Source: a virus (taxonomy: Duplodnaviria > Caudoviricetes). Taken from it: a stretch of DNA of 64,000 nucleotides. Positions 1 through 64,000 of this stretch are shown one piece after another. Every line of letters begins with the position of its first letter. The first letter of the stretch is position 1. The notes below the pieces were generated by a model, which was not told the DNA's origin, made no database searches, and worked only from the letters and a program-made list of their open reading frames with translations. The translations under genes and the position numbers were made by a program. The stretch spans positions 20,634-84,633 of IMG/VR virus record IMGVR_UViG_3300021387_001083; one strand, 5' to 3'.

Positions 1-2
1 AA

Positions 3-3000
3 ATAACTGTCTCGCAATGTGATACACAGAACGGTTTTGATCATATAAGATTATATTCAATATTACGCACATCTGACAATGCTACACCTGTTGTAAGGAT
101 TGTCGAAGACAAACCTATCAGTCCTATTGTTACGTTTATTGACGGTAATATTTCAGGTGAAATTATAGATCCTACCATTTTGCTTTACGTTGGTGGCAAA
201 GAATTTACAGCTGACACTTTTGAACAAAAAGACAACACTTTGTTTTTTGGTAATCTTACATTAAAAACCAAAAGCATTGCTGAGTTTGAAAAGAAATATA
301 ACCTTACAGATATTGATTGGGGCATAGGCTTAAGTCCTATTGGACATATAGTCCCAGGATTTGTCAACGATTCATCATATAAAGATTCTAAATATATAGA
401 ATTTTCTACAAAAGATAAAAATGAATTTTATAGTTGGAAAAACCAATTGGACAATACACAGAGTCCTAAAATATTTAAATCCGGGGAAACGTATAGATTT
501 GGTATTCAGTTTCAAGATAATAAAGGTAATTGGTCTGATGTAAAATATCTTGGTGACTATACGAATAATACTAAACCTGTATACTCTTCTTTTGGTGAAA
601 ATTTTGGTGTTTTTCGTTATATTCTACCAGATGATATTGCAATGAAGCTTATACGTGAAGGCTATATTAAAAGCAGACTTGTGTGCTGTTTTCCGGATAA
701 TTCTGACAGAACAATATTGGCACAAGGTGTACTTTGTCCTACAATCTATAACGAACAATACAGAAATGTTCATTCTCCTGATTATATGTCTTCTTGGTTT
801 TTTAGGCCTTATAAAAATACAACTGAAGATGTAGGTGTAGAAGATTTTGAATTTCAGTCTGACAATCAAGACGATGAATATAACTTTCAAATTGCACGAG
901 AAGTTGCAACATTTCATTCACCTGATATAGAATTTGATGAATCGTTAAGAACACTTGATTGGAGTAACATTAAAGTAAGAATTGTAGGTTATTGTAAACA
1001 AACTAGTTATGCTACAAAACTTTTCCTTGATTATGAAAAGCAAGCCGAAGATTATCTTGGGAATAAAGGTGACGGTTTTATTGATAAATCCACGGTAAAG
1101 AGATTTTATGATTTTGATCCTAATTCTCCTCCACCAAATAGATTTTCATGGAATCCAAAGCCTAACAATTATGGCTATTGGAATGACATCGATGTTTATA
1201 ATTCTAACTATGTGCAGAGATCTTTTAACAATAATAAAAATTTTCAAGAATTTGCCATTACATATAATTATGATATTTATCCTTTTCAAAGGAAATATCT
1301 GAACAATTATATGGGAGATCTTAAAATTGATATAAATGTCAGAGGTAGTGACATAGAAAGTAACATTACCGAATCTTCTATCATAAAATCAAAAGTGTGG
1401 AGTACACTTAGATTTTCAGATAATACTGTATATAATGATTCAAATTATGATAACATAGCCAGAACTTTAAAACTTTTTGATTCCCAAGAAAACATACCTA
1501 TAAAGCTTGAAGATAAAATATATTTCGGCAATGTAGATTTGCTTACACCAATATCTTCTGTGGATTATAAAAGTTCAGATAAAAATTATATCAAAAATCA
1601 TGTATGTCCTATATTTGAATATCAAGGTTTGAATCCTACAGGTACAGGTGCACCTGACAATGTTCATGATGCTACAAGTGCGGTACAGAAAAATAAAATA
1701 ATACTTAATTATTTTACAGGTGCTTATCGTATAAACAATCAAGGCAAATATGGTGATTGGAAATATAGAACTATAGATGAAATTAAAGGTGCTTATATAG
1801 GTGTTTCTAACGATCCGATAAGGGTTACATATAAATCAACACCACATTGTGTCTTGTTGTTGAATACGCAGCTTACAAACATACCAAGTGAACCACATAG
1901 CGTATTGCTTGCAGAGCTTTATAGGGATAACGTTCAGCAAAGATTTGGCGGCAATACCAAAACTGCACTGCTCAACAATAATTACATTCCTTGTAGCATT
2001 ACATATAATCTTAAAGATTTCGGGCAAAACGGACTTACAATGTATCATACAGAGGGTGATACTTATTATATGCGTTATGATTGTTTGAAAACATATCCCA
2101 GATCTACTGAAGATATAAACCAAATTGTCGATATCTTTTCATTCATGTGTGAAACCAGAATCAATCTTGATGGCCGTTGCGACATTAATAGAGCTTTGAC
2201 AGACAATACTATAGTGAATAATGCCAATTTTAATGTCATAAATAAAATATACACACAATCCGACAATTTCTTTATAGGCAAAGTTATTGATCCTGATATT
2301 GCAACGATAGATACATTTTCAAACCAACTTACGTGGACAAAGACAAAGATCACAGGAGAAGACATTGATACATGGACAAATGTCACATTGGCAAATGTTG
2401 CTGACTCTGATGGCATTTTTGGTGCTATAACGAAGTTGACGTCTTTTAAGAATCAATTGTTGATGTTCCAAGAACATGCGTTAAGCTTTGTAGGTTTCAA
2501 TGAAAAATTAATACTTACACAAGATAATGGAACACCATTGGAACTTGCATATTCTAATAAGTTTACAGGAATATCATATCTTACAAAAACTGTCGGTTGC
2601 CAAAACAAATGGTCAGTATGCAATACGAGAAACGGTATTTTCTTCATTGATGATACAAGACATGAAATAAATCTATATGGTGAATCCTTAAGACCTATAT
2701 CCACAGAAGCAGGTCTTAGCACGTTTATGTTTAATTCTCTTAAAAATGCTGAAAAAGTATGGACTCCCAACACATTCGGCAATTTTAAAACTTATTATGA
2801 CAAGCAAAGCAAAGACGTGTATTTTATAAATAAAGACACATGTCTTGCTTGGAATGAATTGTTAGGCTCGTTTACATCTTTTTATGATTATAATGGTGTT
2901 ATAAGTCTTGAATCAATCGACAAGCGTAGTGTTGTGTTTAAAGGATCGTTTTACACATTACGTGAAGGCAATACATATTCAACATTCTTTAATGAGAACA

Positions 3001-3452
3001 AACCATATTGGATCACTTTGGCAAGTGACGGAGAAAATAATTCTATTCTTGATAAGATATTTAACAATATAGAATTTAATGGTGATTTGTATAATGCTAC
3101 CGGTCCAGCAAAAGATAATTCTAACAATGCAGCGATAAATACGCATTTGTTTAACAAAATATCTGTTTGGAACGGATATCAGTTTTACAATGAATTTTAT
3201 ATTGATGGCACTTCTGTAAATAATTATTATCCTTGGAAAGCTGAACGTAAATTCAATACGTGGAGAGTTATTATTCCAAGAGCTTCGTATAAAGATTCTT
3301 ATGACAATATATATGTAAGTCGTGATAGAATCAGAAGTCCATTTTGTTATATAAAATTGTTAAATGATAATATTGACGATTCCATTCCTAATGGTGTTGC
3401 TTTGAACAGAGCTGTATTTCATGATTTTGTAGTCAGTTATGACATAAAATAA
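3..3452 (+). CDS. Tail stabilisation / muzzle-like virion protein, 5'-truncated by the window edge
   Basis: Frame is open from position 3 (ITVSQCDTQNGFDHIRLYSILRTSDNATPVVRIV...DPTILLYVGG), so the track start at 180 is internal. Motifs YRFGIQFQD..G.WS, RYDCLKTYP and RKFNTWR resemble crAss-like tail stabilisation proteins. Confidence 0.7.
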   Translation: MTVSQCDTQNGFDHIRLYSILRTSDNATPVVRIVEDKPISPIVTFIDGNISGEIIDPTILLYVGGKEFTADTFEQKDNTLFFGNLTLKTKSIAEFEKKYNLTDIDWGIGLSPIGHIVPGFVNDSSYKDSKYIEFSTKDKNEFYSWKNQLDNTQSPKIFKSGETYRFGIQFQDNKGNWSDVKYLGDYTNNTKPVYSSFGENFGVFRYILPDDIAMKLIREGYIKSRLVCCFPDNSDRTILAQGVLCPTIYNEQYRNVHSPDYMSSWFFRPYKNTTEDVGVEDFEFQSDNQDDEYNFQIAREVATFHSPDIEFDESLRTLDWSNIKVRIVGYCKQTSYATKLFLDYEKQAEDYLGNKGDGFIDKSTVKRFYDFDPNSPPPNRFSWNPKPNNYGYWNDIDVYNSNYVQRSFNNNKNFQEFAITYNYDIYPFQRKYLNNYMGDLKIDINVRGSDIESNITESSIIKSKVWSTLRFSDNTVYNDSNYDNIARTLKLFDSQENIPIKLEDKIYFGNVDLLTPISSVDYKSSDKNYIKNHVCPIFEYQGLNPTGTGAPDNVHDATSAVQKNKIILNYFTGAYRINNQGKYGDWKYRTIDEIKGAYIGVSNDPIRVTYKSTPHCVLLLNTQLTNIPSEPHSVLLAELYRDNVQQRFGGNTKTALLNNNYIPCSITYNLKDFGQNGLTMYHTEGDTYYMRYDCLKTYPRSTEDINQIVDIFSFMCETRINLDGRCDINRALTDNTIVNNANFNVINKIYTQSDNFFIGKVIDPDIATIDTFSNQLTWTKTKITGEDIDTWTNVTLANVADSDGIFGAITKLTSFKNQLLMFQEHALSFVGFNEKLILTQDNGTPLELAYSNKFTGISYLTKTVGCQNKWSVCNTRNGIFFIDDTRHEINLYGESLRPISTEAGLSTFMFNSLKNAEKVWTPNTFGNFKTYYDKQSKDVYFINKDTCLAWNELLGSFTSFYDYNGVISLESIDKRSVVFKGSFYTLREGNTYSTFFNENKPYWITLASDGENNSILDKIFNNIEFNGDLYNATGPAKDNSNNAAINTHLFNKISVWNGYQFYNEFYIDGTSVNNYYPWKAERKFNTWRVIIPRASYKDSYDNIYVSRDRIRSPFCYIKLLNDNIDDSIPNGVALNRAVFHDFVVSYDIK

Positions 3453-3456
3453 ATGT

Positions 3457-3497
3457 TAATTGGGATAGTAAAAGTATTTATTATCCCAATTATTTTT
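3457..3497 (+). terminator. Terminator-like hairpin after the tail gene
   Basis: TAATTGGGATA (3457-3467) / TATCCCAATTA (3482-3492) inverted repeat followed by a T-run. Confidence 0.5.
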
Positions 3498-3505
3498 ATA
3501 TAAAA

Positions 3506-3537
3506 TTTGCAAGAATGAAATTTTTTTTGTATCTTTG
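3506..3537 (+). promoter_or_regulatory. Bacteroidota sigma70-type promoter (-33 TTTG / -7 TAnnTTTG)
   Basis: TTTG at 3506-3509 and TATCTTTG at 3530-3537, 20-nt spacer, 15 nt before the ATG at 3553. Confidence 0.75.
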
Positions 3538-3552
3538 TAAAAAATAAATTTT

Positions 3553-5781
3553 ATGGCTTTAGAAGACTTTTATAAAAAATATAATAAGGACCTGTCAAAA
3601 CCAACAAAATTTGGTTGGCAACTAGGTCAACAAGCAGCTTCTGGTTTTGGTGATCTCATTGACCAGCAATATGCAGAAACGCTTGACAATCAAGCTATAG
3701 CTAATGCTAATACAGATTATTCAATTGGTGCATTGTTTTCAAACAAAAATGCTTTAAACAACTCTTTGCAGAGTATTGACAACAATATACGTGATGTTTC
3801 TGATATAAATGATATTGCTACCTTATATGATGTTGCAAATCCAAACATGTATCAGCAAGGCGTGAAAGGTCCTAGTTCTTTACAGACTTTTGGAAATGTT
3901 TTGTCGTCTACTGCAGAAGGTTTTGCTGAAGGTATACAGACTGGGAACATTTATGTAGCAATAGCTGATGCAGGATTACACTTAATAGGTGCTGGTTTAA
4001 GAGACGATCAAATAAAAAGAAACGTATATAAACAAAACGAACAGATAGCAAAAGCAAATGCTAGACAAACAGAATACATTAATGATCAAATGACAGACAT
4101 ATCAAGAACAAATACAAGAAACCAGTTAAGAAATGTTTTTGCACTTGGTGGTGATATGGAAGGCTCCAATGGTGTAAATTTCTTTAATACTGGTGGTTCT
4201 CATGAAACAAATCCTTTGGGGGGAATACCACAAGGTATCGCTGCTGATAACGTACCCAATCTCGTTGAAGAAGGTGAAGTTAAAGTTACATTTCCCGGTG
4301 TTGAAAACGATAACGAAATATTCAGCAACAAACTCAAAGCTTCAAAGACAGCTATAACAAATAATCATCTTGATGAAAAATATATCGGTTGGTCTTGGGC
4401 TGACATTATCAAAGACCTTCAAAAGGAAATGGAGCCTAGAGGCACTTCGAATTTCATAAGTAACAACAGCTTTTATGCTATGGCAGAAAGAGCTCGAGCT
4501 GGTCAAGCATATGACAGACAGATAAAAGAACAACATGAAATGGCAAAACTTGTAAATTCTTTATCTGACGAAGAAAAAGCGGCACTGCTTCAAAATGCCA
4601 CGCAACAGGAAATACCACAGGAAGAAATGTTTGAATCCGGTGGTAAAATTCATATAAAGAAATCCAAGCGTGGTACTTTTACTGCTGCTGCAAAAAAACA
4701 CGGTAAAAGTGTTCAAGCTTTTGCCAGTCAAGTACTCGCAAATCCTGAGAATTATTCTCCAGCTATGAGGAAAAAGGCCCAATTTGCACGAAATTCTAGC
4801 CGTTGGCATAAAGGACAATATGGTTTGAATCTTGATGGTATTCCACCAAGATATCAAGGTCAATTTGAATTTGTTGACTTAGGTAATGGTGTAGGATATT
4901 ATGATCCCATAGGTTCGGAAGCTTTAAGATTTCCGTCAGAACCATTGTTTAACACACCTTATGATAACTATGAAAATTATACTCCTCTACTTGAACCTTC
5001 GATAGAACAAGAAGTTGAAGAAGAGCCTCTAGAGAGTTTAAGACCGTCTAAAAAAGATAACGATGATGACGACAATGATGATAACATTATAGGTAATTAT
5101 CTTCATGAATTACCCGTATATGCAAATACTGCACAAATGATTACTGATTCTCTTGGTCTTACAAACAGGCCTGACACTAGGTATGCAGATGCTGTTGGTA
5201 GAGCAAGAAGAAATATCAGATATTATTCTCCTGACATTACTATGTCTTATGAACAGTATCAGCCTATAGATGTTAACTTGCCTGCAAATATGCAAATGGC
5301 ACAAGCTGCTGAACTTCAAAGAGCAAATAGAGCAACTGCAAATAGGACATCACAGATGCAGAATGCTTTAGGTATATATAATACAACATCAAAACAATAT
5401 GGTTTGACACAATTGCAAGCACAACAGGCAGCAGCTGCTGAAAGACGTGCTGTAAATCAAATTAACAATACAATTAATGCTAAAAGAGATCAACTTATTG
5501 CAAATAATCAGCAACTTAATGCTGCAGTTGACCAGCAAAGAATGCAGAATGAAATTGCTGAAGCTACAGCAAGAGATGCTTCTGAAACTGCAAGAGCTCA
5601 AACTATCAGTGCAAACAGAAAATATGCTTATGACAGTATTGGTGCTCTTGGTAAACAAAGAGGTTATCAAGATGTTCTTTATCGACTTGGTTTGATCGAT
5701 GTCTTCGGCAATATAAATCAAGATATGTTAGCAAATCTTCTTTATTATAATAAAACTAACAAAGGAAAGGAGAATGGATAA
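3553..5781 (+). CDS. Virion cargo/ejection protein (crAss-like)
   Basis: 742 aa. Motifs FNTGGSHETNPLGGIPQG and NLVEEGE plus basic module GGKIHIKKSKRGTFT...ARN, Q/A/N-rich helical C-terminus, position after the tail gene. Confidence 0.6.
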   Translation: MALEDFYKKYNKDLSKPTKFGWQLGQQAASGFGDLIDQQYAETLDNQAIANANTDYSIGALFSNKNALNNSLQSIDNNIRDVSDINDIATLYDVANPNMYQQGVKGPSSLQTFGNVLSSTAEGFAEGIQTGNIYVAIADAGLHLIGAGLRDDQIKRNVYKQNEQIAKANARQTEYINDQMTDISRTNTRNQLRNVFALGGDMEGSNGVNFFNTGGSHETNPLGGIPQGIAADNVPNLVEEGEVKVTFPGVENDNEIFSNKLKASKTAITNNHLDEKYIGWSWADIIKDLQKEMEPRGTSNFISNNSFYAMAERARAGQAYDRQIKEQHEMAKLVNSLSDEEKAALLQNATQQEIPQEEMFESGGKIHIKKSKRGTFTAAAKKHGKSVQAFASQVLANPENYSPAMRKKAQFARNSSRWHKGQYGLNLDGIPPRYQGQFEFVDLGNGVGYYDPIGSEALRFPSEPLFNTPYDNYENYTPLLEPSIEQEVEEEPLESLRPSKKDNDDDDNDDNIIGNYLHELPVYANTAQMITDSLGLTNRPDTRYADAVGRARRNIRYYSPDITMSYEQYQPIDVNLPANMQMAQAAELQRANRATANRTSQMQNALGIYNTTSKQYGLTQLQAQQAAAAERRAVNQINNTINAKRDQLIANNQQLNAAVDQQRMQNEIAEATARDASETARAQTISANRKYAYDSIGALGKQRGYQDVLYRLGLIDVFGNINQDMLANLLYYNKTNKGKENG

Positions 5782-7508
5782 TGGCATATTATACAACTAC
5801 AGCTGCTCAATTTGATCCTTATTCTTTACAAGATTTGTTAGCTCCTTTGACAATGTATAAATCAAGATGGAATGAACTTGAAAAATCTTATGAAGATATG
5901 GATTCCAAAGCAGCATTACTTGAAGCACAAGCCAGTAGTGATCCTAAAACAGCGCAGATGTATTCTATATACAAAGAAGCTTTGTTGGCTGGTAGAGATG
6001 CTATGATGCAAGGATTGTCAAATAAAGACACATCAAACTTATTAAATGCCAAAAGAGCATATAATACGAATGTTTTGCCAATAGCAGAAGCTGTTGCAGC
6101 AAGGACAAGTGATTCTGAAGTATGGCGCAAACAGAAAGCTTCTGATCCTAGTCTTTTGGGAGATGACCCAATGTCCAAACCTTTAAGTGGTTATCTTTAT
6201 GGCAACAGGCCTGAATTACATAATGTCAGTGGTAATGCATTATATACTAAAGCTATGAATGCTGCTAAAAATATATCGTCGCGTTATTTTAATACTGAAG
6301 AAGGTAAATTGTTCAAAGGCACTTATTATAATCTTATTACTGAAAAAGGATTTCCTCCTGAGATTGCAGCAAGGACATTGATTGCATCAGGTAAATTTCA
6401 AGGTCTCACAGAATTTTATAATAATTTACTTGCTTCTGAGGGTGTTGACGCATTGTCACCGAATGACCAAACAAGAGCTGCAGAATATGTTCTTAGTGGT
6501 ATGGATGCTGGATTTGTTAGGGATGTTGACATGAAACCTTTACAGAATCCTTGGGTTGCTGCTTCTATAAAAAATAGCAGTGGTTCTGGCGGAAATTCTC
6601 CAGGTTCTCTAACACCAAAGGTACAAGTAATTCCTAAAGACCTTTCTACTATTGTAGGCAAATATTCCATAAAAGAAATAAAAGACAAAAAAGAATGGCT
6701 TAATAGTAAATTTGGTAAAGTTATTAAAGATGTTGACAACAAAAAATCTTGGGTTAATGATAATTCACGTCTCACTGGACAAAAACTGGTTGCGCCAAAT
6801 GAAGAATTAGAATCTGATTTAAAAGAATACAATAAAATGTTTGATACAAATTATAAACTTGTACATCGTACTAAACTTGGAATTTATCAAATAGGTTGGC
6901 AAGACGACAAAGGCAAATGGCATTATAATGAACCAGAACCTAATGATAAACCGTTAGAAACATATACACAAGGTTATCTAGGTAATATTGTATCTCCAAA
7001 TGTAACTACATCTAACTATAATAATATAGATAATAGTATTCAAAATAATATTACTGCTGCATCAATTAATGGAAACGTTGTCATCAAAAAAGATAATGGT
7101 AAATTTTTGAGCACTAAAGATATGAGAAAAGTAGACATATCGTCTATACATTATGTCGGTACTAGTTTTGATGCAGCAAACAACGTAAATTTCCATATAA
7201 CATATAAAATTGGTGACAAGGTATTTCAAGGAACTATTACACCAGAAGCTTTTCTACCAAATACAAGTCCTGTTGCAATGTATGATGTTAACGGTGAATT
7301 AAAACCAGTTACTGCTGCAAAATATGCAGAAGAATTGAAAAATTACGCTGCAGCAGGTATGAATGACGAAGCTTTGGCTGGTCTTGGCCTTTTAAACAGT
7401 GTGTTAATTGATCATGCAAATACAAGAACTCCTGGACAATCCGGAACTAATGAAAAAATAGCTGCAGCACTTGAACAAATGGGTATCGGTGCATATTTGG
7501 ATTATTAA
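5781..7508 (+). CDS. Virion cargo/ejection-type protein, function unknown
   Basis: 575 aa, coupled to the upstream gene (TAATG). N-terminal FDPYSLQDLLAPL resembles crAss-like cargo proteins. Confidence 0.5.
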   Translation: MAYYTTTAAQFDPYSLQDLLAPLTMYKSRWNELEKSYEDMDSKAALLEAQASSDPKTAQMYSIYKEALLAGRDAMMQGLSNKDTSNLLNAKRAYNTNVLPIAEAVAARTSDSEVWRKQKASDPSLLGDDPMSKPLSGYLYGNRPELHNVSGNALYTKAMNAAKNISSRYFNTEEGKLFKGTYYNLITEKGFPPEIAARTLIASGKFQGLTEFYNNLLASEGVDALSPNDQTRAAEYVLSGMDAGFVRDVDMKPLQNPWVAASIKNSSGSGGNSPGSLTPKVQVIPKDLSTIVGKYSIKEIKDKKEWLNSKFGKVIKDVDNKKSWVNDNSRLTGQKLVAPNEELESDLKEYNKMFDTNYKLVHRTKLGIYQIGWQDDKGKWHYNEPEPNDKPLETYTQGYLGNIVSPNVTTSNYNNIDNSIQNNITAASINGNVVIKKDNGKFLSTKDMRKVDISSIHYVGTSFDAANNVNFHITYKIGDKVFQGTITPEAFLPNTSPVAMYDVNGELKPVTAAKYAEELKNYAAAGMNDEALAGLGLLNSVLIDHANTRTPGQSGTNEKIAAALEQMGIGAYLDY

Positions 7509-7520
7509 TAAAATAAAAAA

Positions 7521-10500
7521 ATGGCAACATTAACAGGTTTAAATACACAACAAGGGCAAAACAGAGAGGCTGGTCGAGTAAATGGTCAGCCTCTTCCTGA
7601 TAACCCTACTATTAAAAATATAAGACCTATTACATTTGGTGAAGCTCAACAAATGATGTGGTCTCCTAGAGGAATTAAAAATCTTACAACTATAGAGCTT
7701 CCTGAAGATTATGGTGAAAGCCGTTTCGATAAACGTGCGTGGGCACCAAGTCAACTTTACGATTTAAATGAACTTCGAGCACAAGAACAGACTGGTGCTG
7801 AAAAACTTTTTAACGGTATAGCAAAAGGTGCTGTGTTATTTGGCACTACATTTGTTACAGGTGTTGCAGAACTGCCTGTTGCTTTAGCTACTTCTTTGGA
7901 GCGAGGTGATTGGTCAGGTATGTGGGATAATGCTATCACACAAATGGCGTATGATGTGAGTCAGTCTGTTGAAAATGTACTTCCGAATTATTATACCAGC
8001 AGAGAACAAACAGATCCCTGGTATCAACATATATGGTCTGCTAATTTTATAGGTGACAAATTTCTTAAGAATCTTGGTTTTACTGCTGGTGCTATAGCTT
8101 CATCTGCAGTTACAAACAATTGGATGAATGCCTTAAAAATACCACAAGTAATGGCAACTATTCTAAGAAGTCAAAAAGCTGGCCGTTTTGCTTCAGCAGC
8201 CATAGGATCAGCATTGCAGGCTTATACTGAATCTTCTATTGAAGCCAAACAAGGTATGGAAGATTTTGTAAAGACAAAAGGACAATTGCTTGATGCTGAA
8301 CACGAAAGAAGACTTCAAGAAATAGAAATGATGTTTCCCCTTCAAGGCGAAAATGTCGTTAATGTCAATACAGACAAACAAGCTTTAATAGATGAAGAAA
8401 ACCAAGCTTATGTCAATGCAAAAACAAGACTTGCTATGGATTCTTCTAAAGTCGGTAATTTTGTTTTAAGAAATGAAATGCCTTTGCTGTTTGCATCAAG
8501 CCTTTTTCAGTTTGGCAGAATGTATGCAAATGGTTTTGGCACAGCAAGACATATAAACAATGCTGTAAGAAAATCTGCAACAGAATATGGACTTAGAAAT
8601 ATTCCTGGGGCTGGTTTAGCTAAAGGTGTTGGTAATGCTTTTATGGAGGGTTCTGAAGAATTCAATCAATCAATGATACAGAACATTGCGGCAAACTATT
8701 ATAAAGAAGACGTTGATAATTTCTATAACGCTTCTTTGGATCCAACATTAACTGAAAATACGGTGGATTTTATGCGTTCTGCTGGCAGAAGTATTTCCGA
8801 TACATGGAATGATTCGTCAGCTTGGGAAGAAGGCTTTATAGGGGCTCTTACAGGCGGTTTGGGTATGGTTCGTATAGGCAAGAATGCTCAGAACGCTGAT
8901 GTAAAACTCGGTAAAATCGGTCTTGATGGTGGCATCATCGGTGATATAGCACAAGCCAGAAAAGAACGTGTAAGACAGCAAAATATAATAGATCAGGTAA
9001 ATAGTATACTTGGCAGTAAGAAAATATCAGCTATGGTCAGAGGTGCAAACAGAAACCAAATGGAACAAAACCGTATGGATTTCGCAGCTATGCAAGGTGA
9101 TGCAAAAACTTTTAAGGATGCTGAATTTTCGCAAATGATCTCTGATATAATAACTATTGACCAAGTAGACGGTTTGCAGGATTATAAAGCTATGATATCT
9201 TCTGTATTGTCTGATGAGGCTTTAGCAGATCCAAAATATTTACAAGATTTGATACAAAGCACCGAAAAGGATATCAATGGCAAAAAAGAAGGCCCTTTTG
9301 CAGGTATGGATAATGCTGAAATTGTTGAAAGACTCAAAAAGACTCGAGAGACTCTTTTGGATGCTGTAGACAAATACAAAAAGATAAAAGACAAAATAGA
9401 CATCAATACTGAAGGTGTTTTCTCTGAGGAACAACTTGGTACGCTTACGTGGATGAGAGCTAAGCTTGCCAACTGGGATGAACGTCAGAAAACAATGACT
9501 GGTGAACTTGTAGAAGATCTTAAAAAGCTTAAAGATGTTGCGGATAAGAAGAATCTGGAAATCCCCGAACTTGTTGTCAAAGAGATGGGTAAAGTGGACG
9601 CTGCTCAGATGGCTTCTGATATTCTTGCAGCAAGTATCAGTGAACAAGGACTTAAATCCATACCGCTTAGTGGAACTATAGATGATCTTATTAATAGCAT
9701 AAGTAATTTAAAAACAAGGGCTGGTTCGTTTTTTGATGCCGACGTAGATGTCAAAAACAATGTAAAAGTACACGATGCTTTAGCCAATTGGATTAACTCT
9801 GTAGGCGTCATTATGGGTGCGGACACTACTGTTGACATAAAAGAGACTATTCAAAAAATGAAAGATCTTGCTGCAATCCATGAAGATGTTGTGAAATATA
9901 ATATACAGCTTGCTGATTATCTTGAACATCCTGAAAGACTTGCTGAGGATATGTCTAAACAAGAAAAGAAAGCCGCTAAAAAACAACGTAAAAAAGAAAA
10001 CAAAAAGACTGTTGACGCTTATAATAATGCCGATACTAAAGAAGACAAGGATGAAGTTTATGACAACGCTGATGACAGTGGAAAAGCAGCTATAGACAAA
10101 GACCACAAGAATGATCCTGAATATCAATTTGATAAACATAAAAAAGAGTTTAGAGATGCTGTTGCAAAATCAATTGATGAGCAAGATGACATTGATGGTA
10201 GTGTTAAGGCTGCTGCAAAAGAAGCATATGACGCTGTTGTTGAAAATACGAATACCAGTAATTCAGACAATTTATATTATCCTTATAGAGCATTGGCAGA
10301 ATATAGGGAACCGCTTCGTACAGACATAGCATTGAGTGGTGATGATAATGCTATTGCAGAATTTGATACTCAAAACAATTGGGTGGATTTTGTTATTGAT
10401 AGAGCAATACATAAAATATATGACAGTAACAATTTCAAGGATTCATTTAGAACTTACGAAGCACCTGCCAGTGCAGTACAACCTGCAAGAGATGATGTTT

Positions 10501-13500
10501 ATGTAAGAATGAACGATCCTGCTGAACAAGCTCCTGCTACAAAACTTGGGACCGACTTGCCTGAAAATGAGTTAGATACTCCAATTGCTCCAATATCTTC
10601 TGAGTCTTTGAAAGAAGCCAATGAAGTTCCTCCGACTACAACTGAACAAACCCCTGGTAACAGCGGTGACAAGAAAAGAACCTTAATGAACACTATTCCT
10701 TTCTATGACCCGGAAGCAAAGAAAAAACAAGACTACAGACCTTTCTGGGAAGTTGATATGGAAAGAGAACTGCAGGGTTTAAGGATGTCAGATGAAGCTG
10801 TAAAGACTTATATTGACAATATAAAATCTACAGGCTGGAAACATATTCCTCCTACAGAGACTCCCGAATATATAGCTACAATAACACCAACTGAAGAAAA
10901 TATAAACAATGGCACTTATAGAGGTTATTATGATATATGGAATTTCCTTGAAGAGCACGGTGCATTTAGATATGTAGATCAAGGTTTACTTGAACATGGA
11001 GACAAAATACAATTTGCAAAAGTACCAAGTATTTCTGACAATGTGTTGTTCTTCGTAAAGAAATTAAACGATGATTCTTTTCAAATAATAGGAGTGGTAT
11101 CTGCAAGAAACGATGTTATCGGTATACAAGAGCTTAGAAATATATTGAAAAATTCTAAATCAAGTAACATAGGTATTCAATATAAAACAAACGATGGTTC
11201 TGTATCTACTGAAAAACGTAATGAGGTTGTTGATGTATACGATGTTGAAACTACTGTTATGGACATTTATAACGGTAACGTGCCTATTATCGATGAAGAA
11301 AGATCCTTAAAGGATATACCTAATGGTAGAGATGTTAAAATAGCTGTCATAAAAAATGGTTCATTTACTGGTCAAGATATTGAAGGACTTCCTATAGAAC
11401 CTGTCAATACAACCAATATGGAAGGCTATATTGTTGCTTTAGTTCCTACTGCAGCAAATACTTATTTTCCTGTTACTTTAAGAACAGCACCTGTTTCACA
11501 GACTTTATTTACTGACGACAATGAGTTTGCTAAAGAAATTCAAGAAACTGTAAAAGAACTTAATAAAGCAACAACTGTAGAAGTTGCTAGTAATCTAATG
11601 GTAGAGTTAAGAAAATCGTTGTATTTTGATGATGATTTAAAATATGAATATTATTTTAGAGACTCTAAAGGTGTTACACACCAAACGAAAGACAAAAACG
11701 ATACTATTACAACGATAGGTTTTGGTAGTAAGAAACAAGATGCTGAAAACAATAGGATAAGAGAAGAAAATAAGAATCGTCCTGAAGATCAACAAGTACC
11801 TACCAAAAGTTCAATGGAATATGTAGATATTGATCGACATGACGAAACTAGTTTAAAAAAACTACAGGAATATATATTAAGTAAAGTTGTATATTATAAT
11901 GTTACACCAAGAAATCTTAACGACCCGAAATACAACAACAAACTTATAAACAGCGATATTTTAACTACTAACGTCGAAAGCCTTGAAGTTAGAAGCAGTT
12001 GGTTTGGTGCAAACTATTATGATCCAAATACAAAAAAGTTTGTACAAGCTGTGAGATTTCCGTCACCAATAAGAGGACAAGCTACACCTGTTGGTGGTGT
12101 TAATAATGAAAATCTTAAAGTCGTCATAAAAGGTAAAAACAACAAAGGCACAAATTTTACTTGGTATGTCGATGAAACTAATGGTAAAAGAATATATTAT
12201 CGTAAATCAGCAGATTCTAAAGATTTTAAGTTAATTAATGATAATGGAGCTATTAATAACTTAAATAATGTTTTATATATTAAAAGACGATTCATACCAC
12301 AGGAAGTAGAACGTTTTAAAACAGACGATAAAATTGATAGAGCTGGCCTTTCAAAACGTTATTCTAATTACATATATTTTCAAGATCAAAACGACAAAAA
12401 TATTTTTCATGACTATTATGTGTATCCCAGATTTGGAAATGAATATGGTATTTTTAAAATTGATCTTAATAATCCAGACAATATATCGTTTATTATTAGA
12501 CAAAATAACTCTGACGAATATACAAATGTTTTGCAACAATATCTAGCCAAACGTTATATTCCTAAACAAGAAGCTGTTAAAGAAGTTGCTAAACCTACTG
12601 TTGGCGTATCTAAAGATATCGGTACATCATTAGCTGAAAATTGGAATGGTAGAGTCGATATAGATAAAACTGAAGATGCTGATGATGTATTAAAAAGTTT
12701 AAATATTAAACTCAATCCAGAACCAATCACACTATTTTGGTATTCTAAAAAAGATATAGTGACAAAAACTAAAGGTTATAAACTGCCAGGTAAGGATTTG
12801 TTTGTTGTTTTTGATGATAAAACTAATTTTGTCGTAAATGAAAATCAATCGGGTGATCTTAATGTAGCTTCATACAGAATTATTTCAAAAAATGGTTATT
12901 CTATACGCAAACAAGATGTAGATAAGCGAGATATCAAGATAACGCCCACATCTATTGAACGTATGCTTAGAAAAATAAGCGAAGATCTTACAGAAAACCA
13001 AGAAAAAATACTTAATGGTTATGAAGGTTTAAATAAAATCGTTCAAACTGTTACTCCATTACCTACAGAAACTGAACAATACACTAAAGTAAAAGATGTT
13101 TTAAAGACTAATTCTGAGCGTTTCAAAAATGAAAAAGGAGAAGTCAACAGAACATCCGGTCAGTATCAAACTAAAGATGGAGAATTATATTTAAGATTCC
13201 ATGCTTTATCTGATAAAGGAAATGGTAGTTTTGAAACACCTTCCGATAAAGTAGAAAGTATTCCTCCAAATGAGCCAATAAAAAGAGGTATTGCATTTGA
13301 TACTTTTATGAGGGAATACCTTTCTTCGAAAGATTTTGACAAAGCAAAGGTTGAACTTGGCAAACTTGTTTCTGCTGATAAAGATTATACTTTAAGTGAT
13401 GAAGAACTTAATAATATAAAGACTTTTGTTGAAGAACAGCTTAAAGATTATAATATTATATCAAAAGATCTTATTGTTTCAGGTACTTTCAATAACTTGC

Positions 13501-16250
13501 GTATCGCTGGTGAAATGGATTGCATTCTTGAAAAAGATGGTAGATTTTATATAGTTGATTTTAAAGCTAGTAAAAATGATCCATCAAAAGATGCATTTTA
13601 CAAAACACAGCTAGCGTTCTATAAAGAAGCTTTACGTCAAATTCTTTCTGAAAATAATATAAATGATGTGCCTATAGAAACTCTCGGTTTTATATGGTTA
13701 TCTTCTACTTCGAAAAATGTATCATTAAAAACCACAGGTGATCTTGCGTTAAATCAACAAGTGTTAGGACCTTGGGCTGTTACTAAAGATGGTGTAACTC
13801 AATCTGTTGCAAACACTTATAATTGGGATGCTAGAATAAATAAGAAATATAACATAGAGGCTGATAACAATACTGGCACTGTTATTAAAACAGAATCTGA
13901 CGATGAAGGCATTGACTTTGATGATGACACTGATTCTGGTATGTTTAATTTAAATAATATGCCAGCCAGCAATGAAAGAAACAAACTTGTATCTGATGAA
14001 TCTAGTTATACTGCTGCAGATATCAACAAAGAAGTTGAATGGATAAATCAAGTTTTACCACAACTTTCAAGGAATGAACAACTCATGATTGTTGATGGTC
14101 TTATAAAAACATCTAAACGTGGTGTTTATGCTTATGGCCAGCTTAAAAACAATGTTATAAAATTGTCAAGACAAGGCGTCAGAGGTATTGGTTTCCACGA
14201 AGTATTTCATTATATGTTTAATCTTGTTTTGAGTAATGAAGAACAAAATGAAATCTTCAGAGAAGCTTCTAAGAAATGGAACAATATTACCAATCCTATA
14301 GATTTAGAAGAAAAACTTGCAGACGCTTTTCAAGATTATGCTATCGACCAAGTTTATGGTGGCAGAGGTATTTTACCGGCAATGAAAAGATTCTTTAACA
14401 AACTTCTCTTGTGGATAAAACATGGTAAGACTATTGTACAACAGATGGACAATCTTTATAAAGACTTGAATGCTGGCAGATATATTGATGCTGAGGAACA
14501 TCCTTTTGAAGGCGTTCGTTATCAAAAATATACATTTGAAATGCAACAAATAAAAGACCAAGCTATTGCTAATGGTACTTTTATGAAAGCTCCTAATGGT
14601 AAACCTACTAATCTTAATGAAAGACAATGGTTACAAGTTAGAACTAAAGCTTTTAAAAAATGGTTTGGCGATTGGGAAAGTGTTGCTGCTAGAATAGCTA
14701 ATGCTAAAGTTATTTGGGGTCATCCTGGTATAGGTAAAACAGAATACTATAAAAATAACAAAAATGTTATAGATTTTGATAGTGTTTATAAACCTAGAAT
14801 CAATAAAGAATTAGGACTTCCTGAAGGTGCTGAAGAACGTAAAAAATGGAGACGTGAGCATAGAGATGAATATAGGCAAAAGATTCTTTCTTTATTTGAT
14901 GAGGCTGTAGAGGATGCTAAGAAGCAGGGTAAACAACTATTAGTATCTGATATGGTTGTATTACAAGAAAGAGAAGATACTTTAGACCTTATTACTCAAA
15001 TGTCTGAAGATACTTTTGCTAAAAGAAGCATGCAACGTAATGAACCTTATGATGATAATAGAAAACTTTGGAAAACTGATATAGACGAAAGTATATCTAA
15101 AGTATATGATAAATCTAAAGTAGTTAATACAGAAAAGTATCTTTCTGAACTTTATGAAGATGCTAAAAATGTTTCTAAAGTAGTAGATGAAAATGGTGAA
15201 CCTTTAGTAGTTTATCATGGTACAACAGTTCCATTTACAACTTTTGATAAATCTAAACAAAATAGTAGATTTCCTTTTGGTTTAGGTACAAATGCTTTTT
15301 ATTTTACTTCTAAAAAAGAAAATGCTGAAAAAATAGCTATAGGTGTTCATAAAGGAGATTTTCTTATAAATAGTAAACCTTTATATAGCTCAGAATATCC
15401 TTGGGGGAATCCAAAATATATTAGTGAAGTTGTTGGATATAAAGTTGCTTCTGATTTTAAAAGTTTGATAGAAGGTGCAAAAGATTTGTATTCAAAAGAG
15501 GTAATAGAAGACTATTTTAATAAAATAAATAAACCTAATACTACTATTCAAGAAATACAAGAAAGTTCTGATAACGTTATGGCTGTATTTTTAAATATAA
15601 AAAATATGGACATAAAAGATTACGAAGGAAAGAATCTTATGGATACTTCTTCAAAAGAATTTGATTCTTTTGTAAATAATAGTAAAGAAGGTGGTAAATT
15701 AGCTAATGTTAAAGATGGTAATATGAAATTAGCTGATACTTATTTTGTTAAAGAACCAAATCAAATTAAATCAGCTACTGATAATGTAGGTACTTTTGAT
15801 CCAAACAATCCTGATATCAGATATTCTTTAGTCGATGATGTAGATCATGTAGGAAGACCTTTAACACCAAAAGCTTATCAACCTATGATTGATAATATGG
15901 TAAACAATCTGCAATATGGTACAGATACCAATATTGATAATCAGTGGGGTTTGTTTGTTGATGATTACTTTAGAAAATTCGGCATTGTAATTACTGGTCA
16001 TAAAGTTAGAGGCAAATACAAAGTTGACAGTGTCACAAGAGGTTTTGTAGCACCTGAAGCAACTTCAATTCAAAATGAAGATGGCACGATTAAATCTTTA
16101 AAAGAACTTAAAAATTCATCTGAATTTAGAAATGATTGGAACAATCTAACTGAATGGCAACAAACAGCTCTTGAAAATTCAGGTATGAATGAAGAGTTTT
16201 GGATAACTCTACCTAACGACATCAGAGATAACATATTACATTGCTTATAA
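7521..16250 (+). CDS. Giant polyvalent virion/ejection protein: N-terminal hydrophobic helices, PD-(D/E)xK nuclease, zincin HExxH, ART-like module with nested P-loop domain
   Basis: 2909 aa. GEMDCILEKDGRFYIVDFKAS (~13509-13570), FHEVFHY (HExxH 14196-14210), KAPNGKPTNLNERQWLQVRT..WFGDWE, GHPGIGKT (14718-14741), SKVVDENGEPLVVYHGT...FYFT...NQIKSATDNVGTFD. Confidence 0.7.
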   Translation: MATLTGLNTQQGQNREAGRVNGQPLPDNPTIKNIRPITFGEAQQMMWSPRGIKNLTTIELPEDYGESRFDKRAWAPSQLYDLNELRAQEQTGAEKLFNGIAKGAVLFGTTFVTGVAELPVALATSLERGDWSGMWDNAITQMAYDVSQSVENVLPNYYTSREQTDPWYQHIWSANFIGDKFLKNLGFTAGAIASSAVTNNWMNALKIPQVMATILRSQKAGRFASAAIGSALQAYTESSIEAKQGMEDFVKTKGQLLDAEHERRLQEIEMMFPLQGENVVNVNTDKQALIDEENQAYVNAKTRLAMDSSKVGNFVLRNEMPLLFASSLFQFGRMYANGFGTARHINNAVRKSATEYGLRNIPGAGLAKGVGNAFMEGSEEFNQSMIQNIAANYYKEDVDNFYNASLDPTLTENTVDFMRSAGRSISDTWNDSSAWEEGFIGALTGGLGMVRIGKNAQNADVKLGKIGLDGGIIGDIAQARKERVRQQNIIDQVNSILGSKKISAMVRGANRNQMEQNRMDFAAMQGDAKTFKDAEFSQMISDIITIDQVDGLQDYKAMISSVLSDEALADPKYLQDLIQSTEKDINGKKEGPFAGMDNAEIVERLKKTRETLLDAVDKYKKIKDKIDINTEGVFSEEQLGTLTWMRAKLANWDERQKTMTGELVEDLKKLKDVADKKNLEIPELVVKEMGKVDAAQMASDILAASISEQGLKSIPLSGTIDDLINSISNLKTRAGSFFDADVDVKNNVKVHDALANWINSVGVIMGADTTVDIKETIQKMKDLAAIHEDVVKYNIQLADYLEHPERLAEDMSKQEKKAAKKQRKKENKKTVDAYNNADTKEDKDEVYDNADDSGKAAIDKDHKNDPEYQFDKHKKEFRDAVAKSIDEQDDIDGSVKAAAKEAYDAVVENTNTSNSDNLYYPYRALAEYREPLRTDIALSGDDNAIAEFDTQNNWVDFVIDRAIHKIYDSNNFKDSFRTYEAPASAVQPARDDVYVRMNDPAEQAPATKLGTDLPENELDTPIAPISSESLKEANEVPPTTTEQTPGNSGDKKRTLMNTIPFYDPEAKKKQDYRPFWEVDMERELQGLRMSDEAVKTYIDNIKSTGWKHIPPTETPEYIATITPTEENINNGTYRGYYDIWNFLEEHGAFRYVDQGLLEHGDKIQFAKVPSISDNVLFFVKKLNDDSFQIIGVVSARNDVIGIQELRNILKNSKSSNIGIQYKTNDGSVSTEKRNEVVDVYDVETTVMDIYNGNVPIIDEERSLKDIPNGRDVKIAVIKNGSFTGQDIEGLPIEPVNTTNMEGYIVALVPTAANTYFPVTLRTAPVSQTLFTDDNEFAKEIQETVKELNKATTVEVASNLMVELRKSLYFDDDLKYEYYFRDSKGVTHQTKDKNDTITTIGFGSKKQDAENNRIREENKNRPEDQQVPTKSSMEYVDIDRHDETSLKKLQEYILSKVVYYNVTPRNLNDPKYNNKLINSDILTTNVESLEVRSSWFGANYYDPNTKKFVQAVRFPSPIRGQATPVGGVNNENLKVVIKGKNNKGTNFTWYVDETNGKRIYYRKSADSKDFKLINDNGAINNLNNVLYIKRRFIPQEVERFKTDDKIDRAGLSKRYSNYIYFQDQNDKNIFHDYYVYPRFGNEYGIFKIDLNNPDNISFIIRQNNSDEYTNVLQQYLAKRYIPKQEAVKEVAKPTVGVSKDIGTSLAENWNGRVDIDKTEDADDVLKSLNIKLNPEPITLFWYSKKDIVTKTKGYKLPGKDLFVVFDDKTNFVVNENQSGDLNVASYRIISKNGYSIRKQDVDKRDIKITPTSIERMLRKISEDLTENQEKILNGYEGLNKIVQTVTPLPTETEQYTKVKDVLKTNSERFKNEKGEVNRTSGQYQTKDGELYLRFHALSDKGNGSFETPSDKVESIPPNEPIKRGIAFDTFMREYLSSKDFDKAKVELGKLVSADKDYTLSDEELNNIKTFVEEQLKDYNIISKDLIVSGTFNNLRIAGEMDCILEKDGRFYIVDFKASKNDPSKDAFYKTQLAFYKEALRQILSENNINDVPIETLGFIWLSSTSKNVSLKTTGDLALNQQVLGPWAVTKDGVTQSVANTYNWDARINKKYNIEADNNTGTVIKTESDDEGIDFDDDTDSGMFNLNNMPASNERNKLVSDESSYTAADINKEVEWINQVLPQLSRNEQLMIVDGLIKTSKRGVYAYGQLKNNVIKLSRQGVRGIGFHEVFHYMFNLVLSNEEQNEIFREASKKWNNITNPIDLEEKLADAFQDYAIDQVYGGRGILPAMKRFFNKLLLWIKHGKTIVQQMDNLYKDLNAGRYIDAEEHPFEGVRYQKYTFEMQQIKDQAIANGTFMKAPNGKPTNLNERQWLQVRTKAFKKWFGDWESVAARIANAKVIWGHPGIGKTEYYKNNKNVIDFDSVYKPRINKELGLPEGAEERKKWRREHRDEYRQKILSLFDEAVEDAKKQGKQLLVSDMVVLQEREDTLDLITQMSEDTFAKRSMQRNEPYDDNRKLWKTDIDESISKVYDKSKVVNTEKYLSELYEDAKNVSKVVDENGEPLVVYHGTTVPFTTFDKSKQNSRFPFGLGTNAFYFTSKKENAEKIAIGVHKGDFLINSKPLYSSEYPWGNPKYISEVVGYKVASDFKSLIEGAKDLYSKEVIEDYFNKINKPNTTIQEIQESSDNVMAVFLNIKNMDIKDYEGKNLMDTSSKEFDSFVNNSKEGGKLANVKDGNMKLADTYFVKEPNQIKSATDNVGTFDPNNPDIRYSLVDDVDHVGRPLTPKAYQPMIDNMVNNLQYGTDTNIDNQWGLFVDDYFRKFGIVITGHKVRGKYKVDSVTRGFVAPEATSIQNEDGTIKSLKELKNSSEFRNDWNNLTEWQQTALENSGMNEEFWITLPNDIRDNILHCL

Positions 16251-16253
16251 AAG

Positions 16254-16283
16254 AAAAGGGAGCCATAACGGTTCCCTTTTTTT
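16254..16283. terminator. Intrinsic terminator hairpin 1 between convergent genes
   Basis: AAAAGGGAGCC-ATAAC-GGTTCCCTTTT with A-run before and T-run after (bidirectional layout). Confidence 0.8.
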
Positions 16284-16295
16284 AGTATCTGGAAA

Positions 16296-16333
16296 AAATA
16301 AGGGAGGCTCTCTTTCGAGGGTCTCCCTTTATT
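16296..16333. terminator. Intrinsic terminator hairpin 2 between convergent genes
   Basis: ATAAGGGAGGCTCTC-TTTC-GAGGGTCTCCCTTTAT, directly after the stop at 16337 on the - strand. Confidence 0.75.
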
Positions 16334-16336
16334 GTT

Positions 16337-19300
16337 TTATCGTTTGTAAAATGGAATTGTTTCTTCAGGATGCAACATATTATACCAGTCATTATTAAAT
16401 GGAAATAATGGGCTTTGATAAAATATTTTATATGCCTTTGTATGGCCTTTATAACGTCCTGAACGAATCAAATCCTCTTCTTCAGTGGAATAATTGGCAG
16501 GATTCAATAGTTTGAATGTATCTATAATACCTTGCCATGTTCTTACATCTGCTGTAGGTGATTGAATGATTTTAAACAGTTCATTTGGCAATAACAATGT
16601 AGGTGTAATGGCACCAATTTCAGTTCTCATTCTACGTAATTGGTATTCCATCATTTTTATTGCCCAAGGTCTATCTTTATCGTCATCCCAGTCAATAAGT
16701 ATAAGTGCAAGTACTATAGCACCAAGTGTTGCCATTTCTGTTGCAGCACGTCTTACATTAGCTTTTTCTACATCTGTAAGTTCGTCTTTAAAAAGTTCCC
16801 AGTTAAACTCGCCATTTCTTATATCACGATATATTTGACCAAACAATCTGCCGACAGTATGATAATATCCCTCAGTCCATTCGTCAAGATCAAAATTATA
16901 GTCTATACCGCGATATCTTCTGTTTACTGCAGGAACTATCCATTTACGGAAAATCATCGCCATACGGCCTATTGCAGTGCGTTGAAATGCGTTCATATCC
17001 TCAGTATTGTATATACCGTGCAGTCTATGGTTTATTTCACTTACTTTCCTTGAAAAATAATTCGTGAATTCCTCTTGTGAAACTTCATTTTCCTTAAGTT
17101 TACCATGAGTTTTAGCTTCTTCTTTGGTTATGATTCTGTTACCATTACGGTCATGCAAACCGGTTTTCATTACAAGTTTGGCACCAAGACCTTGGTCTGT
17201 ATCACCAAGTGTACCGTCTTCTTGTATAAATTTTCTGTCGTATGCTTCAGTGATTAAAACATCATTTCCTTCGATATCTTTGAGAGGTTCAGCATCAACC
17301 AATGAGAAAAATGTTCTATGTTGCATCCAATGTTCACCAGAATTCGTAGTAAAATACAGAAAGTCACTACCGAACATTTTTTGAAACCATTGACGTCTGT
17401 CGAAACGGATATCCCTTATTTTACGGTCATATTCTTGCATGATGTTGTATTCATCATCAAATAATGCCATCATGCTTGTTTTTGCTCTCGAACCTATTTC
17501 AAGCATATAGTCAGGTAAATATTTTGCATAAGCCAAATCACCATGAGCAACATTTCTAGTATTAAAAAATTCCTTGGATTTGGCATCTATATCCATCATT
17601 ATAACACCTTGGTTTATGTTTGCAAAACCTGCTAAGAAATTCAAAGCTAAACCATTAAGTGATGTCAGTTTATTTGATAAATCTGCAAGTTTGGATAAAT
17701 CAAATGTTTGACCGAGAATTGTTATGGTACCTGCGTCAGCAAAATATCGTCCATATACCTGTGCAGAGAAAAAGTCATCTCTTTGTTGTGATATTCTTGT
17801 GCCAGTTTGTTTCAAGGCTTTTTGCTCGAATTCACGTCCCATAAATTTTATTTGTTCAACGATTGGTTTTCCACCTTCGGTCAGTTGAACTTCTTGGTTT
17901 CTGTCAAGAAAATCCCTTGCCACTTCAAGTGCATCAACGATATCATTCATGTTTTTATAGTTCACAGCCATATAAGCATATGCAGACATTGTTGAAACTA
18001 TATCTGTCGATACATCATTTACATTGTCACCTCTTTGTATAAGTCTTCCTGATTTTGTAAATGTGTCTCCTCTGAGTTTTTGGTAATAAATCGGCAATCT
18101 GTTTATTGGCGTACTGTCAAATGTAAGGCGTTTTTTTATGAAAGCGTCCCCATATACAATTTCACCTTCCATACCGAAATCGACATCATCGGAACGTCTT
18201 ATGACTTCATCTTTTAAAGATTCCACTATAGCTATGCCAGCACCTTTGATATTGCCTGCATCCTTAACTCTTTCCACAAGGTCTTTTATAATTACAGGTA
18301 CTGTATGAGTCTGTTGTCTTGTATTGGGTAGCCAGGAATCGAAAAGTTCTTTCATTTCAACCATTGTGTCATAGAATTCTTTCATAGCCTCATTGTTTTG
18401 AATTCTGTCATATTCAGGATTCAAATACATATCTGAAGGAACGTTGTATTTTGTTTTTTTGTCTTTTTGCAAGTGTTTGCTGTTCCATTCCTTTAGAGCG
18501 ACATTTCTTTCTTTTCGTTGTGCTTTTGTCCATTTCGATCTATCTTCGCCGAATCTGTCGTTAAAAGACTGTTCAAATTTGTTTTTGTCTATCCTATATT
18601 GTCCCCAGTTATATCTGCTGACAAAATTCAATGTGAGGTTTCCTTCATTATCTCTTTCAAATACGAATGATTGATCTGTTATGCCAGCTTTTTCCAGTTT
18701 AAGACCTGCAGCTATAAGTTTCTTTTGATAGTCTATTGTTTCAAGTCTTGTTTTTGTATTTTGTTGTTTTACAGCTACTGCAAAAAGCTTGTTCATCCAG
18801 TCACCCGAATTCGTCATACTATTAAGCCATCTGTCAAGGAATGATATATCCGTAACAGCTTCATTGACGAATCTGTCTACAGACATTTTTTCTCCTTTGT
18901 TTTTGCCAAAAGGAACGACAATTTCTTCACCCATAAAAGGTTTCATAAATGCTATGAATAATGGCTTTGCACTTTTGTCGTAAGCGTGTTCAAGTTCACT
19001 TGCAGCAAGAAAAGCACTGTCGACTATTGTCTTTATTTCGCCTTTAAAGAAACCAGTATCTATATTATAGTTGGAATCTGTTGATTCTGCCTCATCATCT
19101 GCAGCATCTTTGATTTCTTTTAGGACATTTGTATAGCTGTTAAGGTAGTTTTTAACCTCTCTAAGCACCTTGCATTTTTCATTTATAGACATATTGGGAT
19201 TGCTTTCAACTTGTTTGATTCTGTCACTAAGGCTTTTGAAAGTGTTTAATGCTTTCTGCACAAACATTGCTATACCCAAAGCTTGTCTTTGTTCATCGGT

Positions 19301-20545
19301 ATTTTGGTATTTCTCCAATTTTGCAATGAATTCTTTTTCTTTGTCTATAAATTTCTTGTTTGCATATGTGTCGTATATTGAAGCTCTCTTTATTTCGGTG
19401 TTTATAATTTTCTGTAAGAGCTTTATATCTCTGTCTACACGTTCATCAAGATGAAACAAAGTTCTATTTACCTTTATAAGGTCAGACTTTAACACATCAG
19501 GATCTGTAAATACACTACTGGAAATTTTTTGGATGCTTGTTAAAGCTTCATCGACTAATTTTTGAATTTCATTTTCATCCAGTCTGGAAAATTTTTGCTT
19601 AAAGACCTTTTTTAGCCTTTCTGAGAGGTTTTTGACGTTATCAGGCACAATTCCTTCACTCTCCAAAAAATATTGTCTTATAAGGCTTGTAATCGCTTCA
19701 TGTGTTAAAGATTCCTTATTCCCATTGTATTTTTCATAATTCAAATCATATTCATCACCAAGAATAGCTTCTTCAAGATTGTTGTTTGAAATTATATTTA
19801 CAAGTCTTTTTGCAAGTTCTTCATTCTTTAAGCATTCGTATACGAAATGCGAGAATTCTTCAGGCAATTGCTGTTCTCCTCTTGAGCCTTTGGCAATCTT
19901 TATTATTGTTTTCAAACCATTAGCACCGTCTACCGCAGCCTTAAAGTCTATTTCGCCTGTTGCCAGTTCGTCTTGCAAATTGTCATAAGCATATACAGAT
20001 ACACCTGCCCTTTGCAATGCAGCTTTTATTTTATTGTTAAGTTCGTATGCTTTTTTAAAATCATCTGCAATTTTTCTTGTTGATTCTGAATAAGGTTCTA
20101 CAGTTATAAACAGTTTGCGTCCTTTTTCGGTAGTAACGTGGTTAAGAATAGCAACGTAATTACCTTTCAAAGAATCATTGTCGTTGAATTTGATTATTTT
20201 TTCAACAGCAGATATATAATTCTCTGTATTGTCGTCAATTTGTCTATCGGTATTTAACTGTTGCTTCAGGTATTTTTGTATGCTTTCTTCATCCAAGTAT
20301 TCTGCTAAATCAGTTTCTCTTAAAAGGTCACCAATATTCGGTTCGCCTTGTTCATTCAGTTCCACTTTCCCTTTCAGCAGTTCAAGATTAGCAGGACTTA
20401 CAAGTTTAAGATATGTATCCACAACCTTGTTTCGTCTGTCTGGAAATTTTTTAGTGAAGGAAAGCAGGTCATTGAATAACCTGCTCTCCTCTTCATTATT
20501 GGTAACAGCATTTGTCACCATCGGTTTAAGATTACATGAAATCAT
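16337..20545 (-). CDS. Large virion protein co-transcribed with the RNA polymerase (crAss-like RNAP-associated cargo protein)
   Basis: 1402 aa, largely helical, starts 2 nt after the RNAP stop. C-terminal HRLHGIYN..D...GRMAMIFRKW segment resembles crAss-like large cargo proteins. Confidence 0.55.
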   Translation of the reverse strand: MISCNLKPMVTNAVTNNEEESRLFNDLLSFTKKFPDRRNKVVDTYLKLVSPANLELLKGKVELNEQGEPNIGDLLRETDLAEYLDEESIQKYLKQQLNTDRQIDDNTENYISAVEKIIKFNDNDSLKGNYVAILNHVTTEKGRKLFITVEPYSESTRKIADDFKKAYELNNKIKAALQRAGVSVYAYDNLQDELATGEIDFKAAVDGANGLKTIIKIAKGSRGEQQLPEEFSHFVYECLKNEELAKRLVNIISNNNLEEAILGDEYDLNYEKYNGNKESLTHEAITSLIRQYFLESEGIVPDNVKNLSERLKKVFKQKFSRLDENEIQKLVDEALTSIQKISSSVFTDPDVLKSDLIKVNRTLFHLDERVDRDIKLLQKIINTEIKRASIYDTYANKKFIDKEKEFIAKLEKYQNTDEQRQALGIAMFVQKALNTFKSLSDRIKQVESNPNMSINEKCKVLREVKNYLNSYTNVLKEIKDAADDEAESTDSNYNIDTGFFKGEIKTIVDSAFLAASELEHAYDKSAKPLFIAFMKPFMGEEIVVPFGKNKGEKMSVDRFVNEAVTDISFLDRWLNSMTNSGDWMNKLFAVAVKQQNTKTRLETIDYQKKLIAAGLKLEKAGITDQSFVFERDNEGNLTLNFVSRYNWGQYRIDKNKFEQSFNDRFGEDRSKWTKAQRKERNVALKEWNSKHLQKDKKTKYNVPSDMYLNPEYDRIQNNEAMKEFYDTMVEMKELFDSWLPNTRQQTHTVPVIIKDLVERVKDAGNIKGAGIAIVESLKDEVIRRSDDVDFGMEGEIVYGDAFIKKRLTFDSTPINRLPIYYQKLRGDTFTKSGRLIQRGDNVNDVSTDIVSTMSAYAYMAVNYKNMNDIVDALEVARDFLDRNQEVQLTEGGKPIVEQIKFMGREFEQKALKQTGTRISQQRDDFFSAQVYGRYFADAGTITILGQTFDLSKLADLSNKLTSLNGLALNFLAGFANINQGVIMMDIDAKSKEFFNTRNVAHGDLAYAKYLPDYMLEIGSRAKTSMMALFDDEYNIMQEYDRKIRDIRFDRRQWFQKMFGSDFLYFTTNSGEHWMQHRTFFSLVDAEPLKDIEGNDVLITEAYDRKFIQEDGTLGDTDQGLGAKLVMKTGLHDRNGNRIITKEEAKTHGKLKENEVSQEEFTNYFSRKVSEINHRLHGIYNTEDMNAFQRTAIGRMAMIFRKWIVPAVNRRYRGIDYNFDLDEWTEGYYHTVGRLFGQIYRDIRNGEFNWELFKDELTDVEKANVRRAATEMATLGAIVLALILIDWDDDKDRPWAIKMMEYQLRRMRTEIGAITPTLLLPNELFKIIQSPTADVRTWQGIIDTFKLLNPANYSTEEEDLIRSGRYKGHTKAYKIFYQSPLFPFNNDWYNMLHPEETIPFYKR

Positions 20546-20547
20546 GA

Positions 20548-23500
20548 TTAATTCTTACATAAGTTTTTACTTTTTTCTATTTCTTTATCGATTGCTAGCA
20601 GTTGTATTTTAATAGCGTTACGACTTTCATCGTCTTCATTAGCTTCATAATCTGACAACAAAGCATTTCTTTCGTTGTAAAGTGCTTCTAAATCAGCATC
20701 ATTCTCTTCAACCTCAGTTGGAGTAGTCTTTATTTCAGGGGTATCTTCATGAGGATCGGAAATATTTTGCGGTGCTTGTGATGTTATTTGCTGTGTTGTA
20801 AATCTAGCTTTAAAAGCCTGTTCATCAGAAATGTCTCGACCGTTGATATCTCTAAATTTCCATCCTTTAGGAGCTAAAATACCACTTCTAATACCTAATT
20901 TCATTGCAGCTTTAATACCAGCCTCATCATAACCAGTTTGTCCACCACTTCTGATAGTCTCTATTTTAGTTTTTAGATTAGGATGATTTAACACTCTATT
21001 GAGTAAGTTATAGACATATTCATCAACTTGCTCTTGGGTGTATTTACCCTTTAAAGTATAGATACCATTACCTGCAATATTAAGAGATTTGGCATTTACC
21101 TCGTTTAATTGGTCAACTATAGAATTTACTAACTTATCAGTAATTTCTGGATTATTGGTATTAACAGGAATATATTTTTTACCATTCTCCAAAACAGCTT
21201 TTTTAGTAAGTCTTTCTCCAGCAGAGTTAAAATCAACAGCCAAAGCAATAGTAGCGTCAGCTTTGGCATTCTTAATGGTTCTTTCTCTATAACCATTAGA
21301 AGATTCTTCTTTAAATAAGGGCTCTGCAATAGTAGGTTCTTGAGAAGTAGGCTGACTGGTAAATTCTTCAAAATTCATAACTAACTGATTGGGGTCATGG
21401 TGATATTCCCTCATCAATCTGTTTCTAACTTCCATAAGAATTCTAGGAAACTCAGTACCCCATTTACCTTTATCTTGGGTATGAGTTAGAGTAGCATAGC
21501 CTGTTTCAAAAAGTTTTTGTCTAGCTTGAGGATTCTGTCTAAAAGACTGTTCAATTAAGACTTCCATAGTTTTAGAAGAGATTGCCTCCCAATCTTCTAA
21601 TATAGTCTTACTACTATAAGAGACCTTGCCCATAGGAATAGTCCTTCCAAGTTTTTTAATTTCTGAAGGATTTTTAGAAGCAAGTATTTTATCTATTATC
21701 TCATTACATTTTTCCTCATTTTTACGTCCTTCTTCACTTTCATCGTTTATATAGTATCCTCTAGCATAAGCAGCTTTAATAGCTTGAAATGCTTGCTCTA
21801 CAGAATCAAATGAAGTACTTGCTAAAAATTCTTCTACTCCATCAGAATCTAAAAATTCCCATTCAGATTTTAAATCAAAGAAATCATCATTAGTAAAACT
21901 TGAAAAGTCAAAAGGTCTTTCTGCAAAATTACTTAGTTCCACATTCTCTCCAGTACCTGCATAAATATTAATAACTTCTGTTTTACTAGGTTCTTTCATG
22001 TTATTTTTGTTATTATTTTTCTTTGCAACATATTTTGTATCAATGACATCAACAAGTTCACTAGGATTAGATTGAGCATCGTATACAAGAATATGTTTTG
22101 CTATACCAAGAGGATTGATTCTATCATATACAAGAGTTTCATCGTCAGATTCATCTTCATTCTTTTTATAATAAACATTTTCACCATTGGAAACGATTGT
22201 TATATAAGGATGATAAGTGTTTTCAGATCTATTGATACCCTTACGAAGTATCAATTGTTCAGCACCAGAGCCTCTGACATTTTTGACATCGACAAAAAGT
22301 TTGTCTTCAACATTGTATACAGTTTTGCCTTTATCGTTAACACTTGCTATATTTGAAAAGGTTTCTATAGGAACTTCAGGCGACAAAGATCTTTCATTCA
22401 AATTGTTTAGTATAAACATCTCCAAAAAGCCTGAAAGATTAAAATTGCCTTTTTCCATATTTCTGATACAGTCAATGTAATCACTGTTTACAGATTCTCT
22501 TGTAAACGTATTGGCAAGATGTATATATGTATCAGGACCGAAATCCCAAGCCGTCCTTAAACCTGCATAGAAAAACAGTTCGTCAGCAAGTTGTCTGATC
22601 TTAGGATCTTTCGACTCAAACAAAGAACCCCAATAATTACCTATAATCCATTTAGAACGATTGTTCAAATGTCCAACGTTCATAAAATTAATTGTCGGCG
22701 CATTACAGGATTTTGTTTCTGAAAAAGTTCTTAACCTGGAAGTAAACATGTTGTTTTTGAGTTCAGGCATTGTCATACTCATGGTTTTGAATTTAAATGG
22801 AAAATCATATACCCATTTTCTTAAAATGTCTGCTTTGGTCAATACTTTTCCTGTCACAGGGTCTTTTTTGCCTACTTCATAAACTTTACCGTCAATGTCT
22901 GTATAGCTAGAATAATAATTGTTTTCACCACCGAAAGCAGTAAATACATAAAGTCTTGAATCCCTATAAAATCTGTTTACTAACTTTGGACTTAATTTGC
23001 CGGTTTTAGTAATAGACCTTAACTGGTCAAGCAATTTCGGATACTGACTGTTAAATTCAGGAAAATAATCCTTGAACAATACATTGGCAGATTCAATACC
23101 AAACGTAAACGACGCTTGTATGGCAGGGAAAGGTGAGTCGGAAAACATACTTAAAACTTCATCAGGATTGCTGTCAATAAGCTGCATTATCCTGTCAAGC
23201 ATGTTTACACGGACAATTGACCTGACTCCTGTCAAAGGATACGATTTTGCTTCGGAATCTTGTAAAATTTGTCTTGCTACAGCAATCCTGTTCTCGGTAG
23301 TAGCTATATCAGGACCAGCAGCACCAGCAGAAGTATCTGCTTTACAGAACTTTACAATATCACCTAAGACTTTTGCTATCTTAAAGATATTATAATAAAG
23401 TTCTCCCATTGCAACTTGATCTTGAATATATTTATAATGTTCCTCATTATTAAGTTGATTGAGTTCCAATCTTCTTGCCTGAAGTTTATTATGAAACATA

Positions 23501-26500
23501 TTAGCTTTAGTCCAAGTATAACCACCAGCTTTAAGTTTGTCAAACGAGAAAGATTTTTGATCCTGTTCATTTAACATATTTTTCCATCTATAAAGAACTG
23601 TGGTTATTGCTGATTCTTTACTTTTATTGCCTAAGTTATCAAAATACTCTTTTGTCATTTCTCTTACAATAGGCTGTGTAAGTAACAGGTTTGTAGCATA
23701 CTTATCATGACCAATTCTAGAGTTTGTGATTGCAACGTCAGCAGTAAAAGTATTCTGGTTCGTATCAGACAGAGTAGGGTCTTTAACGTCATCTACAGAA
23801 CTGTCGACATGCTCAGATACATTTTTCGAAATGACCACATCGTGAGCACCAATCCTTTCATGTAATGAGTTATTTTCCCATTCGTCGATTTTGTATACAA
23901 ACTCAGGTTTTATTGCAACATTGGTATGCTGCAGCAAAGCGTGATTTACACTCTGGTCAGCATTAATGCCGATCATCATACCTGAAGATGAAATTCTGGA
24001 ATGGTTCTTAACCCAAACAACAGGTGACAATGGATTGTCAACTGTTTTGTACTTGTCAAGTATTTTATCCAACTCTTTGAGATCTAAAGTCTCAATTTTT
24101 TTGAAAAGATCTTCATCGGATGTTACATTAAATTGTTCTTTTAAGGCTTCAATTTGATCTAAAGGAACGTTTTCTGAAAGTCTTACAACACGAGCAGATT
24201 TCTTTTGTTCATTAAAACCACCTGGATTCAACAGTTTACCCATTGTTTCGGAGTTTGTAAGTATACCAAAGACAAAATCGAGTATAATGTTGTTTCTTGC
24301 TTTACGAGCTTTCTTAAAGTCTTCATTTTGATCCAAAGCAGATTTACTGAAATCGTATTGTATCTTTCTCACCTGACCGTCTTCGAGAGTCTCAAGACCA
24401 GGAAGCATAAGATACAAGTGGTCAATATCAAAGTCAGAACCTGAAATAGTAACCCAATCAGCAGGAAGGATTATCGATGAACCTAAAGATTGAGGTAGAA
24501 AACCCTTTATTTTTAAAGGTAGCATTGAAAATTTATCTTCAGTAGGAATTCTGAATCCTACAATGTTAAGCAATTCATCACGATACTCTTCAGGAATGTC
24601 TTCAATTTTTAAAATACCGTTTTCGTCAGTATGTAAATATTGCAATAAGTCTGAATTATATACAGGAAGATAGCATTCTGCATAGGCAATATGACTTTTT
24701 GGATTTCCTGTAACACTGCCTTCTTCAGATTTCTTATAGGCTTCAAAAGTCTTGTATTTGTCTTTCATTGATTGATTTTCATTGAATTCCTTTTCATTAA
24801 GAATAAGTTCACCTTTTGAATTGGTAAATCTTATTGCAAGTTCTTCATCATAACCGAAAGCTGAAATCTGTACAGCACTACCACCATCAATCTGTTGTTT
24901 TGTCACATTATTTTTGATGATGCTGTATAACAGACTTTGAACCTTCCTACTTTGAACAGGATCTCCCAAAGGTATGTTGAAATATTTTTCACCAGTTTCG
25001 GGGTCGGTGACAAGAGTACACGCCTCCAAAAGATCTGGAGAAAATGTAGCACTTGACATAACTTGGTCTTTAAGTAATCTCTCAAGACTTTCAATATCAG
25101 TAAATTCATCTTTTACCGCTTTAAAGTCCATCATTATGTTTGCTGTACGTACATAATGATAAAGTCTTTTTGCATCTTTGAATGGTAAGAGTTTTTTACC
25201 AGTTTCTTTGTCTATTGTAAAAGCTACAGGAACACCAAAGATATTTACTGAATCTCCAGCAAAATAAGACATACCAGGAATTTCAACCAAAGTGTCATCA
25301 CTTATATCAGCAGTGATTAACTTTGTTAACTGGGTACCAAGCAACTGTGTCTTATCAAACAAGTGTTCGGGATTTGGAGTCTGAATTACATAATCATGTA
25401 AATCAAGAGTATGTACAAATTTGGGATCTGCTTGTACTAAATTATTCAGTTGAGACACAATGGTCTTTTTTGTCTTGTTAAAATCACCGGTATCTTCAAC
25501 AGAACTTAAGTCTATGACATGGTTAGCACCATCTTTAATTGCTGAACTGAAAACATATACGTCAACATTGTCACCGCCAAATTCATTTAAAGCAGAAAGA
25601 ACAGGAGAAGTATTTGCCATAGAAGCAAGCTGGGCATACATTGTAAGCAATACTGTTTCAGAAGTTTTTATCTGTAACGGTGCTTTAAAATGATGTTCGT
25701 TTCCAGCAGCATCCGTCCAAGCTATATCTTGGTCTGTATATACATACGGTTTTATAGCATTATAGACAGTAAGAAAATCTTGCATATCAAACTCACCTTT
25801 CATAAATCTTTGATAGGATTCTTCTTTCTGTTCGTTCCAATCATTAGACATTATAGCAATCTTTCTATAAGAAGATAATTTTCTAAATGATTGTGCATCA
25901 GTAATATTGTTTCCTTTATAAAGACTTAATGCAAGTTTTCTTTCAGCAGGATTCTTCAAATAAATGTTAAGTGTTCTTTCAATATCTTCATAAGAAGGAG
26001 AAGGTTTTTCTGAATCTTTTAAAAATACTGCTTTTTGATAACCGTCAGAAACTTTTTTACCGTTCCATGTGGCATTTACATTCAAACGCATACCAGGAGC
26101 ATGAAATTGTTTTGCTCTTTTTATCCATTCTTCAAGATTTTTATAGAAAGCAAGATCTCCTGTAATCAATTCGATCATTTCAGCTTGTGCATACATGGAA
26201 TTGTAAAAGAATTCTCTAAAAGCTTCTGTAGTAGGATCTGTTTTGTTTATATTATCTTTAGCATTATTTATCATATTGCTTATTGATTCACTTTCCTGAT
26301 AAAGATCACCAAGATAATCCAAAGCTGGTCTGACAACACTGATTATTTTTGTGATTTTGTCCATATTTACATTGGAATAATCTATGTTGTTTCTCAAAAC
26401 ATAAGCAGTCTTGTCCTTATTTAGCACTATATAGGGTTCTAGAAAGTTATAGAGAATGTTTTCGATATTTGAAAACAACAAATTGTTACGAATGGTTCCT

Positions 26501-29391
26501 CCATTGTGTAAAGTTACAAGTGTTTCCCAAGAATCTCTACTTAATAATCCACTGTTTATTAATCTATTATATAAATCCTCATTAAACGGAAACTCAGCAA
26601 TGGCGTTGATATCAATCAATTTATTCTCATCTTGTTTGACAATATTAAGTGCTGTTAACAAAGGATTCATAAAATGCCTTTCTCTACTTATAGTACCAAG
26701 AGTTTTGTTTACACCTGTCGAACTATTGTCAAGAAGTCCCCAATTTCTCCAATCGTCCATTGCTTTTCTAAAGTCACTTTCAACATATTTCAAGACTTCT
26801 TGTTTTATGATGTTTTTCAAATCGGTATTCGAAAAGTCTTCTTTAGCGTCCTTTATAAGATTTATGATATGATATTCTCCATTATCGTCTTTTACATTCA
26901 AACCAGGGAAAAACCTGAAAGAATCTCCAGTCTTATCATAACTTGCTATAAGATCTTTGTCTTGCAACACGCCTTCTTTGACAAGTCTGGCTCTTTCTCT
27001 GACTTCCATTATACGATTATATTCCTGCTTGATGATATTTACGAATTTATCAAGAATCTTATCTTGCGCAGTACCGTTTTCATCAGATAAATATTTCGGC
27101 AAAGTCATAACATAACCAAATCCTGCTTCAGCTGGTAAAGGTAAATAATATCTTGCCCAGTTTGATTCAGTTTCACCGTCAAAAGTCCTATATTGTGCTA
27201 TCTGTGATATAGCAGCTTCCCTATCTCCGTAAGTTTCAAAATCTTTTGTTACACCACTGTTTTTTTGCTGCAATACAACGCCGATATCAAACATTTCCTT
27301 GAAGTCAGTGAGACAACGCCTCAAATCAGAATCATCGCCAACATTACCTTCCAGGAGTTTAAAAATATCAATGTTCCATTCATTTGAATTCTTGTCATAA
27401 AACCAATCATATTTTTTATATTTTTCATTAATATAATAATCAAAGTAATTGGAATATCTGTCTTGAAACCCTTCGGGAGCATTTTTATTTTTCATTTCCT
27501 GTCTTAATATACGCATAAGTCTAAAGATAAAGTTATCTTTTGCGTGTGCATATCTTGTTGTGTCTCCTTCTCTGATATTGGCTTCTATAGCGTTTTTCAC
27601 AGAACTCTGTAAATATCTAGCTAACGTTCTATAACGTTTACCGAATTCATTTATAAGATCGAATCCTTCTTTATAAGCATTGATTTTATTTTCACCTATT
27701 GTATTTGCTATCGTAAAAATACTAGAACAAATGGCTTCGTAAGGATCGTATGTCTTGTAGTGAACTCTTTCTCCTTCTGCTATTTCTACAGGATTACCTT
27801 TTTTATCTATCGCATATATGTTTGTAAGTATGTTTTCAAGATCATCAGAATCAACATCGATACCTAGTGAATTTAACATGATAGTCATGTTCTTGAATAA
27901 AGGTTGCCCTTTCATTACAGAGTTACGTCTTGCTTCCAGCAATTCACGAGTTATGCCTTCTTTTTGTGCATTTTTATCGGAATATGTATTTAACGATGCC
28001 TGTAAAAGTTTTACGATTTTCTTTGCATTTTCAGGTATAATGCTACGGTCTTTGCCATATACAGACATGTTTTCATCACCAATGACATCACCATTTTGAT
28101 AATTGTTACGCCAAGTATCATATAAAGTTTTTATTGGCTCAGAATCATTAAGATTTTTTATACCAATTTTAATAATTCCATTAGCATCAACATTTATAAG
28201 TTCTTTATGATATTTTATGAAAGCGCAACACATGTCGTTAAATAAAGCAGTGAATTTTTTACCGGCATCTTGTTGGTCTTTGACATTAGGACTTTTAGTT
28301 TCTATTTCAGAAATCAATTGTTGAACCCAAGGGTAATATTTTTTCATTTCCTTTAATAATGGAAGCATATCTGTGTCATCAACCATTGATGTCAACCAAT
28401 TTATCAATGCTGTATGAGCTTCATTAAAATCAACAAAACGCGGGTTTCCAAGGTCGTCATATTTAACATTTCCGTTCTTGTCAACTTGATATATATTATC
28501 AAGCATAAGTCTTGTGATTTTCGATAAAGAAGCTTCGTTAGACACCTCAGAATAATGGTTCATCCAATGGTCTTTCTGATGCATTCTTTCACTGTCATCT
28601 TTATTTGCGTAAGTATCTTCAATAGTATCGTCAGAATTGGAATCTGCTTGAACATCTTCCACATTATCATTATTGATATCTATAGAGATATTCATACTCC
28701 AACGAATCATATTACATGCTTGTTCAGCAAGAGTCGTGAAGTTGTTTACTATTTTTACCTCTGCATCTTTTGCATAAAGAATTTTATTTCTGATTGCAGT
28801 TATTTCTTTCTCCGAAGGTTCTGTGATTTTAGAAGTTTCGGCTTCAACAAGTTTGTCAGTCTTTGTAACGATATGACGTATCATTTTGGCTTTTATATCG
28901 TTGAAAATCGCACTTGGTCCACCTAACGATCTTATAGCCTCAGATACAGACATTCCTGGATTTTTTGCTTGTTCGTTGATAACTATTTTTTGAAATAATT
29001 TATATAAAGATGTAACTCGGTCCTGTCTTATGACAAACGGTATTTCTCTTCGTAAAGCTCTAAGGCGTTCTATTGCATCAGTAGATTCAGCTCTTAAACC
29101 AAACTTTGAAAAATCCACTTTCAGATAAGGTTCTGCAATCGTAAATTTCGGAAGTTTTGTGTCTTTCTTTAACAAATCTACAAGATAAGCCGTATTTGTG
29201 CGCTGTGCTTCAGTTGTGTTATGTGACTTTATAAAGTCTATTAATTCATCTTCTTTAGGAAAATCATCCATTGTTTTCTTATTGTCTCTTTGCCATTGTA
29301 CAATATATGCAGCAATGGCTCTATTAGGCAATTTTTTTGAAATTTTTGGATAATCTTTCAAATTGTTTATTCTTATACAATATGGTAACAT
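20548..29391 (-). CDS. Virion-packaged single-chain DNA-dependent RNA polymerase with C-terminal NADAR and SLOG-like domains
   Basis: 2947 aa. Catalytic GSDFDIDHLY (DFDID at 24421-24435) preceded by GFRIPTEDKFSM. C-terminal SVEQAFQAIK..EIKKLGR..KWG (NADAR-like) and RTIKN.ADATIA..LNIAGN..SGGQTG (SLOG-like). Confidence 0.85.
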   Translation of the reverse strand: MLPYCIRINNLKDYPKISKKLPNRAIAAYIVQWQRDNKKTMDDFPKEDELIDFIKSHNTTEAQRTNTAYLVDLLKKDTKLPKFTIAEPYLKVDFSKFGLRAESTDAIERLRALRREIPFVIRQDRVTSLYKLFQKIVINEQAKNPGMSVSEAIRSLGGPSAIFNDIKAKMIRHIVTKTDKLVEAETSKITEPSEKEITAIRNKILYAKDAEVKIVNNFTTLAEQACNMIRWSMNISIDINNDNVEDVQADSNSDDTIEDTYANKDDSERMHQKDHWMNHYSEVSNEASLSKITRLMLDNIYQVDKNGNVKYDDLGNPRFVDFNEAHTALINWLTSMVDDTDMLPLLKEMKKYYPWVQQLISEIETKSPNVKDQQDAGKKFTALFNDMCCAFIKYHKELINVDANGIIKIGIKNLNDSEPIKTLYDTWRNNYQNGDVIGDENMSVYGKDRSIIPENAKKIVKLLQASLNTYSDKNAQKEGITRELLEARRNSVMKGQPLFKNMTIMLNSLGIDVDSDDLENILTNIYAIDKKGNPVEIAEGERVHYKTYDPYEAICSSIFTIANTIGENKINAYKEGFDLINEFGKRYRTLARYLQSSVKNAIEANIREGDTTRYAHAKDNFIFRLMRILRQEMKNKNAPEGFQDRYSNYFDYYINEKYKKYDWFYDKNSNEWNIDIFKLLEGNVGDDSDLRRCLTDFKEMFDIGVVLQQKNSGVTKDFETYGDREAAISQIAQYRTFDGETESNWARYYLPLPAEAGFGYVMTLPKYLSDENGTAQDKILDKFVNIIKQEYNRIMEVRERARLVKEGVLQDKDLIASYDKTGDSFRFFPGLNVKDDNGEYHIINLIKDAKEDFSNTDLKNIIKQEVLKYVESDFRKAMDDWRNWGLLDNSSTGVNKTLGTISRERHFMNPLLTALNIVKQDENKLIDINAIAEFPFNEDLYNRLINSGLLSRDSWETLVTLHNGGTIRNNLLFSNIENILYNFLEPYIVLNKDKTAYVLRNNIDYSNVNMDKITKIISVVRPALDYLGDLYQESESISNMINNAKDNINKTDPTTEAFREFFYNSMYAQAEMIELITGDLAFYKNLEEWIKRAKQFHAPGMRLNVNATWNGKKVSDGYQKAVFLKDSEKPSPSYEDIERTLNIYLKNPAERKLALSLYKGNNITDAQSFRKLSSYRKIAIMSNDWNEQKEESYQRFMKGEFDMQDFLTVYNAIKPYVYTDQDIAWTDAAGNEHHFKAPLQIKTSETVLLTMYAQLASMANTSPVLSALNEFGGDNVDVYVFSSAIKDGANHVIDLSSVEDTGDFNKTKKTIVSQLNNLVQADPKFVHTLDLHDYVIQTPNPEHLFDKTQLLGTQLTKLITADISDDTLVEIPGMSYFAGDSVNIFGVPVAFTIDKETGKKLLPFKDAKRLYHYVRTANIMMDFKAVKDEFTDIESLERLLKDQVMSSATFSPDLLEACTLVTDPETGEKYFNIPLGDPVQSRKVQSLLYSIIKNNVTKQQIDGGSAVQISAFGYDEELAIRFTNSKGELILNEKEFNENQSMKDKYKTFEAYKKSEEGSVTGNPKSHIAYAECYLPVYNSDLLQYLHTDENGILKIEDIPEEYRDELLNIVGFRIPTEDKFSMLPLKIKGFLPQSLGSSIILPADWVTISGSDFDIDHLYLMLPGLETLEDGQVRKIQYDFSKSALDQNEDFKKARKARNNIILDFVFGILTNSETMGKLLNPGGFNEQKKSARVVRLSENVPLDQIEALKEQFNVTSDEDLFKKIETLDLKELDKILDKYKTVDNPLSPVVWVKNHSRISSSGMMIGINADQSVNHALLQHTNVAIKPEFVYKIDEWENNSLHERIGAHDVVISKNVSEHVDSSVDDVKDPTLSDTNQNTFTADVAITNSRIGHDKYATNLLLTQPIVREMTKEYFDNLGNKSKESAITTVLYRWKNMLNEQDQKSFSFDKLKAGGYTWTKANMFHNKLQARRLELNQLNNEEHYKYIQDQVAMGELYYNIFKIAKVLGDIVKFCKADTSAGAAGPDIATTENRIAVARQILQDSEAKSYPLTGVRSIVRVNMLDRIMQLIDSNPDEVLSMFSDSPFPAIQASFTFGIESANVLFKDYFPEFNSQYPKLLDQLRSITKTGKLSPKLVNRFYRDSRLYVFTAFGGENNYYSSYTDIDGKVYEVGKKDPVTGKVLTKADILRKWVYDFPFKFKTMSMTMPELKNNMFTSRLRTFSETKSCNAPTINFMNVGHLNNRSKWIIGNYWGSLFESKDPKIRQLADELFFYAGLRTAWDFGPDTYIHLANTFTRESVNSDYIDCIRNMEKGNFNLSGFLEMFILNNLNERSLSPEVPIETFSNIASVNDKGKTVYNVEDKLFVDVKNVRGSGAEQLILRKGINRSENTYHPYITIVSNGENVYYKKNEDESDDETLVYDRINPLGIAKHILVYDAQSNPSELVDVIDTKYVAKKNNNKNNMKEPSKTEVINIYAGTGENVELSNFAERPFDFSSFTNDDFFDLKSEWEFLDSDGVEEFLASTSFDSVEQAFQAIKAAYARGYYINDESEEGRKNEEKCNEIIDKILASKNPSEIKKLGRTIPMGKVSYSSKTILEDWEAISSKTMEVLIEQSFRQNPQARQKLFETGYATLTHTQDKGKWGTEFPRILMEVRNRLMREYHHDPNQLVMNFEEFTSQPTSQEPTIAEPLFKEESSNGYRERTIKNAKADATIALAVDFNSAGERLTKKAVLENGKKYIPVNTNNPEITDKLVNSIVDQLNEVNAKSLNIAGNGIYTLKGKYTQEQVDEYVYNLLNRVLNHPNLKTKIETIRSGGQTGYDEAGIKAAMKLGIRSGILAPKGWKFRDINGRDISDEQAFKARFTTQQITSQAPQNISDPHEDTPEIKTTPTEVEENDADLEALYNERNALLSDYEANEDDESRNAIKIQLLAIDKEIEKSKNLCKN

Positions 29392-29410
29392 ATGCTTAAA
29401 TTTTAAAGAT

Positions 29411-29443
29411 GCAAAGATACGAAGAATTTTTGAAATAAAAAAG
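29411..29443 (-). promoter_or_regulatory. Bacteroidota-type -7 promoter element upstream of the RNAP gene
   Basis: TATCTTTGC on the - strand (plus 29411-29419), 19 nt before the ATG. The -33 match is imperfect. Confidence 0.6.
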
Positions 29444-29481
29444 TTAAAAAATGTAAAAATTTATACACAACTGGAAAAAAA

Positions 29482-29523
29482 TAGGAAAGTATATAGTAAA
29501 TTGCTTTATTGTATACTTTCCTA
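29482..29523 (-). terminator. Hairpin terminating the replication-side transcript
   Basis: TAGGAAAGTATA (29482-29493) / TATACTTTCCTA (29512-29523) perfect 12-bp inverted repeat just past the HicA-like stop, followed by a T-run on the - strand. Confidence 0.65.
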
Positions 29524-29528
29524 ATTCT

Positions 29529-29711
29529 TTAAATGGATAGTCCGTGTTCTTTTATCAGTCTACGGGCTATCACGCTTCTAATATGTAAAGGCACACTTAT
29601 ATGATTACCATTATTACTGGTATATATTACATGACTACCTTTTTGTCTTGATTCTATGTAACCATTGTTTTTTAATAATTTAGAAAATTCTCTATATGTA
29701 AATTGTTGCAT
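29529..29711 (-). CDS. HicA-like (dsRBD-fold) RNase/toxin-family protein
   Basis: 60 aa. REFSKLLKNNGY..RQKGSH.IY....ISVP.H pattern of the HicA family. Confidence 0.75.
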   Translation of the reverse strand: MQQFTYREFSKLLKNNGYIESRQKGSHVIYTSNNGNHISVPLHIRSVIARRLIKEHGLSI

Positions 29712-29712
29712 G

Positions 29713-30816
29713 TTACTCGTTATTCGCAGCGAGGAACATGGGGCTTACAGCTTTAAAACTCAACTTACCGTCCTGTGATCTGAATACCAAACCTTCTCTA
29801 TTGCATTTATAGAGTTTTGATCTGCCGTTACTTAAACCGAGAATATCTTTTACGGTAAGATTTTTAATTTCAATTCTTGGATAAATGACTGGTACAAATT
29901 CAATCTTGTCATTAAAACCAAAAAGTTTTGCAAAATCCATAGCTTCAAGGGTGCCAAGACGTTTGCCTGGGATCCTGATATTAAAAAGTTTTAATTCATA
30001 ATCCTTCTTTGCATACTTGTTGCCTTGTATATTAGGACCTATACATTCGCCCTGAAAAGCAACGAATTCCAAATCTTTACGTTTTTCAAGAATTGATTTC
30101 AGAATATTTTCTATGTCGTATTTTTCAGTGCATTTCCAGTAAGAAGAAGAATCTTTTATAGGTTTTCTGAAATTCCTGCTACATACATAAAATTCATAAT
30201 GATCTTTGAACTGCCACCATCTCCTGGGTTTTCTTTCCAATGCGAATGTTCCTGACTGTCCATCCACTTTTTCCGTAGCAGTCCATACTACATCTTCAGT
30301 TATGATATTAGGTATGTTTTGAATTCTTTCTTCATCAGTCTTGCTAATGAATTCAGGAAATTTGTTGCTGAATTTCTTCTTTATGATTTTTCTATACCAC
30401 TTAAAGCGGTTAAGAAAATTACTTTTTGACACTGTTTGTTCAGTATCCTTATCCATTGGCGGTTCATACTGTGTTATATTGAGTAACGATGTCACATCAT
30501 TGCCAATAGAAGCGTTATAATTCGTCGGCAATATTTCAATTGGCAACACCAAACCTTGAGAGAATATTGTAGTACCATCTCCATCCTTGAACCGTTGTGT
30601 TTTAATTCTGTAATTGTACTTCTTAAGGAAGTCCCATTGTTCCGTTTGTGGAAAAACACTGTCTGGTTCACAAAAAATACACAAGTCTCCTTTTTTGAAG
30701 TTGTCTTTCTTGCTTACCATACAGGTCCATCCATCTACAGTGGCCATTTCAACTCTGTCTTTCCCCTTTATGGGATTTATTTCTGAAATGACTCTGATTG
30801 TCGCTAGTTTTCTCAT
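29713..30816 (-). CDS. ATP-dependent RNA ligase (DRB0094-like: N-terminal OB-type domain plus nucleotidyltransferase)
   Basis: MRKLATIR.I..I.PI..D..E.A.V.GW start, motif I TEKVDGQS, FQGE.IG, EGLVF, SFKAVS. Confidence 0.85.
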   Translation of the reverse strand: MRKLATIRVISEINPIKGKDRVEMATVDGWTCMVSKKDNFKKGDLCIFCEPDSVFPQTEQWDFLKKYNYRIKTQRFKDGDGTTIFSQGLVLPIEILPTNYNASIGNDVTSLLNITQYEPPMDKDTEQTVSKSNFLNRFKWYRKIIKKKFSNKFPEFISKTDEERIQNIPNIITEDVVWTATEKVDGQSGTFALERKPRRWWQFKDHYEFYVCSRNFRKPIKDSSSYWKCTEKYDIENILKSILEKRKDLEFVAFQGECIGPNIQGNKYAKKDYELKLFNIRIPGKRLGTLEAMDFAKLFGFNDKIEFVPVIYPRIEIKNLTVKDILGLSNGRSKLYKCNREGLVFRSQDGKLSFKAVSPMFLAANNE

Positions 30817-31058
30817 TGTTTTAAATTTTGTTTAAGTTGGTTTATTTTGTCATTTATATACCAGGCGGCTTTTTGAAAATCTTCGAGCTCTTTTTGTTGC
30901 TCAGACATTGAAGCGTCTTCTTTATGTCCTGCTCGTAAAAGATATTTTATCGCATTACCGGTATCAAAATCCAAATGCCTGGTAATATCAATAACTTCAA
31001 TGCCGCATTTCTCTTTTAACCAAGTATAATGTTTAGGATGATCTACATTATCATGCAT
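30813..31058 (-). CDS. DUF3310-like protein
   Basis: DNVDHPKHY...IEVID...FDTGNAIKYLLRAGHK...KAAWY signature. Confidence 0.8.
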   Translation of the reverse strand: MHDNVDHPKHYTWLKEKCGIEVIDITRHLDFDTGNAIKYLLRAGHKEDASMSEQQKELEDFQKAAWYINDKINQLKQNLKQ

Positions 31059-31090
31059 ATCTAAAATTAAATCTATAATTTAAGAAAAGT

Positions 31091-31906
31091 TTAAAGAATA
31101 TCAAGTTCACCATCATCCGTTAATATATAACATCTTGCTGTATCAATACAAGTCACATTGGTATTGTATGCTGTTAAAGCATTACCGAACTTATATTTTA
31201 CTGAGCCTTCTTGATATTCTACATCCAGTTGCATTGTATGGCCAACTATTTGATCATACGGCAACATATATTCTGGATGTTGTACAAATTCATAATAATC
31301 TGCCCATATTACAGATCCATAGTCAGATGTACCACCTCTAGCACACGAAATCGTTTTCAAAATATCACCAGCATCTTCTTTGGCGAAATTGTTACAAAAA
31401 CATTCCAAAATATTATTAATGCTTGAACATATCAATTCGTCGTCAGGTGATATTGTTGTTTCAAATATCGCATCGAGAGGTGAAATTCGATTGTTTGAAT
31501 AAAAAATTTTTACTTTGTCAAACCAAGGTTTTGTAATTCCTGCATGAGATATTAAAAAATGTTTGTCTTTTGTTTTTACTGATGTACATAACTTGAATTT
31601 ATATGTAGAAAACAAGTTTCTTAATGCAGCAGCATTAAGTGCATCTTTTCTACAATCACAAAATGACGGGTCAGCAAAATAAGTCATATCGTGATTACCA
31701 AGTAACAACATTACATTTTTAAACGTATAAGCTGTACTTAAGATGTTTCTGAAATTAAGTAACGAATCTCCAGTCAATATACCTTCATGTGGGTACGGAT
31801 CATGATAATCTCCTAAAAATATTGTAGGTATCCCTCTTTTTATATAAGGTATTGCTTTTGTCCAAAAAGTTCTACCGTGAACATCAGGTATAAGAATTGT
31901 AGGCAT
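31091..31906 (-). CDS. Calcineurin-like metallophosphoesterase
   Basis: PDVHGR, FLGDYHD, LLGNHD, SHAG and QIVGHT motifs. Confidence 0.85.
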   Translation of the reverse strand: MPTILIPDVHGRTFWTKAIPYIKRGIPTIFLGDYHDPYPHEGILTGDSLLNFRNILSTAYTFKNVMLLLGNHDMTYFADPSFCDCRKDALNAAALRNLFSTYKFKLCTSVKTKDKHFLISHAGITKPWFDKVKIFYSNNRISPLDAIFETTISPDDELICSSINNILECFCNNFAKEDAGDILKTISCARGGTSDYGSVIWADYYEFVQHPEYMLPYDQIVGHTMQLDVEYQEGSVKYKFGNALTAYNTNVTCIDTARCYILTDDGELDIL

Positions 31907-31907
31907 T

Positions 31908-32141
31908 TTAGTTAGAGTTTATTAAGTTTTCGACATCAGTATCTACGAAGAAAAAGCTTGAATGACTTCCGTAATCTATCATTGTTTGATTAGGAAGAGT
32001 CCCTATAAGTCTCATATAGGGACTTTCCACATTTCTTACTGCCAAAAAGTCATCTATAGCTTTAAAAACTTCTTTTTTGTCATTCACATCTGTCTTTACA
32101 ACAATTGTTTTATCAAATCTGTCTTTAAAAGTTATAGTCAT
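31908..32141 (-). CDS. Hypothetical protein
   Basis: 77-aa ORF tightly packed in the operon. Confidence 0.6.
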   Translation of the reverse strand: MTITFKDRFDKTIVVKTDVNDKKEVFKAIDDFLAVRNVESPYMRLIGTLPNQTMIDYGSHSSFFFVDTDVENLINSN

Positions 32142-34036
32142 TAGAATAGCGTTAATTGTATGTTTTCCAAATCATTTATTATTTTTTTACATTGTCCTAT
32201 ATAATACTGATAGTTAATGTTATCAGGCAATTTGTAATCTTTAGGTATAACATTCAACAACGTTACACCAAAATTTGAATTGACTTTTATTTGTTTTCCG
32301 GTATCTTTATCACGTTTGATAAGAAAGTCTCCATTTGTAGAATAATAAAATCTGTTGATATGATTTATATTCTGTTTGGTTCCAATATCTACAGCGAATT
32401 GTTTTCCTATTTTTTGATAAGATATAAAGTCATGTATGTCGTTGCATTCTTCTATCGTCTTTTCAACAGGAATTCCATCTGCGAAATATTTTATCAACGC
32501 TTTTGGTATTATAAGACAATCGAGTCCTTTACCAAGTTGTGGATAATCGATAAACATACCTTTAGTTTCGATAAGATCTTGGTTTTTGGTTTCAGAATAT
32601 CCTTTTTTTATTGCTATATAATCATTTACAGCGTATTGAATGAATTTTTCATACTGATCGTCTTCAAAAACAAGTCTGCTGATTTTTTCGAATTCTGTTT
32701 TAGTATTTTGATATTCAGTATATTTATCTTTTTTTAAAATCATATAAAGTCCGTCAGTATTATATTGAATTACCCTACAGTCTGTAGTATCTATCAAACG
32801 TTCTGCGAGCATTAACAATATAAGCTGACCATTCATTCGGATTCGCATTACGTCTTCAGGGCTATATAACCAGCTATGTTGACTTTGCATAAGGCCTGTT
32901 ACCGCATTTAATGCCAGTTTTAAGGTCTTGTCTTTCAATTTGTTACCATTATGTTTAGCTTCAATACGTTCTTTTTTAATATTACTATAAGTCGTTAAAA
33001 ACTCTTTACCTAAATGTTTTGGTATAAGCCCCCACTCAATCAACAATGTCGGATATAGCGACGCAGCGTCGACGTGAAGAAGATATTCATCATTTTTTGG
33101 TATTATTATTTCCGGAGTATTTTGGCTGTGTAAACCTCCGACACCAATAGATATGACTGTACCATGAAATAAAAATTTCTTGTTCCATCCATCTATTCCA
33201 GGACTTACAATCAGAGTTTTCATTTCTTTGAGAAGCTCTTGCAATACAGGTGTCTTAAACTCTACAATAGGTAATATTACTTTATTGAGTTCAACCATGT
33301 CACAAGGACTTCTCAAATCTTTGATGTCATCCCAAGTTTTACCAGTATCTTGTAGATATTTTGTTTTAAGTATCTCTTTACCGATAGACACTCCATCCAT
33401 AGAGAGTACATCAACACCATATTCTTCTTCAATACCAAGTCTTAAATCAATGTCTTTTTTACATCTGTCGAGTAATTCGACAGTGTTCATTACATCATGT
33501 AAATTATACTCAAGTACTCTGTCAATATCACTTTCTTTGACTGGTTTGTTGAAATCGCCTTCAAATTCATCAACATTTTCGACTTGCATTGTCACTTCCA
33601 TCTCTTTCAGTCCTACCCTAAGTTTTGATGAAAACAACATTGTAAGTAAATCCATTGATTTGAAGTTGTTGGCATATTTCCATTTTTTCCAGCCATCAGT
33701 TGTTTCTGAATTAACTATCAAATTACTGAGATTAAAAATCTCTTTCGTTATGATTTTCCAATCATAAAAATCATTTTGCCAAACGTTAAATTTGTCAATG
33801 ATGAAATTTATGATTGGATCGTCATAATGTTTGTTATTATACCCACACCATAGAAACTTCTTGCAATCTATAAAACTGTATTTAATGTCTTTTAAAGTCT
33901 TATGATAATCAACTCTTTCAGATATTTCAAAAACAAGTTTTTGATTTCGTTCCGTATGATAACAGGTACAGGTAAATAAATTAGGAAAACATTCTATATC
34001 ATATACAACAACAGGTAAATTCTTAATTAACATCAA
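32141..34036 (-). CDS. polB: Family B DNA polymerase
   Basis: Exonuclease YDIECF and GYNNKHYD. Polymerase motifs DAASLYPT, KLALNAVTG and YNTDG. Confidence 0.9.
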   Translation of the reverse strand: MMLIKNLPVVVYDIECFPNLFTCTCYHTERNQKLVFEISERVDYHKTLKDIKYSFIDCKKFLWCGYNNKHYDDPIINFIIDKFNVWQNDFYDWKIITKEIFNLSNLIVNSETTDGWKKWKYANNFKSMDLLTMLFSSKLRVGLKEMEVTMQVENVDEFEGDFNKPVKESDIDRVLEYNLHDVMNTVELLDRCKKDIDLRLGIEEEYGVDVLSMDGVSIGKEILKTKYLQDTGKTWDDIKDLRSPCDMVELNKVILPIVEFKTPVLQELLKEMKTLIVSPGIDGWNKKFLFHGTVISIGVGGLHSQNTPEIIIPKNDEYLLHVDAASLYPTLLIEWGLIPKHLGKEFLTTYSNIKKERIEAKHNGNKLKDKTLKLALNAVTGLMQSQHSWLYSPEDVMRIRMNGQLILLMLAERLIDTTDCRVIQYNTDGLYMILKKDKYTEYQNTKTEFEKISRLVFEDDQYEKFIQYAVNDYIAIKKGYSETKNQDLIETKGMFIDYPQLGKGLDCLIIPKALIKYFADGIPVEKTIEECNDIHDFISYQKIGKQFAVDIGTKQNINHINRFYYSTNGDFLIKRDKDTGKQIKVNSNFGVTLLNVIPKDYKLPDNINYQYYIGQCKKIINDLENIQLTLF

Positions 34037-34376
34037 TCTGTTCTTTAAGAATTAGAAATATTCTAGTATGATGTTCAATTCCTTCACTTTCTTTAAATAT
34101 AATGTCTTGAATCTTTAAAGTCGTATTCGGAATAGTTTCCCCTTGTACAAGAGTCGGTCCTCCTTTAGGATGCACAAAACGTAAACCATTTTCATTCTTG
34201 CCTCTTTTTACAAAAGACCAATCGTTGGTATACAACTCAAATACAAGAGATGTCCTGCCTTCCATTGATTTAAGTTTTTTTAAATAATGAAAGTAGTTTG
34301 GAGTCTTTTTTATCACTAGAATGTCTTGCATAAAATGATTTGTTATTATAGTCGATAATATAGTTATGAGCATCAA
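34023..34376 (-). CDS. Hypothetical protein (true start probably downstream)
   Basis: Fills the gap between the protease and PolB genes. The annotated 5' part overlaps the protease gene. Confidence 0.45.
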   Translation of the reverse strand: MMLITILSTIITNHFMQDILVIKKTPNYFHYLKKLKSMEGRTSLVFELYTNDWSFVKRGKNENGLRFVHPKGGPTLVQGETIPNTTLKIQDIIFKESEGIEHHTRIFLILKEQIDVN

Positions 34377-34833
34377 AGAAGTTACTGCCTAAAAGTCCAT
34401 GTATTGATACACCTGTATCTTTCTTTATTATACCAAATGTTTCTGTGAAATCATTTAATATAAAAGAATCAGACATCTGAATACCATTACATTGGAATTC
34501 TATATCTTCTATGGATTTACTTCCAACTTCTCCAGCAATACCGACAACTTTCTTTGTTTTTTGATTATGATGTTTTTTGAACAAAGTGTTATAAACATTT
34601 TTGTCAATGTACGACATCACGCTACCAGTATCAAGAATCATGTTAAATGTCTTGTTCTGTATTACAATAGGTATTATCGGTAAACCTGTAAGTCTTAAAG
34701 CTTCGTTGAAAGAGACAGTATTTTTTACTTTTTCAAATTCATTTTTATAGAATTTGAAATGGCTGTGGTTGAATAACAGTAATCCAATTAAAACCAGTAT
34801 TATAATTCCAGTAATAATTGGAACTGCTGTCAT
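34270..34833 (-). CDS. Retropepsin-like aspartyl protease with N-terminal transmembrane helix
   Basis: Hydrophobic VPIITGIIILVLIGLLLF, catalytic MILDTGS, C-terminal GLLGSNFF. Confidence 0.8.
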   Translation of the reverse strand: MTAVPIITGIIILVLIGLLLFNHSHFKFYKNEFEKVKNTVSFNEALRLTGLPIIPIVIQNKTFNMILDTGSVMSYIDKNVYNTLFKKHHNQKTKKVVGIAGEVGSKSIEDIEFQCNGIQMSDSFILNDFTETFGIIKKDTGVSIHGLLGSNFFDAHNYIIDYNNKSFYARHSSDKKDSKLLSLFKKT

Positions 34834-37097
34834 TCGTCTATATCAGTTTGTTGTACATAAGATAACATACACACAGAATATCCACACGAAGAACAATGCT
34901 TACAGCCACCTTCGTTGATTATAGGACTTCCACATTCTGGACAGATTTCTGCCGAAGCTTCTTCTGTAGAATTGTATTTGTTGAGTACTCTTATCATTGC
35001 TGCGGTAAAAGTACTAATCATTGGATTTGTCTTTTTAAGAGTTTTTACAATATATTTTATATCGGCTCCATGTCTTAAACCCAACGAAGCCAGTAATGTA
35101 GCAACTCTTTCGGGACTTTCCTCATCAATTATGGCAATATTGCTGTCATACTTAAGTCCGATATAATCATCATCTTTACAGTCAGAAGTCCAAGTGTATA
35201 CACCTTTCTTTACTTTTGTAATAACACCTTTTCCAAAAGCTACCTTTGTTTTCTCATCTGTGGCTTTGGCAAAAATTTCATATGGTTTACCCTCATAAAG
35301 GCCTATGAAAATATTAAAAAGCTGCTTGTTTGCTACGACTTGATACCATTCAGCTTCAAGTGTTTTAGGTCTTTTTGGAGCTTGTCTGCCAGATTCCATT
35401 TTTGTAGTGCTGTTTGTAGACAAGATTGCATCTCTACTACCGTCAACATAAATAGTCATACCTTTACAACCAAGAGACCAAGCATTAAGATATAAATCTT
35501 CTATTTGTTCTATCGTGGTTTCTTTTGGAAGATTTACAGTACTTGATATTGCAGTATCTACATGATTATTTATAGCTGCTTGTAATTTAACTCTTTGCTT
35601 GTATGGAATTTGTGCAGCAGTTATAAAATAATCTGGAACAGCTAAGGTATTTCCAAATTTATCATACCAATCTTGCAATGTTTTGACATGTACAGTATAT
35701 TCTGTATCTTTGCCATTCAAAGAAACAGTTCTTCTGACATAGCTTGTTGCAAACCAAGGCTCAATTCCACCAGAAATATTCAACATTGTACCAATGCTTC
35801 CTGTAGGAGCTATACTTATCAATGTTGCGTTTCTAAGACAGTTCTTTTGTTTATAATAATTTATCTTTTCTGGTGCAACGTTTGTTTTGATAAATTCACT
35901 ATCCCATACTTCAGGGGAATAGCCAGGGAAACTACCTCTTTCTTCTGCAAGGTCTACACTTGCCGACAAGGCTTCATTGAAAATGAACTTTGTCAAGTCT
36001 GAAAGAAAAGAAATGCTTGCTTCAGAACCATAGACAAGTCCTAATGTTGCAAACATATCTGCAACACCCATAAAACCAATGCCTATATTTCTCCATTTCA
36101 AAGAGGCTTCTTTCTGTTCAGTCAATGCATGGTTGCCCTTATTCTCATCGATAAGATCATCCATAGCTTTGACAATGACTGCAATATCTTTCGACAACTG
36201 CTGTCTGTCTACATAAGCAGTAGATTCGAATGGATTTACAACATATTCTAACAGATTGATACTGCATAAATTACAGCAACCATGCTTAGGTAAAGGTTGT
36301 TCGCCACATGGATTAGTAGTCTCAATTTTATATTCAGGAATCAGTTCCATCATATTATAGTTACGAAGCCTGTTTACATAAAGAATACCTGGTTCTGCAT
36401 GATTTCTTGCATACTCACATATCTTTTTGTAAACATCTATTGGACAGACTTCATATTCAACAATATGACCAGAATAATTGCGTTTTACAGTAACTGTCTC
36501 TTTAATTCCCTCAATGTAATATTTCTGGACATACGTCATAAATTCATCATCAATCTCTACAGATAAATTACAATTGTTTATCTTGTTATTGTTGGATTTT
36601 ACTGTAATGAAATCGAGTATGTCTTTATGCCAGACATCAAGAGAAACCATCAATGCACCGCGTCTTGCGTTACCTTGGCTTATAGCACCCGTAGTGGTGT
36701 TAAACATCTCCAAGAACGGCAATATGCCATCCGAAGTGTAATTTTTATTTATTGGTGTCCCTTTAGGTCTTATGTGAGATAAAGATACACCTTGTCCACC
36801 TTGGGCCTGAAATGTTTTAGCAATCTGTGTGTTTGTAAGTAGTATATCATCCAAAGAATCTTCAACAAAACCTCTGGAATAACAATTAGAGTTAGTACCT
36901 TGATTAAGGCCTCTGTTTGCAAGAGTTCGTCCGCCGAAAAGAAATTTTCTCTTTTTTATAAGAGCTTTAACTTCTTTATTTTTGCCTGATACTCTATCAA
37001 GCCATTCATCAAAGCTTTCTTCTTTGTATCGATATTTCCTTTTCCAAATATCAATACCAAGTACATTATCATTTCTTAACCATTCTTCTATGGTCAT
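34830..37097 (-). CDS. nrdJ: Class II (adenosylcobalamin-dependent) ribonucleotide reductase
   Basis: FLFGGR, GGQGVSLS.IRP, TNPCGEQPL, CNLCSINL, IAPTGSIG and C-terminal CPECG..EGGC..C..CG. No small-subunit gene nearby. Confidence 0.9.
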   Translation of the reverse strand: MTIEEWLRNDNVLGIDIWKRKYRYKEESFDEWLDRVSGKNKEVKALIKKRKFLFGGRTLANRGLNQGTNSNCYSRGFVEDSLDDILLTNTQIAKTFQAQGGQGVSLSHIRPKGTPINKNYTSDGILPFLEMFNTTTGAISQGNARRGALMVSLDVWHKDILDFITVKSNNNKINNCNLSVEIDDEFMTYVQKYYIEGIKETVTVKRNYSGHIVEYEVCPIDVYKKICEYARNHAEPGILYVNRLRNYNMMELIPEYKIETTNPCGEQPLPKHGCCNLCSINLLEYVVNPFESTAYVDRQQLSKDIAVIVKAMDDLIDENKGNHALTEQKEASLKWRNIGIGFMGVADMFATLGLVYGSEASISFLSDLTKFIFNEALSASVDLAEERGSFPGYSPEVWDSEFIKTNVAPEKINYYKQKNCLRNATLISIAPTGSIGTMLNISGGIEPWFATSYVRRTVSLNGKDTEYTVHVKTLQDWYDKFGNTLAVPDYFITAAQIPYKQRVKLQAAINNHVDTAISSTVNLPKETTIEQIEDLYLNAWSLGCKGMTIYVDGSRDAILSTNSTTKMESGRQAPKRPKTLEAEWYQVVANKQLFNIFIGLYEGKPYEIFAKATDEKTKVAFGKGVITKVKKGVYTWTSDCKDDDYIGLKYDSNIAIIDEESPERVATLLASLGLRHGADIKYIVKTLKKTNPMISTFTAAMIRVLNKYNSTEEASAEICPECGSPIINEGGCKHCSSCGYSVCMLSYVQQTDIDE

Positions 37098-37103
37098 TAA
37101 AAA

Positions 37104-38174
37104 TTACAATTTATTTAAATAATTTGTTAGATTGTTTGGTTCAGTGACACTTATACCTTTGGGTACCAATGGCTTATTTTCAATATAATATTTCAACTCC
37201 AATGCTACATCTTCAGGATCTTTAAAGATAAATTTCTGTGTTTCACCATATTCAAGTGTACCATATTCAAAACAGTCGTCAAATTGCCATATCAATGGTA
37301 TCATTGAAAATTTGCCTATAACGATAAATTGAAACGGTAATATTTTGAAAGATTTGAAATAGTCTGAGTTTTTTATGACTTCTTTCAATATTCTTACATA
37401 AAGTCTTGCTTGCATATGATAGTTGTACTTGTTTACAGATTTATAGAAATTCCATTCATATTCGGAAGATGTTTTTAAGTCAGCTATTTGTATTGTCTTG
37501 TTATAATGGTCAACAATAACACAATCAAACATTCCTTTATATTCTATTCCTTTAAGGAATGCTGTAAATTTAAGCTGATAAAACTTATCTATACCTGTTT
37601 CAATGGATTTGTTGAAATAGAATTTCGTAGTATTCGACTCTTTAAGTTTATAGTAAACCTCCATGACTTTTTGATAAAAATCAGGATCCAGAAGTTTCCT
37701 ATCTCCCACAGTTCTTAAAAAGTCAAAATAATCCGATCCTTGAGTTATTATTTTTTCATATCTCGTAAGATCTTTCCAATTTGGTTGCCATTGAAATGCA
37801 TCACAAGTATCTATGATGTCATCCAAAGAGATGTCTGGAAGCCGTACATTTGAATTTTTCTTTGATTCAATTGTATATAAAGCTTCAACAATATTCTTTA
37901 CTGTTTCTGAAACTTTTTTGAAATCAGCAACAATAAACTTTTTGTTAAAAGCATCAATACCTTCTGTGATAAGACAATCTACAGCAGCACCAAACGATAG
38001 ACTTTCAGTATTTACATGCTCTTTTAAAGAATCTAATTTTTCAAAGCCTTCTCTGTTGAACTTCGAAATCATACTGAAATCCATAGCTGGGTATTTTCGA
38101 TATTCTTCTTCAGTCCAGTCTTTAGCCAGAGAAGACAGATCAGTATTCACACTCGTCGTCATCATCGTCTCCAT
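37104..38174 (-). CDS. PD-(D/E)xK (RecB-like) exonuclease
   Basis: LSFGAAVDCL, KGMFDCVIVDH..IQIADLKTS, YHMQARLY. Confidence 0.8.
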   Translation of the reverse strand: METMMTTSVNTDLSSLAKDWTEEEYRKYPAMDFSMISKFNREGFEKLDSLKEHVNTESLSFGAAVDCLITEGIDAFNKKFIVADFKKVSETVKNIVEALYTIESKKNSNVRLPDISLDDIIDTCDAFQWQPNWKDLTRYEKIITQGSDYFDFLRTVGDRKLLDPDFYQKVMEVYYKLKESNTTKFYFNKSIETGIDKFYQLKFTAFLKGIEYKGMFDCVIVDHYNKTIQIADLKTSSEYEWNFYKSVNKYNYHMQARLYVRILKEVIKNSDYFKSFKILPFQFIVIGKFSMIPLIWQFDDCFEYGTLEYGETQKFIFKDPEDVALELKYYIENKPLVPKGISVTEPNNLTNYLNKL

Positions 38175-38421
38175 AAATAAGTTGTTCCTTTACATTAGCA
38201 CAAGCTAAATTTGCTATAAGTTGATGAAAAGAACGATAATAAGGATTCTCCCAAGGATCTTTATCCGTGTCTTTTAATATCTTATATATTTCACCCTGTT
38301 TTATTCTGGCTATTGTTTCGGCTTCTGCATAACGTTTTTCTACAATACAAGTCTTCAGTTTGTCATAATCTTGCATTGTAACAGCAGGTTTTAAAGCCTC
38401 AAGTATTTCCAACGTAGTCAT
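38140..38421 (-). CDS. Hypothetical protein
   Basis: 93-aa ORF with acidic C-terminus, coupled to its neighbours. Confidence 0.6.
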   Translation of the reverse strand: MTTLEILEALKPAVTMQDYDKLKTCIVEKRYAEAETIARIKQGEIYKILKDTDKDPWENPYYRSFHQLIANLACANVKEQLIYGDDDDDECEY

Positions 38422-38858
38422 TGTAATTGTTTTAAATGTTTAACAAATTCTGTAACTTCTGATATAGAATTTATTCTTAAAATGATATAGCGTTCTTTAT
38501 CTTCAAATTTTTCAAACAGTTTCCTGAAAAGTTTGAATTTATAAGGAAAGACATCATTTTCAAAACCCTTGACTTCAATAATAATCTTGTAATTGTTATA
38601 CTCTATGATAAAATCAGGAGTATATGTCCAATCACGCAATTTTGCAGAGTTGTTTTTGAAACAGTGTTTTTTCTTGTTATAAACCCAAAAAGGCACTGTA
38701 GGTTTAAACCCTTCAAACAATAAAAAAGTCTGAGCTTCATATTTTGGTTGAAACCCAGACTCTTTCAATTTTTCATAGACTTTTTTTTCAAGAATGCTTT
38801 TGAATTGAATTCCGTCAAAAAAAGTCATAGTAGCATTTTTGATCTTTTTGTTTATCAC
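38418..38858 (-). CDS. PD-(D/E)xK endonuclease (DUF1064/resolvase-like)
   Basis: DGIQFKSILE, YTPDFII, IIEVKG. Confidence 0.8.
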   Translation of the reverse strand: MINKKIKNATMTFFDGIQFKSILEKKVYEKLKESGFQPKYEAQTFLLFEGFKPTVPFWVYNKKKHCFKNNSAKLRDWTYTPDFIIEYNNYKIIIEVKGFENDVFPYKFKLFRKLFEKFEDKERYIILRINSISEVTEFVKHLKQLQ

Positions 38859-40105
38859 GAGTAAGTTATAAAATCACTAAGCATAATATTGTCTTCTATG
38901 GTTGTATCACTGCCTGCAAAATCTTCATTGATTTTCTGCATTTGCGAAACATAATAGAGTTCTGTGATACGTTCTTTCATGTATGTGCTTTGTTTATACT
39001 GGTATATTTCGTCGCATATTGCATGAAAATAAGGTGTTGCAATTTCTCTATGTCTGATTTTATCACGTAATGTATCAATATCAACAGGACCAAATTTCTT
39101 GGTTAAAACTTCTGCATATTGAAGCAATGCATTAAGCAACATAATCCAAGTGCAGACTTTCGTAAAATTATACGTAGGTCTTAAGAATCGAAATTCTATT
39201 GTTTTCGGAGATTTATAACAAAGAATATTTATAAAATTGATCCAATAATATCTTGTATTGATTTGCCATTTTCTATTGTGTTCGATATCATTGGGATGAT
39301 TTTGATAAAGATCTCCAAAGAAGTTATTACCAACAAAGTAGTTGTAGAATTGTTCGAATGTTTTAAGTTCTTCTGCGCTTGGCAATGATCTGCAATAACT
39401 TTTCCCATTCTTCTTATAGTTCTCCGTATTGAACACATATTTGTTGGTTAATTTTTCGATTTCTCCTTTTTCTTGAAGCCAATAACATAATGTATACAAT
39501 GTGAATATATAATCAGGTTCAACAGGAAAACCACCGAAATGGATATGAAGTGCACATTCTTTATTATAGGCTGTATATTTTCGTAGAAGATTCAATTGCT
39601 GTTTCACTAAATTCAAACCTCTACTTTTAGCCAGCACTATAGTGGAATATTCGTTTCCTGAAATAGAACCATCTCTAAGAGGAATAAGACCACTTAAAAA
39701 ACATTGGTCTTCAGGAATGCAACCCATTGAGGTTTCATATTCAAGACCAAATGTGTATTTAAGTTTCCCAGAACCTATGAATTTATAATTCGTCGTAGGT
39801 TCTTCTTTGCCATTAAAGATGTTGAAGTGGTCTACTGCTTCATATACCTGTTCAAACCTATATGGATATACATGTGTACCTTTATATACAGTATGTCTTA
39901 AAATATCGGATTTTAAAAATTTGTTTTTCAAATAATACCGACCTGATATAGTAGAGAAAAACACAATATTTTTTACGGCTTCATAACTGTCTGCTATATA
40001 AACTACTTCATCAAAATTGTCACAGATTTCAATATGTTTATATTCAGGCTCTTTTAAAATACCAAATACTGGTTGATCATCTTGTGTATTTACTATACCT
40101 CTCAT
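38855..40105 (-). CDS. Putative amidoligase (glutamine synthetase/glutamate-cysteine ligase fold)
   Basis: FGLEYET, RDGSISGNEYST, CALHIHFG, RYYWINF and TIEFRF motifs. Confidence 0.8.
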   Translation of the reverse strand: MRGIVNTQDDQPVFGILKEPEYKHIEICDNFDEVVYIADSYEAVKNIVFFSTISGRYYLKNKFLKSDILRHTVYKGTHVYPYRFEQVYEAVDHFNIFNGKEEPTTNYKFIGSGKLKYTFGLEYETSMGCIPEDQCFLSGLIPLRDGSISGNEYSTIVLAKSRGLNLVKQQLNLLRKYTAYNKECALHIHFGGFPVEPDYIFTLYTLCYWLQEKGEIEKLTNKYVFNTENYKKNGKSYCRSLPSAEELKTFEQFYNYFVGNNFFGDLYQNHPNDIEHNRKWQINTRYYWINFINILCYKSPKTIEFRFLRPTYNFTKVCTWIMLLNALLQYAEVLTKKFGPVDIDTLRDKIRHREIATPYFHAICDEIYQYKQSTYMKERITELYYVSQMQKINEDFAGSDTTIEDNIMLSDFITYS

Positions 40106-41526
40106 CCCAAATAAAATTTTCTTAATTCACCAAATTGTATTCTGTCTTTTTTATTCCAAATAGCTTTGAAATCATTTTCTGTAGAACAACGTGTCCATTC
40201 ATTAATCACCTTGCCTTCGGAAATGGTGTATTGTTTTCCGCTGAGAACTTTGTGAAGGACACCTGAATATATCGTCTGATCAAATACATCACCGACAACA
40301 AAAGGTGATTCTGGCTCAGTAGAATCTTCTCTTAAAGGATAAGCCGAAAGATAATACAACAAATCCGGATATGCGTAGATAAAATCATCAAGATTCACAT
40401 TAGACTTTTTTCTTAATGCGTTAAGAAAATTGAAACAATTTTTGTTTTTCAACAAAATACCGTCCCAAAAATGCAATTCATACAAAATATCTTTCGTTGA
40501 ATCAGCATGAAGTCTTCCAAATTTGTTAACCGAATACGTTCCAGTGACATTCTTACCATCCATTATATACCTATCACGTCTATTAGCATAATAAATATAT
40601 TGTTTGGTATTTGTTTCGTTGTAGGAACTTATTAAACCAGAAGATTCAGGGAATACATCATCGTCATCGTCATCATACCAATCATAGTGTGGTTTAACGA
40701 TTGCTTTTGTTGGAGTAGTTTGTTTTGATGACGAGTAATAAGATGAATAATTTTCATAGCCATTTGTAAACCTATATTGTCCTGACTGACTTACAGAACT
40801 TCTGTCATATTCTCGTATGCAATATAATTCAGAATTCTTTAATTCAATAAGTATATTTGAAGTTATAGTGTTTACCGTAGCATTAGGTTTAAAAGCCTTA
40901 AAGTATGTAGGTATTGAAGAAAAGACAAAACTCTTGTTGATATAAGTAAAATAGAAAGGTCTTTCTTCTTTAACATCGGAATTAGTATATTCATATTCTC
41001 TAGAACTGCCCCGAAACATCAATATCTTTGTAGGATTTGAGCGATAGTCGACAATGAAAAACACAGATCCTCCATAATATTCAGATAAACAATCATAACC
41101 AGCATTATAGAAAATATTGGCCATGACTTGGGAATCTGTCATACCTGTGATATCAATATTGGGGATGTATTTTTTTGCCAATTCACCATAATTATAGATC
41201 GTTCCATTATGTATAACTACAAAATCAGGCTTATTGTTCTTATATATAACTACAGGTTGTGCGGTTTTTTTAGAGACAGAACCTACGGAAGCTTTTCTGC
41301 AATGGCCAAGTGCAATAGTTGAAAATTTGGTATTTTTTAGAATTTTACTTGTTTGCAGAAAATCATAGAAATATTTCTCTTTCTCAGTTCCGTATTCTAA
41401 AGCGCCATCTATGAACACACCACAAGAGTCGCCTCCACGTGCATCATTCAATATGCCAAGAACATTAAATAATTCGTTATTGAATGGTTGTTTTTTAGCA
41501 TTTATAATTCCAAATATTCCACACAT
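40102..41526 (-). CDS. Class II (Ntn) glutamine amidotransferase
   Basis: N-terminal MCGIFG, RGGDSCG, LGHCRKAS, HNGTI and TDSQV. Confidence 0.85.
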   Translation of the reverse strand: MCGIFGIINAKKQPFNNELFNVLGILNDARGGDSCGVFIDGALEYGTEKEKYFYDFLQTSKILKNTKFSTIALGHCRKASVGSVSKKTAQPVVIYKNNKPDFVVIHNGTIYNYGELAKKYIPNIDITGMTDSQVMANIFYNAGYDCLSEYYGGSVFFIVDYRSNPTKILMFRGSSREYEYTNSDVKEERPFYFTYINKSFVFSSIPTYFKAFKPNATVNTITSNILIELKNSELYCIREYDRSSVSQSGQYRFTNGYENYSSYYSSSKQTTPTKAIVKPHYDWYDDDDDDVFPESSGLISSYNETNTKQYIYYANRRDRYIMDGKNVTGTYSVNKFGRLHADSTKDILYELHFWDGILLKNKNCFNFLNALRKKSNVNLDDFIYAYPDLLYYLSAYPLREDSTEPESPFVVGDVFDQTIYSGVLHKVLSGKQYTISEGKVINEWTRCSTENDFKAIWNKKDRIQFGELRKFYLG

Positions 41527-41527
41527 C

Positions 41528-42328
41528 TTATATCATTTTTTTTTGATTTTTTAAAATATTGTATGTACGACATACACTCATTGCTTTTTCTTTGCATCCT
41601 TCGTTAATGATTTTTTGTGTTTCATCTTCTGGAAACAATTCTTTATTTTCAACAAAAGCGTTATAAGCAGCCATAGCTTGTGTGAAAGCAAATTCCATCA
41701 ATTCGTCATTTGCAATAAAAGCTCCTGAAAGCACTCTGTATTCGAGGCCGTATGGACATAATCTGAAGCTTCCGGCTTTACCGTAAAGCTGACGTCTTTC
41801 GGAATCGTCATCAAACAATACAGAAGGAATTCCGACATACATATCCATATAACGTACAAGCATCAATGAATCGTATGTATTAGGTCTGTCATAACCTAAA
41901 TGAATATGGCAGCCTGTCGAACGTAGGTCTGTGGATTCACCCTTTGGTTTTGGGTTTGGTCTTTCAGTATATACATTATAATCGACAGAACATCCAAAAA
42001 GCTTAGCTTCTTTGCTTTTAAGCTGGTCTTTGTCAACATGTGCTGAAGCTTTGCAAAGAATGTCATAATCAGGATTTGCTTTTTGTACAAAGTTTCTGAT
42101 ATAATCCTTCATATAATTCATATGATGTAACCATTCTTCAAGCGTTGTACATGGTGGAATGTTGAATTCTGCCAAAATATTGTCTATTTCAAGGCCGAAA
42201 CCTTCAGGCATATCATCGCTTCTATAAGGGTTACCTTTTTCACCGGGAATAATACCAATGGACGATATTATTTTTTCATTCCGTTTGTCATAAATAAACA
42301 GTTCGGGATCTGCACCTATTGTTATCAT
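41528..42328 (-). CDS. phiEco32-like COOH-NH2 ligase type 2
   Basis: TIGADPELF, DNILAEFNIPP, FGCSVD.N, RSTGCHIH.G, R..YGKAG.FR..PYG.EYR.LS. Confidence 0.85.
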   Translation of the reverse strand: MITIGADPELFIYDKRNEKIISSIGIIPGEKGNPYRSDDMPEGFGLEIDNILAEFNIPPCTTLEEWLHHMNYMKDYIRNFVQKANPDYDILCKASAHVDKDQLKSKEAKLFGCSVDYNVYTERPNPKPKGESTDLRSTGCHIHLGYDRPNTYDSLMLVRYMDMYVGIPSVLFDDDSERRQLYGKAGSFRLCPYGLEYRVLSGAFIANDELMEFAFTQAMAAYNAFVENKELFPEDETQKIINEGCKEKAMSVCRTYNILKNQKKMI

Positions 42329-42330
42329 TT

Positions 42331-42987
42331 TTATATTAAAGACTTTAAAATGTTATTGAATGTTTTTATTGTTTGTGAGTTTAAATCCATCATCTCAGGA
42401 TGTCCTTGAATAGCAAGGAATTTTGGATTGTTTTGTTTATGAAACAAAATTACTTCTGGTTCACCAAAAGTATTTATTTTTGATATTTTTTCAACATCAC
42501 CATCGAATTTGTCACCAGCATAATAGCCTTTGCTTCTTTGTTCTTCAGATATATAAAGTAATGTGTAATCATCTGGATCCATATCATAAGGATACATCAT
42601 CTGATGATGCAAAGAAGGAATATCCAATTCCAAAGGCAGTTCTTCGTTATCAGATACATTAATGATGGAATGAGTGCTACCAATCCAGTGGTTGTCGACA
42701 TCTTGTACCAGCAAACCACCATTCAGCGCACATGCTAACTGTGCTCCTCTACATATGCCGAGACCAATCTGGTCATTTCTCATTTTATGGTAACATTCAA
42801 GTTCATATTTATCACGAGCTTCAGTGAAGTATGTAGTTTTATGAACTTTACAACCATATAATGCAGGATTTATGTCCTCGCCTCCAGTGAACAATACTAT
42901 GTCTGCGTCTTCAATGGATTTTACTATTTCCAGCGATTCAATCCATCTTGAATAACTTTTACTGAAACCAACTACAAATACTTTCAT
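42331..42987 (-). CDS. Class I glutamine amidotransferase / peptidase C26 (PuuD-like)
   Basis: FTGGEDINP, nucleophile elbow GICRGAQ, SLHHQ, IQGHPE. Confidence 0.85.
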   Translation of the reverse strand: MKVFVVGFSKSYSRWIESLEIVKSIEDADIVLFTGGEDINPALYGCKVHKTTYFTEARDKYELECYHKMRNDQIGLGICRGAQLACALNGGLLVQDVDNHWIGSTHSIINVSDNEELPLELDIPSLHHQMMYPYDMDPDDYTLLYISEEQRSKGYYAGDKFDGDVEKISKINTFGEPEVILFHKQNNPKFLAIQGHPEMMDLNSQTIKTFNNILKSLI

Positions 42988-44492
42988 TTTTTATAAAACG
43001 CTTTAAAATTATCCTTATAATAAGTTAATCTTTTATCAAAATTATTGATCCAAAAACTATAATTATATGCCATATATTTATAGTCATTATCAATAAAACC
43101 AAATGCATTGTTTTTGATACGTCCGTAAAACTCACTAAATTTAGTCAGACTGGCACTGTAGTTTTGAATACTATCGTCATCAGATTCTTCCAATGCTTCA
43201 AGATCAAGTTCTTCTTTATCGTCTTCTATATCTTTCAAATATGTTTCCAGTTTGTTATAAAACTGTGTTTTTGAAAAATGGTTTAGAAGAGAAATGTCAT
43301 CATACTCGCTACAAGCAAAGAAATCGTACTCGCGTTCAGAAAAAAGTATTTCCTTTGTAGTAAAATTTATAATATTCAATATGTTTATTATGGAGTAATG
43401 GTTATAACCATTTTTGATAAGCTGCAATGCATCACTTAACATAAAATTATAAGGAAACATATAAGCATATCTAATCAACGTAATCAATAATTTATGCCAA
43501 AATACATTTGCATTTATCGTTACGTTGAAACGATAACCAACAAGATAATTCTTATCGTCAACATCTGTTATTTCATATTGAAAATCATGAACTTTTCTTA
43601 GTTTTTCAAAATATATCTGTATGTCGCTTTTAGAAAAGATACACCAGTTACGAGTTGGATTTGTATTGCTGTATTTTGTAGGAGTATCTATATAATACGT
43701 TATTTTATAGTCTGCAGTCTGATCTACATATGGAAACTCTTCTTTAAATAAATTACCAAAACACCAAGTGTCATGGTATACTTTTGAGAACCGATCGTAT
43801 GTACTGGTTGTGGACCATTTGCTGTTACTCATTCGATGACCAAAGTCTATATATTTGGCACAATATTTGCCAAAATATGACAAATATCTATATATCAACG
43901 AATTACAAAGCAAAACTGCGTTACTGTTTGTAGGCATTATTTCTGGATGACCTTGGATACATAAACATGAAGGCCTATCATCATTTATATTTTCATAAGC
44001 AAAAATTTCTGGTCTGTTATCTATTGTTGAAATATACAATATACGACCACGTTTGGTAATTCTTCTTTCATCTAACATCTGATGATGTGTAGATGTAATT
44101 TCCAGTTCGTCAGGCAAACTGCCAATAAAGGGTGAATAACGTCTTATAGTATGTGTTCCAGTTATAGCATGTCCCGGCACATCCTGTATAAGTTTTGAAC
44201 CATTCATAACAGCAAGAAACTGAGCTCCACGACATATACCTACACACAATTGTCTTTCACCATCTACTGAATTAAAAACAGATTGCTCATATTTATCCCG
44301 TGCTAAATTAGAATACGTTGTAGGATCTTTTTTCGCACCATACAATTCAGGAGACACATCTTCACCACCAGTAAACAATACTATATCTGCATCTTCTAAA
44401 CGGTCTACAATTTTGTGGTTTTCTATAAATTTCGCATAATTGGTGTCGCCACCAACAACATAAACTTTTACATTATCTATTAATTGTATCAT
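42984..44492 (-). CDS. Class I glutamine amidotransferase / peptidase C26 fused to an unknown C-terminal domain
   Basis: FTGGEDVSP, GICRGAQ, STHHQ and IQGHPE in the first ~200 aa. The remaining ~290 aa resemble ORF 44473-45327. Confidence 0.8.
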   Translation of the reverse strand: MIQLIDNVKVYVVGGDTNYAKFIENHKIVDRLEDADIVLFTGGEDVSPELYGAKKDPTTYSNLARDKYEQSVFNSVDGERQLCVGICRGAQFLAVMNGSKLIQDVPGHAITGTHTIRRYSPFIGSLPDELEITSTHHQMLDERRITKRGRILYISTIDNRPEIFAYENINDDRPSCLCIQGHPEIMPTNSNAVLLCNSLIYRYLSYFGKYCAKYIDFGHRMSNSKWSTTSTYDRFSKVYHDTWCFGNLFKEEFPYVDQTADYKITYYIDTPTKYSNTNPTRNWCIFSKSDIQIYFEKLRKVHDFQYEITDVDDKNYLVGYRFNVTINANVFWHKLLITLIRYAYMFPYNFMLSDALQLIKNGYNHYSIINILNIINFTTKEILFSEREYDFFACSEYDDISLLNHFSKTQFYNKLETYLKDIEDDKEELDLEALEESDDDSIQNYSASLTKFSEFYGRIKNNAFGFIDNDYKYMAYNYSFWINNFDKRLTYYKDNFKAFYKK

Positions 44493-45327
44493 AAAACATG
44501 TTATTAAATTTTTGTATTATATCCTGCATTGAAGCGTCAATGATATTTTTATATAAATTCAATTTTCCATTTCGTATCTTAGCAAATGCAATAGAATATT
44601 CTTCTTCAATTTCAGCATTTGTATGTTTGATTATAGTATTTTTAGTATCACTAAAATAGTCATTTATCTTACAATATTCTGAAACACATGTCATTAGTTC
44701 ATCTTTACTTAATTTTTTTGGTATTCTGCTAAGATGTTTCGTCATTGTGTTATGTAGATTGAAGAATAAAGAGTGCCCACTTAACATACTATTGAAATCA
44801 TAGAACAATATGGAATTGATGTAAAGTATTTGAAAAAGCTGTTCTTTTTCTGTTTCAGGATGGTTTTTAAAAAATTGCAATGCTGAATACAATACTCCAG
44901 AGAGTGGAAATTCATACAAATATCTGACACTTGTCAAAAATATCTTATGACAGAGTGGTGTACCTTTCAGATTATTGATAATCAAACTATAACCGTAATC
45001 ATTATTCAGTTTAAGTTTATATGTAAATGAAAAATAGTTTTTTAATATGTTCAGATATTTTTCTATATCTTTACGTTTAAAAAAGCATACATTATTACGG
45101 TTATCTATATGTGCCGGTGTTATTAATCTTATATTATATGATGATTTGATTATTATATCGTCGGGACAATCTATAAATGCAGTAAACAATTTCGAAAAAC
45201 ACACACTATTATCTGCAATAAGCCTTTCATTTCCATCCACATTTAGCTTTACATTATATATTGTGTGAAAATCACCTGAATTTAGTTTCCGTGATTCAAG
45301 TTTAGCTAAATCTTTCTTTGTTATCAT
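44473..45327 (-). CDS. Hypothetical protein, paralog of the C-terminal domain of 42984-44492
   Basis: Shared blocks CF..LF, C.F...DI..Y...L......Y and HK...T..RY.Y.FP. Confidence 0.65.
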   Translation of the reverse strand: MITKKDLAKLESRKLNSGDFHTIYNVKLNVDGNERLIADNSVCFSKLFTAFIDCPDDIIIKSSYNIRLITPAHIDNRNNVCFFKRKDIEKYLNILKNYFSFTYKLKLNNDYGYSLIINNLKGTPLCHKIFLTSVRYLYEFPLSGVLYSALQFFKNHPETEKEQLFQILYINSILFYDFNSMLSGHSLFFNLHNTMTKHLSRIPKKLSKDELMTCVSEYCKINDYFSDTKNTIIKHTNAEIEEEYSIAFAKIRNGKLNLYKNIIDASMQDIIQKFNNMFYDTINR

Positions 45328-46138
45328 CTATTATTTTTTTTAACATTTTAGTGTATTGTATGATACCGACTTCACCAAGTGCTGGAGCGCTATTGGTTTC
45401 AAGAATTATAAATTTCGGGGATTCTTTTTTTGTCTGTACTTTAACATCAACAGCTGCAATATCAAGTCCTACTGCATTTTTTGCTGCTATACAGGCATCT
45501 ACAATATCATTCCAGTTTAAAGGCTTGTCAAAAATAGGATTTTCTTCAAGAATCCATACAGAATTCGATTCATGGCGATGCCAACGGACATCTGCATCAT
45601 TTTTAAGCATTTTTCTGCAGGTATAGAAACATCCGTCATTAGTTATATGCAGTCTGTATTCTTTTGAATAAGTGTAATATTTTTCAAACACATAATTTTC
45701 ATAATGGTTGTAAGTTTGAAACCATTTTTCGAGATCTTCTTCTGTTTCTATAAAATAGATATTGTTACCTTTTGAAGAATGTTTATGTTTGATGATTATT
45801 CTTTTCCATTCTTTCAATTTCCCATAAACAAGATCTTTAAATGTCTGGACGTCTTCTTCTGGAGTTTTGATGATATATTCTGCAGTAGGTACTCCAGCCG
45901 CAACAAACAGCTGTTTCATGACTATTTTGTCATTTGAATTGGCACATGCTTCAGGAGAATTTATTTCAAAATAACCTTCTTTGCGTGTAATTGCATTTGT
46001 CGGCGTAGTACTACCCATTCTATAAATTACACCATACGGCACTTCTATAGATTTTAATGCTTTGCATGATGTATTTTTAGATCTTATTATTAGTTTTTTT
46101 GTACGCATAATAACAAAAAGGGGTATGATTTTCACCAT
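45302..46138 (-). CDS. ATP-grasp ligase (RimK/YheC-like); probable start at MRTKK
   Basis: DKIVMKQLF...VPT, IIKHKHSSKG, FEKY, EYRLHI, AAVDV and ILETNSAPAL. Confidence 0.85.
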   Translation of the reverse strand: MVKIIPLFVIMRTKKLIIRSKNTSCKALKSIEVPYGVIYRMGSTTPTNAITRKEGYFEINSPEACANSNDKIVMKQLFVAAGVPTAEYIIKTPEEDVQTFKDLVYGKLKEWKRIIIKHKHSSKGNNIYFIETEEDLEKWFQTYNHYENYVFEKYYTYSKEYRLHITNDGCFYTCRKMLKNDADVRWHRHESNSVWILEENPIFDKPLNWNDIVDACIAAKNAVGLDIAAVDVKVQTKKESPKFIILETNSAPALGEVGIIQYTKMLKKIIDDNKERFS

Positions 46139-46164
46139 ACCCCATTGACATTTTGTGATTCTTA

Positions 46165-46377
46165 TTAGAGATTCTTCAATGCGTGATATACGTTTCTTGA
46201 AAGATCTTTTGTGTTTGTACGCATATAACTTTCCAAAAGATTCTTGTTTTCAGGATACATATTATGTGCCATATGCAGCAATGTGGTTCTACTGCAAGAT
46301 GAACATTTGTTACTTTCTGGGGTTTCCCCATATCTTTCAACATATTTCTTAAAAAGTTTTCCGTATTTCATTTTCAA
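46165..46377 (-). CDS. Small hypothetical protein
   Basis: 70-aa ORF filling the primase to ATP-grasp gap. Confidence 0.4.
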   Translation of the reverse strand: MKMKYGKLFKKYVERYGETPESNKCSSCSRTTLLHMAHNMYPENKNLLESYMRTNTKDLSRNVYHALKNL

Positions 46378-47350
46378 AAAGTTTTAAAATTGTTTTTTTA
46401 AATTCGTTTTTATTATTGATTTTTTTGTAAAGGTCACTGACATCTTTGCCGCCATCAAATTCAGGTAGGATTATGTTTTTAAAGCCTGTTTTCCCAGCCA
46501 AAGATTCACCATCTTTTAAGCCTGCAGTGTCATTATCAAACAAGATAAATATGTGCTTAAAACGGGACTTAAGCACGTTTTGGGCAGTGTTGCTTATACT
46601 ATAGCCTTCACCTTGTACAGCTATACTTGGTATTCCTGTATTAGCCCAAAGACAAAGCGCATCTTTCATTGAAGAACAGATACATAAAATCTCGCCAGTT
46701 AATGGAATTTTTGTCCATAAACTTATTACACTCATATCATGTTTGTTTGTCCATTTGAAACCTTTGGTGTTAAAAGGTTGATATATTTTCAGTGTCGTTT
46801 TACCTTCCTTGAATTCGGCGTATGCGTATGCATGTTTATCGGCCCTGACGGCATTTCTGGCTCCGTTCCTGACAAAGATTATATCGGATATTGGATAAAT
46901 ATCTGCATATTTAAGCCAATCTAAAGAAATACCGTAAGAATTCCAATATTCCAAATCGTATGATTCCCAGTTCCTTGTCTTACACAATAATTCTGTATCA
47001 GTGCTTCTGTAACATTTTGTCGTTTTGAATTTTTTTGACACAGTACTTTCAAAAGACATGTTTGTCATATCTTTTCTTATCTTTGAAAGCACTTCATTAA
47101 AAGGCAATCCCCATAAACGTTTCAAAAACTCTAAAAGGTCACCTTTTTCGCCAGTGGAAAAATCTTTCCATCTGACATTGTTATTTACAAAATATATACA
47201 GAATGACGGATGTTTGTCAACTCTGAAAGGACTATTTATAAGACAAGGTAGTTTTGTTATTCCTGTGTAATAATATAATATTTTTAAAATGGAATCTGCG
47301 TTAAGAATATCTTCTTTATTCAACGACAGTTCTCCTTCACTGAAAATCAT
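46349..47350 (-). CDS. dnaG: DnaG-type DNA primase (degenerate Zn-finger plus TOPRIM)
   Basis: SPFRVDKHPSF..WKDFSTGEKGD, KIYQP, SSMKDALCL, QGE, LFDNDTAG and KDVSD. Confidence 0.85.
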   Translation of the reverse strand: MIFSEGELSLNKEDILNADSILKILYYYTGITKLPCLINSPFRVDKHPSFCIYFVNNNVRWKDFSTGEKGDLLEFLKRLWGLPFNEVLSKIRKDMTNMSFESTVSKKFKTTKCYRSTDTELLCKTRNWESYDLEYWNSYGISLDWLKYADIYPISDIIFVRNGARNAVRADKHAYAYAEFKEGKTTLKIYQPFNTKGFKWTNKHDMSVISLWTKIPLTGEILCICSSMKDALCLWANTGIPSIAVQGEGYSISNTAQNVLKSRFKHIFILFDNDTAGLKDGESLAGKTGFKNIILPEFDGGKDVSDLYKKINNKNEFKKTILKLFENEIRKTF

Positions 47351-48457
47351 TTATTCCCAAGGAAGCTTGTCTTCCGGTTCTTCGTTCAGAATTTTTTCAA
47401 GAGGTGATGGTTCCATAACAGGCATTGAAGCATTTGCCGGTTGTATGTCACTTGCTTCAATTTCGTACTTCTTGTAAGGACCACAATAAAATTCAGTATT
47501 TATGTATTTATTGTTGACTTTAGCCTCATTAAGAGCACGTTCAAACTTATAGTAAGTTCCAGTCTGTCTGTTAGGATATGCACTATATCTCAAGAAACAA
47601 TCCAAGAATGCGTCGGAAAATCTTCGTCCATCATCAATAGTTCTGATGCCGAACATTATCCTGACCATATTTTCAGATCTTGACTTTACAAAGTTCCTGA
47701 TTGCTGTAACGTCGCCTTTGAAAAATGCATTGAAGTCATCAACCGTAAACTGAAGTTTGCATTTGTCAAGATTCGGATTTGTCTCAAATTTTCCGGTATC
47801 GTTATTGAAGAAACTTACGTCTTGTAATCCATAAAACATGGCAAGGAAGTTGACAAGGTTCTCTTCGCCTCTAAACATAGGTCTGTAACTACCTGCATCA
47901 ATATCAGCAGGACCAGTCCTGTATTGAGGGATAGCTCTTGCCTTATATTCATCGTTGGTAAGCCAAGCGGTTCTTCTGTACTGATCTATGACACGCACTT
48001 TAGTACCGTCACTGTTTGTATAATAATTCTTTGTAAGAAGAAACGTTATAGGCTCAAATCTCTCAATACCGCAATGTTCCTTGGATGTTTTTACAATAAA
48101 CATTATTCTTGCCTGAGAAACAGGTTTGCCGTTAAAGTCTGTTCCTTCGGAAACATATTCAGGAATTCTCATGTCCCTGCCTGTGATTTCTTTTGCTTCT
48201 TCTGTAGTCGGATTTACAGCTACGATTTTACACGGTGCTACACCATAATATCTTTCAAAAGGAACTTTGTCAACTGAATCTTCTCCAGAAGAATAAGTAA
48301 GAAATGAATAAGTGTTCTTTTTCACTTCCTTTTCCTTTTCACTTTTGGTTTTTACTTTAGTATTGACTTTATATAATTTTTGATTCACTCTAATAGCTTC
48401 TTTTAGTTTATTCATTTCAATTAATTTGATAAAAATTTCTAATAGTTTGATCCACAA
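47351..48457 (-). CDS. Putative single-stranded DNA-binding protein (crAss-like)
   Basis: Lies between the ATPase and primase genes, acidic C-terminal tail ending EEPEDKLPWE. The start may be downstream of the annotated one. Confidence 0.55.
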   Translation of the reverse strand: MWIKLLEIFIKLIEMNKLKEAIRVNQKLYKVNTKVKTKSEKEKEVKKNTYSFLTYSSGEDSVDKVPFERYYGVAPCKIVAVNPTTEEAKEITGRDMRIPEYVSEGTDFNGKPVSQARIMFIVKTSKEHCGIERFEPITFLLTKNYYTNSDGTKVRVIDQYRRTAWLTNDEYKARAIPQYRTGPADIDAGSYRPMFRGEENLVNFLAMFYGLQDVSFFNNDTGKFETNPNLDKCKLQFTVDDFNAFFKGDVTAIRNFVKSRSENMVRIMFGIRTIDDGRRFSDAFLDCFLRYSAYPNRQTGTYYKFERALNEAKVNNKYINTEFYCGPYKKYEIEASDIQPANASMPVMEPSPLEKILNEEPEDKLPWE

Positions 48458-49115
48458 GACTTAAACTATTCGGTATTTCAAAATCATCAAACATACCTAG
48501 TGGGGTTTTTGCACTTGAAAAATTAGCTTTTGTCTGGAAATAATATTTGTTGTCTCCATTGTCACCGTATTCGACTCTTGTCATCAATACGATAGGATAA
48601 AAGCCTTCAGGTTGTGTTTTTGTAAGCTTCTTACCACTTACACTAAAAACAGTTTTTTCCGAACCATCTGGTTGTGTTTGAAGCATCGTATGACCCATAA
48701 CATAGACAATTTGATCGTCACGTAAATCGTTACATAACATATTAAGTTCTATAACGTCATTGGCGTAATCTTTCCACTGATCAAAGGTCATTTTACGACG
48801 ATCGTTGAATTCTTTCATAGCAAGATAGATATTTATCGTATCTATTGCCACAGACTTGATATTAGGCTGCTCTTTTATCCATAAAAGCAATCTTCGAATT
48901 TCTTCAAAGGTTGTAGGCTCTGCATAATTTTTATGTGCAACGTCCCACATACCTCCTGGAATAGGAAGCGCCTTTTTATCAAGATTTATAATAAAATGTG
49001 TCTTAGGATCCATTCCTTTATAATTCTTCATATCAAAAGAACCATCAGGATTGATTATTGTGCTGGTCGATTTACCATCACCTGAATTACCCAATATAGC
49101 TACTAGTTTAGACAT
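48417..49115 (-). CDS. P-loop AAA-family ATPase (Sak4-like recombination/replication ATPase)
   Basis: Walker A GNSGDGKST, Walker B VAIDT, MGH, and AKTPLGMF. Confidence 0.75.
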   Translation of the reverse strand: MSKLVAILGNSGDGKSTSTIINPDGSFDMKNYKGMDPKTHFIINLDKKALPIPGGMWDVAHKNYAEPTTFEEIRRLLLWIKEQPNIKSVAIDTINIYLAMKEFNDRRKMTFDQWKDYANDVIELNMLCNDLRDDQIVYVMGHTMLQTQPDGSEKTVFSVSGKKLTKTQPEGFYPIVLMTRVEYGDNGDNKYYFQTKANFSSAKTPLGMFDDFEIPNSLSLVDQTIRNFYQIN

Positions 49116-49118
49116 TAA

Positions 49119-50303
49119 TTAAATTGTTTTCCTCATTATTTTTTGTTTTATATATGAAAAGAAAGTATACACTTTATTTGATTTCTTTCTAGTCATATTG
49201 TTTGTAATATATTGATAAACTTTGTTAAGATTTGTTGTATCATTTGAAGCAGGAAGACTTGTAAAATAATTTACAGCACCATCGAAGAATAATGGACATA
49301 TGCCATTTGATCTACCTTCTCGGTTAAGAACAACTTCCATAACTCTGAAAGAATCTTTCAGTTTAGATACATCATATCCTATATAAGCCGGATATTCAAA
49401 AGCATAAGGATTTGTAAGACCTATCATAAGAGTACAGTCATTACCTGTATTTTTACAATCCGACAAACCTGCTTTTGTAGGTCTAATGTTACCTGTCTTT
49501 CTTGCTTCCAAACCTCCTGATTCTGAGGCACTTTGCTGTTGTACCACTACAGATATATATTTGAATTTGTTTTTTATGTACACCATGTTTTTGGACAATG
49601 TTGCAATTGCATTAAATAATGTTCCGTCGTTTCTTGTGGGAGTCAACAAACTCACATGGTCTACAACAGCTATGACAAATTCGTCAGGATCGTCTGGTAT
49701 ATATTCCGACAATTCCTTACCTGTATGTTTTTCACCTGTAATATCATCAGTGTAAGTACATTCAGTATATGTTGCCTTACCATGGTCTTTGGCATAAGAC
49801 TTCAATACAATATCAATACCTACATTATTAGTTTCACTTCTAAATTCTACGTGGGAGTCATAGAATTCCAGAATATCTGTATATTCTTTTGTGTGAAGTA
49901 ATTCTAATATTTCATCTGACAACAAGTTATCTGCATCAACAGATTTTAACTGTAAAGGATCAACCCTTATAGTATGTTTAGAAAGTTTGAATAGCAAGAA
50001 TGCCATAAACTGTAATGTTATAGCTTCAGGAGTTTCTTCCAATGGAAAATAGAATATTTTCACTCGCATTTGGTCTGGATGCTCATAAGCATATAGTATT
50101 GAATGATATACAAACAGATAATTTGCAATCTTCGATTTACCTGATTTTGTTTGACCTGATATTAATGCGTAAGTTCCTTTTTCTATTACAGGTATCTCTC
50201 CTCTAAAAGTTTCTATGGGGAAAGGATACCCGTTTATTTCATTGTTTTCTATCCTAGCTTTACGGGTTGCCATTAATTCAAATGTACGTTGAAGTACACT
50301 CAT
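49119..50303 (-). CDS. dnaB: DnaB-like replicative helicase
   Basis: GQTKSGKS, FPLEE, VVDHVSLL, VVQQQ and LNREG. Confidence 0.8.
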   Translation of the reverse strand: MSVLQRTFELMATRKARIENNEINGYPFPIETFRGEIPVIEKGTYALISGQTKSGKSKIANYLFVYHSILYAYEHPDQMRVKIFYFPLEETPEAITLQFMAFLLFKLSKHTIRVDPLQLKSVDADNLLSDEILELLHTKEYTDILEFYDSHVEFRSETNNVGIDIVLKSYAKDHGKATYTECTYTDDITGEKHTGKELSEYIPDDPDEFVIAVVDHVSLLTPTRNDGTLFNAIATLSKNMVYIKNKFKYISVVVQQQSASESGGLEARKTGNIRPTKAGLSDCKNTGNDCTLMIGLTNPYAFEYPAYIGYDVSKLKDSFRVMEVVLNREGRSNGICPLFFDGAVNYFTSLPASNDTTNLNKVYQYITNNMTRKKSNKVYTFFSYIKQKIMRKTI

Positions 50304-50869
50304 ACAACGACCTCCCCTGGATCAAAATTAATTGTGCTAAGTTGACCCAAATTCTCAATACAAGTTGCAAGATCCGACTGATTGTCTTTTAAGATAAAAT
50401 ACTTGAGTACACGCATGGTTCTGTAATTGCCATTGAAACTGTCTATATATTCTTTTGTAGCTTGAATGATAGTTTCATATGGTACATCCATTTTTTCAGG
50501 ATATTTATTATAAAAGCACTGTAACTTTTTTACAATGGCTCTTATGTTTGCTCTCCATGGCGTGTTGGTACCGTCTTTCATTCCTCTAGGATACAATTCA
50601 ATCAGTTGTTTTGCAAGATTTGTCAATTGGTCTTCTTTTGGGACTTCTTCATCACATGCAATAAGGATACTTTCGATTTCTTTTGCGGTATCCTTGTAAA
50701 GAGTATGTACTCCACCAGCATCTTTAAATACTTTCAAATTATCTGTCAATTCTTTAAGGTGTTGTAATACATCTCTTTTCCTACACTGTCTTATTGCAAG
50801 GCATATGAGGAATTTTCCATAAGACCATCCTTTTCTTTTAATTACTTCATCATTAAGTGTTAATTTCAT
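50300..50869 (-). CDS. Conserved phage protein upstream of the helicase (possible loader/initiator)
   Basis: 189 aa with LIELYP, ATKEYI and LKYFI blocks. Function inferred from position only. Confidence 0.45.
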   Translation of the reverse strand: MKLTLNDEVIKRKGWSYGKFLICLAIRQCRKRDVLQHLKELTDNLKVFKDAGGVHTLYKDTAKEIESILIACDEEVPKEDQLTNLAKQLIELYPRGMKDGTNTPWRANIRAIVKKLQCFYNKYPEKMDVPYETIIQATKEYIDSFNGNYRTMRVLKYFILKDNQSDLATCIENLGQLSTINFDPGEVVV

Positions 50870-51314
50870 TAATAATTTCGTACAACTTCAATTCTTCTTG
50901 ATCAATACGTTTTTTAAATTGATCGCCAGTATAAAGAAAGCTTGTGATGTTGTAATCTGCAAACTTTTTCAATTCATATGCCAAAGCATCATATATTTTA
51001 GATACTCTAGCATAAGCTTTTTGTTTTGCTTTTCTTAAAGCTATCGACTCACCTATATCGTCTTTATAGGATTCTTGATCTTCAATATGGCACCTTGTAA
51101 TTCCTATAGAATAGAATTTCAATTTGCCATTGACATATGTTATAGTATCTGCAAGCGTTCCTTTTAGGCTTTTTTTTCGGAATCTTTTAATTATAGGCCG
51201 TATTATATTGTCTGTTACTGCAGGATTTGCAGAAAGATCAAGATAACAGTTAATTCTGCATACGGTAACGTCATTCCGGTGTGTAAATTTAGGTTTCCCT
51301 AGTTTTAATTTCAT
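50853..51314 (-). CDS. Hypothetical protein
   Basis: 153-aa ORF containing TRCHIED..KDDIGESIALRKA. Confidence 0.6.
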   Translation of the reverse strand: MKLKLGKPKFTHRNDVTVCRINCYLDLSANPAVTDNIIRPIIKRFRKKSLKGTLADTITYVNGKLKFYSIGITRCHIEDQESYKDDIGESIALRKAKQKAYARVSKIYDALAYELKKFADYNITSFLYTGDQFKKRIDQEELKLYEIINEINT

Positions 51315-51320
51315 TTTTAG

Positions 51321-51791
51321 TTAATTTAAAAGTGATGTTACATATTCCAATTTAACCCAATAGGTAGGATAAGGATTATATTTGGAACGTTTTAAAAAAG
51401 TTATATAATCTTCATTACCATCCCATTTACTATAAAAATATTTGTAATAATCATCAACGCTTTGCCACCAAAAATCATATTTCCTTGGTTTGCCGTTGGC
51501 ATTACAAATACCCAAAACATTAGTACTAGTCTTACCTGTATTAGATTCTATTATAGCTTGGGCGTATATAATCTTTTGTACAGAAGTATCAATCCCTAAT
51601 TGTTCCATGTAAACCCATAAAGCTTTGGAAATTGGTTCCATGTATACGCTATATTCTTTACTTACGGTTTTTTCAAGGGCTTTTTCTTCTTTCTTGAGGT
51701 TGTTAAGACTTGTAGCAATAATGATATTTATAAAAGAAAGTATAAAGATGGATATTATGATTAATAACAATGTTATTTGGTTCTTTTTCAT
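51321..51791 (-). CDS. Membrane-anchored glucosaminidase/lysozyme-fold protein (GH73-like)
   Basis: N-terminal hydrophobic helix, YAQAIIESNTG, NVLGI, SVDDY and KY(N).YPTY. Confidence 0.6.
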   Translation of the reverse strand: MKKNQITLLLIIISIFILSFINIIIATSLNNLKKEEKALEKTVSKEYSVYMEPISKALWVYMEQLGIDTSVQKIIYAQAIIESNTGKTSTNVLGICNANGKPRKYDFWWQSVDDYYKYFYSKWDGNEDYITFLKRSKYNPYPTYWVKLEYVTSLLN

Positions 51792-51821
51792 TCTACATCT
51801 CCTGAAATAAAATTAAAATCT

Positions 51822-52085
51822 TCAAGCATTTCTTGTGAGTTCCTGTACATATGGTTTTATTTTAAATATTTTACACGCTATTGTAAAGCTTTTTAATGAC
51901 TTCTGATCAAAAAACACAGAATACATATATTCATAAATATCATTTTCTCCACTTCCTGAAGATATTAATTCATAATCTTCAGATGTTCCTTGAACATAAT
52001 TGTCATAAGCTTCTTTTAAACCGTTGTTTATATCCATTGCAACTATAGGACAACCATTATCTGTAATTATTCCTTTTTGTTTCAT
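51822..52085 (-). CDS. Hypothetical protein
   Basis: 87-aa ORF. Confidence 0.55.
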   Translation of the reverse strand: MKQKGIITDNGCPIVAMDINNGLKEAYDNYVQGTSEDYELISSGSGENDIYEYMYSVFFDQKSLKSFTIACKIFKIKPYVQELTRNA

Positions 52086-52109
52086 ATCTGGTAATGTTTG
52101 TTCTTAATT

Positions 52110-52487
52110 TTAGAAAAGGTAATTTACAGGGTCTTGTATAAAAACACTTGTATTCATAAAAGTATTATTGTCAAAATTTATTTTTATCACTTCTGCATTA
52201 TAGGCAGAATTATCTTCAAAACCTGAATGTTTCAAAACATAGTTATAAACATTCAAAAGATTTATCTTAAAAATGTTACGCCTGAATGCAATTAAAGAAA
52301 CTTTATTTTGAAATTTATTAAAATATTTTCTAAACAGTTTGTCATCAATATTATCCAATAATCCACTTACAAAAACTTTATAATTCGCACCACGAAGTAA
52401 AATAATTTTTCTTGAAGTTGTCAGCCATTGTTCTGTAAGATTATAGGTTTTTAAAAATTTATAAAAGACTTTATAAACAGTTTTCAT
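52110..52487 (-). CDS. Hypothetical protein
   Basis: 125-aa ORF. Confidence 0.55.
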   Translation of the reverse strand: MKTVYKVFYKFLKTYNLTEQWLTTSRKIILLRGANYKVFVSGLLDNIDDKLFRKYFNKFQNKVSLIAFRRNIFKINLLNVYNYVLKHSGFEDNSAYNAEVIKINFDNNTFMNTSVFIQDPVNYLF

Positions 52488-52587
52488 GTTATGTTATGTT
52501 TGTTGTTAAACATTTCATTTGTTTATATGAAATACTCATTTTGTGAATTTATCTTTAATTGGTTTGTATAAATGTCATTAAAATTAG

Positions 52588-52680
52588 CTGACTACTCAGG
52601 TATGAGCCCGAATAACTTTAAGCTAACGTGAATAACATCTCGTTAGATTAATATGTTGTTTTTCCTTAAACTAGTAGTCA
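52588..52680 (-). ncRNA. tRNA-like element with non-canonical central domain
   Basis: Acceptor TGACTAC/GTAGTCA, D-arm TA-GTTT-AAGGAA-AAAC, T-like arm TCGGG-CTCATA-CCTGA. The trailer CTAATTT is identical to that of tRNA-Gln. Confidence 0.4.
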
Positions 52681-53013
52681 ACGCACATATTGATTAAAAC
52701 CTTTTATTTTAATATTCATCTTAATTCAATACTGCATTATTAAATTAAGAACGGTTAAACTAACTCTCAGAGGTATGCAGCTTTTCTCTGAGTATTTGAA
52801 TTGAATTTATAAATATATATTGTTACTGAACATCTTTGACATCAGAAAACATTTAGGCCGCAATAACCACTCTGTTGACTTATTCAAAAACTAAGCTTTC
52901 ACAATATAATTTATAAACCCGCATCGTTTTGGCCAATATGTACTTGAAATTATTAAAATGCATTAGAATTTTAATAGTTTCAATTTTTAAAAATTATTTT
53001 TTAAGTGTAATTG

Positions 53014-53079
53014 TACTTCTATCAGGGCTTGAACCTAAAACTTTCAAAAAGAATATTTTGCCAGTTAAACTATAGAAGT
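53014..53079 (-). pseudogene. Degenerate tRNA gene with shortened anticodon arm
   Basis: Perfect acceptor ACTTCTA/TAGAAGT, D-arm GTTT-AACTGGC-AAAA, T-arm TTAGG-TTCAAGC-CCTGA. The anticodon plus variable region is only 16 nt. Confidence 0.6.
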
Positions 53080-53094
53080 TACAAAGAACAAACG

Positions 53095-53310
53095 TTATTG
53101 TTTTTTACAAGGTACCATTATTTTTGCAAAATATATATTGTTATGAACATTTAAAAAAGATTCTGCAAAAGTAATACAAGGTAGCATTCTCATTTGAGGC
53201 ATTAGAGCATTACAATGTTCTTTAAAATCACACAGATCGCAATCTGCGTTTTTGGTTTTGTTTCTTAATAATAAGAATTCCTCATCGTTTATTTTAATAC
53301 TGATTTTCAT
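53095..53310 (-). CDS. Small Cys-containing hypothetical protein
   Basis: 71 aa, CDLCDFKEHC motif. Confidence 0.55.
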   Translation of the reverse strand: MKISIKINDEEFLLLRNKTKNADCDLCDFKEHCNALMPQMRMLPCITFAESFLNVHNNIYFAKIMVPCKKQ

Positions 53311-53474
53311 GGCAAATCACATATTTCGTTTAATTTGTTTCTCAAATCCTTTATATGTTCCACTTCAGAATCTCCCATGCCAGATTTTACAATGCAATAA
53401 TACAAAGCTCTGGCTTGTTTTGGTGTAATGTTTAAAGTGAACAAATCTGATTCTTTTGTTTGATTTTCATTCAT
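53307..53474 (-). CDS. Small hypothetical protein (not in ORF track)
   Basis: MNENQTKESDLFTLNITPKQARALYYCIVKSGMGDSEVEHIKDLRNKLNEICDLP, with ATGA overlaps to both neighbours. Confidence 0.6.
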   Translation of the reverse strand: MNENQTKESDLFTLNITPKQARALYYCIVKSGMGDSEVEHIKDLRNKLNEICDLP

Positions 53475-53713
53475 AACAAATTATTTTTTAATTGACTATA
53501 TCTTGTATAAGAAGCCTTTAAAAAATCTTCAATTTTATCATCATTGTAAAAACAATCAATTCTGTCTCCAAATTGTACAATTCTTGCAACACCATATTCT
53601 TCATCTACAGTGTTAAAAATTGATTGTCCTAATCTTAATTTCCAACATTTCCGACTTTTTTGAGCTTTAGTTTTTACATCAGATACAAATTCTTCAAATG
53701 TCATTATTGTCAT
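53471..53713 (-). CDS. Hypothetical protein
   Basis: 80 aa, RLGQSIFN..DCFY.D block typical of small phage proteins. Confidence 0.6.
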   Translation of the reverse strand: MTIMTFEEFVSDVKTKAQKSRKCWKLRLGQSIFNTVDEEYGVARIVQFGDRIDCFYNDDKIEDFLKASYTRYSQLKNNLL

Positions 53714-53871
53714 TGTTCTTTTATAAACGTTGCTTTTATTGTTGTGTCTTCATAACCGTCTTTTAAATTTAATTGAAACTCACCAGTGTTTATTTGTGAC
53801 TCCAAAAGTTTCATTTCATTAATAAGATTTTCATCTTTAGTGGTTACTTTAATTGTTATTATTGCTTTCAT
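53710..53871 (-). CDS. Small hypothetical protein (not in ORF track)
   Basis: MKAIITIKVTTKDENLINEMKLLESQINTGEFQLNLKDGYEDTTIKATFIKEQ, stop overlaps the next ATG (ATGA). Confidence 0.5.
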   Translation of the reverse strand: MKAIITIKVTTKDENLINEMKLLESQINTGEFQLNLKDGYEDTTIKATFIKEQ

Positions 53872-54706
53872 AGATTGTTTCCCATAGATTATGTTTCATT
53901 AATACTGTCTTTGCTTTTTCACAAATATCGACTACATCAGGATGAGGTTTGCCTGTGACACCATAAAGTCTGACATCGAAAAAATGTTTCCAATCTGATG
54001 CAAAAGCTGTCATCATTATTGTTGCAGCAACGCCTTGGCAAAGAAAATAGGCTGCATGTTCTGGACGATAACCTTTATCAATCCATTTTGCATAAATTTG
54101 TTCTATTACTTCACAGTCATTTTTTAATTCATCAAGATCTTCTTCTTTTATCCAAGATGGTTGCATGAAAGAAATCGACATTCCATATTTTTCTTTCATG
54201 TAATTGACAAATCTTGTGCTTTCTATAGTAAAAGAGTATTTTCTGTGTCTTGTTACATCTTTATAAAAATGTATATCGGCTTGGATACGTAATGTTATAC
54301 GTTTTTCATGATGCTCTGTAGGTTCACACATGAAACATAAATCATCAAACCAGTTATTTTCATATATGACTCTATAATTAGTGGTTATGCAATAATTATA
54401 TATTTCACCACTTTTCATTACTCTAACCACAGAAGAATATGGATTTGCGTGATATTTTGCAGCAATGTTTTCAACAACAGTAGCATTTTCTGGTGTTACA
54501 ACAAGCAACAAGTATATTGTTCCATGTTCAAATACTGAAGAATGTCCATTTGATTTTAACATTTCTACAAACTTTTCAGCACTGTCTTCTGTGATTTTAT
54601 CTTCAGATTTATAAGCAGTCCTACCACATATTTCAATATGTTTATAAAGACCATCTATGTTGGGCATTTGTTGAACAAGTTCAACATTACTGGTAATTAA
54701 TTTCAT
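53849..54706 (-). CDS. thyX: FAD-dependent thymidylate synthase
   Basis: GHSSVFEH, RHRKYSFTIESTR (RHRx7SxR motif), PEHAAYFL and AHPD-like KPHPD. Confidence 0.85.
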   Translation of the reverse strand: MKLITSNVELVQQMPNIDGLYKHIEICGRTAYKSEDKITEDSAEKFVEMLKSNGHSSVFEHGTIYLLLVVTPENATVVENIAAKYHANPYSSVVRVMKSGEIYNYCITTNYRVIYENNWFDDLCFMCEPTEHHEKRITLRIQADIHFYKDVTRHRKYSFTIESTRFVNYMKEKYGMSISFMQPSWIKEEDLDELKNDCEVIEQIYAKWIDKGYRPEHAAYFLCQGVAATIMMTAFASDWKHFFDVRLYGVTGKPHPDVVDICEKAKTVLMKHNLWETIYESNNNN

Positions 54707-54713
54707 ATTTTAA

Positions 54714-55211
54714 CTACAATAAAGGTTTTGCTATTTCAAGTAAGTCTCCAAAATTATTAAGGAATTCATCACGAAGACCCGCTGTTTTAAATACAAGAAT
54801 TTTAGAATTTAAACTACATGTGAATGGAACTACCTTGTTTTTATATACTCCAATACAGGATTCGAGTGTATGTATACTCCAATCAGGTACCCAATTATCA
54901 TTATAGCAATCTCTAAGTTGAATTAACTGACAGAGTGCAAGCATTGCTTCTGCATATCTGATGTTTGGAAGTAATGTTTTATCTGATATATAGTTTCGAA
55001 ATGTACCTTCAGAAATTGTTATTTGATGAATTGAACCGAATTCGGTAAGCCAAGCTTCTTTTGCTTTTCTGGGATGTGTTTCACAAAACTCTTCCCAAGT
55101 TTTAGGAAGTTCTTTTTTAATGGGTTTAAATTTAATACATTCAAATGTGCTGTTTTCTTTATCAATTTCATAGCCATCAGGCGCTTTTATCTTAATTTCC
55201 TTTTCTTCCAT
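54714..55211 (-). CDS. Hypothetical protein (paralog of 61099-61581)
   Basis: LPKTWEEF...AMLALCQLIQLRDCYNDNWVPDW...FKTAGLRDEFL. Confidence 0.65.
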   Translation of the reverse strand: MEEKEIKIKAPDGYEIDKENSTFECIKFKPIKKELPKTWEEFCETHPRKAKEAWLTEFGSIHQITISEGTFRNYISDKTLLPNIRYAEAMLALCQLIQLRDCYNDNWVPDWSIHTLESCIGVYKNKVVPFTCSLNSKILVFKTAGLRDEFLNNFGDLLEIAKPLL

Positions 55212-55214
55212 AAT

Positions 55215-55601
55215 TTAATTTGTTTTAAATGTTAATGGTTCTAAATTCCCAATTTTTTCAGGAAACCAAATGTTTAACCATGGATTTTTATTGTTAGCTT
55301 TGTACCTGGCTATTTCTTTATTGATATCTAATACTTTTTCTGTAAGTTTTGGTAAATTACCATAATTTTCCATATTTACATCTTTTATCATAGCAGATGT
55401 ACTATTGTATTCATATATAATTTTCTCTGCTTCTGATTTAACAGTACTATATGTTACAATACATATAACGTTTGTTACAAAACAAGCTATGAAAATAAAT
55501 GTAAAAATAGCTACAAAAGTTTCTGAATATTTTTTATCGGCTATGATTATGCCGAGAATACTTAACACTGTCAATATAATTAACAAAATTACTGTATACA
55601 T
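55215..55601 (-). CDS. Hypothetical membrane protein
   Basis: Two N-terminal hydrophobic segments. Confidence 0.6.
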   Translation of the reverse strand: MYTVILLIILTVLSILGIIIADKKYSETFVAIFTFIFIACFVTNVICIVTYSTVKSEAEKIIYEYNSTSAMIKDVNMENYGNLPKLTEKVLDINKEIARYKANNKNPWLNIWFPEKIGNLEPLTFKTN

Positions 55602-55619
55602 TGTTTTATAGTTTTAGAT

Positions 55620-55946
55620 TTATTTTAATTCATTAAGCTTGAATATATAATCCATCCTTGACCAACCACCACTAGCTGAAAATTTCAACGGAATGTTTTT
55701 ATTTTTGATATGCTCGGGAATATTATCCAATGTTATTTTACCCCATTTGTATTCTAAACTATATGTTGAACTATACCATGGGCATCCTTGTTTTTGTATT
55801 TTTATAATACCCCATTCATTTTTTTGTTTAGTCAAAAGATAATCAATAAAATCACGAAGAGATATATTTTGTTCTGTTATTTTTACAGAATAATCAGTAG
55901 TTTCATCACTATGTGTTTTACCTACTTGTGTAAATTTAATTGTCAT
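55620..55946 (-). CDS. Hypothetical protein
   Basis: 108 aa, ASGGWSRMDY C-terminus. Confidence 0.6.
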   Translation of the reverse strand: MTIKFTQVGKTHSDETTDYSVKITEQNISLRDFIDYLLTKQKNEWGIIKIQKQGCPWYSSTYSLEYKWGKITLDNIPEHIKNKNIPLKFSASGGWSRMDYIFKLNELK

Positions 55947-56617
55947 TATTGTTTATTTTTCATTCTTTCTCTGAAGCATTTGAGCCAATTTATTATTTTC
56001 TTCGCCGGTACTGCTCTCATGTTAAAATCACCTTTATCAGTACTTTTAAAGTATGCCTCAGGATGATTTATTTCTAAAATACTGATAAGTAAATTTATCA
56101 TCTCTATGTCCTCTTCACTCCACTCAGCAGTTTTCTGCTCATCTTTTTTTTCAGTATTTTGAATACATTCACAATAAGGTTTACCTCTTTGAATAAGAGC
56201 ATCCAACACTCTAAACAATGGAACAGTTAATGTTGGTTGATTCCATTCATCTTTATGTAAATTCCAATTAGCATAACCCATTATAAATTCTGCAATAGGT
56301 TTCATATCATCGCTGATATAATTTATCCTTGATTTAACCTCTGTAGCATCCTTAATTGGTGTTTGAGGAATACTGAAAGTATTAAGTTCACCTTGCTTTT
56401 CAAGCCAAGCAATAATGTCTTCTCTTTTTAGATTACCATCATCTATTACATCCCAACTGCAATCTTTAAACCAATTAAGTAATTGTTTTCTCATCTTCTC
56501 ATCCTCGTTCTCTTCAATTTCTGGGAAGATTTTAACAGCAACTTCATAATCCGCTGTTCCTGGATTTATTATTTTTGCTCTTTCAAGAGCTTGCTCATAT
56601 TTTTGTTTGTAGTCCAT
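55946..56617 (-). CDS. Mosaic hypothetical protein
   Basis: MDYKQKYEQALERAK..IFPE..EDEKMRK..IAWLEKQG..EWSEED..INWLK blocks. Confidence 0.65.
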   Translation of the reverse strand: MDYKQKYEQALERAKIINPGTADYEVAVKIFPEIEENEDEKMRKQLLNWFKDCSWDVIDDGNLKREDIIAWLEKQGELNTFSIPQTPIKDATEVKSRINYISDDMKPIAEFIMGYANWNLHKDEWNQPTLTVPLFRVLDALIQRGKPYCECIQNTEKKDEQKTAEWSEEDIEMINLLISILEINHPEAYFKSTDKGDFNMRAVPAKKIINWLKCFRERMKNKQ

Positions 56618-56724
56618 ATTTATTTATCATTTTTAGTTCTATTTGTTGTATCATAAAACGATTTGCCTTCTTGCTTATCAACAAAAGGTGCTACATCAAA
56701 AATCTATTTTATATCTTCAGTGGT

Positions 56725-57144
56725 TTACCAGTGACTGTCTGCAAAGAAGAATGTTGTATCGTCAGGAAGTTTCTTTAAAGCTTCAATAGTTCGCTTTTTA
56801 TTTCTTTTTTCTCGCTCATCCCAATCTTTGCCTCCTTCTATATAAGGCTCATAATCTGAACAATTAAGACATTCAAAGCTACCATAATGATTAGGGTCTC
56901 TAACATCATAGCAATAACACCAATTACCTTCTACTACATTTTTATAGTTAAGCTGACAACGTCCCTTAGTTTCTTTGGTAAATTTAGTAAATTCTCCACT
57001 ACCCCAAGCAGCATCATCCCAATCTACCCAATCTGCGCCAATAGTCATTTCAGCAGCAGATTCTGAGGAAGAGTCTGGAGCATTGTTAAATATCTCTTGT
57101 AGGTTATCTTGAGTTCCTACAAATAATAATAAACAATGTGCCAT
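56725..57144 (-). CDS. Hypothetical protein
   Basis: 139-aa ORF, Trp/Asp-rich. Confidence 0.6.
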   Translation of the reverse strand: MAHCLLLFVGTQDNLQEIFNNAPDSSSESAAEMTIGADWVDWDDAAWGSGEFTKFTKETKGRCQLNYKNVVEGNWCYCYDVRDPNHYGSFECLNCSDYEPYIEGGKDWDEREKRNKKRTIEALKKLPDDTTFFFADSHW

Positions 57145-57145
57145 T

Positions 57146-57394
57146 TTATTCTCCTTTCATGTTCTTTTTAAAATCTTCATACATTTCTTCCATAGCATTA
57201 AAATCAGTACTTACAATTCCGTAAAATACATCATTAAAGTAAAACTTATTATGCAAGTATGCTAAAGCCTTTTCAATAAAGGCATCAGTGCGGGTGTATT
57301 CAACAAAAGAAGTGTCACCTTTACCAATTAACCATGTTCTATTTTCAAGATTTGAATTTATATAAATCTTCTCTGGAGTTTCGTTTACTTTCAT
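57146..57394 (-). CDS. Hypothetical protein
   Basis: 82 aa, PEKIY..VEYTRTDAFIEKA. Confidence 0.6.
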   Translation of the reverse strand: MKVNETPEKIYINSNLENRTWLIGKGDTSFVEYTRTDAFIEKALAYLHNKFYFNDVFYGIVSTDFNAMEEMYEDFKKNMKGE

Positions 57395-57397
57395 GCC

Positions 57398-57499
57398 TTA
57401 TCTCTTTTCATTTCCTTTTGTGCTATTGTCTTTGGTTATCAACCAATTTATAAAATATCCACCGTATACAAAGGTAATTCCAAAAAGTAAATAAGTCAT
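57398..57499 (-). CDS. Very small membrane protein (not in ORF track)
   Basis: MTYLLFGITFVYGGYFINWLITKDNSTKGNEKR, ATGA overlap with the upstream gene. Confidence 0.45.
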   Translation of the reverse strand: MTYLLFGITFVYGGYFINWLITKDNSTKGNEKR

Positions 57500-57885
57500 T
57501 TGACTTCTTCCTTTCTTGTTCTAATGCCAAATTCAAAGAAGTGTTTAGCAATACTCTTTGCCCATACTATTTGCTCGTCAGAATGCCACATTTGAGGTAC
57601 ACCTTCAATATTGTCAAGAAAATTATTAAACTCTTTTTCCAAATCCACCTCCGTTTGCTCCTGTTGGAGAGAGTCGATGATGTCAAGTATATTCTTTATT
57701 GCCAATTGATATCCTCGTTCTGTCTCTCCATCCTCAAAACCTTGCTCACATTGTAGTCCTTTTATCTTAACTAAAAGTTTTTCCGCGTCAATGTATTTCA
57801 TACTATTCTCCTTTCCTATTTCCAAAAAGGGCATTTCTCGCATGGTGTAATTCTGCACCACTGAGGATGTTTCTTTGCTATACAC
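57496..57885 (-). CDS. Hypothetical protein (family of 57889-58221 and 58224-58658); probable start MKYIDAEKL
   Basis: YIDAEKL...IIDSLQQEQTEVDLEKE. Confidence 0.6.
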   Translation of the reverse strand: MYSKETSSVVQNYTMREMPFLEIGKENSMKYIDAEKLLVKIKGLQCEQGFEDGETERGYQLAIKNILDIIDSLQQEQTEVDLEKEFNNFLDNIEGVPQMWHSDEQIVWAKSIAKHFFEFGIRTRKEEVK

Positions 57886-57888
57886 ATA

Positions 57889-58221
57889 TTAGTTCTCCTT
57901 TCTTGCGTTAAGTTTATCAAGTATATCATTGTAAGCATTTGTCTTGCCTACATTCAATCCACGATTAAAAGAATACGGCTTATGGTTAATTAAATCAGCA
58001 CCGAGTTCAAGCAATTTGTTAGAAATATAGTTCTCCAAGTCTATTTCTTTCGCTTGAAGGGTGTTGATGAAAGAAAGCAAATGTTCCATTTTCATACAAA
58101 CTACCGCAGGAGATGGGCTTGGCTCATACCCACCTCGACATTGTTCATCAAATATAGCCTTTTCTTCTGCGTATATTTTTTCTATCTCCGCTACTACGGC
58201 GGCTTTGTCTATTAGTTCCAT
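57889..58221 (-). CDS. Hypothetical protein (MELI.K family)
   Basis: MELIDKAAVVAEIEK...FINTLQAKEIDLE. Confidence 0.6.
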   Translation of the reverse strand: MELIDKAAVVAEIEKIYAEEKAIFDEQCRGGYEPSPSPAVVCMKMEHLLSFINTLQAKEIDLENYISNKLLELGADLINHKPYSFNRGLNVGKTNAYNDILDKLNARKEN

Positions 58222-58223
58222 AT

Positions 58224-58658
58224 TTATTCTTCTTTTTGTGTTTTAACAACAATAAGTTTCACCAAATCCCCCTTTTCAAGTCCAAGGTCCATCATATCTG
58301 TAACAATGTTGGAGTTTTTATAAGTAATATGAGGAGAATAAAATATAATTTCATTCGCACAAGGAACTTGAGATACAACAGCATCAACAGCCTTAGCCAT
58401 TATTTTTTCTCGCATTTTTTCTAAGCCTGCAAAATAGGCATGGTCTTCGGCTGATTCTATGATTTTATCAACATCTTTCGTTTTAAGAGTGTCAATGAAT
58501 ACTTTGATTTCTTGAAGCATAGCGATTCTCGCATCAAGACTGATTATATTCATCTGTGTTGGTGATGGGCATTGCCTTTCAGATTCCTTTTCTTTTTGAA
58601 AACAGCGGATTCTTTTTTCAATCTCCGCTATAATAGTGGGTTTATTTATAAGTTCCAT
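58224..58658 (-). CDS. Hypothetical protein (MELI.K family)
   Basis: MELINKPTIIAEIEK...FIDTLKTKDVD. Confidence 0.6.
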   Translation of the reverse strand: MELINKPTIIAEIEKRIRCFQKEKESERQCPSPTQMNIISLDARIAMLQEIKVFIDTLKTKDVDKIIESAEDHAYFAGLEKMREKIMAKAVDAVVSQVPCANEIIFYSPHITYKNSNIVTDMMDLGLEKGDLVKLIVVKTQKEE

Positions 58659-58663
58659 AATCT

Positions 58664-59149
58664 TTATTTAATGTTATACATTCCTTCCGTTGCAGGGAGA
58701 GCAAGACCCATTGGAATTAAGCCACGATAGTCAAACATATTTTTGTTTGCCCAATCTATAAGCTCATAGAATTCTTCTCCTCTAAAAGAATCACACATAT
58801 CTTCATATTCAGCCCGTTCTTCTTTAGTCATAGAAGACATTGGACGAAGATAGGGTTTAATAAGTTCAACAGGAACCCCATACTCGCGATTATCATACCC
58901 TCTCAGCATACTAAATCTTTCTGAACCTATATACGAGTATACAATATGTGGCTCTTGTGAAATATCGTCTATACTCTTATTGCTGCACCTCAAAATAGTG
59001 TTTAAATTTTTCTTATATGGATATTCCGAATCATCATCGTCATCTGGTAGCAATTCTAAATATGATTTAAAATCTATTGCAACCTTAACATTATAAGGCA
59101 ATCTTGCACAAAGGTCTTTAAGTAGAAGGAAATTTTCTTCTTGTGCCAT
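58664..59149 (-). CDS. Hypothetical protein (LLLKDLCARLPY family)
   Basis: LLLKDLCARLPY..KPYLRPMSSMT.EE..FDYRGLI..GLAL.A.EGMY. Confidence 0.65.
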   Translation of the reverse strand: MAQEENFLLLKDLCARLPYNVKVAIDFKSYLELLPDDDDDSEYPYKKNLNTILRCSNKSIDDISQEPHIVYSYIGSERFSMLRGYDNREYGVPVELIKPYLRPMSSMTKEERAEYEDMCDSFRGEEFYELIDWANKNMFDYRGLIPMGLALPATEGMYNIK

Positions 59150-59159
59150 ATATATTGTT

Positions 59160-59864
59160 TTAAATCATAATTATTGGTAGTAGATTTCCTCCAAACCACT
59201 CTTCCATATATTCCTTTTTATAAAAAAATACATTTCCTGTATGATTCACATAATTACCGTCAATCTTGATGTTACTAGTGTCGTTTACTAACCAACTAAT
59301 GCTATTTTTGTATAATATTTTGCCATTTTCATTTTTAATGAAATTTATAAATGGATGGCATATAAGATAATACCCATTATATAATTTATTTTCAGAACTA
59401 ACCATAAAAGAGAAGTTAGCAATATGGTCTATCTTCTCTGGAAATTCGGTGCATATTGTAATGAACGCATCGAACCATTCTTTCGGAGAAACATTGTTGC
59501 AATACTCCAAAGTTGGCATAAACACACCATCAGGAACTGTTTTCATGAGTCCCTTATATTCTGGCTCAGAATGCTGTGTAACATAAGGGCCAGTATTTTC
59601 TCTTGGATAGTTATCTTCTCTACATAGTTCATATGGGGGATTTAATGGAAGATAATATCCCTTTCCATTCTCTTCTCTCAACAAGATACAAGTCTGTGTA
59701 CGACGGTCTTTGTACTTTGTTTCAATCCAATGATAACCATACTTATCTGATTTATCCTGTTTGTCCAATAGAAGGTCTGGAAACTTTATTTTACGTATCT
59801 TATCCATTTTAAATTTATTTTTTATACATTCCTTCAGGTGCTTCAAGGGCGAGACCTTTTTCAA
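59160..59864 (-). CDS. Hypothetical protein (start probably ~59800)
   Basis: 234-aa ORF whose 5' end overlaps the next gene. Confidence 0.55.
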   Translation of the reverse strand: MKKVSPLKHLKECIKNKFKMDKIRKIKFPDLLLDKQDKSDKYGYHWIETKYKDRRTQTCILLREENGKGYYLPLNPPYELCREDNYPRENTGPYVTQHSEPEYKGLMKTVPDGVFMPTLEYCNNVSPKEWFDAFITICTEFPEKIDHIANFSFMVSSENKLYNGYYLICHPFINFIKNENGKILYKNSISWLVNDTSNIKIDGNYVNHTGNVFFYKKEYMEEWFGGNLLPIIMI

Positions 59865-60219
59865 TCAAACCACGGTAGTCAAAGTGATGGGACAGAACAT
59901 AGTCAAGAGCATCCTCATTATGAGGGAATAATCCTTCATAACAATTTATTGCTCTGTATTCATTTTCTTCTTCCTCAGTCATACTCGCCATTGGGCGGAG
60001 ATATGGCTTACATTCTTTCCACCAACCATTGCCAAGTTCAGCAACATATCCAATGTTACCAGACGTTATTTTTACATTTCCTTCTTTCTCTCGGCTTTTA
60101 TATTTTACTATTACCTCGTAAGGCAACCTTGCACAGAGGTCTTTTAATAAGAGTTCTTTATCTTCTTGTGTCATGTTATTGTGTTTTAGATGGTTTTTTT
60201 TCTTTTTTGTTTGTTTCAA
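59815..60219 (-). CDS. Hypothetical protein (LLLKDLCARLPY family); probable start MTQEDKEL
   Basis: Paralog of 58664-59149 with the same conserved blocks. Confidence 0.65.
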   Translation of the reverse strand: MKQTKKKKNHLKHNNMTQEDKELLLKDLCARLPYEVIVKYKSREKEGNVKITSGNIGYVAELGNGWWKECKPYLRPMASMTEEEENEYRAINCYEGLFPHNEDALDYVLSHHFDYRGLIEKGLALEAPEGMYKK

Positions 60220-60494
60220 AAATCACAGATACCACAGACGTAGTTGTCTAACTCAACAAGCGTTGCATCATTGGCTATTTTCTCGTGGATTTCCCAAGCG
60301 AGTTCTTTCTTCGCATCAACTTTAATTTCGTCTTTGATGTCCTCAAACTGCTTGTCTTTCCACTTTGCAATATATAGTAACCATTTTTTAACATTATCCT
60401 TAGTTGCATATCCTTCTGAACGGAACTTTTTGCAATATCTATTTATTTTCTCTTCATTTGTCATATTGTCAAATTTTAATCGGTTCATCCTCAA
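60216..60494 (-). CDS. Hypothetical protein
   Basis: 92-aa ORF. Confidence 0.5.
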   Translation of the reverse strand: MRMNRLKFDNMTNEEKINRYCKKFRSEGYATKDNVKKWLLYIAKWKDKQFEDIKDEIKVDAKKELAWEIHEKIANDATLVELDNYVCGICDF

Positions 60495-60541
60495 ATGCTA
60501 TCTTTTGTCCAGTTGAAGCTAAATTTGTACTATCAAATTAG

Positions 60542-60612
60542 TTGTGGATAGTAGAGTCGAACTACTATTACCTCATCCAAAGTGAGGTGCATTGCCGTTA
60601 TGCTAATCCACA
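60542..60612 (-). tRNA. tRNA-Gln (anticodon TTG), CCA not encoded
   Basis: TGTGGAT/ATCCACA acceptor, GCAT/ATGC D-stem, CCTCA-CTTTGGA-TGAGG anticodon arm, AGTAG-TTCGACT-CTACT T-arm. Confidence 0.9.
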
Positions 60613-60651
60613 AGCATGTTTAGTGTTACCATTACACCATAGGACAATCAT

Positions 60652-61086
60652 TTAAGCAGGATTTGAAGTTCCTAATAAATGTTCATTACCTTCAAACGGA
60701 ATACATTGTTTCCAAGCACCTGTCATAGCTTGATATTTATAATTAGAAATACTAATATAAGCAAAGAAATCTACTTGCCAAACATTATTATCACAATCTC
60801 TTACAAGTACTTTATCAAAAGGTCTAAAATCATATTCTTTTTTAGGTTCTTCAAATGTAGACCAATCTCTATTTTCTTTAGATGGAAATAATACACATTC
60901 GCCATTAAAATTAGCATTTAGTCTTCCATCTGGAGCAAAAGACACAGTATAATCATTATCATTACCAGGTTTTACAACTATAGAATATGGAGCATCTATA
61001 ACATGTAAAAGATAAACATCTCCATATACAGGAGAATAAAGTTTAGTTCCTTTTGGACAATCTTTTAAAATTTTTGCTATATTCAT
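60652..61086 (-). CDS. Hypothetical protein
   Basis: MNIAKILKDCPKGTKLYSP..LFPSKENRDWSTF..PFDKVLVRD..CIPFEGNEHLLGT. Confidence 0.65.
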   Translation of the reverse strand: MNIAKILKDCPKGTKLYSPVYGDVYLLHVIDAPYSIVVKPGNDNDYTVSFAPDGRLNANFNGECVLFPSKENRDWSTFEEPKKEYDFRPFDKVLVRDCDNNVWQVDFFAYISISNYKYQAMTGAWKQCIPFEGNEHLLGTSNPA

Positions 61087-61098
61087 AATAAATTATTT

Positions 61099-61581
61099 TT
61101 AATAATCAGTACAAAGTGCAAGTTTTATTGTTTCTTCACCAAGAATTTCTATTGCTTGTTCAGCCAATTCTTTAGATATAAAATAAACGTCTACATAGTT
61201 TTTTGTTGAAACAAAATCAATTCCTATTTTATCATTATTAATGCTAATACAATATTTAGCATCTGCTTTATTCCAATCAGGTTGCCAACCATCATTAAGA
61301 TATTTAGCAACATTCATTAGCATATTAATAGCAAGAAGTTTTTCTAATTGTTTTTCAGAATTAGCATTATTTTTACAAGAATAATTAAACTTTCTATTAA
61401 CGATAGTAGTAATATATCCACCCATATCAATATAAAAATGCATTTCACCACCATCAAGAAATAACTTTCTTGCTACATCATCATAAGTAAGTTTCTTTTC
61501 TTTTTCAACAAGAATAATCTTACCATCTTTAATTTCTTTTATTTCCAGAGTATCTGGAATTTGAATAATTTGTTCTTTCAT
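61099..61581 (-). CDS. Hypothetical protein (paralog of 54714-55211)
   Basis: LLAINMLMNVAKYLNDGWQPDW..YFISKELAEQAI. Confidence 0.65.
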   Translation of the reverse strand: MKEQIIQIPDTLEIKEIKDGKIILVEKEKKLTYDDVARKLFLDGGEMHFYIDMGGYITTIVNRKFNYSCKNNANSEKQLEKLLAINMLMNVAKYLNDGWQPDWNKADAKYCISINNDKIGIDFVSTKNYVDVYFISKELAEQAIEILGEETIKLALCTDY

Positions 61582-61587
61582 AATTAT

Positions 61588-61968
61588 TTAAATTAGATTG
61601 GTTAAACAATATTTAATTGCTGCCTCAATTGCATCTTCATAAGTATTATATTTAGGTTGTTTAGTTCCCCACATAATTTTATAATTTTTATTACAATATA
61701 CATTAAATGTCCATAAAACATAAGAATCTTCGTCTAGAGGAACCATATCAAGTATTATATTCTTACTATGTGCTTCTCTTAACCATTTGAGAGCCATTTG
61801 ATGAGTAGGAGCTTGATAGCATATTTCCTTATCTATCCCAGACATGCTTCTCCTATTATTACAAAAATTGCCATTCCATTTATAGCAAGTGTTGCATTCA
61901 ATTTCATCAAATCCTTTTTCTTTAAGGAGTTTTGCAACTTCAAATGAAACATAATCTTCTGTAATCAT
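61588..61968 (-). CDS. Hypothetical protein
   Basis: EDYVSFEVAKLLKEKGF..APTHQMALKWLRE..TYEDAIEAAIKYCL. Confidence 0.65.
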   Translation of the reverse strand: MITEDYVSFEVAKLLKEKGFDEIECNTCYKWNGNFCNNRRSMSGIDKEICYQAPTHQMALKWLREAHSKNIILDMVPLDEDSYVLWTFNVYCNKNYKIMWGTKQPKYNTYEDAIEAAIKYCLTNLI

Positions 61969-61988
61969 AATTATTTAATTTAATTTAG

Positions 61989-62072
61989 TACTCCGAGTGG
62001 GACTTGAACCCACACGCCCTTGCGGGCAAGGGATTTTAAGTCCCTCGTGTCTACCAATTCCACCATCAGAGC
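61989..62072 (-). tRNA. tRNA-Leu (anticodon TAA), CCA not encoded
   Basis: GCTCTGA/TCGGAGT acceptor, GTGGAATTGGTAGACAC D-arm, AGGGA-CTTAAAA-TCCCT anticodon arm, long variable arm GCCCGCAAGGGC, GTGGGTTCAAGTCCCAC T-arm. Confidence 0.95.
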
Positions 62073-62104
62073 ATCAAGCTTCCTATTTTTAGGAAGCTGT
62101 TGTT

Positions 62105-62404
62105 TTATTTATTTACAGAAACCTGCTCATTAAGATAGTTGTTAATTTCTTCAATGTTTTTGAGACCTTCGTTAATCTCATGCTGTCTGTTGATACAATG
62201 CTGTAATTCAGTAATAACTTCATTGATATTAACATCAGCATTAGTAAGCTTTTCAACAGTGGCAGTCATTTGGTCTTCAATAGCAAGAAGCTCAGTTTCT
62301 GCGTTAAGTTTAGCATTATTGAGAGCACTCTCAACACGTTTAACTTTGTTGTTAAGTTTAACTTCTTCAAGTTTACCTTGTAAAATAGCAACGATTCTTT
62401 TCAT
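62105..62404 (-). CDS. Coiled-coil hypothetical protein
   Basis: 99 aa with heptad-like L/I/V periodicity. Confidence 0.6.
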   Translation of the reverse strand: MKRIVAILQGKLEEVKLNNKVKRVESALNNAKLNAETELLAIEDQMTATVEKLTNADVNINEVITELQHCINRQHEINEGLKNIEEINNYLNEQVSVNK

Positions 62405-62425
62405 TTTTGTTTAAATTTTTAATTA

Positions 62426-62656
62426 TTAATAATTAAAATTTAATTGATAATGTTTCTTTTTAGGAAACAGGTTTAATTCTGTTTCGGTTTGTTTTTCTTC
62501 TTTTGTACCGCTTGGAGTGCCTGTAGGCATGTTATTGATTCCTAATATAGAGTCATAAAAAGAAGATGATGAGTGTATTAGTTGAAGAGCAGTCAAGTCA
62601 TTTATACCTAAATCAACACTTAATTTGAAAGGGCTTTTTATATTAACATGATACAT
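62426..62656 (-). CDS. Possible small hypothetical protein
   Basis: 76-aa ORF, start uncertain. Confidence 0.35.
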   Translation of the reverse strand: MYHVNIKSPFKLSVDLGINDLTALQLIHSSSSFYDSILGINNMPTGTPSGTKEEKQTETELNLFPKKKHYQLNFNY

Positions 62657-62675
62657 AAAACATTAATGTTAAAAC

Positions 62676-62748
62676 AACAAGACAAAGATCCACTGAGCGA
62701 TGCCCCCAACTTACTCTTATACCTCTACCGAGGCAGCTTTATCTTGTT
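62676..62748 (-). ncRNA. Candidate structured intergenic RNA
   Basis: 12-bp closing stem AACAAGATAAAG/CTTTGTCTTGTT enclosing a GC-rich core with hairpin TGCCTC-GGTA-GAGGTA. Confidence 0.35.
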
Positions 62749-62758
62749 ATTGTATTAA

Positions 62759-63070
62759 TTACGCGCTTACTTGACAACCGTGAAGATTGCCATTTTCGGC
62801 TTCATTCCAGATACGTTCCATAGTACCAACAAAACCGTCAGGACATTGGTATTTGGGTTTGACTACGGTACAGTTTTCTTCTTTCCATTTATTGTATTTT
62901 TCTTCGACTTCTTCTGCAGGACCTTTGATATCAATCATTTGATTGCCTTTACGGTCCCACACACGCCGTGAAACAATACCCTTCTTCTTGTTTAGGAAAA
63001 TATCTTTGTATTTACCTACAAATTCAGAATTCTTTTTTTCCAGTTTGATAAGATTTGTTAATTTTGCCAT
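62759..63070 (-). CDS. Hypothetical protein
   Basis: 103-aa ORF. Confidence 0.55.
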   Translation of the reverse strand: MAKLTNLIKLEKKNSEFVGKYKDIFLNKKKGIVSRRVWDRKGNQMIDIKGPAEEVEEKYNKWKEENCTVVKPKYQCPDGFVGTMERIWNEAENGNLHGCQVSA

Positions 63071-63248
63071 GACTTTTTATTTTTTGATTGTTAACTTTCT
63101 TCTGTGCATTCAATCCAAGCTTGGATGTTCTCTATCTGTTTCTCGTATTTTGATTTCATAGAAGGATTATCCTTTATCTGTTGATAGAGTTCTTCTTTTC
63201 TCTGGAGAAACAAATTGATATATCTTGCTTTGTCTTCTTCTGTAAGCA

Positions 63249-63680
63249 TCAGTCAAATTCTTTCTTTGCCAACATAAAATAACTTCCGTTAGTGACAATA
63301 CACCACTGATAAGACATTTCCAATAATTCATCATAAGGTAAATCATTGTCAATCCAAGCTTTATAGTCTTCATTGAATTCGTCAACCAATGTACTGTCCA
63401 TATAGATGTAAATTGCCGCAGTATCTGTTACAGAATGGACAATGCTGTCCATCTGTTCCCAATCAAACTGGTCCGAATTGAAGTATTCTATGTAGTTGTT
63501 TTGAGACTTATGACCAAAATAAACATAAGATATTGCATCAAAGTCTATGTCAATGGCATAAACACCAGGATAGTCTTCAACGTTTTTGGCCTTGTCAAGA
63601 TAAGTTTGAAGAGGACTTTTTGCACATGATGTACAAACCAAACCAAAACTGAGAATTATAAACAAAATTATCTTTTTCAT
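63249..63680 (-). CDS. Putative lipoprotein
   Basis: MKK plus hydrophobic core plus lipobox-like VCTS|C at residue 19. Confidence 0.6.
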   Translation of the reverse strand: MKKIILFIILSFGLVCTSCAKSPLQTYLDKAKNVEDYPGVYAIDIDFDAISYVYFGHKSQNNYIEYFNSDQFDWEQMDSIVHSVTDTAAIYIYMDSTLVDEFNEDYKAWIDNDLPYDELLEMSYQWCIVTNGSYFMLAKKEFD

Positions 63681-63681
63681 A

Positions 63682-63960
63682 TTAATAAAGTTTTATGTAT
63701 TTTTTAAATTCTTTTAATGCAGCTCTTCTGTCCTGGAACATTATTATCTTTTCGATATGGGCTGGATTGCATCTCTGGGCTATAATAATACCCCATTCAA
63801 ATCCGTTTCTTCCAAAAAGAGTTATCTCTTGAAAACGGTTACACATGGTTAGCCGTAAAGTGTTTTTGCAATTGAGTCTGTGATAAACACGACCGGATTT
63901 TTTGACTTTTGTTGTGTCGTTTTTAAGACGTTTTGTCTCTTTTTTCAGATTGTTTTTCAT
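63682..63960 (-). CDS. Basic hypothetical protein
   Basis: 92-aa Lys/Arg-rich ORF with A-rich start context. Confidence 0.5.
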   Translation of the reverse strand: MKNNLKKETKRLKNDTTKVKKSGRVYHRLNCKNTLRLTMCNRFQEITLFGRNGFEWGIIIAQRCNPAHIEKIIMFQDRRAALKEFKKYIKLY

Positions 63961-64000
63961 GATTATATAATTTTTATAATTAGTTTTTCGTTGAAATTGA

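What the first reader, a model, noticed from the sequence alone, without database searches (positions are those of the whole stretch)
20805..21980. Virion RNA polymerase carries C-terminal NADAR and permuted SLOG-like domains
After the RNAP body come a NADAR/YbiA-like domain (~21410-21980: LSNF..F.SVEQAFQAIK..KNPSEIKKLGR..W..M..LIEQSF.QN...KL..TG..L.H...KWG..LMEVR) and a SLOG-like domain (~20805-21305). In the latter the blocks run Y.ERT..N.ADATI, then LNIAGN, then RSGGQTG.D.AG, which is permuted relative to the cpYpsA/'MoCo carrier' order as I recall it (SGGQTG first). Established: some NADAR proteins remove ADP-ribose from guanine in DNA (DarT1 antitoxins), and SLOG domains bind nucleotide/NAD-derived ligands. 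Inference: the injected RNAP brings its own ADP-ribose eraser and nucleotide sensor or sponge, as an anti-defence payload delivered at the moment of infection.
Basis: partly seen in the sequence, partly recalled or inferred. Interest (0 to 1): 0.8.

Follow-up and report, generated by a model that had tools for sequence, protein, structure and literature searches.

The report
Swappable NADAR–SLOG cassette on virion polymerase
A crAss-like phage from ruminant gut carries, spliced in frame near the end of its packaged RNA polymerase, a 1.2-kb two-domain cassette (an ADP-ribose-removing NADAR enzyme plus a rearranged SLOG nucleotide-binding domain) that a 94%-identical sister phage lacks, so it is most likely an optional, ready-made counter-defence tool injected with the DNA; its activity is untested.

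Summary
ORF 20548-29391 (-) is a 2947-aa crAss-type virion RNA polymerase (PDB 6VR4 hit, DFDID motif). Residues 2469-2665 are a NADAR domain (Pfam E 1e-11; Z 15.6 to P. nicotianae NADAR). Residues 2688-2865 are a cpYpsA-type SLOG domain (Pfam E 7e-14; Z 9.3 to 3IMK). The SGGQTG block is moved from the front to the back relative to both the Pfam model and 3IMK.

New here:
- Both domains form one in-frame 404-codon cassette (window 20770-22010). A ~94% nt-identical phage contig has 29 bp there instead. The conserved acidic C-terminal tail follows the cassette in both.
- Each module recurs separately, at 89-95% nt identity, in giant genes whose polymerase core is only ~27% identical in protein.
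- Of the 120 best SLOG-bearing giant proteins, 99 also carry the polymerase catalytic segment.

So the polymerase serves as a carrier for swappable NAD/ADP-ribose-processing modules. The injected counter-defence reading is plausible but untested. A rival is self-protection against the phage's own co-packaged ART-PolyVal, which the sister contig also lacks.

Phage NADAR-SLOG fusions and anti-DarT1 NADARs are published. I found no paper reporting the polymerase fusion. This scan has noted it before on other genomes. Verdict: new variant of a known kind.

The parts
20548..29391 (-). Gene for the 2947-aa crAss-type virion RNA polymerase (catalytic subunit) that carries the cassette
   Evidence: ORF list and translation. 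6VR4 hit at E 4.8e-22. tblastn gives 33% identity over 96-100% of the core to genes annotated 'putative RNA polymerase' in crAss001 and the PhiCrAssBcn phages.
24421..24435 (-). DFDID catalytic motif of the polymerase (residues 1653-1657)
   Evidence: Regex on P0001. It lies inside the stretch aligned to 6VR4 (query 1606-1684).
20770..22010 (-). In-frame NADAR-SLOG cassette: 1241 bp, replaced by 29 bp in sister contig L008 (net 404 codons)
   Evidence: blastn: window 30000..22011 matches L008 5392..13396 at 93.9%, and window 20769..16001 matches L008 13426..18193 at 94.5%. At protein level P0242 aligns to P0001 1-2482 and 2875-2947 only.
21397..21987 (-). NADAR domain (residues 2469-2665), His-type. 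E2532, K2539, G2582-R2583, W2601, H2637, D2640 and W2644 are conserved in the family.
   Evidence: Pfam PF08719. Z 15.6 to 8BAU and Z 13.5 to 2B3W. Motif alignment to T4 gp30.3 is.
21331..21396 (-). Flexible linker between the two domains
   Evidence: pLDDT is below 50 for model residues 209-223. The nucleotide matches of the NADAR module (to L009) and the SLOG module (to L010) overlap at 21298-21355.
20797..21330 (-). SLOG domain of cpYpsA type (residues 2688-2865), with block order C-A-B
   Evidence: Pfam PF12694. PHROG 10774 colinear. Z 9.3 to 3IMK. Profile against 3IMK E 1.3e-10.
21205..21291 (-). SLOG block C: Y2701..RT..NA..D.T...AGE.LT2729 (helix, strand, then the second nucleotide-binding loop)
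   Evidence: Invariant columns Y17, R20, T21, N24, A25, D28, T30, G41, E42, L44, T45 in alignment A2. Aligns to 3IMK 56-122.
21058..21084 (-). SLOG block A: LNIAGNGIY strand and loop (residues 2770-2778)
   Evidence: N87, A89, G90, N91 and G92 are invariant in A2. Aligns to the LNIAG of 3IMK near its C-terminus.
20917..20952 (-). SLOG block B: RSGGQTGYDEAG glycine-rich loop (residues 2814-2825). It is N-terminal in 3IMK and Pfam cpYpsA but comes last here.
   Evidence: 90-97% conserved columns. Aligns to 3IMK 3-42. Pfam profile positions 1-33 map to window 20857-20955.
20551..20769 (-). Acidic, predicted-helical C-terminal tail (residues 2875-2947), kept in relatives that lack the cassette
   Evidence: 93% identical to P0242 residues 2476-2548. 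No Pfam family above cut-off.
14537..15820 (+). ART-PolyVal cassette in the convergent 2909-aa cargo protein (context, candidate functional partner)
   Evidence: Pfam PF18760 at residues 2556-2759. A 1284-bp in-frame segment is absent from L008.

Best explanation
Window 20770-22010 is an optional, laterally exchangeable two-domain cassette. It sits in frame between the core of a crAss-type virion RNA polymerase and the polymerase's conserved acidic tail. In relatives this polymerase is packed into the particle and ejected into the cell, so both domains would arrive ready-made with the first DNA.

Most likely roles:
- The NADAR domain (His-type, like T4 gp30.3/AdfN) is an ADP-ribosyl N-glycohydrolase. 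It would strip ADP-ribose from guanine in nucleic acid, or cleave a soluble ADP-ribose derivative.
- The SLOG domain binds or cleaves an NAD/ADP-ribose-derived nucleotide.
Together they would blunt a host defence based on ADP-ribosylation or NAD-derived signals at the very start of infection.

Shown here: domain identity, fold, conserved pocket motifs, the circular permutation, the cassette boundaries, dispensability for the polymerase, and module exchange between unrelated backbones.

Inferred: virion delivery (by homology), catalysis, substrates, and the defence system targeted.
For: Domain identity.

Conserved residues:
- NADAR: E2532 and K2539, the equivalents of the E/K pair that Schuller et al. 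(PMC11543638) found essential; also GR2583, W2601, and the family motif LTHTQDxxKWG.
- The His in that motif aligns with the His of T4 gp30.3 'LKHS'. T4 gp30.3 is a proven anti-DarT1 DNA ADP-ribosylglycohydrolase (PMC11825919, PMC11125620).
- SLOG: GGQTG.DE and GE.LT are 90-100% conserved.

Accessory nature:
- P0242, P0243 and P0244 are 85-95% identical over P0001 residues 1-2462/2482, yet lack the cassette and keep the tail.
- Other relatives carry a different payload at the same site: an SF1 helicase plus DUF7831 in P0245, and SLOG alone in P0011.

Mobility:
- The NADAR module is 94.8% nt identical in L009, and the SLOG module 88.7% in L010. The polymerase cores there are about 27% identical in protein.
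- Contigs from four ruminant-gut runs break recurrently at 20799, 21424 and 21973, and summed depth over the cassette far exceeds the flanks.

Breadth:
- 99 of the 120 best SLOG-bearing giants also have the polymerase catalytic segment.
- Five cultured PhiCrAssBcn phages carry the SLOG domain at the N-terminus of their polymerase, and cr126_1 carries a NADAR there.

Delivery: the polymerase proteins of PhiCrAss001 were detected in virions (PMC10172136).

Published prediction: viral YpsA-like SLOG domains fused to NADAR or Macro are proposed to process ADPr-derived signals (PMC9503650).
Against: - No activity, ligand or virion proteomics exists for this phage.
- The host is unknown, and I did not test whether it has DarT1-like or Thoeris-like systems.
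- The domain does not match Pfam Phage_30_3 (PF08010) at E <= 1, so it is not a member of the tested AdfN family.
- T4 gp30.3 and YbiA hydrolyse G-ADPr in vitro yet did not rescue cells from DarT1 toxicity (PMC11125620), so fold and residues do not predict the in-vivo target.
- The SLOG domain is much more conserved (55-70% identity) than the polymerase cores it rides on (22-25%). That could point to a more general role than strain-specific counter-defence.
- The direction of the event (gain here or loss in the sister phages) is unresolved. P0003 has the same architecture at 40% core identity.
Confidence: 0.6

Rival explanations
1. Self-protection or tuning of the phage's own writer. The NADAR (with SLOG) reverses or limits ADP-ribosylation by the co-packaged ART-PolyVal domain on the neighbouring cargo protein. 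This would keep the phage's own DNA, RNA or polymerase clean while host targets are modified, like an antitoxin delivered with its toxin.
For: - ART-PolyVal lies at residues 2556-2759 of the convergent 2909-aa protein.
- Sister contig L008 lacks both the ART cassette (window 14537-15820) and the NADAR-SLOG cassette.
- ART-PolyVal shares one polypeptide with NADAR in P0002/L009 and with SLOG in P0004-P0007/L010.
- All 4 loci with NADAR or SLOG also have ART-PolyVal: the window, L012, L009 and L010.
- Precedents: the DarT1-NADAR and YarT-YbiA toxin-antitoxin pairs (PMC11543638, PMC11125620).
Against: - ART-PolyVal occurs without NADAR or SLOG in the part of the contig seen for L011 and L013.
- Only 5 of the 120 SLOG-bearing giants have ART-PolyVal in the same protein.
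- Seven loci are too few, and they are related, so the co-occurrence is not statistically meaningful.
- The substrate of ART-PolyVal is unknown.
Confidence: 0.2
2. Template-cleaning or RNA-end chemistry tied to transcription. Tethered to the polymerase, the NADAR removes base adducts from the template, or from NAD- or ADPr-linked RNA 5' ends. The SLOG domain senses or processes the released nucleotide and modulates early transcription. On this view the fusion to the polymerase is functional, not just a ride into the cell.
For: - SLOG-bearing giant proteins are overwhelmingly polymerase-bearing (99 of 120).
- The SLOG domain is far better conserved than the polymerase core.
- P0122 combines an AlkB-like 2OG-Fe(II) oxygenase with NADAR and SLOG, a base-damage-reversal theme.
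- RNA ligase, a metallophosphoesterase and HicA lie directly upstream.
Against: - The polymerase evidently works without the cassette in sister phages.
- The modules sit at the N-terminus, the middle or the C-terminus in different proteins, which argues against a fixed geometric coupling to the active site.
- Free-standing versions are common in other phages such as ICP1 and other Vibrio and Pseudomonas phages.
Confidence: 0.12
3. The domains are decayed passengers, or serve only a structural or packaging role (bulk cargo or spacer), with no catalytic or ligand-binding function.
For: - One ruminant-gut contig (run X2) has an in-frame 351-nt deletion that removes most of the SLOG core next to an intact NADAR, so degraded copies do exist.
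- The cassette is dispensable.
Against: - The reading frame is intact.
- The model is very confident (pLDDT 89.7).
- The nucleotide-binding and catalytic motifs are near-invariant across more than 100 homologues.
- The SLOG domain keeps 55-70% identity across backbones that are only 22-25% identical, which indicates strong purifying selection.
Confidence: 0.05

Closest known systems
Phage NADAR anti-DarT1 factors: T4 gp30.3/AdfN, and the NADARs of Bas32 and Bas60 (PMC11825919, PMC11125620); structural references 8BAU and 2B3W (PMC11543638)
   Same: Same fold (Z 15.6 and Z 13.5). Conserved Glu/Lys pair, GR and Trp pocket residues. His in the last-strand motif, as in T4-type phage NADARs. Encoded by a phage.
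   Different: Not a free-standing early protein: it is a domain inside a 2947-aa virion polymerase. No match to Pfam Phage_30_3. About 60 extra residues sit between the SNF and VEQAFQAIK motifs compared with YbiA. Activity and target are untested.
cpYpsA / 'MoCo carrier' SLOG family (Pfam PF12694; PDB 3IMK), and the viral YpsA-like SLOG domains fused to NADAR, Macro or DUF4326 described by Iyer et al. 2022 (PMC9503650)
   Same: Homologous by sequence (profile E 1.3e-10). Same Rossmann-like fold. Same GGQTG.D and G(G/E)..LT loops and LNIAG strand. The NADAR-SLOG pairing in phages is already described, with a predicted role in processing ADPr-derived signals.
   Different: Block order is C-A-B here and B-C-A in 3IMK and the Pfam model, so the Gly-rich loop comes last. 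From my memory of the YpsA sequence (order A-B-C, not tested here) this would be a third rotation. The review calls viral versions 'typically standalone'. Here, and in most giant homologues, the domain rides on a polymerase.
crAss-type virion RNA polymerase: phi14:2 gp66 (PDB 6VR4), and the PhiCrAss001 polymerase proteins detected in virions (PMC10172136)
   Same: Homologous core with the DFDID motif. Same gene order: polymerase, then a ~1400-aa subunit, then a convergent giant cargo gene.
   Different: gp66 and crAss001 carry no NADAR or SLOG. Here a 404-residue cassette is inserted before the C-terminal tail.
Polyvalent proteins of phages and conjugative elements (Iyer et al. 2017, PMC5512222)
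   Same: Giant virion-associated proteins that string together several effector domains for delivery with the DNA. An ART-PolyVal domain is in the same locus. Domains are shuffled between relatives.
   Different: That paper mentions neither SLOG, NADAR nor crAss-type polymerases. No processing peptidase was detected in this protein.

Membership tests
NADAR superfamily (PF08719) | Profile score above Pfam's gathering threshold | tested here: met
   45.7 bits against a cut-off of 35.1, E 1.1e-11. 46.8 bits in the six-frame search.
NADAR superfamily (PF08719) | YbiA-like alpha+beta fold | tested here: met
   Model pLDDT 89.7. Z 15.6, rmsd 2.2 A, 146 residues aligned to 8BAU. Z 13.5 to 2B3W.
NADAR superfamily (PF08719) | Conserved Glu and Lys seven residues apart in the first core helix (E43/K50 of P. 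nicotianae NADAR; E88/K95 of E. coli C7 NADAR), essential for hydrolysis | tested here: met
   VEQAFQAIK: E2532 (43 of 58 family members) and K2539 (49 of 57). The same motif aligns to T4 'LEGFLQGCK'. Residue-level superposition on 8BAU was not possible with these tools.
NADAR subfamilies (YbiA = Glu, DarT1-associated BC4488 = Asp, T4-type phage = His in the last strand) | Identity of the last-strand catalytic residue | tested here: inconclusive
   The family motif is LTHTQDxxKWG, with H2637 in 48 of 74 members. It aligns with T4 gp30.3 'LKHS' (hhalign E 0.008 but probability 4.9%). HMMER pairs this His with the His that follows the Glu in YbiA 'LVEHT'. His-type is therefore the likeliest class, but the register is uncertain by one residue.
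T4 gp30.3 / AdfN family (Pfam Phage_30_3, PF08010) | Match to the family profile | tested here: not met
   PF08010 is not reported at E <= 1 for this protein. Some homologues of the cassette do carry it in precomputed annotation: P0010, P0020, P0202, P0216, P0233, P0241.
DarT1-associated NADAR antitoxins (DarG1) | Adjacent DarT1 gene, and a basic N-terminal extension implicated in ssDNA binding | tested here: not met
   No DarT gene is adjacent: the domain is internal to the polymerase gene. The match to G. lovleyi DarG1 (8BAT) is weaker (Z 8.3) and starts at chain residue 48, past its extension.
cpYpsA SLOG family (PF12694) | Profile score above the gathering threshold, and homology to 3IMK | tested here: met
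   52.1 bits against a cut-off of 26.2. Profile A2 against 3IMK gives E 1.3e-10. Z 9.3.
cpYpsA SLOG family (PF12694) | Colinear order of the family model (SGGQTG loop first, LNIAG strand last) | tested here: not met
   Profile positions 46-125 precede positions 1-33 in the protein. 3IMK residues 3-42 align to the end of the domain and residues 51-136 to its start.
cpYpsA SLOG family (PF12694) | Conserved nucleotide-binding loops: the Gly-rich loop after strand 1, and the G-x-x-L-T loop after strand 3 | tested here: met
   G2816, G2817, Q2818, T2819, G2820, D2822 and E2823 are 93-97% conserved. G2725, E2726 and T2729 are 90-100% conserved.
YpsA proper (PF06908) | Match to the family profile | tested here: not met
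   No match at E <= 10 anywhere in the 84.6-kb record.
crAss-type virion RNA polymerase (phi14:2 gp66-like) | Sequence homology to gp66, including the catalytic DxDxD loop | tested here: met
   6VR4 at E 4.8e-22. DFDID at residues 1653-1657. 33% identity over the whole core to annotated Crassvirales polymerases.
crAss-type virion RNA polymerase (phi14:2 gp66-like) | Packaged in the virion and ejected into the host | not testable with these tools
   Known for phi14:2 and PhiCrAss001 (PMC10172136). Here it is inferred from homology and gene order only.
Polyvalent proteins (Iyer et al. 2017) | A giant protein combining several unrelated effector domains, typically with a processing peptidase, in a virion-gene context | tested here: inconclusive
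   Several effector domains are present: NADAR and SLOG here, ART-PolyVal and PD-(D/E)XK on the neighbour. No peptidase domain was found in P0001.

The most novel reading that the evidence does not exclude
The phage version of the cpYpsA SLOG fold is a distinct, third circular permutant (block order C-A-B) that has become the standard plug-in module of crAss-type virion polymerases. Tethering it, together with the NADAR, to the polymerase is functional. The NADAR would clear ADP-ribosylated guanines from the template or transcript as the first genes are transcribed. The SLOG domain would sense or destroy the released NAD/ADPr-derived nucleotide and feed back on early transcription. That would amount to transcription-coupled reversal of a host DNA-modifying defence.
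Probability: 0.12. Interest if true: 0.8.

Novelty: new variant of a known kind. Interest (0 to 1): 0.55.

Why it matters
Crassvirales are among the most abundant gut phages, and what their huge packaged proteins do beyond transcription is largely unknown. This locus shows the virion polymerase doubling as a delivery vehicle for interchangeable NAD/ADP-ribose-processing modules. It also supplies a natural with/without pair: about 94% identical genomes that differ by a clean 404-codon cassette. In addition, five cultured PhiCrAssBcn phages carry the SLOG module on their polymerase while sister isolates do not. Together these make the function of phage SLOG domains directly testable; no experimental characterisation of them turned up in my literature searches. 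The role of injected NADARs becomes testable in the same way. The data also document domain-level gene exchange between polymerases that are otherwise only about 27% identical.

Tried and rejected
- YpsA topology: Pfam YpsA (PF06908) found nothing in the record. YpsA structure 2NX2 did not appear in either VIA list. So the claim that the order also differs from classical YpsA rests on my memory of the YpsA sequence, not on a test.
- Single-sequence phmmer of the NADAR against the PDB found only YbiA and not 8BAU. The 8BAU relation comes from the fold search.
- hhalign of alignment A1 against T4 gp30.3 gave a motif-consistent alignment but low probability (4.9%). I use it only as a lead for the His register.
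- Literature searches for NADAR, SLOG, YbiA or DUF1768 together with crAss-like, Crassvirales or polyvalent found no paper describing the fusion. The search for experimentally characterised phage SLOG anti-defence proteins also found none. The library lacks most subscription-journal papers.
- Base composition of the cassette (32.9% GC) does not differ from the polymerase gene (33.3%), so it gives no clue to origin.
- Sequencing runs: only assembled contigs were available, so I could not test whether cassette-plus and cassette-minus forms coexist in one sample. No contig bridging a cassette-less junction was seen in the four runs laid, which proves nothing.
- P0011's contig could not be fetched because the sample file was too large.
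- Not done: a host search for DarT or Thoeris (no host handle), and complex prediction (it scores protein partners only, so it cannot test ligand binding).
Full report
WHAT IS THERE

The window is the last 64 kb of an 84.6-kb IMG/VR virus record, estimated 84% complete. ORF 20548-29391 on the minus strand encodes a 2947-aa protein, P0001. Its core is homologous to the crystallised virion RNA polymerase gp66 of Cellulophaga phage phi14:2 (6VR4, E 4.8e-22). It carries the DFDID catalytic loop at residues 1653-1657. It is about 33% identical over its whole core to the genes annotated 'putative RNA polymerase' in crAss001, the PhiCrAssBcn isolates and uncultured Crassvirales. A 1402-aa gene follows it, then a convergent 2909-aa gene, which is the usual crAss 'transcription/cargo block'.

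THE TWO DOMAINS

Pfam finds NADAR (residues 2483-2647, E 1.1e-11) and cpYpsA SLOG (E 7.5e-14, two stretches), both above the curated cut-offs. PHROGs finds phrog_1017 and phrog_10774, the latter colinear over residues 2693-2858.

An AlphaFold2 model of residues 2462-2865, built with 120 homologues, is confident: mean pLDDT 89.7, with only a 15-residue linker below 50. In an all-against-representatives structural search:
- The first domain matches P. nicotianae NADAR with bound ADP-ribose (8BAU: Z 15.6, rmsd 2.2 A, 146 residues) and E. coli YbiA (Z 13.5).
- The second domain matches the 'putative molybdenum carrier protein' 3IMK, the structural representative of cpYpsA (Z 9.3, rmsd 2.9 A, 108 residues).
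- The next unrelated Rossmann-like folds score Z 7 or less.

THE PERMUTATION

Three tests agree.
- The Pfam cpYpsA model hits in two pieces in swapped order: profile positions 46-125 upstream, positions 1-33 downstream.
- phmmer aligns the end of the domain (RSGGQTGYDEAG...APKGW) to 3IMK residues 6-42, and its start (Y.ERT..N..DATIA...) to 3IMK residues 56-122.
- A 15-sequence profile reproduces this at E 1.3e-10, including the shared LNIAG strand.
The structural aligner, which is sequential, covers only model 227-341 against 3IMK 49-157.

I label the blocks A (LNIAG strand), B (GGQTG loop) and C (Y..RT..N..D.T / G..LT). Then 3IMK is B-C-A and this domain is C-A-B. From memory, classical YpsA is A-B-C, which would make this a third rotation. 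I could not test that: PF06908 gives no hit and 2NX2 did not surface.

The C-A-B order is not special to this protein. Every homologue I aligned shares it: more than 100 giants, short metagenomic proteins, and the 'molybdenum carrier' proteins of ICP1 and other Vibrio and Pseudomonas phages.

ARE THE POCKETS INTACT?

In the NADAR, the Glu and Lys of VEQAFQAIK (E2532, K2539) are conserved. They match the E/K pair that Schuller et al. showed to be needed for guanine de-ADP-ribosylation (PMC11543638). Also conserved are the GR of KKLGR, W2601, and a family motif LTHTQDxxKWG. The His of that motif lines up with the His of T4 gp30.3 'LKHS'. Published work describes T4-type phage NADARs as having His where YbiA has Glu and DarT1-linked NADARs have Asp (PMC11125620, PMC11825919). 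The register is uncertain by one residue, because HMMER pairs this His with the His after the Glu of YbiA. The domain does not match Pfam Phage_30_3. It is therefore a His-type NADAR but not a member of the tested AdfN family.

In the SLOG domain, both loops that bind nucleotide in this fold class are near-invariant: GGQTG.DE and GE.LT.

THE CASSETTE

A search with the polymerase core found three much closer relatives, P0242, P0243 and P0244. In that core-region search they are 98%, 92% and 91% identical to the query, and about 400 residues shorter, with no Pfam domains. P0242 aligns to P0001 residues 1-2482 at 94.9% and to residues 2875-2947 at 93%, with nothing in between.

At DNA level:
- Window 30000..22011 matches contig L008 at 93.9%.
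- Window 20769..16001 matches L008 at 94.5%.
- The 1241 bp between them (20770-22010) are replaced by 29 bp, a net difference of exactly 404 codons.
So NADAR plus SLOG form one in-frame cassette. It sits between the polymerase core (...KYVAKKNN) and a conserved acidic tail (DPHEDTPEIK...), and the polymerase plainly exists without it.

The direction of the event is open. P0003, whose core is 40% identical, has NADAR-SLOG at the same place. P0011 has SLOG alone there. P0245 has an SF1 helicase plus DUF7831 there. The site is a hot spot for payloads.

MODULE EXCHANGE

The NADAR module (window 21298-21979) is 94.8% nt identical to part of a 3479-aa gene on L009. The SLOG module (20787-21355) is 88.7% identical to part of a 4621-aa gene on L010. 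Nothing else in the polymerase gene aligns at nucleotide level to either locus; the only other nucleotide matches are short patches in the ART cassette of the neighbouring giant gene. The polymerase cores of those proteins are about 27% identical to ours. In those proteins the module lies N-terminal to the core, next to an ART-PolyVal domain.

Contigs from four ruminant-gut runs, one of which may be the source sample, pile up far more deeply over the cassette than over its flanks. They break repeatedly at 20799, 21424 and 21973. That fits the same modules sitting in many different contexts. These are contigs only, so the evidence is soft.

HOW GENERAL IS IT?

- A search with the C-terminal 508 residues returned 1829 giant proteins of 1620-5158 aa.
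- Of the best 120, 99 also contain a BLAST-detectable polymerase catalytic segment with a D[FYW]DxD motif. The SLOG lies C-terminal to that motif in 90 and N-terminal in 9.
- The SLOG domain keeps 55-70% identity where the cores are 22-25% identical.
- Conversely, among the 120 closest polymerase homologues only P0003 and P0011 carry it.
- In GenBank phages, five of the 25 PhiCrAssBcn isolates have the SLOG at the N-terminus of the polymerase, and crAss001 itself does not. cr126_1 has a NADAR at the N-terminus of its giant protein, which is annotated only as 'DUF1768 domain-containing protein'. cr10_1 has a SLOG at the C-terminus of a ~4460-aa protein.

FUNCTION

Published work establishes several pieces:
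- Diverse phage NADARs remove ADP-ribose from guanine in DNA and defeat DarTG1 (PMC11825919).
- Viral YpsA-like SLOG domains are often fused to NADAR, Macro or DUF4326 and are predicted to sense or degrade ADPr-derived signals (PMC9503650).
- crAss polymerase proteins are virion cargo (PMC10172136).
Taken with the cassette's dispensability, variability and mobility, the best reading is an optional counter-defence payload that enters with the polymerase (confidence about 0.6). The specific target is unknown: DarT1-like DNA ADP-ribosylation, Thoeris-type signals, or something else.

The main rival is self-protection against the phage's own ART-PolyVal. That domain sits on the convergent cargo protein. 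It is itself a 1284-bp in-frame cassette that L008 also lacks. All four loci with NADAR or SLOG also have ART-PolyVal, while two loci have ART-PolyVal without them. This is suggestive but far too few loci to weigh.

A third reading, functional coupling to transcription, fits the striking SLOG-polymerase association. It is weakened by the variable position of the modules and by free-standing versions in other phages.

NOVELTY

The domains, their pairing in phages and the delivery logic are all published. I found no paper describing the fusion to the crAss-type virion polymerase, the cassette polymorphism or the C-A-B order. Earlier agents of this scan reported similar polymerase add-ons on other genomes and reached the same class. 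I file it as a new variant of a known kind. The with/without phage pairs are its most useful product.

Noticed in passing
window 14537-15820 (+), inside ORF 7521-16250: The ART-PolyVal region of the convergent 2909-aa cargo protein is itself an in-frame 1284-bp cassette, absent from the 94%-identical contig L008. Two short patches (14538-14681 and 15165-15223) are 93-96% nt identical in L009 and L010, and they flank an insert of variable length.
   Followed up: partly
window 7521-16250 (+), protein residues 1977-2043: The same giant protein has a PD-(D/E)XK nuclease domain (Pfam E 7e-07) upstream of the ART-PolyVal. Relatives L012 and L013 share the PDDEXK plus ART-PolyVal arrangement, and L013 adds LPD23.
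   Followed up: no
window 20915-21265 (-), seen in run X2 contig record 21: A 2.5-kb ruminant-gut contig joins 20914 directly to 21266. This is an in-frame 351-nt deletion that removes most of the SLOG core, including the GGQTG loop, next to an intact NADAR module. It appears to be a degraded copy in another context.
   Followed up: no
window 21997-21999 (-), residue M2465: The cassette begins almost exactly at an ATG (…KNN-MKEPSKTEVINIYAG…) that reads like the N-terminus of a free-standing NADAR protein. This suggests the cassette derives from an independent gene fused in frame.
   Followed up: no
P0122 (684 aa, JGI metagenome fragment): One protein has an AlkB-like 2OG-Fe(II) oxygenase directly followed by NADAR and SLOG, a combination suggesting reversal of base damage on nucleic acids.
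   Followed up: no
P0071, P0012, P0073 compared with window 16337-20545 (-): In some relatives the 1402-aa second 'polymerase subunit' is fused to the C-terminus of the polymerase protein. In others the N-terminal ~600 residues of the convergent giant are fused to its front. The cargo genes are split and fused in many ways.
   Followed up: no
PDB 8S05 chain A ('Conserved protein', 387 aa), residues 87-111: A solved but unnamed protein shares the segment ...QIKQIRSGGQT with the SLOG profile (E 0.21). It may be another solved relative of this domain.
   Followed up: no
L012 and L013 (relatives' loci): The replication modules upstream of the polymerase carry homing elements: GIY-YIG and LAGLIDADG genes, and an intein with HNH in the ribonucleotide reductase. 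This shows heavy traffic of mobile elements in this phage group.
   Followed up: no

Follow-up and report, generated by a model that had tools for sequence, protein, structure and literature searches.

A Crassvirales version of the phiEco32/LUZ24-type phage amide-ligase cassette carries an undescribed domain family, X

Introduction

What do seven adjacent genes for amide ligases and glutamine- or gamma-glutamyl-processing enzymes make for a crAss-like phage, and is their arrangement more than chance? The literature view (PMC5498523, PMC10580990) is that homologous phage cassettes make unusual gamma-glutamyl or peptide links, with no known product; the original prediction, that these enzyme families co-occur in phiEco32-like loci without a known product, agrees with both papers. 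Few phage enzyme sets lacking a known product are as widespread as this cassette, which occurs in hundreds of podoviruses. A large uncultured branch of ruminant-gut crAss-like phages carries it at a fixed site of the replication module and has added a conserved, unannotated protein family, here called X. We analyzed the cluster in the window, the whole 64,000-nucleotide stretch of viral DNA under study.

Results

The predicted cluster of seven tightly coupled genes at 38855-46138 proved to be real. All of its ORFs in the ORF listing were co-directional on the minus strand (Table 1), and the junctions, taken in order from the ATP-grasp gene, measured -26, -20, -4, +2, +1 and -4 nt, indicating tight coupling. 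Annotation of the flanks confirmed the setting proposed for it, between a primase and the nucleases, RNR and PolB. The 68-aa ORF next to the primase had counterparts of 28-38% identity at the same position in four related loci (L004-L007) and a weaker one in phage cr108_1; it was assigned no family match and lacked a hydrophobic segment. Hydrophobic segments were likewise found in none of the cluster proteins, which are soluble. Since a terminator-like hairpin covers the listed ATG of the ATP-grasp gene and the closest homologue (locus L001) has 268 aa, the true start is probably 46108, which gives a protein of the same length.

Table 1. Positions of the cluster genes and surrounding features in the window
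Feature	Position	Strand	Remarks
RimK-like ATP-grasp ligase (P0001)	45302-46138	(-)	278 aa as listed
Free-standing X domain protein (P0002)	44473-45327	(-)	284 aa
C26/GATase-I + X fusion (P0003)	42984-44492	(-)	502 aa
Free Peptidase_C26/class-I GATase (P0004)	42331-42987	(-)	218 aa
COOH-NH2 ligase type 2 (P0005)	41528-42328	(-)	266 aa
Ntn class-II glutamine amidotransferase (P0006)	40102-41526	(-)	474 aa
Amidoligase_2 (P0007)	38855-40105	(-)	416 aa
Primase	46349-47350		flank
Resolvase-like endonuclease	38418-38858		flank
Exonuclease	37104-38174		flank
RNR	34830-37097		flank
PolB	32141-34036		flank
ThyX	53849-54706		
68-aa ORF between primase and ATP-grasp gene	46165-46371	(-)	position conserved in relatives
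Terminator-like hairpin, 10 bp (5 G-C), then TTTTTGTT (T-run)	46120-46143	(-)	covers listed ATP-grasp ATG

Pfam and PHROG matches agreed with every domain originally assigned. The ATP-grasp protein matched a RimK/S6-glutamyl-ligase PHROG (phrog_2599, 9e-28), with Pfam RimK and ATPgrasp_ST just under their cut-offs. Aligned to D-Ala-D-Ala ligase and alpha-L-glutamate ligase, it retained the Mg-binding LETN motif, and orthologues were detected in 12 related crAss-like loci (1e-49 to 1e-165) and in Cellulophaga phage phi14:2 (2e-55). The fusion protein P0003 consists of a Peptidase_C26/GATase-I domain at residues 6-204 (Pfam Peptidase_C26, 2.5e-15 at residues 27-184) and a second X domain at residues 203-501; the ~300 residues beyond the C26 domain matched no Pfam or PHROG model. 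Its C26 domain is ~28 residues short relative to the family and retains the Cys-His-Glu triad. The free C26 protein P0004 (Pfam Peptidase_C26, 2.4e-14; phrog_7218, 3.9e-30) aligned to Lin1909 (3fij) across the ICRGxQ and QxHPE motifs. C79, H196 and E198 were invariant in 15 C26 sequences, both window copies included, and the nucleophile elbow G-x-C-x-G and the H-P-E of the triad were present.

The COOH-NH2 ligase P0005 (PF14395, 7.7e-12, 45.4 bits against a cut-off of 25; phrog_3815, 6.6e-67) is predicted from its sequence to be an ATP-dependent amide ligase of the glutamine-synthetase (GS)/GCS2 fold. D7, E9, E54, R136, H141, H143, E196 and R198 were invariant in an alignment of 16 homologues from crAss-, LUZ24- and 7-11-like phages and a cyanophage. 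P0007 is a second GS-fold ligase with an N-terminal extension of ~110 residues; it matched PF12224 at 22.3 bits (cut-off 22) and phrog_2443 at 1.6e-13, with E122, D145, E152, H187, H189, E304 and R306 invariant and E124 present in at least 90%. The class-II amidotransferase (GAT-II) P0006, which begins with MCGIFG, matched the Pfam GATase_6/7 models (GATase_6 at 1.7e-14). Aligned to PurF residues 1-141, it displayed the N-terminal Cys and the GHxR, HNGxxxN and DS glutamine-site motifs; its C-terminal domain (~230 residues) had no Pfam match, and this half is conserved in cr108_1. The alignments thus left the catalytic signatures intact in the C26 enzymes, the ATP-grasp protein, GAT-II and both GS-fold ligases, so that the original prediction withstood its check on catalytic residues.

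X is an undescribed domain family of 250-285 residues and the sole new part of the cassette. Its members fall into at least 312 representative clusters, none of which is covered by a Pfam or PHROG model. The 284-aa protein had been filed as unknown, which holds in that it belongs to no described family; however, it and the C-terminal half of P0003 are paralogues, a relationship the original prediction missed. X was always found beside C26, in one locus (L014) in the order X-C26-X-C26, and C26-X fusions occurred in seven representative clusters. The C26 domain is degenerate in three of these seven, and those three lineages retain X plus a second, intact C26 gene. Because the family is conserved and linked to C26 through adjacency, tandem duplication and repeated fusion, it offers structural and biochemical studies a concrete new target.

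Across 139 X sequences only C43, R135 and E139 were invariant, with H127, Y138 and P141 nearly so; the same sequences had no conserved Asp or Glu on the X strands, and thus no acidic/His ligand set for Mg/ATP. The C-termini were not conserved. In the predicted structure (pLDDT 90.2), the three best and longest matches were PafA, Dop and a plant glutamate-cysteine ligase, the PafA/Dop matches being weak, and GS/GCS-fold enzymes made up nine of the 50 structural matches listed. PafA and Dop, which act in pupylation, and the glutamate-cysteine ligases are carboxylate-amine ligases of the GS fold, in which helices flank a curved antiparallel sheet, whereas X lacks the catalytic acidic residues of PafA/Dop. 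The best reading of these data is that X is a pseudo-ligase partner of C26. A more specific proposal, which we advance tentatively, is that X is a catalytically re-purposed offshoot of the GS/PafA-Dop fold in an obligate complex with C26, the two forming a new two-subunit gamma-glutamyl-amide hydrolase (substrate-gated) or a glutamine amidotransferase synthase. If true, X would for the first time offer a way to approach the substrate of this cassette, which hundreds of phages carry. X may also be a distant counterpart of orphan proteins in LUZ24-, phiEco32- and 7-11-type cassettes; its fold match to a 290-aa GAP52 protein was weak, and the two orphans of ~290-310 aa encoded ahead of the ligase gene in LUZ24- and 7-11-like phages had no significant sequence similarity to X.

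The order ATP-grasp, X, C26, COOH-NH2 ligase, GAT-II, Amidoligase_2 was found in every long-enough contig among 14 related crAss-like loci, with the primase always preceding the run and UDG or the nucleases following it. Such repetition of gene content and order across 14 loci indicates an arrangement that is more than chance, and the expectation that these genes would be kept together across Crassvirales relatives was borne out. Contaminating DNA may be the source of the contigs found in RNA libraries. A core of four ligase/GAT genes was common to phi14:2, Leptolyngbya phage Lbo-JY46, and LUZ24-like and 7-11-like phages, and the hosts of the cassette comprise Bacteroidota, Pseudomonadota and cyanobacteria.

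Throughout, the ATP-grasp gene was adjoined by a gamma-glutamyl-cleaving enzyme, either GGCT (phi14:2, UFV-P2, ctwe8250 and locus L015) or X plus C26, which lends indirect support to the earlier suggestion of gamma-glutamylation followed by deglutamylation. This adjacency narrows the chemistry to be tested, but does not show what the phage gains from the cassette. A profile built from four phage GGCTs found none in the window, which has two C26 domains instead. With the same profile, L015 was the only X-bearing locus with a GGCT; C26 plus X is therefore not a strict replacement for it.

Discussion

We identify the cluster as the form that the phiEco32/LUZ24-type phage amide-ligase cassette takes in Crassvirales (Steigviridae-like, ruminant-gut). 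The cassette itself is already well known, and published phages with an annotated copy include cr108_1 and phi14:2, both members of Crassvirales. With moderate confidence, we propose that the Crassvirales cassette encodes one cytoplasmic, co-translated pathway of two sub-modules that adds, extends, amidates and removes gamma-glutamyl amide links on a substrate, with X as the partner of C26. In the first sub-module (ATP-grasp, X and C26), the RimK-like ATP-grasp ligase would add glutamate to a substrate as a gamma-glutamyl handle, the C26 cysteine hydrolase would later take off the gamma-glutamyl amide, and X would serve as a catalytically silent, GS-fold-like partner or substrate-recognition subunit of C26. 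In the second (COOH-NH2 ligase, Ntn GATase-II and Amidoligase_2), the two ATP-dependent GS-fold ligases would make further amide bonds, and the Ntn enzyme would deliver glutamine-derived ammonia to an activated carboxylate or trim a gamma-glutamyl amide. The X-C26 pair would have been duplicated in tandem in the window phage, and the inner C26 and X genes then fused. For no member of the cassette is a product, substrate or phenotype known, so each reaction step and its order are inferences of ours, as are the functions given to X and GAT-II and the nature of the product. As our best guess for the latter, we name a cytoplasmic host precursor or else a small soluble compound, amide or peptide-like, that contains glutamate.

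The ligases could instead add to or amidate cytoplasmic stem-peptide precursors of peptidoglycan (UDP-MurNAc-peptide, lipid II) and the hydrolases trim them, changing the cell envelope so that superinfection is blocked or lysis is tuned. ATP-grasp ligation with glutamine-dependent amidation is typical of stem-peptide synthesis, as in Ddl and MurT/GatD, the solubility of all cluster proteins is compatible with action on cytoplasmic precursors, and Privateer and GAP52 carry an endolysin gene upstream, a few genes away. This is also the published reading of the homologous cassette, called a 'peptidoglycan modification cassette' in PMC5498523 and interpreted in PMC10580990 by citing Iyer et al. 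(2009). We nevertheless consider it unlikely, as the literature searched yielded no experimental support, the cassette has no Mur-ligase, transpeptidase, flippase or membrane component, its hosts range over three groups of bacteria, and the crAss-like version sits in the replication module, away from the lysis genes. Somewhat more doubtful, and suggested by analogy with PafA for the ligases and with Dop for de-tagging, is protein tagging, in which the RimK-like ATP-grasp and GS-fold ligases would put glutamate or a short peptide on a host or phage protein, C26 and GAT-II would de-tag or deamidate it, and X would be the target or an adaptor. The RimK/S6-glutamyl-ligase PHROG and the resemblance of X to the pupylation enzymes point to such a role, and Iyer, Abhiman, Burroughs and Aravind, who are said to have predicted the cassette in 2009, reportedly proposed peptide tagging for related ligase systems. 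However, a small acidic carrier resembling Pup or LysW was not found, neither the 68-aa ORF (which has no conserved acidic C-terminus) nor X with its variable C-termini looks like one, and X combines weak PafA/Dop matches with loss of their catalytic acidic residues.

C26 enzymes can also be true glutamine amidotransferases, so X, instead of being passive, could accept ammonia as a synthase domain, making X plus C26 a new two-component amidotransferase. C26 would then hydrolyze glutamine and pass ammonia to X while ATP-grasp would activate the acceptor carboxylate, and the outcome would be mainly amidation of carboxylates, not a cycle of gamma-glutamyl groups. An N-terminal GATase with a C-terminal partner in strict adjacency is the classic class-I amidotransferase pattern (GuaA, PabA/PabB, CarA/CarB), and the invariant and near-invariant residues of X resemble a functional site. 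We judge this arrangement improbable, given that the Peptidase_C26 model gave the C26 domain a far higher score (57 bits) than the GATase model did (27 bits), that the three fusion lineages with a degenerate C26 keep X and a second, intact C26 gene, and that GGCT, which is unable to supply ammonia, fills the equivalent place beside ATP-grasp in relatives. Modification of nucleotides or DNA would account for the replication-module location: a nucleotide or the phage DNA would receive an amino-acid-type adduct (cf. glutamyl-/putrescinyl-thymidine) and so evade restriction, and both the position between primase and UDG/nucleases/RNR/PolB in all crAss-like loci and the ThyX gene fit this scheme. 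It is nonetheless very unlikely. Pfam and PHROG searches of the seven proteins (Pfam at E<=0.01, and E<=10 for unassigned parts) revealed no kinase, glycosylase, transglycosylase, pyrophosphorylase or hydroxymethylase domain. Among the enzymes of 5-hmdU/5-hmdC-based phage DNA hypermodification, the Pfam search of these proteins specifically found no pyrimidine hydroxymethylase, no 5-hm-pyrimidine DNA kinase and no aGPT-type pyrophosphorylase/transferase; the nearby ThyX is a thymidylate synthase of the ordinary kind, UDG is kept beside the cassette in most relatives, and the literature searched does not link the cassette to DNA hypermodification. Nothing here favors a modified nucleotide, one of the products originally listed as candidates.

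The preferred gamma-glutamyl add-and-remove pathway has counterparts in PuuA/PuuD (putrescine), BtrJ/BtrG (butirosin) and EgtA/EgtC (ergothioneine), each pairing an ATP-dependent ligase (GS-like or ATP-grasp) with a gamma-glutamyl-cleaving enzyme (C26, GGCT or Ntn GAT-II), a logic that we infer for the cassette. Unlike these pathways, the cassette has no tailoring enzymes (decarboxylase, oxidase or carrier protein), and the comparison is one of mechanism, not membership.

Among phages, the nearest annotated relative is gp028-gp034 of cr108_1 (Pipoluvirus rarus, NC_055878), at the same place after the primase, with ATP-grasp, two X-family proteins (hhalign 96-98%), C26, COOH-NH2 ligase (52% identical to that of the window), GAT-II (32%) and amidoligase (gp034, 34%); its X genes and amidoligase are annotated just as hypothetical proteins. 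It differs in having two free X genes and one C26 rather than a C26-X fusion, and a UDG after the amidoligase. In the cultured crAss-like Cellulophaga phage phi14:2 (Akihdevirus balticus), g037-g041 occupy the same primase-UDG position and share the ATP-grasp, COOH-NH2 ligase, GAT-II and amidoligase core, but GGCT adjoins ATP-grasp; the X profile found no X in the whole record, and no C26 lies within the cluster locus. The same four enzymes recur in the cassettes of phiEco32/LUZ24/PaP3/tf, RIO-1/PSA-HP1 and 7-11/GAP52/Privateer: Amidoligase_2, Ntn GATase-II, a RimK-like ATP-grasp and a COOH-NH2 ligase type 2, whose LUZ24-, tf- and Privateer-type versions share 35-37% identity with P0005. As in the window, phiEco32/LUZ24-type cassettes also include a gamma-glutamyl-cleaving enzyme and are co-directional among early/replication genes, whereas the window has a different gene order and carries Peptidase_C26 plus X in place of GGCT.

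Organisation and genomic setting of the cluster

The window, a segment of an 84.6-kb virus record, showed crAss-like hallmarks, namely giant proteins (2909 aa and 2947 aa) and a PolB approximately 50% identical to that of the uncultured crAss-like phages cr4_1 and cr10_1. Seven ORFs (P0001 to P0007 in transcription order) followed one another without gaps, with junctions of -26, -20, -4, +2, +1, and -4 nt. Primase, a Sak4-like protein, and a DnaB-like helicase were located upstream; a resolvase-like endonuclease, a PD-(D/E)XK exonuclease, RNR, and PolB were located downstream. The original prediction had described a seven-gene amide-bond synthesis cluster within the replication module, and the ORF, Pfam, and PHROGs results agreed with it in every item of domain content and flanking genes.

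Features of the window and of related loci
Feature	Location	Strand	Assignment or observation	Source
Cluster	window 38855-46138	minus	seven ORFs
P0001			RimK-like ATP-grasp	Pfam + PHROGs
P0002			without family	Pfam + PHROGs
P0003			Peptidase_C26/GATase-I in first 200 residues; remaining ~300 residues without match	Pfam + PHROGs
P0004			Peptidase_C26/GATase-I	Pfam + PHROGs
P0005			COOH-NH2 ligase type 2	Pfam + PHROGs
P0006			Ntn GATase-II	Pfam + PHROGs
P0007			Amidoligase_2	Pfam + PHROGs
Hairpin	window 46143-46120	minus	10 bp, strong, then T-run TTTTTGTT
Small ORF	window 46165-46371	minus	68 aa, basic
Resolvase-like endonuclease	window 38418-38858
ThyX (flavin-dependent thymidylate synthase) homologue	window 53849-54706		N-terminal extension of ~130 residues with a faint dCTP-deaminase-like match (E 0.037)
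tRNA-Gln(TTG)	window 60541-60612	minus	amid small early-type ORFs
tRNA-Leu(TAA)	window 61988-62072	minus	amid small early-type ORFs
Interrupted COOH-NH2 ligase	L005 9158-11106; L006 3217-5165; L014 10587-11937; L016 8978-10903
Degenerate C26-X fusion (P0018)	L007 8001-9440		intact C26 gene directly after
Cassette of Leptolyngbya phage Lbo-JY46	L003 1736-14494		GATase-I, GGCT, COOH-NH2 ligase, C26-like, ATP-grasp, GATase-II, amidoligase, C26-like

The hairpin covered the listed ATG of the ATP-grasp gene. As the closest homologue is 268 aa long, the gene probably starts at 46108, and the hairpin sits between this position and the small ORF after primase. A possible role is that of a terminator or attenuator, setting the ligase cassette apart from the unit that contains primase. 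The small ORF, which overlaps the primase stop, matched no family; it was kept at the equivalent position in related crAss-like contigs with 28-38% identity, and its product is probably helical. Sigma-70 promoter sites were not in excess of shuffled sequence. Near-identical short contigs containing parts of the cluster were present in two sheep-gut RNA libraries and were not counted as transcription, DNA carry-over being possible.

Catalytic residues and predicted localisation

Loss of catalytic residues had been named as evidence against the prediction; on alignment, the predicted active-site residues were kept in all five enzyme families. Both C26 (Peptidase_C26/GATase-I) domains retained the Cys-His-Glu triad, with C79, H196, and E198 invariant in 15 homologues; P0004 was alignable to the Lin1909 structure 3fij, and the fused copy in P0003 carried a deletion of approximately 28 residues. 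P0006 had the N-terminal MCGIFG and was alignable to PurF residues 1-141, with the glutamine-holding Arg, Asn-Gly, and Asp residues conserved, and P0001 kept the LETN magnesium motif. Among the two glutamine-synthetase-fold ligases, P0005 retained D7, E9, E54, R136, H141, H143, E196, and R198, and P0007 retained E122, E152, H187, H189, E304, and R306; its E124 was conserved in at least 90%. The COOH-NH2 ligase and Amidoligase profiles matched no solved relative among PDB sequences. All cluster proteins are probably cytoplasmic, judged from their sequences, because no hydrophobic segment was found in any of the seven.

A Crassvirales-specific domain linked to C26

By blastp (3e-10) and HMM (1.8e-29), P0002 was paralogous to the C-terminal half of P0003, and this shared, previously undescribed domain is referred to as X. 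A word-seeded search with P0002 yielded only seven close relatives. In an exhaustive profile search the family comprised 312 representative clusters at E<=1e-3, or 112 at the stricter E<=1e-10, mostly free proteins of approximately 250 aa. The hypothetical proteins gp029 and gp030 of crAssphage cr108_1 were members (hhalign 96.4% and 98.1%). Across 139 sequences, C43, R135, and E139 were invariant and F44, Y138, P141, and Y259 nearly so, all located in the motif HK..LTW.RYLYE.P.N. Pfam and PHROGs gave no match for P0002 and 40 family members, nor did the X profile against PDB sequences. An identity with DUF7275/DUF7277 proposed by ESM Atlas (score 0.90-0.91, low shared-feature count) was attributed to chance, as Pfam on X members did not confirm it; DUF7275 was also absent in a Pfam scan of the cassette orphans of other phages.

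The AlphaFold model of X from a deep alignment reached pLDDT 90.2 and pTM 0.92. Foldseek against PDB returned nothing at E<=0.001 for either X model. Nine of the 50 matches listed belonged to the GS/GCS-fold superfamily, including the three longest alignments, with scores below the noise guide; in our own judgement, which depends on how many such chains the library contains, these nine are unlikely to be due to chance. When profiles were compared with each other, X matched neither of the two ligases, nor ATP-grasp, C26, or GATase-II; this comparison had little power, since the control pair P0005 and P0007, both of glutamine-synthetase fold, reached only E 0.017. Because the acidic and His ligands of genuine ligases are absent from X, our reading is of a pseudo-ligase or a re-purposed domain instead of a third ligase.

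In the viral structure library (BFVD), X clearly matched cr108_1 and a second crAss-like virus, and weakly matched the fold of approximately 284-290-aa proteins of Aeromonas phages and Cronobacter phage GAP52. Judged by size, the 290-aa GAP52 match is gp028, which belongs to a pair of orphans immediately upstream of the COOH-NH2 ligase gene. Paired orphans of approximately 280-310 aa precede this gene in UFV-P2, Privateer, and GAP52; sequence comparison of X with them was not significant and showed only short shared motifs (LLTSIRYLE in UFV-P2 ORF20 and PCFG in GAP52 gp028), so that they are no more than candidate relatives of X. HMM searches of the UFV-P2, Lbo-JY46, and phi14:2 records did not find X.

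X always adjoined a C26 gene, as X-C26-X-C26 in locus L014, X-X-C26 in cr108_1, and X, C26-X fusion, C26 in the window. The window layout is that of a duplicated X-C26 pair whose two inner genes are fused. The C26-X architecture occurred in seven representative clusters, with a degenerate C26 domain in three (P0018, P0054, and P0092; HMM E 1e-7 to 1e-13, matching residues confined to the first 100-140). The novelty of the cluster is this Crassvirales-specific family together with its duplication and fusion with C26.

Co-conservation and relation to the known cassette

The nearest annotated relative, crAssphage cr108_1 (Steigviridae, Pipoluvirus), carried the same cluster in the same place. In all sufficiently long contigs retrieved through X and then scanned jointly with family profiles, the order was ATP-grasp, X, C26, COOH-NH2 ligase, GATase-II, and Amidoligase_2, with primase before the cluster and UDG, endonuclease, exonuclease, and RNR after it. 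UDG followed amidoligase in most relatives; in the window, the resolvase-like endonuclease came directly after amidoligase, in place of UDG. At least eight metagenome studies, of bovine, sheep, and goat guts, contained DNA nearly identical to window 41000-45500; the phage is therefore a ruminant-gut crAss-like virus.

The COOH-NH2 ligase matched 319 phage records, and phages of Pseudomonas, Escherichia, Vibrio, Aeromonas, and Proteus made up most of these. In four loci the ligase gene consisted of two ORFs separated by an insert of approximately 0.5-1.1 kb, which in L006 contained a LAGLIDADG-like ORF. This pattern, with an uninterrupted gene in the near-identical relative L017, is suggestive of a homing element or mobile intron.

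The cluster belongs to the known phage amide-ligase cassette, which Iyer et al. reportedly predicted in 2009. In papers on podoviruses, a conserved "peptidoglycan modification cassette" among transcription and replication genes has been described in RIO-1, phiEco32, 7-11, PA11, tf, LUZ24, PaP3, and CW02 (PMC5498523), its function yet to be explored (PMC10580990; PMC3890496). In the literature we searched, no product had been demonstrated experimentally for the cassette, and the crAss papers did not mention it. The product question is long-standing and worthwhile, and cultured cassette-bearing phages are better entry points than the present uncultured one. The cultured crAss-like Cellulophaga phage phi14:2 had the cassette core at the equivalent position, with GGCT where the window has X and C26. 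GGCT, one of the features by which the known cassette is recognised, was missing from the window because C26 and X occupy its place; strict replacement was ruled out, as locus L015 carried both. The Lbo-JY46 cassette directly followed PncB (nicotinate phosphoribosyltransferase), two tandem paralogous unknown proteins of 250 aa, and PrsA, and a link of this neighbourhood to NAD or PRPP metabolism is possible.

Proposed pathway and comparison with known systems

Our preferred reading, to which we give about an even chance, is a cytoplasmic pathway in which gamma-glutamyl amide links are added, extended, amidated, and removed, X being a putative partner of C26. Modification of stem-peptide precursors, the published idea, appears rather unlikely for this cluster. 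Tagging of proteins is an improbable outcome of the same enzymes, and we are similarly doubtful that X and C26 together form a true amidotransferase. Modification of nucleotides or DNA is very unlikely; the cluster proteins showed no domain for the handling of nucleic acids.

For the gamma-glutamyl pathway, the data support two sub-modules, A and B; its reaction order and product are what we infer. COOH-NH2 ligase, GATase-II, and Amidoligase_2 stayed together in crAss-like loci and, as sub-module B, could make additional amide bonds as well as amidating an activated carboxylate, or alternatively may add and trim a gamma-glutamyl group in the manner of EgtA/EgtC. The ATP-grasp gene always adjoined a gamma-glutamyl-cleaving enzyme, either GGCT (phi14:2, UFV-P2, ctwe8250, and L015) or X with C26 (the window lineage); as sub-module A, the two would add a glutamyl group and later take it off. 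In BtrJ/BtrG and PuuA/PuuD, a ligase puts on a glutamyl group and a partner enzyme afterwards removes it, and the pairing of ATP-grasp and remover in the window, by analogy, recalls them.
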